This document shows, in pieces, positions 1 to 64,000 of a stretch of 64,000 nucleotides of DNA. The notes under the pieces are model-generated. The model made no database searches. It was not told the DNA's origin and worked only from the letters and a program-made list of their open reading frames with translations. Within the stretch, counting starts at the first letter, position 1. Every line of letters starts with the position of its first letter. Where the stretch lies: contig NC_090346.1 of NCBI RefSeq assembly GCF_035084215.1, positions 4,836,001-4,900,000 on the forward strand, written 5' to 3'. The position numbers were made by a program, and so were the translations under genes. Source of the stretch: Heptranchias perlo (taxonomy: Eukaryota).

Positions 1-146
1 AGAACTCCCAGATGTCTGGTGACATCTTTCACACACATGCTGACTTTATTTCATCAATGATTGAACTATGAGGAGCCTGAGTATGGTGATTGGCATGATT
101 GTTACTCTGCCAGGATTAATGCATATCGCTTTCTTTTGTCTTCCAG

Positions 147-1085
147 GGCCTTCACATGTACAAGAATCTGCGGAGATGCATGACAATTCCTCAGAGGACT
201 CCATTCCTTCTAAGGGCACAGCATCACTGTACGTACAGTGCAGATACTCACACCTCGGTGGATCCTGTTAGCCAGTTAGTTGGGTTTTCACCTGGTGATT
301 CACAATTCACAAGTGAGCACGAAGACACTGGTGGCAGGGGCAGCTGCAGAGAGTCCGCGTCGGAGGGCACATTCCTCTCCAAGCTCTGCTCAGCTGGACA
401 TAGATGCTGAACCCCGGGGAATATCGTTTAGAATGAGAATGATTGCGGTACAGCTGCAACTTTGTGAGGTGCTCGCAAACGTGCCATGCACACACTCAAC
501 AATAGCGGAGAGGAAGGAGGAGTCCAGCTCCAACAGTAGTGGATTGTTATCCCAGGTAATTGCGAGAATGTCTGCCATGGAGAGAGTGCCGCCTCCATGG
601 AGCTTCAAGCACAGGTCACAAATGAGTCTATTCAGGCCATGACCACGGTCGTGCAGGAGAGTCTGCCACCTTAAACAGGATGACAGATACCTTATCCATG
701 GCCTTACAATGCATCACTGATCTGCACCAAGCTGCTCTCCAACAGAATGGTGGGAGTGATGTGCCCAAGAGAGGGTTGATGGCGAAAGGGGACATGGAAG
801 TGGGAACTCCGCTCAAAGCGCTCCCACATCTCACCCGTTGCCCCCCACCCCCTCAACCAGTACCTGACATGCTCTCCCGATGGCCAAGTCTCCCCTGCAT
901 AGGTGCAGGTGGAGCAGTCTTTGGCAGGACCCTCATGGTCTCCAAAACCCAGAGTTTGTAGGCCAAAAGCAACTCAGCAGTCAGGGCAGGGATCTGTGCA
1001 GCCTGCCAATACCTCTGCTGAAGCCACAGGGGATGCACCACATAAAAGCGGCAGGAAGCATAAGAGAAAGCAATTGTATACACAT
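147..1085 (+). pseudogene. Frameshifted last exon of Harbinger Myb/SANT partner gene
   Basis: Acceptor ttcttttgtcttccAG at 145-146. Peptides DNSSED, LVAGAAAESPRR, MTDTLSMALQ and ATGDAPHKSGRKHK, in different frames, match the 10159-11156 exon. Confidence 0.85.
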
Positions 1086-1374
1086 GGGTGTTTGAAGAAA
1101 TGTTATGTGTGAAGTTTCCTTTTTTTATATCGGGACATAAAATTTATTGATTAGCGCCACTTCCACGTCTTGCCCATTATTGTGTCTTGAGTGCCAATTC
1201 ACCCTCTCATTTGCTTCATGATGAATGTCAATACACAATGGGACCTATTTGCAGATGTGAAATGGGTGTATGCATGGTTAATGGACTGTTTTGTGCAAAA
1301 GGTGGGGGGGTGGGGGTTGGTGGTGGTGGTGGGAGTGGGCCAGAGGATTTCAATGTTTCTTTTTCCAACTCTGA

Positions 1375-2601
1375 CTAAGTGGACCTTTGAGATATGAGGA
1401 CATCCCTGGCATCCCGGGCAGTAAGGTATACGACTGGTCTGGCGCTGGGTGACCCATCTGAATATTGCTCCTCCTCCTCCTCTCCTTCAATGTTCTCGTC
1501 ATCAGAGGATGATTGATGAGCACCTTTGTCGACCCCAATCGCTAGTCCTCTCTGCTGCGCAATGATGTGCAGGACACAGCTCACCACTACAATTCTTGAT
1601 ACCCTTGCTGGTGAGTACTGAAGGATGCCTTCAGACCTATCTAGGCACCTGATGCGCATCTTCAACATGCCGATGGCTTGCTCGATGGCACACCTGGCGG
1701 GCATGTGGCTCTGGTTGTATCACTCTTGCGCCCCATTGGTGGGGTTCCTCACAGGTGTCATGAGCCAAGTTTGAAGTGGGTATCCCTTGACTCCAACAAG
1801 CCAACCCTTAAGTCTGTCTCCTAGTAGGAAAAGGTCTGGAATGTTGAACTGCCGCAATGTAAAGGCATCATGACAACTGCCAGGGAATCTGGCACGCACC
1901 TGCATGAACCTCTTCTTGTGGTTGCACACCAGCTGTCCATTGATGGAGTGAAATCCCTTGCGGTTGCTAAAAACTCTGGTTCATGTGGTGGTCCTCGGAT
2001 TGCCACGTGTGTGCAATCGATGGCACCCTGCACCTGTGAGAAGCCAGCCAGGGAGGCAAAACCGACTGCCCGCTCATTCTGGCTATTATCGTCATAAGGG
2101 AAGTTCACATATGTTGACGCCCAGGCAAACAACCCATCCGTCACTTGCCTTATACATTTATGTGCAGGCAACTGAGAGACCCTGGAGATGTCTCCGATGG
2201 TGTACTGGAAGGAGCCAGAGGCAAAGAAATTGAGGGCAGTGGTGAGTTTTACAGCAACAGGTAATGCGTGGCCACCAGGTCCAGCAGAGGGTGGCTCTTC
2301 TTGAAGGAGGTTGCAAATGTCTGCGACTACCTGCCGGCTCAATCTAAGCCTGTGTAGGCACTCTTCTTCAGAGAGGTCCAGGAAGCTCAGCCTCTGCCTG
2401 TAGACCCTCTCACGTGGGAAGGGCCTCCTGCGACCTCAGCCCCTCTGTTGCTCTCCTCTCTGCTGTTCTCCAGATCTGAGTTATACACCTCTCTCTCGTG
2501 TACCCGCAGATCCCATCACAGCATGATGTCACTGCGATGGATGGCCATTTTCTTCCTCCTCTGATGTCCCCTCGAATACATCCAAGGCATGTATCCCCCA
2601 T
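1375..2601 (-). pseudogene. Frameshifted Harbinger DDE transposase
   Basis: Split ORFs carry [24 protein letters not shown] (catalytic D changed to V) and AIEQAIGMLKMR. Confidence 0.92.
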
Positions 2602-5600
2602 CCTGATCTTGTCAGTTTGAAAGCCTCCAAAGTTCTGAAAAAGCTGCATGAACACAAGAACTCTCTACCAAATGTTTACCAAAGGGAACTGAGACACCAG
2701 CTGTAATCACTGAGCTTTTATCCACATCAGGCAATCACAACTTTAAATACCCACATGAACTGTGGCTCAATCTTGCCTCCGTTTCACTGGCAAGATTCAC
2801 AAGCTCCGGGAAACCCATGCTGGAGGCGTTAAATTTGAAGGTCTTTTAAATTCAATTTAAACACACCTACTTAACGTCTCATAATGACGTTAATTGCTCC
2901 GATAACTACCCGCCCGCCTGCACTAATTAGGGACCTGTCCCTGGCGTGTAGGTTACTCGCACGCATCCAAACGTGCCTCCGTTAATCCCGGAGGTAGGCG
3001 TGTTAGAGCCGGGTTGCATTCCCGCTGGAAAAATCATTCATTTTAACTTCCCTCCTGCCCCCCCCCAACCCACCTGTTTTTGGGGATTAAAATTCTCGCC
3101 AATGAGCATAGAGAATGGCAGACATATACTACTGAAGAGAGAAAGAAATATAGTTGGTAAGAATGAGAAATCAAAAGACCCCGTGAATGGGATTTGCAAA
3201 GTCGAGCCTTACAATGGACAGGCAATATTTCACCCTGTTTAGTGCTACAGCAAATTTGCGATCAATTAACCCACACTGAACAGCTGTAGTAATAGGGCAG
3301 CAAATCATAGCCCAGAAGGTTTTGAAGTCTAAGCCTCAGCTTCTTTTACGAATTATCTTGCACTTGTTGCATGAGTTTGGTCATTTTGATTCAGAAATAG
3401 AAAAAATTGGTCTGACTAGGGCCACAGTGCAATTCCTATCAGCTGGTCCAGGAGTAGTATCAATGATGGGCATGGGCAAGTTTCTAACTTGGACTGTACC
3501 TTATTCTCAACTAAAAGAACTGCAAGACTAAGAAAATTCCAGTTAACATAAAACGCCAAGCATTATTTTTCATTTTGCATTAAGTCAAATCCTAATGACT
3601 TATTTTGCTACATTTTTAAAATTCATTTGCTCTTCTTGAAGATTATTTCTATGTGATTATGTTCTGCTATCACTTCACAATTATAAACACATATTTGTTC
3701 TGCAATGAACTGTCTGTTTGCAGCTCACATTAGAATGATTAATTAGGCTTTGAATCTCTGGCACGCTGAGATCTTCGGCAGATTTCTTGTGATGATAATT
3801 TTGTTTCTTTAAGTGCCACAATTTTCTGGTAGCAACTTCTCTCCATATCTGCAGATTCTCATGGTGTGAGGAGGAGGAATGTTCCTTGCAACGATGGTGT
3901 GATTATATCCGTAGTGTCTCAAACAGCGGCCAGGAGGGTTTTTTGAAACTTAAGTAATGAACTCCAAAGCTGAAACTGAGAAACAAAAAATTTATTTTAC
4001 AGTCAGTGAGGGGGCAGTCCTTTTTCCTGCGGCATAATCTGATTGTCTGGCTGTGCAGGACAAAGCAAGCTGATCTCACCTTGTTTATTTGCCCCAAGGT
4101 ATAATTTCAACTTTCACCTACAGAAACATCTTTCATTGATTATTTCAAATAATAATTCTTAGGAATAATAAGTATTAACAAGTCAACAGTAATTTTAATA
4201 TTATTGAAGTTCACATTAGCTCAGGTTTCGGCCTTCCTTTGTTGTTATGCTTGCTATAAATATTATTCGAAACAGCATAAATTTGAAACAAGAAGCTACA
4301 GTATGCACGCTCCCCCCTCTTCCAGAAGTTACTCAGCCTCTGAATATCATGCTACCCACCCTCCTTGGTTTACATCTGAACCATTTTAACTTTGAAAGGA
4401 GAGTCGTTTATTTTCCACATGTCTTTGCCCATAGATGTAAGTGACAGGCAATGAAACCGTTCTTCAGTTACTTTGCTTCTGTAATACAGTATCAGCCTGG
4501 GCAGATGGACAGCACCCCAGCTGTGTCACTCTTCCCACAAGGGAGATGGTTAATAAATGTTTTAAAATGAAAGGCATTGTCAAACAGTGTGCTTTGAATT
4601 TTGGTACTCGTTTTAATTGATGCACAAAATGAGAAAAAGAGTTAAGTGAACAATACACAGCTTCTACCAGGCATATTTTTTGCCTTAAAGCAAATACCAA
4701 TTATCGTGTAGCTGTACCTTTCTTCCATCTGCTAGGCGATCTTCAAGTCAAAAGCGACACAGCAGTCATGTTTTACAACAGTATACCTGGTGTAAAGACT
4801 GAATGGTTAGTCACAGATTTCAGAGATTAGAAAAGATATTGGAGGTTGTGCTGTTCTATAAGGTTCAAGTCCACGAAGGCCCTTTAACTCCATGAACAAT
4901 GTGAGCATTTCCTTTACTGGGCTGTGCCTAAATGAGTTCCAGACAAAACACTGTGCAGATAATGCCTGCTCAATTATGGGATTTCAGAGATCAAACCAAG
5001 AAGAAAAAGACTCTCTTCAAATAAGAGACAAAACTGACTCTCAGCCCTGCTCGCACAGAGCTCTTCCTTTCTTGACCCACAGGCCGCTGGCTTTGAGGGA
5101 GAAGAACGGACACACCCAAAGCACATTTCTATGGGCGACTACTTTTGTTTACAAGGGGTGATCCGAGAGGTTGGTTAATGGAACACAGTCTCCATCTGGT
5201 TGATTACTGATGTAATCATACATTGCAGGGTTAATCATGTAAAGCTTTTAATACTTTAGACTGTAGTTAAAGGATTTTCCATATCAAATGATTAATATCA
5301 GACTTCTCTTAAAAGAAATGCAGCCATTTAGTTTGTGTTTTTTGAGACAAGTTTTGACAGGGGCTGCCAGCAGAGTGCACCTGATGATTTTCTGTAGGTC
5401 AGATGTTATCTATTTCTCTCTCTTTCTCGTTTCTTCAAAGCGGAGAATTTTTTTTCAGTGAATACTATTTGATTGGAAAATTAGACCTGAAGCAAGTCTT
5501 CGAGTTAATATGTATCACGTTGCCCTGAGGACTGGAAAACTGTATGAGTCATAACCCACTCCATGCCAGAGTCTCTTTGACTAGTGTTAGCGGAGTTTGC

Positions 5601-5995
5601 AATGCACCACTGGCAGTGATATTTCCCCCTCCACCCCCCATTGTGACATGCAACTGATTTGTCATATGCCCTAATGTTTCTTCTACATGTTATGCCTGCT
5701 TGAGTAACTATTTCCTGCTATTTACAAGTGAAAGATCTGTCTCACAAGAGGAGTGCTTTTCTCGCTCATCTCAGTGTGTATCAATTTCAAATATTCAGAG
5801 AGACGATATCCACAAAGATGGAAATTTGAACTTACTCCATTCTCCCATTTCCAAAATACTCTGATGCAACTTCTCTCCTCAACCCCAGCAATTTAACATG
5901 ATGATTAAAATACTTTGAGGCCAAAAAAAAGGGCAGAAGGTCAGGAAATTAGGTTGGGACCCATACTTGCTCTGCCTGACCCCCAAGGAATCCTA

Positions 5996-6454
5996 AAGAA
6001 AGAAAGACTTGGATTTACATAGTGCCTTTCATGACCTCAGCATGTCCCAAAGTGCTTTACAGCCAATGATGTACTTTTTTGAAGTACCGTCACTGTTATA
6101 TTGTAGGAAATGCGGTAGCCAATTTGCGCACAGCAAGATCCCACAAACAGCAATGTGATAATGACCAGATAATCTGTTTTAGTGGGTTGAGGGATAACAT
6201 TGGTCAGGACACCAACGAGAACTCCCCTGCTCTTCTTCGAAATAGTGCCAAGGGATCTTTTACATCCACCTGAGAAGGCAGACGCGGTCTCGGTTTAACA
6301 TCTCATCTGAAAGGTGGCACCTCTGGCAGTGCAGCACTCCCTCAGTACTACACTGGAACGCCAGACTAGATTTTGTGCTCAAGTCTCTGGAGTGGGGCCA
6401 CAGCATTCTGACTCAGAGGTAAAAGTGCTAACTACATGAGCCATAGCTGACACC
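5996..6454 (-). mobile_element. tRNA-derived Deu-domain SINE (SacSINE1/AmnSINE-like), full length
   Basis: Reverse complement has a GGTGTCAGC head, the Deu core (GTGCTGCACTG...AAAGATCCC...GAAGAAGAGCAGGGGAG) and a (TTTC)n tail. Homologous to 41086-41510. Confidence 0.88.
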
Positions 6455-6959
6455 TAAGATGGCCTCCCGAAGATTGAAAAATAAAACTTACCATGGCCTC
6501 TTCCACTCTGCTGCCTCCCGCCAGGTTTCTCTGGCGGGTTTGCCACCACGTGGGCTCCTCCGAGTTATAGCTAAAATAGCGTTGTGGCGCCAATGATATC
6601 TTCACACAGGGAAGAGGGGAGGGAGACAGATCCCCTGGGGGAGGAGGAGTGCAAATTTATCAATGAAACAAATCAGATAATAAAACATGCAGTTAAGACA
6701 ATAGAATAAAAGGTAGTTTTCCAATTTCCATCAACTTTATTTTAAGGCTTTCGATTTATAATGGTGCTATTCTTGCCTTTTTCTCAGCAAATGAACCAAT
6801 GATGTTAATAACGTCTACAGATCTTGCTAGATCACGTTCCATGGCAAGAGCTGCTCAGCCATTAAGTCTTGACTGACCCATAGTTGCACACTGGTAGTTA
6901 CTTCTGAATGATCTTTCTGCACTGACCACAGACTCTGGTATGCAGCAAAATATGCGAAG

Positions 6960-7530
6960 TGCAAGAAAATTCAACACGGATTGCAATAAACAACGTGCTG
7001 CATCACTGCTGTCAAGTCACGTTCAATTTCTTCTCCATTAGGAAGTGGGTAGAAGGAAAGTGCATGGGGGAACAGCTTTTCTTTGATTTCCCTTTGTGGA
7101 TAGAATTTTATTTTCCAGTTATGAAGCACAAGTCTGTCTATGTCATCCTTTTTTTTTTAAGAGGTCTTGCACTTGAAAGAATGTTCTCCATAGAAACATG
7201 AGATGGTTCTATGGTTCATCTTGATCCTCTTTGTGCTCGTCCTCCCCCTGTGCTTCATCTAGACTAGGTGTAGGAGGAATACCATAGTCTTCATTTTCTT
7301 CAGCTTCAGACTCAAACTGGTCCTGCTCCATTTCATTGACATCAGCACCAGAATAAGATGTGTTAGATATTTCACCACTCTCTGTCTCTGATAACTCTGA
7401 AAATTTCCCGCTGCACTGAATTGGTTTCCATCCAAAAGATTCTTAACTTTTTTCTCCTTGCTTCTTGCTCTGTAATTTTTTTCTGCTTTTCCTTTCTTTT
7501 ATCTGCACCTGGCTTGTATACATCCCTCAT
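6960..7530 (-). pseudogene. Decayed 5' part of a hAT (Tip100-like, TTF-type zinc finger) transposase
   Basis: Manual translation: MRDVYKPGADKRKEKQKK, an acidic linker, then KFYPQREIKEKLFPHALSFYPLPNGEEIERDLTAVMQHVVYCNPC*IF, with stops and frameshifts. Confidence 0.6.
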
Positions 7531-9261
7531 TTCTGTCTATGTAATGTATTTACTGATTACAATCTGAAACCCTCCAGATTTCCATTTTTCTGCTTTTACA
7601 GGTAAAAGCTCACTGTTCGAGAAACAACAAAGGCCTAGAATGTTCCAAAAATCCTTTTTGGGTAGTTTGGGTGGACAAGGCTTAGTGAGTTACAGTGATG
7701 CCCTTGTGACACCCTGGCATCACCGAGTGGTGAGTGCAAATCAGATACTACAAAAACTTGCTTTTATTCAATTTATTGCTATTTTTATGAACAGAAAAGA
7801 AATATGGAGTTAAAATTTATGGCAATCACAGTTATCTATGTTTTATGTAAGGTTAATTAAGCTACCCCATGAATCCACAACAGAAATAAAGCACACAGAA
7901 TTTTATATTTTCAGTCACTATCTGGGCTATCCCTGTTCTTTTCTGTTTTCTGTTAAATAAAGTTTAAAAAATCTTATAGTATTAATTAAATAATGAAAAT
8001 TACAAATACTTAAATTCCATTCGATTATAATCTACCACAGATTTTGAAATTGAATTCATTGGCAACAAAGCTCGGCATATGGGTTGGGCCCCAAAAACGA
8101 TATGCCGGGCCCCCGAATTCCTCTCAATGTGCCTGGTGATGACATACTCTAGATAATAGTATGATATAACATTTAAGTTGGATCAAGGATGAAATGCATC
8201 TTGTATGTGATTTTTAATCATTGCACATTCTCTCGCTATCTCACTTTTTGAACTGAGTAGTGATGGATTTCATTGTCTGATGCAGAAACCAATATCTAGG
8301 TTGGGGATGCTGAAAGTTATGCAGTACGCCAGTATTATTACAAACTTTCATTACTTCCCCCAAAAGTTATTACTTTGTCCTGGGAACTTTATTGATTGTT
8401 CCTGTGATTTTTTTGAAATGCCCTCAAGAATTTCAAACCCAATTGTTTTGAGAGTGCCTGTGTGTTATGGAAACCTGAAGCTTCATATCACTGATATTAT
8501 TAAGCTACAATGGTACTGCATAATTGTGCAGCACTGCAGAAAAGTCTGCGTGATTATGACCAATATAATTGCATTTGTTTGTTTAGTTTCTTTGAAATAA
8601 AAGCTTGTTTTTCTTTTTTAAAAAAAATAATACAATGTAGTTAAAATGATTGTACTGCCAAACATGAAGTTTTAAATTAAAAAGAACTGTTGAAATCCCT
8701 ATTGTTTCTTGGTCACCAGCCAACAAGTGCTTGGAACTTAATAAACCACAAAGTAAGATTAGTGAGAGGTCAGTAATGGACCTATAGGAGTATTGGTACA
8801 GTAGTATCAGCACTAACTATGCACAGATCAGAAACATCACTACTCCAGAATAGCCCCGAAAATTGTGTTGTCACGAAAATGGGGATGGGGTGGAAATCTG
8901 TTAGACTGTTACAGGAAAAATTGGTTTTGAGAACATGGGGAGAGATTGCCTCTGTGCATGAGGTGTAAAGAAATTGTAAACACTTTCTTTGTAAATATAG
9001 AATGAATCTTGCACTCAAATGATCAGTCACTGGCAACATTATGGCAGACATTATGCACAGAATGTTGGGTCAGTGGGCCCGATTTTAGCAGGCATGCGGG
9101 TTCCTGGTGGGTGGTCCATCGGGAGCGTGGAAAACGCGGACGGCTAAATGAGTGCACCCCCCGCGCGATCGCCATTAAGCCGTGGTTACGGGTTCTCCGC
9201 TCCCCAGTTGCGTGCCGGCGACCTGCGCATGCGCATTGATGTTCGCGCGATGGTGGAGCTC

Positions 9262-9269
9262 TATTTAAA
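9262..9269 (+). promoter_or_regulatory. Putative TATA box of the Myb/SANT gene
   Basis: TATTTAAA about 50 bp upstream of an ATG in strong Kozak context (caccATGg, 9319), downstream of a CpG-rich subterminal region. Confidence 0.5.
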
Positions 9270-9318
9270 GGGGCAGTCCACCAAAGCCCCTCCAGCTTCA
9301 AACAAGAGGCATCACACC

Positions 9319-9558
9319 ATGGAGCACCCCAGTGGTAAGGCTGCACCACGGTTTTCGGACCTCGCGCTCCAGCTGCTGCTGGACGGTGTGAGGAGGAGGA
9401 GGGACACGCTGTTCCCAACTGACGGATGGAAGTGCCCTGGCTCCGCCACCAGGAAGGCATGGGCAGAGGTGGCGGCGGAGGTCAGCAGCAGGGCCAACAC
9501 CACCAGGACATGGGTGCAGTGTAGAAAGCGATTCAATGACCTCACTAGGTCCGGCAAA
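9319..9558 (+). CDS. Harbinger Myb/SANT-like DNA-binding protein, exon 1 (80 codons)
   Basis: MEHPSGKAAPRFSD...KAWAEVAAEVS...RTWVQCRKRFNDLTRSGK, followed by donor GTGAGT at 9559. Confidence 0.92.
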
Positions 9559-9882
9559 GTGAGTACACCAACGCACCCTCCCACAACCCGTCTCCAACAT
9601 CACGCCAAACACCTCACAACCCCTTCTGCACAGCCACCACAGCGCTCCCGCAGCAATCCTCACAGCCACTCAACTACCATCCTCACCGTGCCTGCATGTA
9701 CCCACCGTCCCTGTCCCCACTCGAACACTACCACACATCCCAATCCCCATGCAATGGGATGAGCATGTGGCACACGCATCCTCCCATCCATCTGCCCCAC
9801 GCTCAACCCACCCACACCGATGCTTGAGGCGTCTCACAATGCAATCTGCACTCACTCACGCATCTGTGTTTTGCCTTGACAG

Positions 9883-10042
9883 GAGAAGAGATGCAAGAAC
9901 GCCAGAGAAAGGGCCCGCACCGGAGGGGGCCCGCCACACCTGCTGGTACTGACGGACGCAGAGGTGGAGGCGCTGGATATCAGCCGCACGCAACATTGCC
10001 TCTCCGTGGCAGATGGCGAGGCTGGGGATGCAGAAACGGCCG
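9883..10042 (+). CDS. Harbinger Myb/SANT-like protein, exon 2
   Basis: Acceptor ttgccttgacAG (9881-9882). Phase-0 translation EKRCKNARERARTGGGPPHLLVLTDAEVEALDI contains the typical TGGG motif. Donor GTAAGG at 10043. Confidence 0.88.
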
Positions 10043-10158
10043 GTAAGGGAAAGCTGACACTCAGCACTCATGATCGCGAATGACCTTAGCATCACCTGGC
10101 ATCAGGCGCACCGTAACGTTTGTGCACATCCCTGAGATTGCCCTCTGTTCTCTTGCAG

Positions 10159-11156
10159 GGCCGTCTGCGAGCGCCGTGTCCGTTGAGGGCGATTCCTCAG
10201 AGGACATGCCGGTCTCTGAGGGTCCATCGTCACATATGAGTCAACCATCCACCAGCGCAGAGACACACGCCTCGGTGGGTCCCCCTCGCCAACTAGTTGG
10301 GGTTGCACATGGTGAGTCACCGCACACGAGTGAGCATGAGCAGACCCTGGTGGCAGGGGCAGCCGCGGAGGGTCCGCGTCGGTGGGAGCACTCTTCTCCA
10401 GGCTCTGCTCAGCCGGACCCAGATGCTGAACCCAGGGGGCCACCAGTCAAAAGGAGAGTCATCGAGAGGCACCAGCACATTGCCGAGGTACTGGGAGAGG
10501 TGCCACGCGCATTGTCCACAATCACGCAGGTGATGGAGGAGTCCAACTCCTGCATGCGGGCATTGGTGGCACAGGTACAGGAGGGTATCGGCGACATAGT
10601 GTCGCGGGTAGGTGCGGGAACGTCTGCGGTGGAGGACAGGCTAGCCTCCCTCGAGCGTCACGCACAGCTCAACATCGAGTCCATGCAGGCCCTGACAACG
10701 GCTGTTCGGATTCAGGGTGAGCAACATTCCGCCGCCATAAACAGGCTGACGGATACACTACAGGTGGCCTTGCAAGGCCTCACACATGCCATCCAAACTG
10801 TCGTCCAGCAGGGTGGAAGGGGTGATGTGGGCCGAGGCCATGAGAGGGATGATGGTGAACGGGGACATGGAAGCAGGGACGCTACTCAAGGTGCCCCCAC
10901 GTCTCACCCGTTGCCCCCCTCTCAACCAGTACCCGCAATGGTGCCTCCTCTCCAGGTGGCCGAGTCTGCCCCTGCACAGGTGCAGGAGGAGCAGTCCGTG
11001 GAGGTGCCCTCACGGGCACCGAAACCCAGGGGGCGTCGGCCCAAAGAGTCCACCCGGTCAGGGCACGAACAGGAGCAACCTGCCACTACCTCTGCTGGAG
11101 CCACAGGGGTAGCACCACGTAGGGGTTCCCGTAAACGTAAGCCAACGGTCTTATAA
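10159..11156 (+). CDS. Harbinger Myb/SANT-like protein, exon 3 (predicted helical/coiled-coil region, basic C-terminus)
   Basis: Acceptor tctcttgcAG (10157-10158). A phase-1 join keeps the frame of ORF 10080-11156, which ends RRGSRKRKPTVL*. Spliced CDS is 1398 nt, 465 aa. Confidence 0.88.
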
Positions 11157-11486
11157 GCACAAAGGGAATGCACCAGGGTGTCTGTCCATTTGTAATGTTT
11201 TTGTTTATAGTTATTCACTAAGTACATAGTAAACACAATCGTTCTCAACACTCCTGCCACCTCTCGTCCATTCTTCTGCGGCTTGTGCAATAGGTCCCTT
11301 CCGTGCGGGCCATCATGTCGACGAACACCTGGTCCCGCCCATTGGGCACACTACAGTGGGTGCAGGAGTACTGGCACCACTCTTCTGTGGAGGGGGCTGG
11401 TATGGCCCCTCGTCTGTGCAAGTGAGGAGATGTGAACGCCTCAGACTGTCTGATCCTAGGAGAACCGTTGACATATGAGTGCCTCC

Positions 11487-12638
11487 CTAGCCTGGCGAGC
11501 ATCCCGGTGAGCCGGTGTTCGCGTCCTCCTCCTCATCGTCGTCCTCAATGTGGGTGGCGGGTGTGGATGGGGCCTCCTCCAGTGGCACCCCTCTCTGTTG
11601 GGCCATGTTGTGCAGGGCACAGCAGACAACTATAATTCGTCCCACTCTGAATGGCGTGTATTGGAGCGCTCCCCCAGAACGATCAAGGCACCTGAAGCGC
11701 ATCTTGAGCAGCCCTATGGCCTGCTCAATTGCAGACCTGGTAGCAATGTGGCTGTCATTGTATCGACACTGCGGCTCGGTGATGGGGTTCCTCAGAGGTG
11801 TCATAAGCCACGTGTGCAGGGGATATCCCTTGTCGCCGAGGAGCCAGCCGTTGCCGGTGTTGGGTGCGTGGAAATGGGGCGGGACGGTGGACTCCCTGAG
11901 GACGAAGGCATCGTGGCAGCTGCCGGGGTATCTGGCGCACACGTGTAGGAATCTCTGGCGGTGGTCACAGATGAGCTGGGCGTTCATGGAGTGATACCCC
12001 TTCCTGTTGATGAACAGCCCTGGCTCATGTGGAGGTGCCTGTATTGCTATGTGGGTGCAGTCGATTACACCCTGCACCCATGGGAAGCCAGCCACAGCAT
12101 GGAAACCAACCGCCCTCTCCATCTGGCTGCGCTCGTCCATGGCGAAGTTGATGTAGTGCGAGGCCCTGTGGAACAACCTATCAGTGACCTGCCTTATGCA
12201 CTTGTGTGCAGAGGACTGACAGACCCCGGTGATGTCCCCGCTGGTACCCTGGAAGGATCCGGAGGCGAAGAAGTTGAGGGCAGTGGTGACTTTGACGGCG
12301 ACGGGTAAGAAGATGCTGCTTGGTCCATCCGGGAGCAGCTCGTCATTAAGGAGGCTGCAGATGTCGGCGACTACCTGGCGAGTGACTCTGAGCCTCCGTA
12401 TGCACTGCTCCTCGGAGAGGTCTATGAAGCTGAGCCTCGGTCTGTAGACCCTGTGCGGAGGGTAGTGCCTCCTGCGACGCATCTCTCTCTGTGGTTGCCC
12501 TCCCTCCTGCTGTGCAGGTGGGTGTGCCGCAGCACCGTGTTGGGGGGCTCCACGTCTCTGAGGCGGACGGCGTGGACTGCGAGGCTGCTGGGGCTGGTGA
12601 TGCTGTTCGTCCTCCGAGGATGTCGAGGCGGCCCCCAT
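11487..12638 (-). CDS. PIF/Harbinger (HARBI1-like, DDE_Tnp_4-type) transposase
   Basis: Open frame with [27 protein letters not shown] and AIEQAIGLLKMRFRCL. Likely start is MGAAS at 12638, directly after an acceptor-like ctgccAG. The C-terminal tail is probably frameshifted. Confidence 0.93.
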   Translation of the reverse strand: MGAASTSSEDEQHHQPQQPRSPRRPPQRRGAPQHGAAAHPPAQQEGGQPQREMRRRRHYPPHRVYRPRLSFIDLSEEQCIRRLRVTRQVVADICSLLNDELLPDGPSSIFLPVAVKVTTALNFFASGSFQGTSGDITGVCQSSAHKCIRQVTDRLFHRASHYINFAMDERSQMERAVGFHAVAGFPWVQGVIDCTHIAIQAPPHEPGLFINRKGYHSMNAQLICDHRQRFLHVCARYPGSCHDAFVLRESTVPPHFHAPNTGNGWLLGDKGYPLHTWLMTPLRNPITEPQCRYNDSHIATRSAIEQAIGLLKMRFRCLDRSGGALQYTPFRVGRIIVVCCALHNMAQQRGVPLEEAPSTPATHIEDDDEEEDANTGSPGCSPG

Positions 12639-13574
12639 CTGGCAGGTGTAGGTCTGAGGGGTTGTGCACGGTAGGTAGGTGTTTCCTCGCACTGGGGCTG
12701 CGGTTCCACGTCGGTGTTTCTTCTGGCTTGGAGGGGGGTGGTGGAGGGCAGGCGTTGCCCTATGTGACGGAGTGGCCTCCTGCGTTGGTGAAGGGTCTCC
12801 CCCCACCACCCTCCCCCCCTGTGGAGTGCACCTTGGCAGCTGCCACAGGCTGCTGGCTGCAACACATCCGTTTGGAGTGAGACTGTTTCCCCCAGTCTCA
12901 GGTGCAGGTAAAATCCCACACTTCCTAATAAGACAGCTGAATCAGGTCATTTAATAACCTGAAATAGCTAGATAAATATTGTCAAGTGGCATCCCGCTGG
13001 CTTTAATTGTCTGCGGGATTCCCACCAGCGGGGGCTTCGCACGCACCCCCGCACGTCAGCGCGAAACCCGGAAGTGGGCGGGATCGAGGCGGGATCCGGT
13101 CCCGCTCCGGGTTTTCGCGATTTTCGGGGCCCCCCCGCCGGGAACGCACCCGATAGTGGGTGCTAAAATTGGGCCCAGTGTGTCTTAACTTCAATCTGAA
13201 ATCAATGGCTATCATAATCTACTAGATGACTGGCATGTTGGTTACATCTCTTTGATATTATAGAGAGTAGTTTCTGATAGCAGGCCAGCCTCAAATCCAC
13301 TTCTCTGCATAGCTCTGTGCTGTACTGAGTTCAGGAGCAGGTTTTCTCTGAAGTCTGTCAAAGAGCGGTAAAATACTCTATCGCTAGCCAGGTACATTAT
13401 AGACTTAATAGAACACTGAAGTCTCTAATGGTGAGAAGTTGGGTCAGACTTTCCCACTCTTCAACCTGCTTTTCCAAGCACCTTATCCACGTTTTGTCCA
13501 ATATTTAGACACAATTAACAAGCTATGGAGCTGAATGTTTGTAACCGAAGAGAGTTTGAAAGCCTTATAAAGTG

Positions 13575-13803
13575 GGGTACAGGGTTCACCAATGTCCTTT
13601 AGCGAAGGAAACCCGCTATCTTTATCAGGTCTAGCCTATATGTGACTCCAGTCCCTCACCAACATGGCTGACTTTTAACTGCCCTCTGAAGTGGCCTAGC
13701 AAGCTACTCAGTTGTATCACCACCCTCTCAGGGAAACTAGGGATAAGCAATAAATGCCGGCCTTACCAGCAACACCCACATCCCGAGAATTAGTAATAAA
13801 AAG
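13575..13803 (+). mobile_element. 3' part of a second SINE family
   Basis: GGTTCACCAATGTCCTTTAG...GTGACTCCAG...GCAATAAATGCCGGCCTTACCAGCAACACCCACATCCC plus an A-rich tail resembles repeats I recall from elasmobranch sequence. Family name not verified. Confidence 0.6.
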
Positions 13804-14710
13804 TCAATCTACTTAGCAGTCACCCATTATTAACTCTCCTTATATCTGCTTGTAGTGATCCTAACTGTCTGCAGTTTTTCAGATGGGGTTAACCTCTCTG
13901 CCTAAAGCCAAGCGTATGTACTTCCCAGCAACTTAAAGGGAATTTTAAAAAAACTTTATTTTTGGAAAATCTACACTTCACATAAGTACATTCACACTTT
14001 TTCTGGGAATGATTTCCAAAAATTGCTCAAACAGATGGAAGGGCTCTTCAACTTTGACATATGAGGTATTGAATGCTTCTGCTGTGCAGTGTAATTAATG
14101 CCTTAAGACTTGCACTGCGTTAAAACACATGTCGAGATACAGCAGATAGTGTAACTGCAAGAGCTCTCCCTTTTTCTTCCTCAGTCCAGAGATCACAGAA
14201 TAAAATTCCTCAGCTGCCTTACCGTTAACCTGCCAATTCTAATTTTGATGAGTTTTGCCAGATCCTGCCTGGTTGTTAGGTGCAACGATACAGTCTTTCA
14301 CGCTAGAAAGGGATGGTTGACATTGGTATTGACAGCAACCACGTAGAAGCCTGGATTGCCTCTACATATGAAGTGCCCTTCATGGAAGCAAACAGCCATA
14401 TAAGAAACTAAAGAGAAAACATGTGCACATTCAAAAAGGACACTAGGTTAAAACAAATCAGATTATTACTTCAAGGATTGATAGCTAGAGATGAGCATCA
14501 CTTAGTGAATCCAAATTCAGAATAGTCCGCAAGCCTAGATTTTGGATTCCGGTTTCTCTATGTTATGGTCAATTTGCTATTGAAACATCAGGCTTTTTTT
14601 TCCAACCCCAACATCTGCAATTAGCAGCTTCAAGCTACATTTCTCTATCATCCAAAAAATATTGTCCAGGTGAGAAAGGTCAAAGACATCAAAGCAGATT
14701 TGAATTTGAC

Positions 14711-15730
14711 AGAATCATAGAAAGATTACAGCACGGAAGGAGGCCATTCAGCCCATTGAGTCAGCGCCGGCTCTATGTAAGAGCAATCCAGCTAGTCCCA
14801 CTTCCCCCGCTCTTTCCCCATAGCCCTGCAATTTTTTTTCCTTTCAAGTACTTATCCAGTTCCCTTTTGAAGGCCATGATTGAATCTGCCTCCACCATCC
14901 CCTCAGTGCATTCCAGATCCTAACCACTCGCTGTGTAAAAAAGTTTTTCCTCACATTAGCTTTGGTTCTTTTGCAAATCACCTTAAATCGACGTCCTCTG
15001 GTTCTTGACCCTTCCGCCAATGGGAACAGTTTCTCTCTATCAACTCTGTCTAGACCCTTCGTGATTTTGAATACCTCTATCAAATCTCCTCGCAACTGTC
15101 TCTGTTCCAAGGAGAACAACCCCAGCTTCTCCAATCTATCCATGTAACTAAAGTCCCTCATCCCTGGAATCAATCTAGTAAATCTCTTCTGCACCCTCTC
15201 TAAGGGCTTCACATCTTTCCTAAAGTGCGGTGCCCAGAACTGGACACAATACTCCAGTTGTGGCCAAACCAGTGTTTTATAAAGGTTCATCATGACTTCC
15301 TTACTTTTGTACTCTATGCCTCTATTTATAAAGCCCAGGATCCCGTATGCTTTTTTAACCGCTTTCTCAATCTGCCCTGCCACCTTCAACGATTTGTGCA
15401 CATATATCCCCAGATCTCTCTGTTCCTGTACCCCTTTTAGAATTGTGCCCTCTAGTTTATATTGCCTCTCCTCCTTCTTCCTACCGAAATGTATTACTTC
15501 GCATTTCTCTGCGTTAAATTTCATCTGCCATGTGTCCGCCCATGCCACCATCCTCTTGTAGTCTATCACTATCCTCCTCACTGTTCATTAAACTTCCAAG
15601 TTTCGTGCCATCTGCAAATTTTGAAACTGTGCCTTGTACACCCAAGTCCAATTCATTAATATGTCAAAAAAAGCAATGGTCCCAGCACCAACACCTGGGG
15701 AACACCACTGTACACCTCCCTCCAGTCCGA
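14711..15730 (-). mobile_element. 5'-truncated CR1 LINE (RT C-terminus and 3' UTR)
   Basis: WQMKFNAEKCEVIHFG, LEYCVQFWAPHFRKD, FFTQRVVRIWNAL; TTCTATGATTCT-type tail. Confidence 0.95.
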
Positions 15731-16974
15731 AGTTTGGATTATGAAATGAATCAGCTTTCATCTCCATTTCTAATTTGTGTGTGGATCCTTGAGTTGCTGT
15801 ATACTTGATCCAATTCTGACAATTGCTAGCTGCACAAGCCAAATATGCACGGTCGCTGTGCCACTTGCCACTAAGGCAGGCCTTGGGACTTGATAGATTT
15901 ACAAGAAAAGTCATGAATCTATTATGTGATTCATGGATGCTTTGGTCTGCCACAAATGGTTTATTTTTGGGTTGTTGTTTTTTTCTTTGTTTACTTGGTT
16001 GTCTGGTTAGTCGGTTTTTGCATGTTTTTTAAATTCATTTGAGGGTGTATGGATTTAATAACTGAAAATATAGCTGGGCCATACCCACTAATCATAAGAC
16101 ACTTGAGAACTCTCTGCCCTGCCCATTCAGATACTCGTGGGAAAACTAAAGAAAGAGATATTTTCGCAAATGAAGAACACTGCAGAACTGCAAACTGGCA
16201 CAGAAACAATAAATCTCTTCAGTTTCTTTGGTTTCAGAGATAATACTTCAATTCTTTGTATGAAGTTGGACCTCATCTCCAAGCGACATTTTATGGAAAT
16301 TCCCATTTCATCTCAATGATAATCATCATACAAAGATATACTGTATAACATCGCAGCCAATGTTTTAATATTGCTGCAATAATTTTCATTTCTCTTAAAG
16401 AAAAAAAAGTGCTTTTTGTGGTGGTCAAGGAGAGAGATATTAGTGCAAGGGAATAGTTTGCTCTCCATTTTGAGCACTCAGTGTCAGCATCAAGCACTCC
16501 CAGGTCAGCTATAACACTTACTCTGCACCAGCATAACGTCTTAACCCCAATTCTGGAAGGGCACTTCCAACTGCACCAGTATGACCTTTTCATACCAACA
16601 TTCTGTAGCTTCTCTTAGTGAGATTGTAAATCTAGTGTGAATTAGTGCTGAATTAAGCGCAGTTTTATGCTTTGGGCCCATGCACAGTGGTTTATTTTTA
16701 GGTATTGGATTAAGTCTGCCCAGATTCATTTCATGTAGAACCTTTACAACTCGCAGAAAGAGATGATTTTCATACTAACCATCCATTTTGCATTATCACC
16801 GAAGACCAATTTCACCCGCAGCATCTCTTTGTACAATTGTACACAAATTAAATTTGATTTTATGATATTTGACTCTTTGTTGGTGATGAAAATAATTTCC
16901 CATTAAAACTAAATAGATCTCAGGATGTTGGATTGCACAACAGAATAATTCAACAGCCTGTAGTCAGGCATGAA

Positions 16975-18669
16975 GGGGGAAGAATTGGATAAGGCCTGTT
17001 TTTGGGTGGGGGTAGCACGATCTGCTATTACCCCGTGCCCAATGGCGCCTGCGCAGGCAGGACGAGACTTTCGTCAGGCCTGAGGACTTACCTGCAATCT
17101 ACATTGGAAATCAGCGTTGAATTAGGATTCCATGCAATTTGCAGTTTCCCCCAGCAGGGGGAGCTCCACTCTCTTAAAGGCAGACAGTCTCTTAAAAATT
17201 TCTTAAAGGTAGCTGGTACCTGTTATTTGCTGAAAATAACAGTCTGCTGTCTGCACAGAGTCTGAACAGAGACCAGACATCACACACATAAAGCACAGAT
17301 GCAGCTCCCGTCCCTATGTTTACAAACTGATGAGATATGTTAAAACATTGAATAAAGGTTGCACACTACTAAATCCCACATCCTCCAATCTGCATGCCAG
17401 ACCTCACCAAACTGCCGATCTGAGTTTGTACCAGGTCTGCGAGGAATGCGTGCACCAAGGTTCTCTGCTGATCCACGAGAGGCCTTGGTGCAAGAGATGG
17501 ACGGAAGGAGGGACATCCTACATCCGTTGGGGGGGGGGGGGGGGGGGGCGCGCAAGAGGCCCTCCAGACAAATACCCAAAAGGCAGTGGGAGGCAGCGGG
17601 GGACGAAGTCAATGCCGGGCACACAGCAAAAGTGAACATGGATGCAGTGCAGGAAGAGGTTCAATGTTTTGACTTGAGTGATCAAGCTGAGGTCAACTGT
17701 CAAGTTGCATCTCCTACCAACTGCACCACTAACCGCATCCACTGCTCCTCGCACTACACCCCCATCACCCATATAACAACAGACTGTTTCCATCCGTTCT
17801 CAACTCTTCCAATCAGATGCTTCCTCTCACCCTCACACATTACCACTGTTGCAAACTGCCCACCCACAACTCATAGGCCAGAAACACTGGCAGCTATTCA
17901 ACCATAACAGGCACATCACCCAGACACACATCCTGCTTTCTTGCAGGAGAAGGTGGCGCATATCAGGAGGCAGCAAGGGGCAGTGGCATTTAGCCCCTCA
18001 AGCGTGTTCCGCCATTCAGTGAGATCATGGCAGATCCATATACCTGCCTTAGCCCCATATCCCTTAATACCATTGGTTCCCAGAAATATATCAATCTCAG
18101 ATTTAGAACTCACAATTGAGTTAGCATCAACTACTTTTTGCAGAAGAGCGTTCCAAACTTCTCCCATCCTTTGCATGTAGAAGCTTTTCCTAACTTCACT
18201 CCTGCACGTCCTAGCTCTAAATGTTAGGCTATGTCCCCTAGTCATTGTATTCAAGTGTAGGAGACCTCCAAAAACAGTTACAAATATCTCGACAGCCAGA
18301 AGCAATAATCCAGCCACTAACCCGTAAATCCTGCATGGTCCCTTTAAATAGTGCTGGTGGGAGTCCTCCAGGCACTCTAAGACATGTTCAGATGGTCGGG
18401 GGTAAGAATGTGTGTTGAGTTGAGTGTTAAGTCCCAAAATGTTGTCTATCACTTTAAATCAGCATTGCACACTGATTGTATCTATTTTCTCCTTACTTTA
18501 CACGCTTCCAGTGTTCGTTATCTGCACCTGCGCTAACTCCTATACCAAGATGGCGTCCAGTGCACGTCATGCTGGAAACGTGCATGCGCAGCCAAGACAC
18601 CATCTTGGCACTTTGGGAGGCCGCGTAGCGCCAAAACAACCCGGCGCTACATGGCCCAATTTAGCGCCC
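16975..18669 (+). mobile_element. Non-autonomous Harbinger deletion derivative retaining Myb exon 1 and the start of exon 2
   Basis: RAPRFSADPREALVQEMDGRRDIL...QWEAAGDEVNA, then ttcttgcAG|EKVAHIRR. Termini GGGGGAAGAATTGG and CCAATTTAGCGCCC (10/14 inverted match), flanked by GAA on both sides. Confidence 0.78.
17981..18245 (-). mobile_element. CR1 3' fragment nested in the Harbinger derivative
   Basis: TRGHSL...SEVRKSFYMQRMGEVWNAL...EIDIFL plus a CR1 3' UTR similar to 26890-27180. Confidence 0.85.
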
Positions 18670-19299
18670 GAAGAGTCACTGCATCTGTTTTAGAAAGCAT
18701 TCCTTAAGAAAATGTACTGCTGGAGAGGAGACAAATAGAGTAGTTTCATTATATTTTCATCTTATTTGTTGGCGTTCTTGTGCTATATTCTATCTCCAGC
18801 AGGGTAATGAAGCAACCAATTCAAACGCCTCTGAAAATGTTGGTCTGAAACCAGCTTGAGAATGACCATTGGATGAGCAATGACCTTTCTCTTTCCCTTT
18901 TTCTCAGTGCCAAGCCTGTGTTCACTGCCTTTCCAGCATGACCACAACTGACAAATAGCAATTTACCATTTGGGGAGTGGTGGGCATGAGTCCACGATGC
19001 TGTGCAAATTGCATTCCTTTGGTGTCTAACAAAATATAATAGCAATATGGTTGCTTCCTAACTCTGCTTGCTGCATTTTTACTTAGGGATGTACCGAAAA
19101 GTGGCCGGGGCTTCTGTGAAAAAATATAGGAGAAACTATGTACTGGACAGAAAACCATTCATCTGAGAAATACCCTTCTGTCCTGTCTGCAAGTCCAATT
19201 TTTTTTTTAGAGAATACATTCCCATGTTACTGTCCCCTTTCTATGAGATAGCTTTTCCAGTATCTCATTGCTCTGGTTACTAGCAGGGTGTGGATGAAG

Positions 19300-20870
19300 G
19301 AAGTTCATTTCCAGGAGTATTAGAGTCAATCAACACTAGGGAAGAGGGGGGATGCGCAACTCAGGCCAGAGAAACAGAGAGTTCGGGAGGGGTGCTTGCA
19401 GTTCTGGAGGAACTTACAGAGATAGGAAGGGGCATGGCCATGAAGGCATTTAAACATAAGGATCATAATTTTAAATTGGAGATGTTGGGGGAACGAGCCA
19501 AATAGATCAGCAAGGACAGGGATGATGATTGAGTGGGACATAGGATATGAGCAGCAAGTTTTGGATAAGTTGAAGCTTACAGCACATGGAGGATGGGAGC
19601 CCAGCCAGGACAGCATTGGAACAGTTGAATCTGAAGGTAACAAAAGCATGGATGAGGGTTTCAGCAGCAGATGGACTGAGGCAGGGATAGAGATGTGCGA
19701 TGTCACAAAGGTGCAAGTGGATGGACTTTGCAATTCAGCGGATATGGGGTTGGAAACTCGGCTCAGGACCAAGCAGAATGCTGAAGCTCCAAACGGTCTG
19801 GTTCAGCCTGAGATAATCACTGGGAAGGTTGATGGAATCGATGGCAAGGGTATGCACTTTGTGGTGGGGGCCATAGATGATGGCTTTGGTCTTACCAATG
19901 TTTATCTGGAGGAAATTACAGTCCATCCAAGACTAGATGTTGGAAAAGCAGTCAGACAACACAAAGGCAGTAGAGCAGTCAAGAGAGGTGGTGGAGAGGT
20001 AGAGCTGGGTGTCATCAGCAATAATGTGGAAGCTGACCCCTTATTTGCAGATGTTGCCGCCAGGGGACAATATGTAGAAGAGGAAAATGATCTTTAGGGG
20101 ATTTCCAAGGTTATGGTGCAGGGGCAGGAAGTGAAGCCGTTACTGGAGATGCTCTAACTATGATTTAATAGTTAAGAGTGGAACCAAGCGAGGGCAGTTG
20201 CACAGAACTGGACAACGGAAGAGAGGTATTGGAGGAGGATGTTATGGTCGATCAGGTCAAAGGCCGCAGAGAGGATGAGGAGAGATAATGCACACTGTCA
20301 CAGTCACAGAGGATGCGGGAAAGATGGCATGGATTTGGGAGGCAACCACACATTCAAGGTCTTTGGAGAAGATAGGGAGAGTAGAGATGGGGCAGTAGTT
20401 TGCGAGAATAGGATTCAAGGGTGAGTTTTATGTGGAGGGGGTGTGATAATGTTTTGAAAGGGAACCAATCACAATGTCAGCTAGCATAGGGGGTCAGGAA
20501 GTAAATTTGGGTGGTCAGCAGTTTAATCGGAATGGGTTCAAGGGAACAAGAGATGGATCTCATGGACAAGATGAGCTCGCAGATGGTATGAGGGGAGATG
20601 GGAGAGAAACTAGAGAGAAACAAGAGTTCAGGGCTAGGGCAGGAAGAGCCTGAAGGGAGGTTTGGCTTGATGAGAAAGGGTAAGGGAGCGAAGCAGCAGA
20701 GGGAGCTGAATGGATGATCTTGACCTTAATGACAAAGAAGTCTATGAGCTCCTCACACTCGCTATTGGAGGTGAGAGTGGAGGGGACAGGCAGAGGAGTT
20801 TAAAGAGGCAGTTGGTACTGGAGAAAAGAAGCTGGGGGTTATCCTTGCTCTCCAGGATGATCCTAGAACA
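19300..20870 (-). mobile_element. Decayed L2-clade LINE ORF2 fragment
   Basis: NFLQINIGKTKAI, PCLSPSAAETLIHAFVTFRFNCSNAVLAGLP and QFKIMILMFKCLHGHAPSYL are L2-type ORF2 motifs. Many frameshifts. Confidence 0.85.
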
Positions 20871-20958
20871 GTAGATTTATGCTTGTGCCTGTGTTCTTAC
20901 ACTATAGCAAAAAATCTGTACATTCTGTATAAAAATGTTTCTGAAAGTTTACCGTTGG

Positions 20959-21085
20959 CTTTCTCGTGCTTTACTTGTGCCCCTTTCTCGTGCTTTACTT
21001 GTGCCCCTTTCTCGTGCTTTTCTTGTGCCCCTTTCTCGTGCTTTACTTGTGCCCCTTTCTCGTGCTTTACTTGTGCCCCTTTCTC
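20959..21085. repeat. 24 bp minisatellite, about 5.3 copies
   Basis: Unit CTTTCTCGTGCTTTACTTGTGCCC, head to tail, with one substitution in copy 3. Confidence 0.97.
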
Positions 21086-22683
21086 CTATAAAACTTTGTC
21101 CCACTCAGAAATTAAGCTTAGATTGGTAAAATTGAAGTTGATGATTTAAAATGCTAATGGAAACCCTGCTTTCAAAATGTCCTTCAGTGAGATAGAATGT
21201 TTATCTAGGGTAAGGCATTAAGGCACAGATCTTTGTCAACAAGAATGAGGTACATTTTGAGGGCAATGTAAGCAGACCTCCAGCATTATCACTAATCTGT
21301 ACCATACCTTGAAAAACAGTGCTTAATGCTAACAGTGGACACAAAGCAAAAAAAAATATTTCCACTCTCCACCATTGTCATCCATCATATTAATGAGACC
21401 AAAAGCATCATTTTAGAAAAGTGACCCAGCTGTGCGCATACTGCTGGAAAGATGTTTTCATTAGCAAGAACATGGCTTTAAAAAGACTCAATTAACCCTT
21501 AGTGATTCAGAAGACCATTTTTGCAGCAAAGTAAGAGAATATACGGCTTGCGTTTTTTTATTAAGAGAATATATTAGGAATGTGAATTGTTCTGTGCTTC
21601 CACTTATTTCACAGAATCCACTGTAACCCTTTTTTCTGCAAGCAAATAGAAAAATGTACATTGTTTTAATTCAATGAGTATTGCACACTTAGGAATTTTT
21701 CATGTATTGCTTTTCATATTCCATTTTACTTACTGGCTTAAAAAAATCTCAATAGCTCATTGCATTTCATGTGACTCTATATACCTTCAGGACAAATATA
21801 TCTAGTCAGCTTTATTGCCCTTTCATGCATATCATGCTGTCCCATGCACGTGCTTAGATTTATAGGTTTATTTTAAAGTTGTAAGAAAGGTAATATTTCA
21901 AAAGATTAAGCGTGCAAAGTAACTCCAGAGTTAAGTCGCTGAGTAAAAAAATCTGTGACGATACTCTACATAAGAGTTCCATAATCATGTGAGGTGGTGT
22001 GCGAAGCTATCGTTCTCTCCTGGAGACTACTCTTAATTTCGCCCCCCCCACCCCAGCTAACCTTTAGGTAACTATAGTGTTGGACAAGCTAGCACTGCAG
22101 CAGTGTAAATCAATGAATGGCTGTTCTGGTGAAGTTTGGTTGGTGGATGGAGAAGATTCCTGCCTCTGCTTTCTGGGAGGAAATGGTTCAACTGGGGTTG
22201 CAATTTCAAACTTGGACTTTAACCATGTGATTGGGTCCAGGTAATTGATGTTCAAGCTTTGGCTGACCCACAGTTTGGATCTGATCGTCCAGAAGATGGG
22301 CAAATTTAACTCTGGGCTTGTGTTAAATAGGAATATGATAGAAGTGTGCTTAAGAAATCAACACTGCATTGATTGTAGAATGTATGTTCAGTCACATTCA
22401 ACAAATGAGAGCTTGCCCAAACAGAAAGATGTATTAAGATGTTACTCAGCATGGTTCACTTGAATAGTTGGCGGCAAGAATCTAGTTGTTGTGCCATATT
22501 AAGTGAAATACCCCTTTTCTTGTATTTTAATAAGCAACTATTGTTTGTATCACAACAATGCCCAGCACTCCATTCAAATACAGTAACAAGTGGAGAAAAG
22601 ATTCTGCCGGCATGAAAATGGACTGTGTCAATGCTGTGGATTGCAGAAAGTAAAATCACATTTATAGCAGGATAACTATATAA

Positions 22684-23540
22684 CATAGAATAGGAATCAA
22701 AGAAAGGTTACAGCACGGAAGGAGGCCATTCAACCCATCGAGTCCGTGCTGGCTCTATGCAAGAGCAATCCAGCTAGTCCCACTCCCCCGCTCTTTCCCC
22801 ATAGTCCTGCAAATGTCTTCCTTTCAAGTACTTATCCAGTTCCCTTTTGAAAGCCATGATTGAATTTGCCTCCACCACCCCCTCAGTCAGTGCATTCCAG
22901 ATCCTAACCACTCACTATGTAAAAAAGTTTTTCCCATATCACCTTTGGTTCTTTTGCTAATCACCTTAAATCTATATCCTCTGGTTCTTGACCCTTCCGC
23001 CAATAGGAACAGTTTCTGTCTATCTATTCTGTCTAGACCCTTCATGATTTTGAATACCTCTATCAAATCTCCTCTCAACCTCCTCTGTTCCAAGGAGAAC
23101 AACCCCAGCTTCTCCAGTCTATCCACATAACTAAAATCCCTCATCCCTGGAATCATTCTAGTGAATCTCTTCTGCACCCTCTCTAAGGCCTTCACATCTT
23201 TCCTGAAGTGTGGTGCTCAGAACTGGACACAATACTCCAGTTGTGGCCGAACCAGTGTTTTATAAAAGTTCGACATGGCTTCCTTGCTTTTGTACTCTAT
23301 GCCTCTATTTATAAAGCCCAGGATCCTGTATGTTTTTTTAACCGCTTTCTCAACCTGCCCTGCCACCTTCAACGATTTGTGTACATATAGCCCCAGATCT
23401 CTCTGTTCATGTACCCCTTTTAGAATTGTGCCCTTTAGTTTTCATTGCCCCTCCTCATTCTTCGTACTGAAATGTATCACCGCATTTTTCTGCGTTAAAT
23501 TTCATCTGCCACATGTTCGCCCATGCCATCAGCCTGTCTA
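22684..23540 (-). mobile_element. 5'-truncated CR1 LINE, same subfamily as 14711-15730
   Basis: ALERVQKRFTRMIPGMRDFSYVDRLEKLGLFSLEQRRLRGDLIEVFK; 3' UTR nearly identical to the 14.7 kb copy. Confidence 0.95.
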
Positions 23541-25114
23541 ATAATAGAGCAAACTGTTGATTTCATAAATCAGTAGAGCTTTACATTTGCAATTTGCCTT
23601 ATTGTCGGGTCTCCTTGACTGAAGTACAGTCTGTTGTTCACAGTCAGTTATTTAAGGCCTCATTTTATGTGCGGTGTGCAACGGCAGGGTTGGGCGGGAA
23701 GAGCCCTTGACGCGCTGGTGTAAGGCCCCGGCTATTTTAACTCCCTGGCCTCATTATCATGTTGCAGCACAGACTCCCGCCCAAACCCAGCAGGAAAGAC
23801 GAGGAGGCTGGTAGGCAGGAACGGGATTTAGTGCAGCAGGCAGCTGCCACTCGGGATCCGAGGGAACGGTCCCTGGCACCAAGGCAAGTGTTGAGGGAAG
23901 GGAAAGCCTGGGGCAGGAGAGGCCCAATGCTTTCTTGTGGGGCAACATTATCATTTTGCCACCCAGTGTGCAAAAATTTGGCTGTTTATATTTACAGAAG
24001 TAGAATAATATGTTTGTTCTCAAAAAATGCAATCTTAGGGAAGGAATTCCTAATATGATTGCTATGTATATACATCGGAACTGATAATAATGTCAAGGGA
24101 AAATACTAAGTTAGCTAGAATTAAATGCTGTCAAATTAACCACTGTTTTAAAAAAAAGTTTACTGCCTGTACAAATAGAAACTTTATTAACATAATGTGT
24201 TCAATTATTCAGAATATTTCATTGCTTGGTTCCTCTTCCCTCCACCCTCAACAAAAACAAAGATTTCATTATTTCATCTAATTCCACCAAATCTGTTTTC
24301 GTTAGGAGAAGGTGCTTCAGCTCACTTCAAACTGACTATGTCTCATTAAAAATATTGGGGAGTTGACATGAATGAGGGCATAGAGGCTCAAGCATTTCCA
24401 TCCCTCCTATCGCACACATTTTTCTATGAGTTACTGCCTCTCCCTAATCACCTTGGTTCAGTGAAATTGCTTGGCTGCTAATATTTTTCCTTTCACTGGA
24501 CGCAAATCTGCCGCACAAGACTATCCTTGTGTTTTTCAAAAAGCAGGCTTTTAACTTTAACGAAGATAGCTGCGGTTATGTGGATTATGTTATTTTTTTG
24601 TCTCATCAATTTTACTCACTGCTATCATCCCCGAAGAAATGATTTGTTATTAGGTGTCAATATTTGCACTTTTAGTAAATGTAGGCTCAGGAAATATGAT
24701 GGGAGGTGAAATTACTCATTTTTTTCCTTTGATAGACTACTTGGATTTATTGTACAGCTAAATGTGTTCCAGTAATGAACCGAATGGTATAGATTTGTTT
24801 TCAGTTCCTATTCACTGAACTGAAATATTAACTAACTGACTATTTCTTTAACCCTTCTGAGAACAGCAATCAATCAATTATATTTACACACAGTAGCCTG
24901 ATTCAATGAAGTTTGTTAGGGTCACTTGAGCAAAGGTACTTATTTTACTGATGGGGTTACAAACTTCAGTGATCTAATGGTCTACACATTTTCAGTATAC
25001 TGTAAGCAAAAGCAAATCATGGAAGGGTTTTTGGAAACTCAGACTAACAGGCCTATGACCTATTATACACTTGAGGTGCACATCCTGAAATTTTCCAGTG
25101 GCATAAGAGAATGT

Positions 25115-25289
25115 GATCCTGTAATTCCCACGGAGGTTCTCTCAGTCTCCTGCTGTAAATTTGGCAGAACCCACAGAGAAACTGTAAAGGGCCATGATTA
25201 GCTGTTTATATAATTTCTCTGGGGGTTCTGCCAATCTCCCACCAAAATTTCAGCTGGCGACTGGAGAACCCCCACAGAATTTCCAGGCC
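25115..25289. mobile_element. Palindromic MITE-like element
   Basis: Arms CCTGTAATTCCCACGGAGGTTCTC...CAGAACCCACAGAGAAA and TTTCTCTGGGGGTTCTG...GAGAACCCCCACAGAATTTCCAGG are imperfect inverted repeats. Related to copies at 42.8, 47.9 and 58.9 kb. Confidence 0.7.
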
Positions 25290-26889
25290 TTTATTTATAA
25301 AAATGCAAAAGCCCCATAATTCAATTTCCTGGCCTTTTGTCCAAATTGTGCCATTACTTTTGTACGCCCATTTTCAATGAACTTAAGGAAAACACCATGG
25401 AGGTAATTTTGGTTTGAAGTCAATGGAAATGAAAATTGGGAGAGATGTATAATGGGTGGCTGAATCAATATCGCTCGTTTTACACTACAATCCCCACCGC
25501 TTATAGTGGGAGCATTCATGCGAACGTGATTTGCCCTTTATACACGATGGCCTGTATATCATTTGACAGAGTTTCATAGGGTTTCTTACTACATCAATCA
25601 AATCTTTCTGAAAATGTGTTATCAAGGCTGGTATGTTTATGGCAGAGAGGCATTCTGATCCATCACAGTTCATATCCTGAAGTGCTCTGCCGACCCCTGC
25701 AGCCTCAGAATTTGCCATATTGTTGACCTTTGTAAAGTACAAACCCTCCCTTCATCAGAAACCAAAGCGACAGCAACTTTTACTTCGGAGGAAATATTAC
25801 ACCCATTTCCATCATCCCTGAGAATATAAGGTTCTGAGCTCCAGCTTTTCATTATCCAATCATATCTAGCATCTACTTTGACAGTGAGCATTACCGTAGG
25901 CTTATATCACATAAAAGATGTCTTTAGTGTCAGCAGTGTAAAAAGCCTAAGTATGTTAAAACATGCCTGTCAATCTTTGATCTCACAGAACAGACAGAAT
26001 GTTGGAGGCTCTGTATTTAATGCATGTCATCCATTTGCATTAACGTCAATTTCAGGCAGTGCCTGTGTAAGTAGCTCCATCGCTTTAATACTGAGTGTTT
26101 TATTCACTCCTTCCATCAATGAGTAGCTAAAATTCCTGTTCTAGTTTGATCTAATGTGGTAACAGTGGCTAGAGCCAGTCCAGTGGGCTGATTATTGCCT
26201 GGTTGAGCGAACTAGTGAGTAAGTATGGTTTCTGCCCGAAATAAACAAAGCACTTAAGCCACTTTGCCCGGCAACTTTAAAAATGACTTTAATGCAAATG
26301 GATAATAGTTATCACTTTTTAGCCGACTGCCTGTTTTAAACGTGGACGGTATCATCCAAAGTCAAAATTACCTCCCACCATCACCCCCCCCCCCACCCAC
26401 TCCATCAGCGAGGTAGGTCTTAAAGTGAAACAGTCATGGACTGTTTTCTTTCTCGTCCATTTTTCATTGTAGATTTCATTATAGATTACGGTGTTATTGA
26501 GATTTTGATAGCGGGTGAAAATAAGTATTTTTGGGTAATTTTTGATGCTACAATTTTTATTTCCAAACATCAGTTTTTTTTTCCTGTTCTGAAAAAAGTA
26601 TTCTGCTGTTGCTCAATAAATCATTAGAAAGCCAACTATAACGGGAGATATTGACAGGACTTCAGCACAATAGAAGCAGATGAACAAGAGGGCACATAAA
26701 AAGGATTTGTTCCAATACCAAGTTTCACAGCGATTCAAGGACCAACAAAGCATCTACGTGAATTATTTCATGGTTGAAGTGGTACAAGATAAAAAAGGCA
26801 CACAGGAAAGATTGGCAAGCACCACAGCTGGACTGTACATATCTACCACTGCAGGCCCTAGCATACCTAATGTGAGTATTGGTTTCAGT

Positions 26890-28570
26890 CATAGGAACAT
26901 AGGAACAGGAGTAGGCCATTCAGCCCCTCGTGCCTGCTCTGCCATTTGATAAGATCATGGCTGATCTGTGATCTAACTCCATATACCTGCCTTTGGCCCA
27001 TATCCCTTAATACCTTTGATTGCCAAAAAGCTATCTATCTCAAATTTAAATTTAGCAATTGAGCAAGTATCAATTGCCGTTTGCGGAAGAGTTCCAAACT
27101 TCTACCGCCCTTTGTGTGTCGAAATGTTTTCTAATCTCACTCCTGAAAGGTCTGGCTCTAATTTTTAGACTTTGCCCCCTACTCCTAGAATCCCCAACCA
27201 GCGGAAATAGTTTCTCTCTATCCACCCTATCCGTTCCCCTTAATATCTTATAAACTTCGATCAGATCACCCCTTAACCTTCAAAACTCCAGAGAATACAA
27301 CTCCAATATGTGCAATCTCTGCTCGTAACTTAACCCTTGAAGTCCGGGTATCATTATTGTAAACCTACACTGCACTCCCTCCAAGGCCAATATGTCTTCC
27401 CAAAGGTGCGGTGCCCAGAACTGCTCACAGTACTCCAGGTGCAGTCCAACCAGGGTTTTGTATAGCTGCAGCATAACTTCTGCCCCCGTGTACTCTAGAT
27501 ATAAAGGCCAGCATTCCATTAGCCTTATTGATTATTTTCTGCACCTGTTCATGACACTTCAATGATCTATGTACCTGTACCCCTAAGTCCCTTTGGACAT
27601 CCACTGTTTTTAACTTTTTACCATTTAGAAAGTACCCTGTTCTAACCTTTTTTGATCCAAAGTAGATGACCTCACATTTGTCTACATTGAATTCTATTTG
27701 CCACAGTTTTGCCCATTCACCTAATTTGTAATTTTATGTTTTCATCTACACTGCTTACAATGCCACCAATCTTTGTGTCATCGGCAAACTTAGATATCAG
27801 ACTTTCTATGCCTTCATCGTTAATAAATATTGTGAATAATTGAGACCCCAAGACAGATCCCTGCGGGACTCCACTAGTCACATCCTGCCAATGTGAGTAC
27901 CTACCCATTATCCCTACTCTCTGTCGCCTTTCGCTCAGCCAATTTCCTAACCAAGTCCGTACTTTTCCCTCGAGTCCATGGGCTTCTATCTTAGCTAACA
28001 GTCTCTTATGTGGGACCTTATCAAATGCCTTCTGGAAGTCCATATAAATAACAGCCATTGACATTCCCCTGTCCACTACTTTAGTCACCTCTTCAAAAAA
28101 TTCAATCAGGTTTGTCAGGCACGACCTACCTTTCACAAATCCATACTGGCTCTCTCAGATTGAACACCTCGAGAATTTTCAGTTAGTCACCCTATCCTTA
28201 ATTATAGACTCCAGCATTTTCCCCACAACAGGTGTTAGGCTAACTGGTTTATAATTCCCTGGTTTCCCTCTCTCTCCTTTCTTAAAAAGCGGAATGACAT
28301 GTGCAATTTTCCAATCCAGAGGGACAGTTCCTGAATCTAGAGAACTTTGAAAGATTATAGTAAGGGCATCTGCAATGTGCTCACCTACTTCCTTTAAAAC
28401 CCTGGGATGGAAACCATCTGGTCCTGGGGATTTGTCACTCTTTAGTGCTATTATTTTCTTCATTACTGTTGCTTTACTTATGTTAATTTTATCGAGTCCC
28501 TGTCCCCGATTCAATATTAGTTTTCTTGGGATTTCCGGCATGCTATCCTCTTTTTCTACTGTAAATACTG
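26890..28570 (-). mobile_element. 5'-truncated CR1 LINE (second subfamily)
   Basis: KSPGPDGFHPRVLKE, GRSCLTNLIEFFEEV, GVPQGSVLG, KFADDTK; (TTCCTATG)n tail at ~26890; frameshifts and deletions. Confidence 0.95.
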
Positions 28571-29689
28571 ACTCAGTCAGCATGAGGCTATTGCACTCCT
28601 GTGCCATAAGCTGCAAGGACACCTCCAGCCAATTTTCACCATAAGGACACCACTGCCAAAAGCAGGCAGGGTCACCACCACCCACAACTTTTGCTTCTGC
28701 CTCTTTTCAGGCTAGCGTGGGGATCATCTACAATAGCAGCCAATGCGCTGACCACATGTAAATCAAACAAGCAACTGATGCATTGGTCAGTTGGGCCAGC
28801 ACTTTTAACTTTCCCAATGTCATTGTACAGTTGTATTTCCCAAAGTAGATCGATCATTGATGGCAGCTATCTAGCAATCCTAGCTGGCAGGTTCCAACAT
28901 CTCCTCTGCCACCACCATTTGTTCCTGCTCACATATGCATTGTGACTCAGCCTTTGCTACCTCCTGAAGTTTGCTAACTGTATCATCTGGGATATGTGTT
29001 GTGCTGGAATACAGGGTACTTTAAGATGTTCTCTTGTCCTGGGCTATTACCACTGCTAGCTGGCTCCTGTTTCAGGCCCACCATATTAACTGTTGCAAGA
29101 CAAATCTTCCAGCAGAGCTCACATTGCAAGATACAAATTGTGTGTGATGTATGTCTGTATGGGAGTGAGTGAGAAAGGGAATCAGACATAAGAACTAGAT
29201 GGTATTAGTCCTGAGCTTTGGGCAAGAGCCTCCAGCTTCACCTTTCCCTACACCTTCTATGCTTTTAAATACAATGTCTTGCTTCCTCGAAGGTAGTGTA
29301 AGGCACAATTTCTGGGCCCCCTCCTTCAATTCCAATACATTGCCTTCTATTCAATGTCATATAAGCATAGAAGTTGTCTTCTGCTGTTGTAAATGGAAGG
29401 AGCATGTGCACAGTGATAGACACTTGCCCAACCTGCAGGCCATACTATGTAACAGTAAGTGACCATGCAGCTAAGTCGTGTTACAATGCTTTTACATGTG
29501 AAGCCCTTCAAAGATGCGAGTATGCCAAATGTTTCAGCTGAATGTGTACCCTGATGGAATCTGGGTTTGCATAATCAATAAAGTTGTGCGATCATTTGGC
29601 ATGGCAGATGTAAGTGAGCCACTAGTTGACAGGCAACATTTTGTGGCCTGCATACTTGGACCATATACCTGGTATTGTTGAGTAGTCTT

Positions 29690-29950
29690 ATCTCAGTAGA
29701 TTCCTTCAGATGTGCCATCTTCTTCCATATCTGTTCCCAGGTCTTGTGGATAGCACACACAGTGTTAAGCCTGACCATCACCTCTTGCCAGTTATGTTGC
29801 ACTATTGTGCTCTAGGGAGGGAGCCGTAGAGTGGTAAACTGAAAACCCCTCTTGCAACCACCTTGTGCCTACAAATTGATTTCCTGATATCATGCCAGTG
29901 TAGGGAGATACTGAGTGGAGACCAGGTGATTACCCACTGGGAGGAAGGGA
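29690..29950 (-). pseudogene. Highly decayed Harbinger-type Myb/SANT exon
   Basis: NWQEVMVRLNTVCAIHKTWEQIWKKMAHL parallels AWAEVAAEVS...RTWVQCRKRFNDL. Confidence 0.55.
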
Positions 29951-30150
29951 AAACAGAGGTCCAGACCATGGCTACTCTTCTGCATTTCCTAGTGGCTGGT
30001 TTGAGAGCAGCTCTGGTAGAGTTTGGGAAGCAGGTCTTCAAACTATTGTTTTGCTTGGGGAAGATTTGAAGAGATGAGAAATTAAATTACAAAAAAAATT
30101 ATATTTGGGTTGAAATTCTGCAGAGCTTCCTCTGGCAGGAGATCAAGAAC

Positions 30151-30501
30151 GAAGGAAATTGCATTTACATAGTGCTTTTCAGGACCCCGGCCTGAAAGGC
30201 ACTATATAAAAGCTCTTCACAGCCAATGAAATACTTTTTTGAAGTGTAGTCACTGTTGCAATGTAGGGAAATACAGCAGCTAATTTGCACACAGGAAGAT
30301 CCCACAAACATTAAATGAATGACCACATAATCTATTTTAGTGATATTGGTTGAGGGATAAATTTTGGCCAGGACACCAGGAGAACTCCCCTGCTCTTCTT
30401 CAAATATTTCCATGGGATCTCTTACATCTACCCACTAGGTTTAATATCTCATCTGAAAGACCTCACCTCTGACAACGCAGCACTCCCTCAGTAATGCACT
30501 G
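30151..30501 (-). mobile_element. Deu-domain SINE, 5'-truncated
   Basis: Homologous to the 3' three quarters of 5996-6454. Confidence 0.85.
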
Positions 30502-32060
30502 AATTGGAAATCTCCTATGGCGCAGCCCCAATGTGTATGTGTTTCATTAGGAGAAGAAGGGCACTCCAAATATGCGTAAATTTTAAATTTTGTTACTCTA
30601 GAACAGTAATTTATATAGCATTAAGTCAGCATGTTTGTTGAATGCATAGCATGATGGATTCCTGGGAATCATTAAAGAAATTATCTAATTGAGGTGGTCA
30701 ACTGATATTACAAACCACAGAAGCTGGACTGGTGTAAAATCATAACCTGTACTTTGAGATTAGATTGCAGCCATGAAGTTGCTCCCTAGTATCTTTTTAT
30801 GTCAATAAATGTATATTTTAATTTTGTGTGGTTTGGGTTCAATTCTGGGGCAATGATCAGTGCCCATGCAATTAGGTAGTTCACTCCATGCCCTTGAAAT
30901 GCAAGAAGATTAACAATTGATGTTATTACTGCAACCTTAGCAAGAAATAATCTATAGCTGGTCACATACCAGCTAACATTTTTTACATTTATTTAACCAA
31001 CTTCACCAATCAAGTGGATAGTCACCATTTTTTTTAACAGAACATCATTCTTAATTTAAACAGAAGCAAAGTACATTTCAAATTATAAATGTCCTTCAGT
31101 CCCAAAGGATTAAGTACAATCAACTGTCCATAAAACATTAATTGACTGGGTCTGGACATTCTTTGGTGTATGGCACAATGTGTCATTACTCTATTTGAAG
31201 GGTACCTCATCTTCTGTGGCTCATGCAAGTTCTTGGTATCAGTTCAAAGACAGCATCCCACAGCATGAGCTATGCTAAATACACTGCATGCTTACAATTT
31301 AAAGTACCTTACAATACATTCAGTCAAGTGTGACAGTCCAACACATTAATATAACAGTACACTATTGGACATTGCCTCCCCAGTGACATTCAAACTTTCA
31401 CTAGTAATGCAATATACAAGCATTTGAATTACATAATGTCTGGAACCATTTTATCACTTCTTAAACTGTATCTTTCTATTCCGTTTTTCTTACCATTTAA
31501 AAAGAAGCTGATATTAAGTGCTGGGGCCACAAATCTCACTGGAATAACATGAATTAGGTTGTGCTATGAATTCAGTTTGAAATGTGTCAAAATAGATTTT
31601 TTTTAATTCCCCTTTCTATAATAGAGTATAATATTTTGATAATTACATAGTCAAAAGATAAATTAATAAACAAAATTAAAATTAAACAGAAACTGACCAA
31701 TTAGATGAATACGCCACTCTTCTAAGCCACACTCTATATTGTTTTACTAAACATGATTCTACCTGAATATCATTCCACAGGCTTCAGCTTTTCTACATTT
31801 GTTGGGTGATTATTTACAATCTGTTTGCTTACCTCTTGCAGATTTTAAAGTCACATTCACATTTATTTTTAAAAACATTTTAATATAATTCCAGTATATT
31901 TCTAATTAGAGAAGTCAAGCCTTGGGGTGATGAGTGCATTGAGTAGGGTTTCAATAGCAGAGGCAAGGTAGGGGCAGAAATGGGTAACGTGTGAAAATGG
32001 ACCACAGCTATCGTGGTAACAGAATGGATGTGGGGGAGGACACTTAATTATGTGTCTACT

Positions 32061-32505
32061 TGGCTCACTCTTGCCTCAAGGTCAGAAAGTTGTTGATTTA
32101 ATCTCCTCTTCAGGATTTGAGCCCATAATCTAGGCTAATATTTCAGTTCAGTACTGAGAGTGATCAACTATCAGAAATGCTATCATTTGGATGAAATGTT
32201 GAACTGAGGCCCCGTCTACCTGTTCAGTGGTTCAAATGCTAAAGATTCCAAGACATTATTCCAAAAGGAGCGGGGAGATCTCCCGATGTCCTAGCCACCA
32301 TTCTTTCTTCAGCCAGCACCACCCAGAATAGATTAACTGCTCATTAATCTCATTGCTGTAGGTGGGACAATGCTGTGTACTGTTTGCAAAATTGCTGCCG
32401 TGTTCAGCTATATAACAGTGATTACAGCTCAAAGAAATCTATTGTGTGTGAAGCACTTTTGGGTGCTTCTAAGAGATGTGACAAGGTGCTATATAAATGC
32501 AAGCT
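32061..32505 (+). mobile_element. Deu-domain SINE (older, diverged)
   Basis: CAGTACTGAG, CTGAGGCCCCGTCTACC, AAATTGCTGCCGTGTT and GCTATATAAATGCAAG blocks in the expected order. Confidence 0.82.
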
Positions 32506-32518
32506 TATGCTTTATAAG

Positions 32519-32759
32519 TGGCCTCAGCTGCCTAGGCCCTAAGCTCTGGAATTCCCACCCTAAACCTTTCTGTCTCTCTACCTTTATCCTTCTTTAAGTC
32601 ACTCCTTTAAACCTACCTCTTTGACCAAGCTTTTGGTCACCTGTCCTAATAGCTCTTTATGTGGCTTGGTGTCAAATTTTGTCTGGTAACACTCCTATGA
32701 AGCGCCTTGGGCCGTTTTACTACATTAAAGGCTCTGTATAAATGCAAGTTGTTGTTGTT
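32519..32759 (+). mobile_element. 3' end of an L2-clade LINE
   Basis: Encodes SCLGPKLWNS-P, then AAACCTACCTCTTTGACCAAGCTTTT (KTYLF-type terminus); ends TATAAATGCAAG(TTG)n. Confidence 0.75.
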
Positions 32760-33744
32760 ATGGCCAACAAATAAAGCCATTAAACCAGCCGCAGTTCCAT
32801 TGCTATTGGATTAGAAGACTTTTCACTGCCTCTAGGAAGTCTTTATGCTTCAAGTTCACCTAGTATTTTTAAAATAAACGTTTTTGGAAAGTAGTTGATC
32901 TTAAAACTGCTGTGGAAGAAAATGAGAAATCCCACCTTCCACCAGGCAGTATGTCAGTATGGTTTTGTTGCTGAATACTTTGGTACTCTGAACCATGTTA
33001 TAGTTCTTTAGAAAGACACATTTTATATATTCGTTCATTCATTCAATATCTATTATTTAGTGCATGGGGCGTGCATTTCATTGAAAACTCGTAAGTATCA
33101 GCATTACCTGCTCCTCCTGCAATGATAGACCTTTTCAAAATTGAAGGTGTTGCATTGTATGTCCATGTGACAGCTGCGGTTTTATAGGAGCAATACAGTA
33201 GTGAGAGTAGATCATCCAGTGATTGCAAAATCTGGCCACCAGGTTCACACAAATCGCTCAAAATACTTTATAATGTTTTAATCTTTCAGCTTTTCTATAA
33301 CTGCAATTTTCATGTTCGAAGAGCGTAAACAAATTTTTAAATATCAAAAATTATCTATTTCACAAGAACATAACATTTATCCATTGAATAGTCTTTTGTG
33401 TTTTTTAATGTTTTCATTAATGTTTTAACTTGAAGGTCTCAGCTTCTCCCAAAAGCTTGGGCTTGGACTTCATACTTTTGCCCAAAGTTGTGACTCGGTG
33501 AACTGAATTTGGATTGTGCAGTCTGAGCACGTGCAGCATGCCTAATTTCCCAGGATGCGTCAGTATCATTTAGTCAGCTATTTTGATAGAATATTTTTCT
33601 TTGGTTGCTCGCACTTTCTACACAGTTGCTTTTCTTCAAATTATGTTCAAAAACAAGAGGACAAGTTTCAAAACCTTTATTGAGATGAAAATTTATGTTG
33701 AGTTTTTTTTTAAAAAAGAGGTTGTGTGTGAGAGAATTGAGTGA

Positions 33745-36135
33745 GGAGACTTTAACTTTCCCAACATTGACTGGGACAGCCATAGCATTAGGGGCTTGGA
33801 TGGAGAGAAATTTGTTGAGTGTATTCAGGAGGAATTTCTCATTCAGTATGTGGATGGCCCGACTAGAGAGGGGGCAAAACTTGACCTCCTCTTGGGAAAT
33901 AAGGAAGGGCAGGTGACAGAAGTGTTGGTGAGGGATCACTTTGGGACAAGTGATCATAATTCCATTAGTTTTAAGATAGCTATGGAGAAGGATAGGTCTG
34001 GCCCAAAAGTTAAAATTCTAAATTGGGGAAAGGCCAATTTTGATGGTATTAGACAGGAACTTTCAGAAGTTGATTGGGAGAGTCTGTTGGCAGGCAAAGG
34101 GACGTCTGGTAAGTGGGAGGCTTTCAAAAGTGTGTTAACCAGGGTTCAGGGTAAGCACATTCCTTATAAAGTGAAGGGCAAGGCTGGTAGAAGTAGGGAA
34201 CCTTGGATGACTCGGGAGATTGAGCAACTAGTCAAAAAGAAGAAGGAGGCATATGACATGCATAGGCAGCTGGGATCAAGTGGATCCCTTGAAGAGTATA
34301 GAGATTGCCGGAGTAGAGTTAAGAGAGAAATCAGGAGGGCAAAAAGGGGATATGAGATTGCTTTGGCAGATCAGGCAAAGGTGAATCCAAAGAGCTTCTA
34401 CAAATACATAAAGGGCAAAAGGGTAACTAGGGAGAGAGTAGGGCCTCTTAAGGATCAACAAGGTCATCTATGTGCGGAACCACAAGAAATGGGGGAGATC
34501 CTGAATGAATATTTCACATCGGTATTTACGGTTGAGAAAGGCATGGATGTTAGGGAACTTGGGGAAATAAATAGTGATGTCTTGAGGAGTGTACATATTA
34601 CAGAGAGGGAGGTGCTGGAAGTCTTAACGCGCATCAAGGTAGATAAATCTCCGGGACCTGATTAAATGTATCCCAGGACGTTATGGGAGGTTAGGGAGGA
34701 AATTGCGGGTCCCCTAGCAGAGATATTTGAATCATCCACCGCTACAGGTGAGGTGCCTGAAGATTGGAGGGTAGCAAATGTTGTGCCTTTGTTTAAGAAG
34801 GGCGGCAGGGAAAAGCCTGGGAACTACAGACCAGTGAGCCTGACATCTGTAGTGGGTAAGTTGTTAGAGGGTATTCTGAGGGACAGGATCTACAGGCATT
34901 TGGAGAGGCAGGGACTAATTAGGAACAGTCAGCATGGTTTTGTGAGAGAAAAATCATGTCTCACGAATTTGATTGAGTTTTTTGAAGGGGTAACCAAGAA
35001 GATAGATGAGGGCTGTGCAGTAGACGTGGTCTACATGGACTTCAGCAAAGCATTTGACAAGGTACCGCATGGTAGGTTGTTACATAAGGTTAAATCTCAT
35101 GGGATCCAAGGTGAGGTAGCCAATTGGATACAAAATTGGCTTGACGACAGAAGACAGAGGGTGGTTGTAGAGGGTTGTTTTTCAAACTGGATGCCTGTGT
35201 CCAGCGGTGTGCCTCAGGGATCGGTGCTGGGTCCGCTGTTATTTGTTATTTATATTAATGATTTGGATGAGAATTTAGGAGGCATGGTTAGTAAGTTTGC
35301 AGATGACACCAAGATTGGTGGCATTGTGGACAGTGAAGAAGGTTATCTGGGATTGCAACGGGATCTTGATCAATTGGGCCAGTGGGCCGATGAATGGCAG
35401 ATGGAGTTTAATTTAGATAAATGTGAGGTGATGCATTTTGGTAGATCGAATCGGGCCAGGACCTACTCTGTTAATGGTAGGGCGTTGGGGAGAGTTATAG
35501 AACAAAGAGATCTAGGAGTACAGATTCATAGCTCCTTGAAAGTGGAGTCACAGGTGGATAGGGTGGTGAAGAAGGCATTCGGCATGCTTGGTTTCATTGG
35601 TCAGAACATTGAATGCAGGAGTTGGGATGTCTTGTTGAAGTTGTACAGGGCATTGGTGAGGCCACACTTGGAGTACTGTGTACAGTTCTGGTCACCCTAT
35701 TATAGAAAGGATATTATTAAACTAGAAAGAGTGCAGAAAAGATTTACTAGGATGCTACCGGGACTTGATGGTTTGACTTACAGGGAGAGGTTAGACAGAC
35801 TGGGACTTTTTTCCCTGGAGAGTAGGAGGTTAAGGGGTGATCTTATAGAAGTCTATAAAATAATGAGGGGCATAGATAAGGTCGATAGTCAAAATCTTTT
35901 CCCAAAGGTAGGGGAGTCTATAACGAGGGGGCATAGATTTAAGGTGAGAGGGGAGAGATACAAAAGGGTCCAGAGGGGCAATTTTTTCACTCAAAGGGTG
36001 GTGAGTGTCTGGAACAAGCTGCCAGAGGCAGTAGTAGAGGCGGGTACAATTTTGTCTTTTAAAAAGCATTTGGACAGTTACATGGGTAAGATGGGTATAG
36101 AGGGATATGGGCCAAGTGCAGGCAATTGGGACTAG
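33745..36135 (+). pseudogene. CR1 ORF2 (reverse transcriptase), 5'-truncated, one nonsense codon
   Basis: ORFs 33796-34665 and 34666-36135 are contiguous in frame (KSPGPD*MYPR). RT motifs QHGF, DFSKAFDKV, GVPQGSVLGP, FADD. Confidence 0.95.
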
Positions 36136-36220
36136 CTTAGTGGTATAAACTGGGCGACATGGACATGTTGGGCCGAAGGGCCTGTTTCCATGTTGTAACT
36201 TCTATGATTCTATGATTCTA
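33745..36220 (+). mobile_element. Young 5'-truncated CR1 LINE (end of APE endonuclease, full RT, 3' UTR)
   Basis: Frame runs from GDFNFPNIDW (33745) to the stop at 36135 with one internal TAA (34663-34665). (TTCTATGA)n tail at ~36200-36220. Confidence 0.97.
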
Positions 36221-36919
36221 TACACCTATTGTAGATTTCGTGTTCTATAAACTTCTAAAAGTGCACTAAACTGAAGGAAAAAGAGAGGGGAGCAAGACAG
36301 GGAGACTACATGTTAAAGTTAGTTTAATTTTCAACAAAAACATTGGTGGAATTTTGAAGCCAATTATTTATCCACCTGTGTTTAGCTGACAATTAGAGAT
36401 GATAATTGTTAATTCCATTCACCTGCATGACAGAGGAATGTGAATTCAACATTATTGTGCCCCTTTTCCAGGCATGAGTCAGGTGCAACAATAACCCAGT
36501 TTATAGCGCAGAGGCCTGCACCCGAACCGCAAGATCTCTCGTAGCCACCTGGAAAGAGCGCAAGCATTGAAACAAGGCTCCTGTGCTCATTTCCGATGTA
36601 TATGCCTAAATTTTTGCAGATTTTAATTCCTGTTGCATTATGATATTTAATTGGCAAATAGTATAAAGTTTCTCTGACATGGGGCCAATGTAAATCAACT
36701 GAACCAAAAAATGTTGGTTCTTTATTCATGAGGGAGGGTATTTGGATTTAATTTTCATCACAGATTTATTTAGATTAGCTGTAGCTTGTGCTTCGCAATG
36801 TCCGGCCAGTATTTTGGGGTTTTAAGCTGCCTAACCAGCAGTTCTTAAAGGCAATGCTGAAGGTCCCTTCAAGGAAAAGCCCCAAAACTTCCTCAAATAT
36901 CCTTTTTGTGGAGTTGGAT

Positions 36920-37110
36920 CCTCTTCGAAATAGTGCCATGGAACCGTTTACATTTAACTTAGAGGGCAAAGAGGCCTCAGTTTAACGTCTCATCCGAAAG
37001 ACGGCATCTCCAACGGTGCAGCCCCTCTCAGCAGATTATGTGCTCAAGTCTCGGGAGTGGGACATGAACTCACAACCTTCTGACTTAGAGGCGAGAGTGC
37101 TACTACTGAG
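36920..37110 (-). mobile_element. Deu-domain SINE, 5' half
   Basis: CTCTTCGAAATAGTGCCATGG...CAACCTTCTGACTTAGAGGCGAGAGTGCTACTACTGAGC matches the other copies. Confidence 0.82.
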
Positions 37111-37285
37111 CACTACTTCTTAAACAACTAATAGATATTAAAGCTCATCAGGTACTCCTGTGGTCTTCATCAATCACAAGTTATCTAGTCAATCTCGCTA
37201 ATGTAGATATTTTATCATATGGCTCAAAAACACGACATCTGTATAATTAAAAATCGTGCATATAGCATGTCACACATTAAACTGG

Positions 37286-37320
37286 CAAGCTTTCGGAGGC
37301 TACCTCCTTCCTCAGGTGAA
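37286..37320 (-). ncRNA. Candidate minimal hammerhead ribozyme motif (Penelope-associated), 3' strand of stem I absent
   Basis: Minus strand reads TTCAC-CTGAGGA-a-GGAGG-tag-CCTCC-GAAA-gc-TT-g: CUGANGA box, 5 bp stem II, GAAA box, palindromic AAGCTT stem III, UH site. Confidence 0.7.
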
Positions 37321-37778
37321 CGATGTGGAAATTAAATCCTCGAAATGAAGTCGCATTTATAATTCACATAACAATGCTTGGTGAGTACAGACAGTTTTTT
37401 CAACTGCCCGTTGCCAAGGCAATCAGTGTGCAGACAGACAGGTGTTACCTGCCAGGTCTCACAGAATATACAAATCACCAAAAAAAAACAAACAAAAAAA
37501 AAGAGATAGAGAGGTAGAAACATAGAAAAGACAGCAACTGACCCGTTATATTAAAAACAGATAACATTTGTTCGCTGGTGGGGTAACGTGTAGCGTGACA
37601 TGAACCCAAGATCCCGGTTGAGGCCGTCCTCATGGGTGCGGAACTTGGCAATCAATTTCTGCTCGACGATTTTGCGTTGTCGTGTGTCTCGAAGACCGCC
37701 TTGGAGTATGCTTACCCGAAGGTCGGTGCCTGAATGTCCTTGACTGCTGAAGTGTTCCCCGACTGGGAGGGAACCCTC

Positions 37779-37969
37779 CTGTTTGGCGATTGTTGCGCGG
37801 TGTCCGTTCATCCGTTGTCGCAGTGTCTGCATGGTCTCGCCAATGTACCTCATACATTGTCTACCTCATACGTTGCAGGAAAGGATGCCCCAGAGCATGG
37901 TACATTGGCGAGACCATGCAGACACTGCGACAACGGATGAACGGACACCGCGCAACAATCGCCAAACAG
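37779..37969. repeat. Perfect 71 bp inverted repeat with 49 bp spacer
   Basis: 37779-37849 is the exact reverse complement of 37899-37969. Confidence 0.96.
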
Positions 37970-51329: not shown

Positions 51330-51700
51330 AGGAGGGAAGGAGCCAGAGGTAAAAAAGTTCACAGCAGTAGTGACCATGATTGCAACAGGCAATGCTGTGC
51401 TAATTGCAGCAGTTGGTTGCAGGTTTTCTTGCAGGATGCACAACTCTGTCACAGCCTCCCTAGAGAATCGCAACCTAGTTCTGCACTGCTCCTCAGAGAA
51501 TTGCAAGTATGTTCTGGGCCTATAAAACGCTATTGAGAAGTTGAAGATTCTTCAGAGCATGCCCCTCTTCTATTTGCTGTCCCACCAGCTGTAGCTCTGC
51601 TTGCTCCTTCCTCCTTCCTCCTTTTCCTGTTGCTCCCTCTCTTCCCAGAGTATGAATCTTAGAAGGACCCCCATCAAGAACAACTGCAGTGCCAGAAGCT
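51330..51700 (-). pseudogene. Decayed Harbinger transposase N-terminal part
   Basis: QFSEEQCRTRLRFSREAVTELC...LPVAIMVTTAVNFFTSGSF matches DLSEEQCIRRLRVTRQ...LPVAVKVTTALNFFASGSF. Confidence 0.85.
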
Positions 51701-53549
51701 CCTTAATAGATCAGTACCAACAGCAACAACTATAAACACTTTCAAATCATTTGAGGTCACAAAAACAAACAAGTTACTGCAAAAAAAAGTTTCCAAAGCC
51801 CTATACTCCTGCAGCTGAGGATCCCTTTAAGTGGCATTCAAAATGACCACCTTCGGACTTGTATTGCCTATGATTGTTGGGCGGGAGCAGGAAGTGGCAG
51901 TAGTCAGGCCGTGATGGTGGGAAATGGTCTAAACGACATCACGTTTTTGAATTTATTCACGAGGCTCCTATCTATTTTAGAACAGAAGTTTCAGCCACCA
52001 GAATTAGTATCCCTCGGAAAATATGAGCAGTCGCAAAAGAAACACTAAGTGGGCACGTCAAACAGCCATTTTATCTTCCAGCTGCTACTGCCTCATCTTT
52101 GAGTGTAAACCGAGCAGTAAAGAGATGAAAATTGTCTTACATAAAAATAGGCTGGTCACAAAATATCGCAACAGCAATTCCAATTTGTTGACAATGTTGA
52201 ATATATGCACTGTGTTGTCAGTACCAAATCAGGAATAAATTTGAATTATGAATTCATATTCAACTGATCCAACCTTTTGTGAAATTGATTCATTGTGATC
52301 CAGCATGTCTACAATTTGGAGGGGCTCCCAACTGGATTAGCCTTTTTGCTCAATGACATTTTCAGCTTTGAAAACATCGGTATTACATTATTTTCTTTTG
52401 TAAATTTCATAATCTGATTACAACAAAAGTCATACAGAAAATGTCTTAGTTCACAGGATCCAGTAAATAAATTAAAGAATTGTAAATTACATTTTTGCTG
52501 CTGTTATATTCTGCTGCAGTCCTCAAATTGATTCAATCTGCTTGCTATGACTAGGTTCTATAATCCAGACCTGGTGTTGATTATGATTTGATGCAAATCA
52601 ACAGAATAATATATAAACAGGGCTTAAATGAGCGCAGTAAATCTCAAACCAAAGAACTTCAAAGATACTGATGTTCTTGGGTACCTGACCATCAAACATG
52701 ACACTGAAGCTATGGTGACAATGTGCTGCGAGTGCTTTTGTTCTTCTCCTTGGTACCAGTTAATGACTTGCTGCCCTAGAGGAGAGGTAGGATGAAATGA
52801 GATTCAGATTACAGCTAAGAATTAGCCAAGAGTGAGAAAAGATGATTAAAACCTAAACAGAGGGAAAAGCTCCTGGTAACTTTACCTGCAACAGATGTTC
52901 AACACTTGAATGGGAATTTTGTAACATTGAGGATGCAGACAGAATTTTGGTCATGAATGTTGTCTGATTGACAGAATCAAGTCATCAAATTTACTCATTT
53001 CCTTTCAGATATATAATTATGGAGTGGAACAATACATGGGCCCTATTCAGTGTTCCACATGCTTCCATAAAACTTCAGAACAAATCAAGTAGGGAAACCG
53101 CAAAGTACTCCGTTACACGAAGTTGGAAGCAGTAACAAGAGAAGTATTTGAGAGCTTCTGAAGAGATGGCTTGATTATGAAGTAAGGCCAGGGCAAAGTT
53201 CAATTCCTTTGGAGCTTTGTTCAGCAACACCGGTTTTAATAGGGGATCTTTAAATTCCCAGACTTTCATGATCGCATCCGTGGAAGCCTGCTATTCTCTT
53301 TCCAGAATCATCTCATTCAAGCTATCATCTAGAAAGAATTAAGCAAGGTTCAGATTTGACATGGCCCCTTAAGAGGGATTTGCTGACAGAAGATTTGGTT
53401 TTCTTTGATTTTATTCCATTTCTGATTCTAACATACCTTTAAGCAATGCTGATTACCTCCTCTACCATTCAAGAACGCAGACTGGCAACATGAAGTAATT
53501 TTCTGATTTCAGACTTTAACAGCAGGACATTATTTAAATTTTTTGTCTC

Positions 53550-53807
53550 CATTTCCCGGCCAGCAGCCAGCCAGATTGAAAGGCTAGCTGGCTGCCTTGC
53601 GGGAAGGCCTGCGCTGGTAGGCTGCAGCCGGAGAGGAAGGGAGAGATCGGAAAGGCTGGGGGAGAGGATGCAGGAAGAGAGAGAGAACAGAAAGGCTGGG
53701 GGGGGGGGGGGGGGAAATCTGATGGAAGCGGGTTGAGGTTGGGTTTCTGATTTTTGAAATTTTAATCCTTCCCCGCCCGTGCTGGGGGATTAAAACCTCC
53801 CCCCCCC
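53550..53807. mobile_element. Terminal fragment of a Harbinger-like element
   Basis: ATTTTAATCCTTCCCCGCCC...GGGGGATTAAAACCTCCCCC resembles the right end at 3040-3100. Confidence 0.5.
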
Positions 53808-53811
53808 AGTG

Positions 53812-54905
53812 ACTGAGCACTTGAACAAGTATGAACTGCTAATAAAGAGTCAGCATGGATTTGTGAAGAGTAGGTCATATCTGACTACTCTAGTTAAATA
53901 TTTTGAAGAGGTCACTAGAATAGTGGATAGGGGAACGTCAATGAATGTTGTCTATATGTAGTTCCGGAAAGCATCGGATAAGATTCCGCACAATAGATTA
54001 TTAGCAGAAAATGAAAGTGCACGGAATTGGAAGTAACGTTGCAAACATGGGTTGGCAATTGATTGGGATGTAGGAGACGGAGAGCAGAAATAAAGGGAAC
54101 TTTCCCTGATTGGCAGGGTGTGACAAGTGGTGTTCCCCAGAGGTCTGTACTGGGTCCTCAGCTTTTCACCATATATATTATTGACTTGAATGAAGGAATA
54201 GAGTTGTAGAACCAAGTTTGCAGATGTCACTAAGTTAGGAGGCACAGTAAGTTATGTAGATGGGAGCAGCAAATTACAAAGGGACATGAACAGACTAAAT
54301 GAGTCGGCAAAACAATGGAAGATAGAATTCAATGCGGGGAAATGCAAGGTCATATCCTTCAGATCCACAGATCAATAAAAGCTAGTACACAGGTACAAAA
54401 AAAAAAGCACCGAACTTCAGGAAAGATATGTTGCCCTTAGAGGGGGTGCAGTTCAGAGTCACTATAATTTAACCCTATAAGCCTGATATTATGATGACAA
54501 GAGTACAAACCAAGTTCATCCAGCCTTTGAGTTTAGAAGATTATGGGGTGTTCTAATCGAGGTCTTTAAAATGATAAAGGGATTAGATAGCATAGATACA
54601 AAGACACTATTTCCTCTGGTGGGAGAATCCAGAACAAGGGAGAGCTAGGTCATTCAGGAGTGAAATGAGGAAACACTTTTTTCACACAAAGGGTAGTGGA
54701 AATCTGAAACACTCTCCCCCAAATGACTGTGGATGCTGGGTCAATTGAAATTTTCAAGACTAAGATTGATAGATGTGTGTTAGGTAAGGGCATCAAGGGA
54801 CATAGAACAAAAGGTGGGTAAATGGAGTTAAGTTACAGATTAGCCTTGATCTTATAAATGGTGGAACAGGCTCAAGGAACTGAATGGCCTACTCCTGTTC
54901 CTATA
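53812..54905 (+). mobile_element. Decayed CR1 LINE (RT to 3' UTR)
   Basis: AGTCAGCATGGATTTGTG, GTGGTGTTCCCCAGAGGTCTGTACTGGG, AAGTTTGCAGATG; 3' end TGAATGGCCTACTCCTGTTCCTAT. Confidence 0.9.
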
Positions 54906-57900
54906 ATATGTAAATGCACAATAGGTATCTGATACTGGACGAGTAAATTGGAAGAAAATAAATTACATTTTCTGACGTGAATGGCAGAAATAGTATTAAA
55001 GGGGCAGAAGTGTCCCGATGACTGATGCAGCTCCAGCTCTGTGGGCCTCAGCACGGACTGAGGCCTACGCAGGCAAGTAATTGAGCGTCAGATCAGTGGA
55101 AGAGGTGGCCACTACAAGATGCTCTCGCTCCCAAGGGGTACCTCAGAGCCCTAATGTATTTTCATCCAATTTACATATCCGGTATCCGATACTTATTGTG
55201 CACTTACATATTATAGGAACAAGAGTAGGCCATTGATCCCTGAAAGTAGCTGTAACTTGGGTGGATGGGAGGGAAATCCACCTGGAACATGGGTCCCACA
55301 CTTCCCCACCACCATTTGAGTGCAGCGGGTAGGAAAGGAGCAGCTAGTGACAGTCCTGGCGGGGCGGGGGCGGGTAATGCAGGGTGGGCAGTGAGGCAGC
55401 AGTAGATCTCATTGCCTGAAATTTCCATTATTTTCCACTGCTATCCCATCAAATCTTAAACGGAATCATGCAGGAATGTCATAAGCCAAAATATATTGTT
55501 TATAAAGTGGTGGTGCAATGGTTAGATGCTGTCCTCTCATCCCTAGCATATGGGATTGAATCCAGCTCAGCCTGATGGAAGCCTCAACTCTGCTAGCTGT
55601 AAGTTCAAAATGACTTGGACAGTTTCTCATATGCATGCTTGCAGCACAGAACTGGTCCTAATTTGGTACCAATTGCAAATCTCATTCAGAGGCCACAGGG
55701 ATAGCTTCTGGAAAGCAAAACAATACCAAACTAGTGCTGTACAGAATGCTCTTGTGAGGTTGGGATTAAGGCATATTGTTAGGGCGAGGTACGAGTTTTA
55801 CTCTGCAGCTGGGAGCATTTAATACTGGCACTGGGTGACAAATTTGAAACAAAAACGTTCCACTCCCCTGCTTTGAACACAACATTCACTCAAAATGCTT
55901 TTTACAGGGATCTAATTTTCAAAAATAAAGTGCTTTTCGTCCATAACACAAAACAATGGATCATTGGGGAATGAAGTACAGATGTGTATTGGTGGCTGTA
56001 TGTATATAAATGCACTTATGATTATGATTGATACAGACTGACCTAATGCCAACTTGTGAATCCACACATCTGTAATACTTTATCTTCAATTGAGCTTTGC
56101 AAAAAGTTTTCAAAATGGGCATCAATGAATATACTTCATACAATACTGTCATTATGTCATCAATTTATATGATCTGGGGTTAAAATGTTTTCTAAATATA
56201 TTCTCTACAATAAACCAAAAATCAAACACTTACACCTTAAGTTGCCTGTATAATGTTATTGCAAGTCAAAAAATTATTACAAAAAAATTGCACCTAAAAC
56301 AGAGATCAGACAAATTTAATATTGATGCTTTTATTTCTAGCTTCTTGATGTTTAATTTACAAGTGTATCTCATTGATGTATTTATAATATCTGGTCAAAC
56401 AAGAAATCTCAGCTGATGGAAAATGACAATTGTTGACCAGAATGAGCATTAACTTGGGTTCTACTCTGATAGCTAGAAAAAGATCAAGGTGAAAAATCAC
56501 ATATTGCAGCATCAATGCCCTCAAATCTTGTACTTTTTTTATTATTCACTACAAGCTTATTTTAATTTTAAGTGGAAGTTTACACCAATTTTTCCCTCTC
56601 TGTTGCTGCTCCTGCAAGCAGCTATCCTAACAGTTAGAAATAATCAGTCAGCAAATAGGAATCTGAACTGTCAATTTTGAGATTTGTGAAGGGTTTCAAA
56701 GCTTATTAGATTTAGTAAGGATACAGTTGCAGGTGTTTTATAATACACTTGAAACAGTAAATTTTTTGTTGATGTACGTAGATGGTGGACTTTTTTTAAA
56801 AAAAACCTTTACAAAACAAAACTACATCCTGGGTTCCAAACACATACTTTTCCCGAAAATGCACAGCATTCTCCTGTTGTTCAAGCATTTTGAAAAAATT
56901 GAACTAAATATAGAAAACATAGGTTTCAACATATGCACATATTTTAATTTTTTTACCTATTTCTCTCACTTTCAACTCCCCCTTCCAAAGGCTATGCTTT
57001 ACCCTATATTCACTGTCAATTGAGGACAGAATACTTATGTTACAACTAACAGATCTCTTGTGCCATTGCTCACAGTAAGTTAGATGATGCACTGTTTTAT
57101 AATGACATGAATTTTATATTATGTAACACATATGCATTCTTCTGTTGCTAAGGGAAAGATGGACCTGTCCCTTTAAGGCTTCAAAATCTCATTATTGTAA
57201 ACAGCTTGAGGTCAATTACCGTCAATTGTTGTTGATAAGGAAAGTTTGCACATAGGCAGGTACTTGATAATTTCCAGGTCAAAAGAAACCAGCATAAAAT
57301 GACTTACCTTTTTTCTCTTTTTAGTGCTTTTACCACTTCAAAGGATGCTCTCGAAACACACACATATATGCATATGGATCTCCCATGGTGTTGCTTATGA
57401 TGCGTTTGAGGATATGTTGTTTTATGCTTTCTAACTTACAATATATTATTAGCATCACTGACATACAGTGATTGCACAAGTCAAATTGCATTTTTATTAC
57501 AGTAATGTTGGAGCATTATGATTATGTGCAAACTTGGGGGAGCGGAACAGGCTCCAGGGACTGAATGGAGAACCCCTGTTCCTATTTGCATGGAATCTAA
57601 ATCTGGAGCCTTGATTACTACTAAAAGTTTATTTAACCATGTAGTTAAATTTAATCTGTTACCCTTTTATAAAGTCCAAGATACAGAGGAAGATGGTACG
57701 GCAGATGTTCCAGGTTGCAGGCAAGTAGGTGCTAGGCTATAGTAACTGTGCATAGCAAAGTGGGGAGTTGGGGCAGCCATGTGTTTGGAGAGTGTGTCTT
57801 TAGGGTTTGAGAGCAATGGTCATGGGGTGTGACTGCATAGGGGAGGACATGCATGTCTCTTGGAAGAACCAGGAGGGGAGTCAGGGAGCATTTAGGAGAA

Positions 57901-58449
57901 TTGGAAGTGTCAGTTGTGGCACTTGGGTGCAATGGAAAGGGTATGTCGTGGGTTGGTAGGAGTGGAAAAGGCATGTTGGCATATGGCAGCAGTGGGAGGG
58001 TGGACTGGAGTGCAGTAGCATTGGGATGGCGGTGGCAGAGTGTTGGAGGATTGGGAAGGAGGTTTCTGGGTGTAGAAGTATTGGGAGGGTGGTTGCAGGG
58101 TGCTGCTGACAAAAGCAGTTCTCAGGTATAGATTGGCAGTGGAGAGGAGGGCATAGGTACTCAATGTGGGTGAGTGCAGGAGCACTGAGAGGCAGCAAAA
58201 GGGAATGGGAAGGGGAGAAAGATCGAAGTGCTCAGAATAGGGAGCGGGGAGGTCTGATCCAATCGGTCAGGGTTTGGGGTTTGGCCATGGATGGGAGGAG
58301 AAAGCCACAGTATGTGCAGAAACGAGACATTTAATATATTATAGCTATGTTACACTAGATGCAACGAATAGCCTCTAGTTGTCTGTATAAGTAGTGCTTT
58401 ACGAGCATCAAGTGCCTGCATACTAGTACTGCACAAATAGCCCCTTATT

Positions 58450-58857
58450 ATTTTTCCACTTTATTCCTCTTCTCTCCTATAGGCATAGGCTCTTGTGGTA
58501 GAATAGTGCCACAGGCATCTCACCCAAATGATCGTTCTTCACTTGTAAGCCTTTATAGAAAATGTCAGCACACTCTTCAATTGTAGGGCATCAAAGTCAA
58601 GGCCCAGTCTTGTCCTCACCTGACATCCACAAATGCACACTTTCCAGTGCAGGTCACTGGGTAATGATCAGAAGTGAGAATCTTGGCAGGTATTTTTTTC
58701 CCTTCCTAGTCCAAGGTCACTGCGACCAATTGCGGTGCCTCTAAAGCTGCCCACCAGAGATCAGTTAACTCAGGACAAAACAAGGATCACATCCAGAACC
58801 TTCCTGGTCTGTACAGTTTAATGGCTCACCAGGCGGTGCATGTATCCAACAGACCAG
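58450..58857 (-). mobile_element. Old tRNA-headed SINE-like repeat (third family)
   Basis: Collinear with 50650-51042. Confidence 0.55.
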
Positions 58858-58922
58858 GAAAAGCATGAATTCCTCTTAAAATAAAAGTTTTAGGGCAATC
58901 AATTTCCAGGAGCATGCATGAA

Positions 58923-59076
58923 TGGCCCTGAAATTACAGGGGGGTTCTCACTGTCTCCTCCTGTAACTTCAATGGGAGACAGGTGGAACCCCCAGAGAAA
59001 CAGGGTAAACTGCCGTTCTCAGCCACTTCTACAGTTTCCCAGGAGACTGGGAGAGCCCCCATGGAATTTTGTGCCC
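58923..59076. mobile_element. Palindromic MITE-like element
   Basis: GGCCCTGAAATTACAGGGGGGTTCTC and GAGAGCCCCCATGGAATTTTGTGCCC are inverted termini. Confidence 0.7.
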
Positions 59077-60029
59077 TATAACTCTGTAAACAGGTCCAGG
59101 ACTTACATAGATTTTCTTAAGTGAATATTATTCCCTGCTGAAATGAGGAGCACTTACTGTAACAGCAAATGATTACACAGAATTTTTCTTCCTCCAATGG
59201 TGAGATTTCTGCCTCTGCAAAGCTTCCCATCTAGCAACTCTTTAAAAACTAAGTAAATTCATCCCACTTGGTAGCAAATTGATTTGTGTGCCAATGTTTT
59301 TGCCACCAAACACATACAGAATATCATACAGCTTTTAGATCCCCTTCAGAAATCGTGCTCGTGAAGGCTAACAAAGGCCTACTGTCTCATAACAGATGAA
59401 CAGCGCACCTGCATTTAGGGCTGTACCTGATAATCATTATTAATTCTTTTGCAATAGCCATGTTTATGACCCAGCTTATCTCTACATTGTGACCCTTAAC
59501 ATAGTTGGAAGTTAAGAATAGTTTACTCAAAGTTTAACTTATAACATCCATTAGTACCTTATTGGATTTAACCAGCTTAATAGCTCTTTTGACCTATGTA
59601 ATGTCAGTGAAGCCAAGATTTGATAACAAGGTGATGACAAGTGTTACAATGTAGATACAATAATCTCATATTCAACACATTTTCTCACCAAAATTACCAG
59701 GTCCTTCAAATGACTTCAGATTGTTCAGACTTAGGATCAAATTTTCAATCCGTTACCAAACATAAATAATTGTCTATTATTCAAGGGATATTAGTAATCT
59801 AAACATTTCTGTAATTCACTGAAATTTGACCTCCCTATATCTACTGTAAATTTGAGTAGAGTACTATGTTTTGTCAAAACTTTGGGGTGTAAGTTATAGA
59901 AGTAAAGAAAAAAGGATTGATCAAGTCGTCCTTTTTAAAATCTGACATTTTTTTAAATTAAGCTGGTTGTTTCAGGGACATTTCAAGTCACAGACCTAGG
60001 AATTGGCCACGCCAAAAACAAGCAGCAAG

Positions 60030-60660
60030 TCAGCAAAGCGAATGCTTCATGCCAGTCCCTGCCAGCCATTCCAGAGTGGTGCCTTTTTCTGTTTATGAAT
60101 ACTACAGGATGTTGCACTGGTGCATGCACGGCTACATGGGTGTGGTTAATGAAGCTGTGCACAATGAGAATGCAACATCTTTTTGCATCAGCCTCACCTT
60201 TTGCTGCTGAATCCTGGAACTGAATTTAATGTAGTCACCAGCATGTTCAAACAGGGCATCTATGATCTGGACAATACAGCAATGAACAACAAACTTGCTG
60301 ATCTTGCCAAGTTTCCAGCCATTATCTAAAACAAGTCTGTGCCAAATAAATTGAGTGCTATCATCACTTTTTTTTTTGCTGCTGGGAGTACAGTTGTAGG
60401 AAATGGCACTATTCTTCAGCGGCTTTTTTAGAGAGATGTAGCCTTCCCGTATATTGCTTCTCACTGCAGTCAAGCTGGCTGTCATTTGTGAGACACTGCC
60501 ATGGTTGGTAGTGGATCCTAGTGGTGGTCCTCCTCTGACCTTCCACCTTGTTGGTTTTCTTCTGCTGTTCTTCCTCTTTGTCCAATGTTGTGAGACTTGC
60601 CAATGCTGCTGTTGAGCAGCTCTTTTCAATGTCTCCTTCTGTGCTCCATGTTGGACCTTT
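60030..60660 (-). pseudogene. Highly decayed Harbinger transposase fragment
   Basis: GKISKFVVHCCIVQIIDALFEHAGDYIKF parallels GVCQSSAHKCIRQVTDRLFHRASHYINF. Downstream FINRKR-like and GTGMKH-like segments. Confidence 0.68.
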
Positions 60661-62284
60661 ACAAGCTTTTTCTGCTGCTTTATAGTAGCCACGATTAATG
60701 TGATGTGAGCTTGAAGGCAAGTGTAAGCAAATTTACACATTCTTTAATTCATATTTAAGCCAAAAAATTAATGTTGGATCTGTGTGTACCTTAAAACAGT
60801 TTAATCTCAGGAGGAATTTTAAAAATTTCAAAAATTAGCAAATGCTCTGTTAATAAATAAAATTATTGTTCAAAGCAAACAGTGCAGATGTATCGAATGC
60901 AGAGATAAATTTCACCCCCATAATATCCTTTATTTATGCATGAATGTTGTAAAAGCTCTAGGAATGAAAGGTTGTCTGATAAGCAGTCTGCATGAAATGC
61001 AGCTACAGCTTTGAATTATTAACATTTTCCAGGAGTCAAAGAGATCCTACGAACCAAATTCCAAATCTCATAGTAATGTTCTGGACAGCTAGAATCCTAA
61101 CCAAAATCATTTTCAAAGGTTTTACCAAAGCAATCCAAATCTGTCCTGTAGACAGTTAAACATATGGTACATTGTTTTGAAAAATCTTGAAACACGGGCT
61201 CATATTTTGAATATAATAAAATGATTCTGACAATCCTCAGAATGCTTTTTAACAGTCAGTTATTGTAATGTGTTCCAGGGGCCATAGCTTGTGGTTTTAA
61301 GTTTTTGCATTCCTGTCAGTACAACAGATTGAAACCTACTCAACTAACTTCTGAAATCTGAGTATCTACTAACACTACCACATACATTTATTTTCATCAC
61401 TTTATTGATGATGATTTATGATCATAGCATATAACAGCAATATGAAAGTTTCTGAACACCCAACAGGAGTAAACTACTTCTGTTATATTTAGGTTTGAAT
61501 CATATATCCACTAAATGGTATCCATAATTCTAGCTACATCCATATCTTGGCATTTCTGAATAGCTGTGCTCTTTCAAGTATCTAGTGCAATCACCAAGTC
61601 TGAAATTTGAGGTGCTTTCCTTAGAGGGTGGGGAAGAAAAAGTGGGAGAGAAGATCAAAGGAAAAAAGTTATCTGGATCACAGTTGTACACATCTCCTAG
61701 GAGCCAATCATGACACCAATGGCAGAGAATAGGAAGTTGATCGATGCCTAGCCTTTGGAGCCAGAGAATGTTAGTGTAGAGAGGAGAATTGTTTTTACTG
61801 TTGTGTCTCAAAACAACTACATTTAATCATAATTAGATTATACATTATCATATTTGTTAGTGGTGATGCAGAGTGGGAGGGAGTGTAATTATGCATTCAC
61901 TCTTACTTCAAGATTAAATAAATTCACTGTATAAAATGGAACATTGTAAATGTATTTTCAAATGTTTAATATGGTTGCTCGAAGTAATAAACTTAATTAA
62001 GTTTTAACCAATTGTTACATGTAGCAGAAAGATCATACTGCTACATGGGGAGATTAGAGAGCTATCTTTTTTTTAGGAACAGTGAGTGCATACTGAAGCT
62101 GACAAAAGGCAAGGCTTCCTATATGAAGTCTGGCAAAACAATACATAATTTTACAGACTAGTAGCTGCTATTATTTAGGCTACGGTTTTTTTTTGTATTA
62201 AGTTTCCTACTTCAAAAGTCTGCCAACTGAAGGACTAACTATACCTACTAATGTTAAGCTGCTTTGAAATCTTCCTGCTAATTT

Positions 62285-63660
62285 AGATATGGGAACTAAA
62301 TATTCCTGGATAGGAAATTTTCAGGAGAGATACAGAAAGAAAAAGGGAGAAGGGTCGGCCTTGTTATTTAAGAGCATAATGGTGCTCAAATAAAGAGAAA
62401 TGGAAAAAGGATAAGACTTTCATTTATATAGCACCTTTCATGACCTCAGGATGTCCCAAAGCACTTTGCAGACAATGAAGTACTTTTTTGAAGTGTAGTC
62501 ACTGTTGTAATGTAGGGAATTGGGGCAGCTAATTTGCACACAGTAAAGTCCCACAAACAGCAATGAGATACATGACCAGATAATTAGTTTTAGTAATGCT
62601 GGCTGAGGGATAAATATCAGGAGAACTCTCCTGCTCTTCTTCAAATAGTGCCATGGGATCTTTTACGTCCACTTGAGAAGACAGATGAGGCCTCAGTTTA
62701 ACTTCTCATCTGAAAGATGGCACCTCTGACAGTGCAGCATTCCCTTAGTACCGCACCGGAATGTCAGCATAGATTATGTGCTCAAGTCTGCAGAGTGGAA
62801 CTTGGAACCCACAATCTTCTGACTCGGAGGCGAGGGTGTTACCACTGAGCCAAGGCTGACATGATAGCTAAGATAGATTCTGTCTGATTTGAACTAAAAA
62901 ATAAGAAACTGTTACCACATTGAAGACCACTAAATAGTGAGAAAGAGAATGAGATTTGTAGGTAACTTAGACAAGTAACAGAGTTAAAAGAATTGGTTTG
63001 TGGTCAAAATGGGGAGGGATTCTCAGTATGCATTTAGGACTGTACGTCCAACAAGGAAAGATGTAGTACTAGATTGGGTTCTAGTTAATGATGTAAGTGA
63101 TCTGAAGGTTGCAGAACGCTTCAGAAATACAGCCATATGAAACTAAATACAGAAAAAGAGGAGTTGAAGTTGAAAGTGTTGCACTAGAATGATCTAATTT
63201 TGGTTACATGAAACTGAACCTAGCCCAGGTTAACTGGTTGGAAAAAATGGTAGATCAAACTGCAGAGCAGCAGTGGGAGATATTTTAATATGTTCTGACT
63301 ATGAAGAAAGGGGTGTATCAAAGGTCAGTGTTCCATGTATAAATAACAAATGAGAGAAAATTAGGTTTAAAGAGGCATATGATAAACGCCTTTTTAAACC
63401 TAATTTTCTTCTGAAAATATCAAAAATATGAAGTATATGGGAAGCAAAAAAGATTAGAAAGGCTAAGAGGGAGTATAAAAGGGCTTAGGTCCAACATAAA
63501 TAGCGAGGGCTTTTTTAAAGCACTGAAGAAGTAGAAGGATAGTCAAAGAAGAGGTGGGACCACAGACACAAAGGGGGATGCAACTTGTATTTGAAAGTGA
63601 GGGAATGATAAAACTGCTTAATAAATATTTTGATTCAGTTTTCACAGAAGAATGTGAGAG
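62285..63660 (+). mobile_element. Very old CR1 ORF2 fragment (APE domain and linker), interrupted by a SINE
   Basis: WELNIPG..IFRRD at ~62290, VLDWVLVN at ~63065, LLNKYFDSVFTEE at ~63615-63650. Confidence 0.7.
62411..62861 (-). mobile_element. Deu-domain SINE, full length
   Basis: Collinear with 5996-6454; head TGTCAGCCTTGGCTCAGTGG on the minus strand. Confidence 0.9.
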
Positions 63661-64000
63661 TAGTACCTGAGGAATAGAAAATAAGGTTTATTGGTCTTTT
63701 TGTATCAGGCTGCAGTTTGGTGCATTATGTGCAATAAAACCTAGAACTAAGTATAAACATGCTAGACATTTTTTACATTGTTTATAATTTAACTTTACCA
63801 TTCATGGAGACAATGCTGCTTTAATGTCTTCTGGTCTCAATTACTTGCAAAGAAATTCTTCAGTGCCAGTCCTAATTTGTTATCAGCGAATGAAATAAAT
63901 ACTAATCATTTGTCAACCTAGCAACTGAAAATTCTGCCACAGACCATTGATATGGTAAGAGTTATAATAAGACTTTTGACATAATAAATATGATAGCAAT

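What the first reader, a model, noticed from the sequence alone, without database searches (positions are those of the whole stretch)
9075..13176. Near-intact two-gene PIF/Harbinger transposon: candidate recently active vertebrate element
Seen: TIRs match at 15/16, a flanking duplication is present, the DDE triad motifs (IDCTH, LGDKGY, IEQAIG) are intact, the partner gene is uninterrupted with canonical splice sites, and CpGs are retained at both ends. Known: Harbinger transposition needs a transposase plus a Myb/SANT partner, and the vertebrate genes HARBI1 and NAIF1 derive from such pairs. Inference: this copy is young, and a family consensus could be a functional two-component transposon. 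I cannot tell whether the family is already catalogued.
Basis: partly seen in the sequence, partly recalled or inferred. Interest (0 to 1): 0.75.

Follow-up and report, generated by a model that had tools for sequence, protein, structure and literature searches.

The report
Decayed two-gene shark Harbinger transposon
This is a full-length two-gene Harbinger cut-and-paste transposon, likely from a shark, whose transposase gene is frameshifted before its conserved last helix, so this copy is likely an immobile relic of an abundant family of a known kind, although a sister subfamily may have moved recently.

Summary
The anatomy is real: a 4,102-bp element (9075-13176) with 15/16 TIRs, an AGT duplication (also readable as CAGTG), a three-exon Myb/SANT partner gene (465 aa, open) and a convergent DDE transposase. 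A contig from a probable RNA run splices both predicted introns in a related copy. Closest named proteins are from the shark Heptranchias perlo.

'Near-intact and young' does not hold for this copy. The transposase shifts frame near 11520 and loses a C-terminal helix conserved in relatives. It also lacks four N-terminal residues and has changes at conserved positions. The copy is roughly 1.5-3% from the family pool, and no empty site was shown. Read depth suggests a very abundant, diverged family, held under a second organism label too.

The architecture and the C|NNN|G target are known (NuwaII/SENKUSHA1), and a reconstructed vertebrate Harbinger (Harbinger3_DR) is already reported active.

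Two leads remain. Partner proteins 99.4-100% identical on at least three large H. perlo contigs point to a young sister subfamily. Two related transposase clades conserved across shark orders, each without the third catalytic Glu, look like domesticated genes not found in my literature searches. Verdict: new member of a known kind, modest interest.

The parts
9072..9074 (.). Left target-site duplication AGT (5-bp reading: CAGTG, 9071-9075)
9075..9090 (+). Left TIR (16 bp)
   Evidence: junction crossed by one X1 contig with 0 differences at depth 43.6
9091..9318 (+). CpG-rich left subterminal region, presumed partner promoter/5'UTR (inferred)
   Evidence: CpG o/e 0.95 over 9075-9324
9319..9558 (+). 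Partner gene exon 1, Myb/SANT domain
   Evidence: PF13873 E 4.8e-9; GT donor
9883..10042 (+). Partner gene exon 2
   Evidence: X7 contig 26 skips 324 nt at intron 1
10159..11156 (+). Partner gene exon 3 (long low-complexity and probably helical tail), stop at 11154-11156
   Evidence: X7 joint at 10043 continues with exon-3 letters (table 5c); 85-92% identity to H. perlo proteins
11456..11515 (-). Out-of-frame remnant of the conserved transposase C-terminal helix and the family-type stop
   Evidence: the equivalent helix has pLDDT 95-96 in the P0003 model
11515..11522 (-). Approximate frameshift site, about five codons shorter than relative P0028
   Evidence: X10 record 13 stops fitting at 11521; not listed as an indel table 4
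11487..12638 (-). DDE transposase reading frame, 383 aa; D193 at 12060-12062, D269 at 11832-11834, E305 at 11724-11726
   Evidence: PF13359 E 6.2e-37
12639..13160 (-). Right subterminal region, presumed transposase promoter/5'UTR, CpG-rich near the end (inferred)
   Evidence: CpG o/e 1.08 over 12997-13176
13161..13176 (-). Right TIR (16 bp)
   Evidence: junction crossed by one X1 contig with 2 differences at depth 42.2
13177..13179 (.). Right target-site duplication AGT (5-bp reading: CAGTG, 13176-13180)

Best explanation
This is a full-length copy of a two-gene PIF/Harbinger DNA transposon, likely of the Nuwa (Harbinger3_DR/SENKUSHA-like) branch and likely from a shark, and this copy is likely dead because its transposase frame shifts before the conserved last helix. 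How the family would work, by analogy with Harbinger3_DR and plant PIF/Pong (established knowledge, not tested here): the Myb/SANT partner binds the CpG-rich subterminal DNA and brings in the DDE transposase. The transposase cuts at the GGGCCC ends and inserts into a palindromic C-ANT-G site, duplicating 3 (or 5) bp. This copy inserted long ago and has since decayed, by roughly 1.5-3% (inferred). It can at most supply a partner protein or be moved in trans through its intact ends. A sister subfamily in H. perlo appears much younger (inferred from proteins only).
For: Anatomy. Host: the best transposase hits by E-value are elasmobranch 'putative nuclease HARBI1' proteins, top identity 78% in H. 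perlo; all 8 partner hits are H. perlo. Defect: the family tail lies out of frame. A loosely defined tail motif is found in 34 of 44 relatives, and the helix is confidently modelled in P0003 (pLDDT 95-96). The N-terminus is 4 aa shorter than P0002 and than loose ends in X1 (85 records), X5 (10) and X7 (5). Ten positions differ from a >=70% consensus of 21 relatives; P0002 has the consensus residue at 6 of the 10. Age: in X1, 7,142 of 75,110 laid records are >=99% alike and 49,740 are under 95%. At 12 of the 40 difference rows shown (of 740), >=98% of X1 depth carries another letter. 31-mer sharing gives about 2.1% (X1) to 3.3% (X5) distance from the pool. The partner protein has an end branch of 0.036 and best identity of 88-91% to annotated copies. 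Organism B (X5) shows a similar identity spectrum (477/1005/1884/1043 of 4,409). Sharks mutate slowly: 7e-10 per bp per generation in the epaulette shark (PMC10587355).
Against: The partner gene is fully open over 465 codons, the DDE triad is intact, the ends keep their CpGs and the TSD is perfect, so the copy is not ancient. The frameshift is not listed as an indel table 4. Logan contigs drop rare variants, so I could not show whether it is private, shared by a subfamily, or an assembly error. The remaining 383-aa frame keeps the whole catalytic core, and the need for the last helix is inferred from conservation, not tested. Divergence estimates from contigs are rough, and X1 may be the source sample. 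Only 15 of 79 joints were displayed, so an empty-site joint could be among the hidden rows. Placement in the Nuwa branch rests on TIR, TSD and Pfam features; no labelled reference transposases were in the tree.
Confidence: 0.8

Rival explanations
1. This copy, or its own subfamily, is young and still mobile. The frameshift is an assembly error or harmless.
For: Perfect TSD, 15/16 TIR, open partner gene, intact triad, CpG-rich ends. The indel is not confirmed by reads (table 4).
Against: Private letters at 12 of 40 rows shown; only 9.5% of laid X1 records are >=99% alike; no annotated protein is over 92% identical; a second shortening at the N-terminus; single contigs cross both junctions at flank depth.
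Confidence: 0.08
2. This copy is dead, but the wider family still has an active master: a sister subfamily is transcribed, spliced and recently dispersed. This adds to the best explanation rather than excluding it.
For: P0124, P0139 and P0140 are 99.4-100% identical over the exon-3 region where other copies are 80-91% alike. They lie on different large contigs (112.5, 76.1 and 66.5 Mb; P0139 is on 2 contigs). The spliced X7 contig begins exon 3 like P0123 (PSASASCE).
Against: These annotated proteins lack the Myb exon, so they may be non-autonomous derivatives or segmental duplicates. No transposase of this family with triad, full length and tail was among the hits examined; P0001, a more distant relative, has triad and tail but a 5-aa gap. 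The window copy is only about 85% identical to them. X7 being RNA is the tool's guess. The window's species is not established.
Confidence: 0.4
3. The locus is a domesticated host gene pair (HARBI1/NAIF1-like), not a transposon copy.
For: The partner gene is open and spliced in a relative; conserved, probably domesticated relatives exist in other sharks.
Against: TIRs and TSD are present; interior read depth is 1.9e5-3.2e6 against 42-53 in the flanks; a second decayed relative lies in the same window; the transposase is frameshifted.
Confidence: 0.03

Closest known systems
NuwaII group of PHIS elements, including SENKUSHA1 (NuwaII_TRub, C|NNN|G) and turtle Harbinger-x_CPB (Han et al. 2015, PMC4482050)
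   Same: DDE_Tnp_4 transposase plus Myb/SANT ORF, about 4-5 kb, GG-starting TIRs of 13-46 bp, the same 3-bp versus 5-bp TSD ambiguity with flanking C and G.
   Different: The core here is AGT, not TNA, and matches only the C|NNN|G member. The partner is longer (465 aa against 154-395 in table S7) and hits Myb_DNA-bind_5. No shark family is in that survey, which states PHIS is absent from sharks.
NuwaI group: zebrafish Harbinger3_DR (reconstructed, reported active; Sinzelle et al. 2008, seen only through review PMC3016246 and citing passages)
   Same: Two ORFs, GGG-starting TIR, 4.2 kb, Myb_DNA-bind_5 partner.
   Different: TSD is CWG there and AGT here; partner is 221 aa there and 465 aa here; this copy is defective.
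Coelacanth LatiHarb1 Harbinger elements (PMC3787270)
   Same: Abundant Harbinger families in a slowly evolving fish genome (9.3% of the coelacanth genome).
   Different: Different lineage; sequence relationship not tested.
Heptranchias perlo RefSeq models XP_067858713.1 ('putative nuclease HARBI1', P0002) and XP_067827223.1 ('myb-related transcription factor, partner of profilin-like', P0122)
   Same: Same family: 78% and 86-88% identical; P0122 has the same 465-aa length.
   Different: Annotated as host genes, not as parts of a transposon; P0002 is itself frameshifted.
Pangu group (ANT TSD)
   Same: AGT fits ANT.
   Different: In the paper's Results and the table rows seen, Pangu ORF2 has no known motif (its Discussion says otherwise); Pangu forms a separate clade near IS5 and lists no vertebrate host.

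Membership tests
PIF/Harbinger (PHIS) superfamily | DDE_Tnp_4 transposase with D, D, E triad | tested here: met
PIF/Harbinger (PHIS) superfamily | Second ORF with Myb/SANT domain | tested here: met
   PF13873 E 4.8e-9, above the gathering cut-off
PIF/Harbinger (PHIS) superfamily | Short TIRs starting with G and a 3-bp TSD | tested here: met
PIF/Harbinger group sensu Han et al. | TWA target-site duplication | tested here: not met
   AGT; one locus only
NuwaI (Harbinger3_DR type) | CWG target-site duplication | tested here: not met
   No symmetric placement of the ends gives CAG or CTG on both sides
NuwaI (Harbinger3_DR type) | TIR starts GGG; Myb_DNA-bind_5 partner | tested here: met
NuwaII | Target C|NNN|G (3-bp core in C...G, 3/5-bp ambiguity) | tested here: met
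   C-AGT-G on both sides; the right end of the second element at about 3100 reads CC-AAT-G: one full locus plus one end
NuwaII | TNA core, as in most members | tested here: not met
   Core is AGT; SENKUSHA1 is listed as C|NNN|G and two cichlid families as C|CWG|G type
Nuwa clade | Transposase groups with NuwaI/II in a DDE tree | not testable with these tools
   No labelled reference transposases were available; the tree holds only database hits
Pangu | ANT TSD | tested here: met
Pangu | Second ORF without a known motif (paper's Results) | tested here: not met
   Myb/SANT domain present
Potentially active autonomous element (two intact ORFs) | Intact transposase ORF | tested here: not met
   C-terminal frameshift and N-terminal shortening
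Potentially active autonomous element (two intact ORFs) | Intact, spliced partner ORF | tested here: met
   Open in this copy; splicing seen in a related copy only
Recently active element | Polymorphic empty site or near-identical copies of this copy | tested here: inconclusive
   No empty-site joint among 15 of 79 joints shown; few >=99% records; one individual of organism A only
Catalogued Repbase/Dfam family | Match to a named consensus | not testable with these tools

The most novel reading that the evidence does not exclude
Sharks carry a large, undescribed Harbinger lineage with a C|ANT|G target and a long three-exon partner. One subfamily is still or very recently mobile in a sevengill shark. 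The same lineage has been domesticated at least twice in elasmobranchs into conserved transposase genes without the third catalytic Glu: the P0003/P0005 clade in 7 species, 63-66% identical to this element, and the P0018/P0019 clade in 5 sharks and a sawfish. Living transposon and tamed gene could then be compared side by side.
Probability: 0.3. Interest if true: 0.62.

Novelty: new member of a known kind. Interest (0 to 1): 0.33.

Why it matters
Two surveys that sampled only the elephant shark reported Harbinger/PHIS as absent from sharks or lost in cartilaginous fish, and one asked for other species to be checked (PMC4482050; PMC9179366). Later genome papers list the superfamily in the whale shark and grey reef shark repeat tables; in the passages I saw they describe no element. 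This locus gives a complete structural example with a splice-supported gene model and a candidate target site. It shows that some RefSeq 'HARBI1' and 'Myb' gene models in H. perlo are transposon copies. It also illustrates that 'looks intact' can mislead in slowly mutating genomes. If the young sister subfamily has an intact transposase, it would add a naturally recent vertebrate two-component transposon with a different target. If the conserved shark clades are domesticated genes, they would add transposase domestications beyond HARBI1.

Tried and rejected
No whole genome is held, so copy number, full-length copy divergence and a TSD logo could not be computed. The TIR pattern gave 0 hits in viral contigs and 2 in prokaryote genomes; L053 matches only 21 bases and L054 gave no BLASTN hit, so both were taken as chance. 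The transposase alignment found no relative in viral contigs. It found 52 metagenome loci at 28-57% identity; a TIR search on 31 of the 52 gave no convincing TIR with TSD around the transposase. A window-wide scan for other intact ends gave only old, ambiguous cases. No RNA holder was on record; X7 is RNA only by the tool's guess. PDB sequence searches gave 0 hits. Foldseek with the P0003 model gave only weak DDE transposase/integrase matches (best E 9e-4, TM under 0.35 by query length). The model of the window transposase was low confidence (pLDDT 54) and was not used. The careful tree did not finish; the quick tree is cited. I first thought the ANT-type target might be new for this branch; I dropped that after seeing C|NNN|G listed for SENKUSHA1. 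Reading the TSD as CAG (CWG) with a longer TIR fails on the right side, which gives GTG. Earlier scan findings: none. Literature searches with no hit: Heptranchias + Harbinger and Harbinger + 'ANT TSD'. 'Sevengill' + genome + transposable elements gave only a globin paper. The search on Harbinger domestication in cartilaginous fish and passages of PMC9392472 showed no shark-specific transposase gene. Supplements of the shark genome papers (repeat tables) were not read and may name this family.
Full report
OBSERVATION. The element spans 9075-13176. The ends match at 15 of 16 and AGT lies on both sides. Because the base before the left AGT is C and the base after the right AGT is G, the same sequence also reads as a 5-bp CAGTG duplication with ends 9076/13175. 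GC rises from 0.36 to about 0.60 inside. This is the only TIR-plus-TSD pair of that quality spanning 1-8 kb in the window; 20 block shuffles gave 4 such pairs in total. The boundary is therefore best supported by the coincidence with the genes and with the depth step. CpG o/e is 0.95 and 1.08 at the two ends and 0.58 in the middle.

GENES. On the plus strand, exons 9319-9558, 9883-10042 and 10159-11156 join with GT-AG sites into an open 465-aa frame (other open combinations exist, but this one matches relatives). Exon 1 hits Myb_DNA-bind_5. P0122 from Heptranchias perlo has the same length and 398 of 465 identical residues. One contig in run X7 (RNA by the tool's guess, same sample as X1) skips 324 nt at intron 1 and jumps from 10043 into exon-3 letters. 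No DNA run shows these joints among the rows displayed. The contig differs from this copy at 41 of about 264 letters, so it comes from another subfamily. On the minus strand, a 383-aa frame (12638-11487) hits DDE_Tnp_4 and has D193, D269 and E305.

Near 11520 the transposase changes frame. The tail ...ARQAREALICQRFS* lies in the next frame and about five codons are missing relative to P0028. A loosely defined version of this tail motif occurs in 34 of 44 relatives, and the helix is modelled at pLDDT 95-96 in P0003. That it is required for activity is an inference. The N-terminus is four residues shorter than in P0002 and than loose ends at 12624 in three runs. Ten residues differ from a >=70% consensus of 21 relatives, among them R200Q (codon CAG, consistent with CpG decay); P0002 has the consensus residue at 6 of the 10. 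Against this reading: table 4 lists no indel at 11520, though X10 record 13 stops fitting at 11521; Logan contigs drop rare variants.

FAMILY SIZE AND AGE. X1 has single contigs across both junctions (0 and 2 differences, depth 43.6 and 42.2). Summed depth inside the element is 1.9e5-3.2e6. The tool warns this is no copy number; I read it only as 'very abundant'. Of 75,110 laid X1 records, 7,142 are >=99% alike, 18,228 are 95-99%, 33,493 are 90-95% and 16,247 are under 90%. At 12 of the 40 difference rows shown (of 740), >=98% of X1 depth has another letter; at 10130 the remainder (52) is near single-copy depth. Shared 31-mers imply about 2-3% distance from the pool (rough). The partner's end branch of 0.036 implies somewhat less, and 23 of 345 scored columns differ from the majority of five other copies. 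Organism B (X5) holds the family with a similar spectrum, and organism C (X10) holds it at low depth. At the epaulette-shark rate of 7e-10 per generation (CI 1.4-14.1e-10; PMC10587355 passages), 2-3% would be tens of millions of generations. CpG decay and species differences shrink this, but 'millions of generations' is the safe reading. No empty-site joint is among the 15 joints shown (64 hidden), and only one individual of organism A was laid, possibly the source sample.

In H. perlo, partner proteins P0124, P0139 and P0140 are 99.4-100% identical in a region where other copies are 80-91% alike. They sit on different large contigs (112.5, 76.1 and 66.5 Mb, P0139 on two), and P0141 is 95% identical on another. 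This suggests recent dispersal of a sister subfamily, about 85% identical to the window copy. Their models lack the Myb exon, segmental duplication is not excluded, and no intact transposase of the family was among the hits examined.

HOST AND SURROUNDINGS. The best transposase hits are shark and ray proteins (280 hits, 120 listed); the partner has 8 hits, all H. perlo. The window's species is not established. The window is repeat-rich. A second, more decayed two-gene relative (about 70% identical, same orientation) runs from the window start to about 3100, and there are at least four older transposase fragments. A Pfam scan of 54 of the 77 long ORFs outside the element found only LINE reverse-transcriptase and endonuclease domains (4 of 54).

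COMPARISON WITH KNOWN SYSTEMS. Han et al. (PMC4482050; parts 1-3 of 4 of the text, a search of supplement 1 and its part 3) split PHIS by TSD. This element fails TWA and CWG. It fits ANT but has the Myb ORF that Pangu lacks in their Results. It fits best the NuwaII pattern C|NNN|G (SENKUSHA1), on one locus plus one end. Clade membership could not be tested with labelled references. A reconstructed Harbinger3_DR is reported active in vertebrate cells (review PMC3016246, passages; the primary paper was not held). Han et al. and PMC9179366 (passages) report absence from sharks on the basis of the elephant shark. PMC8455134 and PMC12498223 (passages) list PIF-Harbinger in shark repeat annotations. 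PMC3787270 (passages) reports a large Harbinger load in the coelacanth. My searches found no description of this family, but Repbase, Dfam and most subscription journals were out of reach.

SIDE FINDING. In the quick tree (69 rows), seven 398-408-aa proteins from Carcharodon, two Scyliorhinus, Chiloscyllium, Hemiscyllium, Rhincodon and Stegostoma form a short-branched clade (support 100). It splits into carpet sharks versus the rest, is 87-99% identical within and 63-66% identical to this transposase, and has K or R in place of E305. A second clade (Pristis, S. canicula, Chiloscyllium, Stegostoma, plus Carcharodon and Hemiscyllium by cluster) is 85-92% identical within for the four rows compared and also lacks that Glu. 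A third spans four rays. These look like lineage-specific domesticated transposase genes. Since the first two clades share species, at most one can be the HARBI1 orthologue. Synteny and dN/dS were not testable. PMC9392472 (passages) reports Myb-derived MSANTD genes, NAIF1 and HARBI1, and the passages seen name no shark-specific transposase gene.

VERDICT. A real, well-preserved but likely non-functional copy of an abundant shark Harbinger family: a new member of a known kind, interest 0.33. The young sister subfamily and the candidate domesticated genes are the parts worth following.

Noticed in passing
window 1-3100: Second, more decayed two-gene Harbinger (about 70% identical, same orientation, stops and frameshifts, cut by the window start). 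Its right end reads ...TAAAATTCTCGCC then AATG, again ANT-G.
   Followed up: partly
proteins P0003, P0129-P0131, P0005, P0132-P0134: Clade of 398-408-aa Harbinger transposase-like proteins, 87-99% identical across seven galeomorph sharks, third catalytic Glu replaced: candidate shark-domesticated gene, 63-66% identical to this element.
   Followed up: partly
proteins P0018, P0019, P0033, P0058, P0156-P0158; P0017, P0025, P0159, P0160: Second conserved clade across sharks and a sawfish, and a third across four rays: further candidate domestications.
   Followed up: partly
proteins P0124, P0139, P0140, P0141 (H. perlo): Near-identical partner proteins on different large contigs: candidate recently mobile sister subfamily or non-autonomous derivative.
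   Followed up: partly
protein P0128 (H. perlo): An annotated CDK2-like isoform ends in the C-terminal part of this family's partner exon 3 (78% over 32% of the query): possible exonisation, or an annotation artefact.
   Followed up: no
proteins P0072, P0077, P0088, P0099, P0101: Turtle and bird HARBI1-like clade (support 100); P0072 has altered first and third catalytic positions. Possibly another domesticated Harbinger transposase.
   Followed up: no
window 47898-48007: A MITE of about 110 bp (GGGGTAGAATTT ends) sits inside an old transposase pseudogene (47571-48253), flanked by ATG/CTG, consistent with a CWG-type (NuwaI-like) insertion.
   Followed up: partly
window 17440-17950; 28650-28812; 51324-51524; 60073-60162: Further old Harbinger fragments: a Myb exon-1-like piece, with a probable downstream acceptor and next exon, and three transposase pieces.
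   Followed up: no
window 37779-37969 and 54883-55234: Long inverted duplications (84% and 69% by BLASTN; the first has a near-perfect arm of about 70 bp), apparently in or beside retroelement ends.
   Followed up: no
window 27720-28154, 33745-36132, 38488-39246: LINE remnants with reverse-transcriptase and endonuclease Pfam hits; 34666-36132 is a 489-aa open frame.
   Followed up: no
window 13560-13800: Another high-depth repeat (likely a SINE or LINE tail) just right of the element, covered in runs X1, X5 and X7.
   Followed up: no

What the first reader, a model, noticed from the sequence alone, without database searches (positions are those of the whole stretch)
37286..37320. Minimal hammerhead ribozyme motif at the Penelope 3' end, with the element apparently stopping at the cleavage site
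Seen on the minus strand: UUCAC CUGAGGA a GGAGG uag CCUCC GAAA gc UU g, then unrelated AT-rich DNA. Known: Penelope-like elements carry minimal hammerheads with a palindromic stem III (here AAGCUU) that are thought to act as dimers. The GUGAA strand needed to close stem I is missing beyond its first G. Inference: the reverse-transcribed RNA had a 3' end made by self-cleavage, so this insertion may record ribozyme activity in vivo.
Basis: partly seen in the sequence, partly recalled or inferred. Interest (0 to 1): 0.72.

Follow-up and report, generated by a model that had tools for sequence, protein, structure and literature searches.

The report
Penelope copy broken beside its hammerhead
A short, broken copy of a Penelope-like jumping gene carries a real, already-known type of tiny hammerhead ribozyme and stops one base past its predicted cut site, but this end was more likely made by sequence-guided joining on uncut RNA than by ribozyme cutting, so it is weak evidence of ribozyme activity in living cells.

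Summary
The motif is real: a minimal type I hammerhead at 37320-37286 (minus strand) in the 3' repeat of a 684-bp, 5'-inverted GIY-YIG Penelope-like copy (Neptune/Nematis type, shark-like genome). A model built from 11 foreign hammerheads finds it as the window's only significant hit (E 2e-6). It stops one base after the predicted cut site, keeping G1.1. A cleavage-made end needs that G by chance (0.19). The flank also matches the family continuation at 6 of 9 letters (p 0.02-0.03, noticed afterwards). The 5' junction has 4-nt microhomology, there is no target-site duplication, and the neighbouring LINE has lost its 3' end. In another hammerhead-bearing Penelope family, 0 of 55 copies end at the cut site. 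Published Anolis work finds internal initiation on uncut RNA. End positions in this family could not be counted, because no genome is held. Best reading: internal priming on uncut RNA (0.45); later deletion 0.27; ribozyme-made end 0.22. This is a known association and of low interest.

The parts
37286..37320 (-). Minimal type I hammerhead, 3' strand of stem I cut short. Stem I 5' strand 37320-37316; CUGAGGA 37315-37309; extra A 37308; stem II 37307-37303 / 37299-37295 with loop UAG; GAAA 37294-37291; AGCU palindrome 37291-37288; U17 37287; G1.1 37286. Predicted cut between 37287 and 37286.
   Evidence: numbering from recalled hammerhead convention
37286..37849 (-). Sense part of the PLE copy: GIY-YIG C-terminus (frame ends at 37551), then 3' UTR / pseudo-LTR up to the hammerhead
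37854..37969 (+). Inverted 5' arm of the same PLE (VYLIRCRKGCPRAWYIGET...AKQ); 71 nt (37899-37969) are a perfect inverted copy of 37779-37849
   Evidence: uninverted family copies diverge before 37854-37857
37846..37855 (.). Inversion junction: 10 nt that repeat 37862-37871, net filler 37850-37853; read as a templated patch
   Evidence: (D3); the mechanism is inference
37966..37969 (.). 4-nt microhomology shared by the LINE end and the inverted PLE arm
   Evidence: LINE reads ...PNST-V; relatives continue PNSTVG
37966..40210 (-). Decayed LINE (RT; CR1/L2-like by recall) that stops at the PLE and lacks its last 23 codons and 3' end; 5' limit approximate
37277..37285 (-). First 9 flank bases; 6 of 9 equal the family's continuation after G1.1 (7 of 9 pairs counting one G-U wobble)

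Best explanation
This is a truncated, 5'-inverted Penelope-like copy carrying a known minimal hammerhead, and its 3' end was likely set when a broken target DNA end paired loosely with uncut element RNA just past the ribozyme and primed reverse transcription from G1.1. Shown: the motif, the family continuation, the inversion, the microhomologies, the missing target-site duplication and the lost LINE end. Inferred: (1) the flank's 3'-OH annealed to the RNA just after G1.1 and was extended, which keeps the target's letters and starts element letters at exactly G37286; (2) a second DNA end inside the LINE primed internally through 4 nt and made the inverted arm (twin-priming-like); (3) the two cDNAs were joined by a templated 10-nt patch; (4) target DNA between the two ends was lost. 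In intact family copies the hammerhead is predicted to work as a dimer through AGCU. This copy cannot form stem I and is predicted to be dead.
For: G1.1 is retained; G is 30 of 156 flank bases. The flank matches the family continuation at 6 of 9; 2.0% of window 9-mers and 3.0% of local 9-mers do as well. The other junction of the same insertion has 4-nt microhomology at an internal RNA position and a 10-nt templated repeat. No shared 5-mer in direct orientation between 45 nt upstream and 46 nt downstream, so no TSD. The LINE lacks 23 C-terminal codons present in P0064. In a second hammerhead-bearing PLE family, 0 of 55 copies end within 11 nt of the cut site (called ends +12 to +127), while 25 of 34 simulated cut-site ends were called at +5 or less. 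In L094 and L120 a conserved tail lies downstream of the cut site (0 of 1000 shuffles). PMC11167929: initiation is internal, hammerhead mutants do not affect insertion, and no RNA-seq reads begin or end at the site. PMC3846280 reports a Penelope inserted in a LINE with no TSD and a microhomology 5' junction.
Against: The break lies within 1 nt of the one site named in advance by ribozyme chemistry. The 6-of-9 match was noticed after the fact, rests on a tool consensus from another, possibly different, species, and AT-rich target preference would inflate it. The primer end would be poor: a G-U wobble followed by a mismatch. PMC11167929 found initiation at RNA sites NOT homologous to the cut DNA. 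The 55-copy comparison is another family in another organism. One search hid 406 loose-end rows, so a pile-up in this family is not excluded. A later DNA deletion explains the same features.
Confidence: 0.45

Rival explanations
1. The element inserted normally into the LINE with a full tail, and a later deletion or repair event removed the PLE tail, the LINE's 3' end and any target-site duplication, joining G37286 to distant DNA by chance or microhomology.
For: One event explains the missing LINE end, the missing TSD and the missing tail. Microhomology-mediated deletions in Penelope copies are reported (PMC3846280).
Against: The copy looks fairly young (71-nt arms 100% complementary), which leaves less time. 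Simple annealing through the shared TTTAA would have kept the element's GTGAA, but the flank's letters are kept (inference).
Confidence: 0.27
2. One reading: the template RNA had been cut by the hammerhead (as a dimer in a tandem transcript), reverse transcription began at the cut 3' end (U17), and G37286 comes from the target.
For: The break fits the cut site to within one ambiguous base. The family's hammerhead is intact, with a 5-bp stem I and 5-bp stem II, and a second subfamily shares only 37286-37319 with this one. Cleavage of PLE RNA by these motifs is the proposed role in PMC4209133, and PAc's hammerhead does cleave in vitro with protein.
Against: It needs a chance G (0.19) and a chance 6-of-9 flank match (0.02-0.03). 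0 of 55 comparison copies end there. The conserved tail downstream of the cut, where initiation is expected, would be lost. Among the 6 loose-end rows shown for X2 none is at 37287, and the 65 contigs at 37286 agree 0.77 on the family continuation with median loose length 13 (weak, because rows are hidden).
Confidence: 0.22
3. The junction is an assembly error or chimera between a repeat copy and unrelated DNA.
For: No listed contig piece spans the junction in the 4 runs laid.
Against: Those runs may not be the window's species or individual, and the tool hides records. The inversion and junction details look like ordinary retrotransposition products.
Confidence: 0.06

Closest known systems
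Minimal hammerheads (min-HHR) of metazoan Penelope-like elements (Cervera & de la Pena 2014, PMC4209133; abstract, Results and Discussion read)
   Same: Type I topology, 4-5 bp helix I, unpaired base 5' of helix II, G-C first pair of helix II, palindromic positions 15.2-16.2, place in the pLTR. Already reported in fish Xena, Poseidon and Neptune elements, and mostly as single motifs in truncated copies.
   Different: This copy has lost the 3' strand of helix I. Helix II is 5 bp, shorter than the 7-8 bp given for Schistosoma. I found no description for a shark family (0 papers with Neptune, Penelope-like and shark).
Poseidon of Anolis carolinensis, PAc (Frangieh et al. 2024, PMC11167929; parts 1-2 of 4 read, supplements not opened)
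   Same: Hammerhead in the pLTR with a conserved tail downstream; internal initiation on uncut RNA is the reading preferred here.
   Different: PAc ends fall at two fixed sites 111-118 nt into the ORF with the cut site at +26, and without homology to the target. Here the end is 1 nt past the cut site. This family has the CX4CxxC linker that Penelope/Poseidon lack.
Neptune/Nematis-type EN+ PLEs and typical PLE insertion anatomy (Craig et al. 2021, PMC8557442; Arkhipova et al. 2013, PMC3846280; passages read)
   Same: C-terminal GIY-YIG with two cysteines between the motifs, CX2-5CxxC linker in close relatives, 5' truncation, inverted 5' segment, optional loss of TSD with microhomology.
   Different: The inverted segment here is ORF sequence rather than a pLTR, and the 3' tail is absent.

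Membership tests
Minimal type I hammerhead of PLEs | Core CUGANGA ... GAAA and a UH cleavage site | tested here: met
Minimal type I hammerhead of PLEs | Helix II with G-C first pair and an unpaired base 5' of it | tested here: met
   5 bp, A37308 unpaired
Minimal type I hammerhead of PLEs | Helix I of 4-5 bp closing the motif, in the family | tested here: met
   family contigs continue G-TGAA; L043 has the same UUCAC/GUGAA
Minimal type I hammerhead of PLEs | Helix I in this genomic copy | tested here: not met
   1 bp only: a broken remnant
Minimal type I hammerhead of PLEs | Palindromic, minimal helix III that allows a dimer | tested here: met
   AGCU self-pairs in the dimer folds of 3 of 3 intact relatives (L043, L094, L120). 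Those folds also swap stem II strands, so they are no proof of the active dimer.
Minimal type I hammerhead of PLEs | Covariation in helices I and II | tested here: met
   score 0.628 against 0.158 shuffled, 0 of 500; slid controls at most 0.158. The 11 foreign rows were hand-picked from 122 loci after seeing their stem counts, which inflates the result.
Minimal type I hammerhead of PLEs | Self-cleavage, as monomer or dimer | not testable with these tools
   needs an in vitro assay
Rfam hammerhead families | Match to a curated model | tested here: inconclusive
   no hammerhead hit in window 33000-45000, but none either in 6 of 6 loci with intact minimal motifs
EN+ Penelope-like element | C-terminal GIY-YIG endonuclease after a PLE RT | tested here: met
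   Pfam GIY-YIG E 1.4e-4 and 0.0099, both below the curated cut-off; 92% identity to P0002, which has RT plus this domain. The RT is absent from this copy.
Neptune/Nematis clades | CX2-5CxxC linker between RT and EN | tested here: inconclusive
   present in the close relatives P0002 and P0010 (definition) but outside the window copy; no tree was built, so Neptune and Nematis are not told apart
Insertion made from ribozyme-cleaved RNA | 3' end exactly at U17 | tested here: inconclusive
   last family-matching base is G1.1; chance G 0.19
Insertion made from ribozyme-cleaved RNA | Family-wide pile-up of 3' ends at the cut site | tested here: inconclusive
   not countable in this family; not met in a comparison family, 0 of 55

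The most novel reading that the evidence does not exclude
In this shark Neptune-type family a real fraction of insertions are reverse-transcribed from RNA that the minimal hammerhead has already cut, so their 3' ends are a genomic fossil of ribozyme cleavage in the germ line, and the PLE enzyme can start on a cyclic-phosphate end without its normal tail. This copy would be one of them.
Probability: 0.22. Interest if true: 0.62.

Novelty: new member of a known kind. Interest (0 to 1): 0.2.

Why it matters
Whether PLE hammerheads cut in living cells is still open: PMC4209133 had no in vivo evidence, and PMC11167929 found no RNA ends at the site. A family-wide pile-up of genomic 3' ends at the cut site would be a cheap in vivo record, and this very abundant shark family is a good place to count. 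One copy that ends a base past the site, with microhomology and lost DNA at its junctions, cannot carry that claim.

Tried and rejected
The window's genome is not held, so ends could not be counted in this family. Pattern scans for the shark-type motif found 0 loci in viral contigs and 0 in genome contigs; a looser pattern gave 2 viral loci with no stem I. Rfam found no hammerhead in the window, but it also missed intact relatives, so that blank says nothing. Single-strand folding of the motif is no better than shuffles (z -0.02 and -0.68); the L094 stretch folded was mis-placed and was replaced. No other PLE copy and no other copy of the LINE's 3' part lies in the window. The idea that the flank is an older PLE tail found no support: 98, 550, 554 and 612 of 1000 shuffles scored as well against 4 relatives' tails; low, uneven depth over the flank in X2 and X13 is unexplained and may be chance. 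The reading that three substitutions, not a break, changed TGAA to CCAG was rejected, because similarity does not resume and the copy is little diverged elsewhere. A simple fold-back origin of the inverted arm was rejected, because 45 nt of the arm (37854-37898) are absent from the sense part. RNA-labelled run X5 is contigs and a guessed label, so it shows neither transcription nor RNA ends. Earlier scan notes by sequence, genome and relatives returned nothing.

Full report
Observation. By standard hammerhead numbering (recalled) the core is CUGAGGA at 37315-37309, an extra A, a 5-bp stem II with a UAG loop, GAAA at 37294-37291, GC, U16.1 at 37288, U17 at 37287 and G1.1 at 37286. The predicted cut lies between 37287 and 37286. 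A descriptor hits once in the window and 0 times in 300 shuffles. A covariance model from 11 other sequences finds the motif at 29.4 bits, E 2.2e-6, with the next hit at E 0.088 (E-values from this short calibration are rough). Rfam gives no hammerhead hit, but it also misses 6 of 6 loci with intact minimal motifs.

What it sits in. The motif ends a 684-bp insertion, 37969-37286. The sense part (37849-37286, minus strand) holds the C-terminus of a GIY-YIG frame ending at 37551, then the 3' repeat. Upstream is an inverted arm, 37854-37969, that reads VYLIRCRKGCPRAWYIGET...AKQ on the plus strand; 71 nt of it are a perfect inverted copy of 37779-37849. The junction between the two repeats 10 nt of the arm. 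The closest named proteins are shark predictions, the best from Heptranchias perlo at 92-97% identity, so the window is probably from a shark (inference). Relatives P0002 and P0010 have RT, a CX4CxxC linker and this endonuclease; PMC8557442 assigns that linker to the Neptune and Nematis clades and not to Penelope/Poseidon (passages). No tree was built. Beyond the arm is a decayed LINE that stops at ...LPNSTV, where P0064 goes on for 23 more residues; its missing end is not found elsewhere in the window. LINE and arm share 4 nt, 37966-37969. There is no target-site duplication.

Does the family close stem I? Yes. Of 22 runs listed I laid 4 on 37130-37980. Contigs that leave the window before 37286 continue, in element orientation, TGAA and an A/T-rich run: 65 contigs in X2 (agreement 0.77, median 13 loose letters), 13 in X5 (0.79) and 1 listed in X9. 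X13 does not cover the hammerhead. A second subfamily in X2 and X9 shares only 37286-37319 and has other sequence upstream, so the motif is conserved while its surroundings change. Among 12 aligned motifs, stems I and II covary (0.628 against 0.158 shuffled, 0 of 500). I chose the 11 foreign rows from 122 loci after seeing their stem counts, so this is inflated; 5 of them lie beside PLE protein matches. Dimer folds of 3 intact relatives pair AGCU between copies, though they also swap stem II strands. This matches the min-HHR of PMC4209133 (abstract, Results, Discussion) and the dimer account in PMC6765202 (passages). Lunse et al. was seen only as a reference there.

Was the end made by cleavage? 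For: the break fits a site named in advance, to within one base. Against: (a) the copy keeps G1.1, which a cut RNA would lack, and G is 30 of 156 flank bases. (b) The first 9 flank bases equal the family continuation at 6 positions; 2-3% of 9-mers do as well. I noticed this afterwards, and AT-rich targeting would raise the chance. (c) The other end of the same insertion is joined at an internal RNA position through 4 nt, DNA has been lost, and there is no TSD, so the locus is not a clean scar. (d) The metagenome scan gave 55 copies, all on JAAUYG01 contigs, of another family with the same kind of motif; L079 and L034 have weak PLE endonuclease matches, E 0.002. Their 3' ends were called at +12 to +127 from the cut site, 0 of 55 at +5 or less, whereas 25 of 34 simulated cut-site ends were called at +5 or less. 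The 9 copies that matched worst in the first 10 nt all resume the family tail by eye. One end (L033) is a contig end, and L070 (+13) is the least clear. This bounds cut-site ends at roughly 7% in that family (inference). It is another organism. (e) L094 and L120 share a conserved tail 16-72 nt past the cut site (0 of 1000 shuffles), though 4 of the other 5 tail pairs were not significant. (f) In Anolis PAc, initiation is internal, hammerhead mutants do not alter insertion, genomic ends fall at the initiation sites, and no RNA-seq reads begin or end at the hammerhead site (PMC11167929, parts 1-2 of 4; its Fig. S2 was not seen). The same paper found initiation without homology to the target, which counts against my microhomology step.

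What I could not measure. No genome is held. In one search none of the 6 loose-end rows shown for X2 is at 37287, but 406 rows were hidden under an unstated ranking, so a pile-up of low-depth unique junctions is not excluded. No listed piece spans this junction, so it is unconfirmed by reads.

Weighing it (inference). If a few percent of copies came from cut RNA, the chance of also seeing the G and the 6-of-9 match is about 0.19 x 0.03-0.06. Early ends in the comparison family run at about 0.4% per position (5 of 55 over 23 positions), and microhomology is expected under that route. The two come out at about 1:1 to 1:3 against cleavage. I give internal priming on uncut RNA 0.45, later deletion 0.27, cleavage 0.22 and artefact 0.06. 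Priming fits the geometry best: target letters are kept across the similar stretch and element letters start at once with G1.1. Its weak point is a poor primer end, a G-U wobble followed by a mismatch. PMC3846280 describes both a TSD-less, microhomology-joined Penelope in a LINE and microhomology-mediated deletions (passages), so both non-cleavage routes have precedent.

Known and new. Minimal hammerheads in fish PLEs, 5' inversions and truncated single copies are in print. The preprint 10.64898/2026.07.22.740005 links animal retrozymes to PLE pLTRs (part 1 of 5 read). Searches listed no paper whose title or abstract start reports genomic PLE 3' ends piling up at the hammerhead site; I did not read most of those listed, and subscription journals are not covered. 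Earlier scan notes on other genomes reached similar verdicts; they are unchecked leads, not support. Verdict: a new member of a known kind, interest 0.2. The novel case, that some insertions record in vivo cleavage, keeps a probability of 0.22 and can be tested by counting ends in the assembly.

Noticed in passing
55 loci on JAAUYG01 contigs (e.g. L006, L024, L059, L072): In the comparison PLE family, 23 of 54 copies with enough flank have their 5' end within 30 nt upstream of the hammerhead core, so short hammerhead-plus-tail fragments are common. The search pattern itself requires an intact core, which shapes this count.
   Followed up: partly
window 37286-37319; runs X2 and X9: A second subfamily shares only the hammerhead with this copy and has unrelated sequence upstream (22 contigs in X2, 1 listed in X9).
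   Followed up: no
window 9023-12941: Convergent Myb/SANT frame (9148-9762, +) and DDE_Tnp_4 transposase frame (11487-12941, -), the layout of a PIF/Harbinger transposon (Pfam; family name recalled). A second transposase fragment lies at 1821-2435.
   Followed up: partly
window 33745-36135 (+): LINE ORF2 (endonuclease plus RT) broken by a single stop near 34665, so probably young.
   Followed up: no
window 36950-37111, with copies at 41099-41275, 62687-62850 and 6368-6441: A SINE-like repeat family at 69-78% identity; the SINE label is recalled.
   Followed up: no
P0001, P0009, P0015, P0020, P0030, P0033 and others: Many predicted shark protein isoforms (XRCC5, septin 5a, FAM204A, a cytochrome P450) contain this PLE endonuclease piece: either exonization or annotation read-through into intronic copies.
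   Followed up: no
L043:3-491 and 969-997; L082: In L043 the hammerhead faces away from a PLE RT on the opposite strand, and L082 holds two hammerheads head to head: inverted pLTR arrangements.
   Followed up: no
window 37160-37285: The flank drew low, uneven contig depth in X2 and X13 (up to 325 and 70 at 37246-37274) and holds a lone CTGATGA near 37150; no link to a PLE tail was found.
   Followed up: partly
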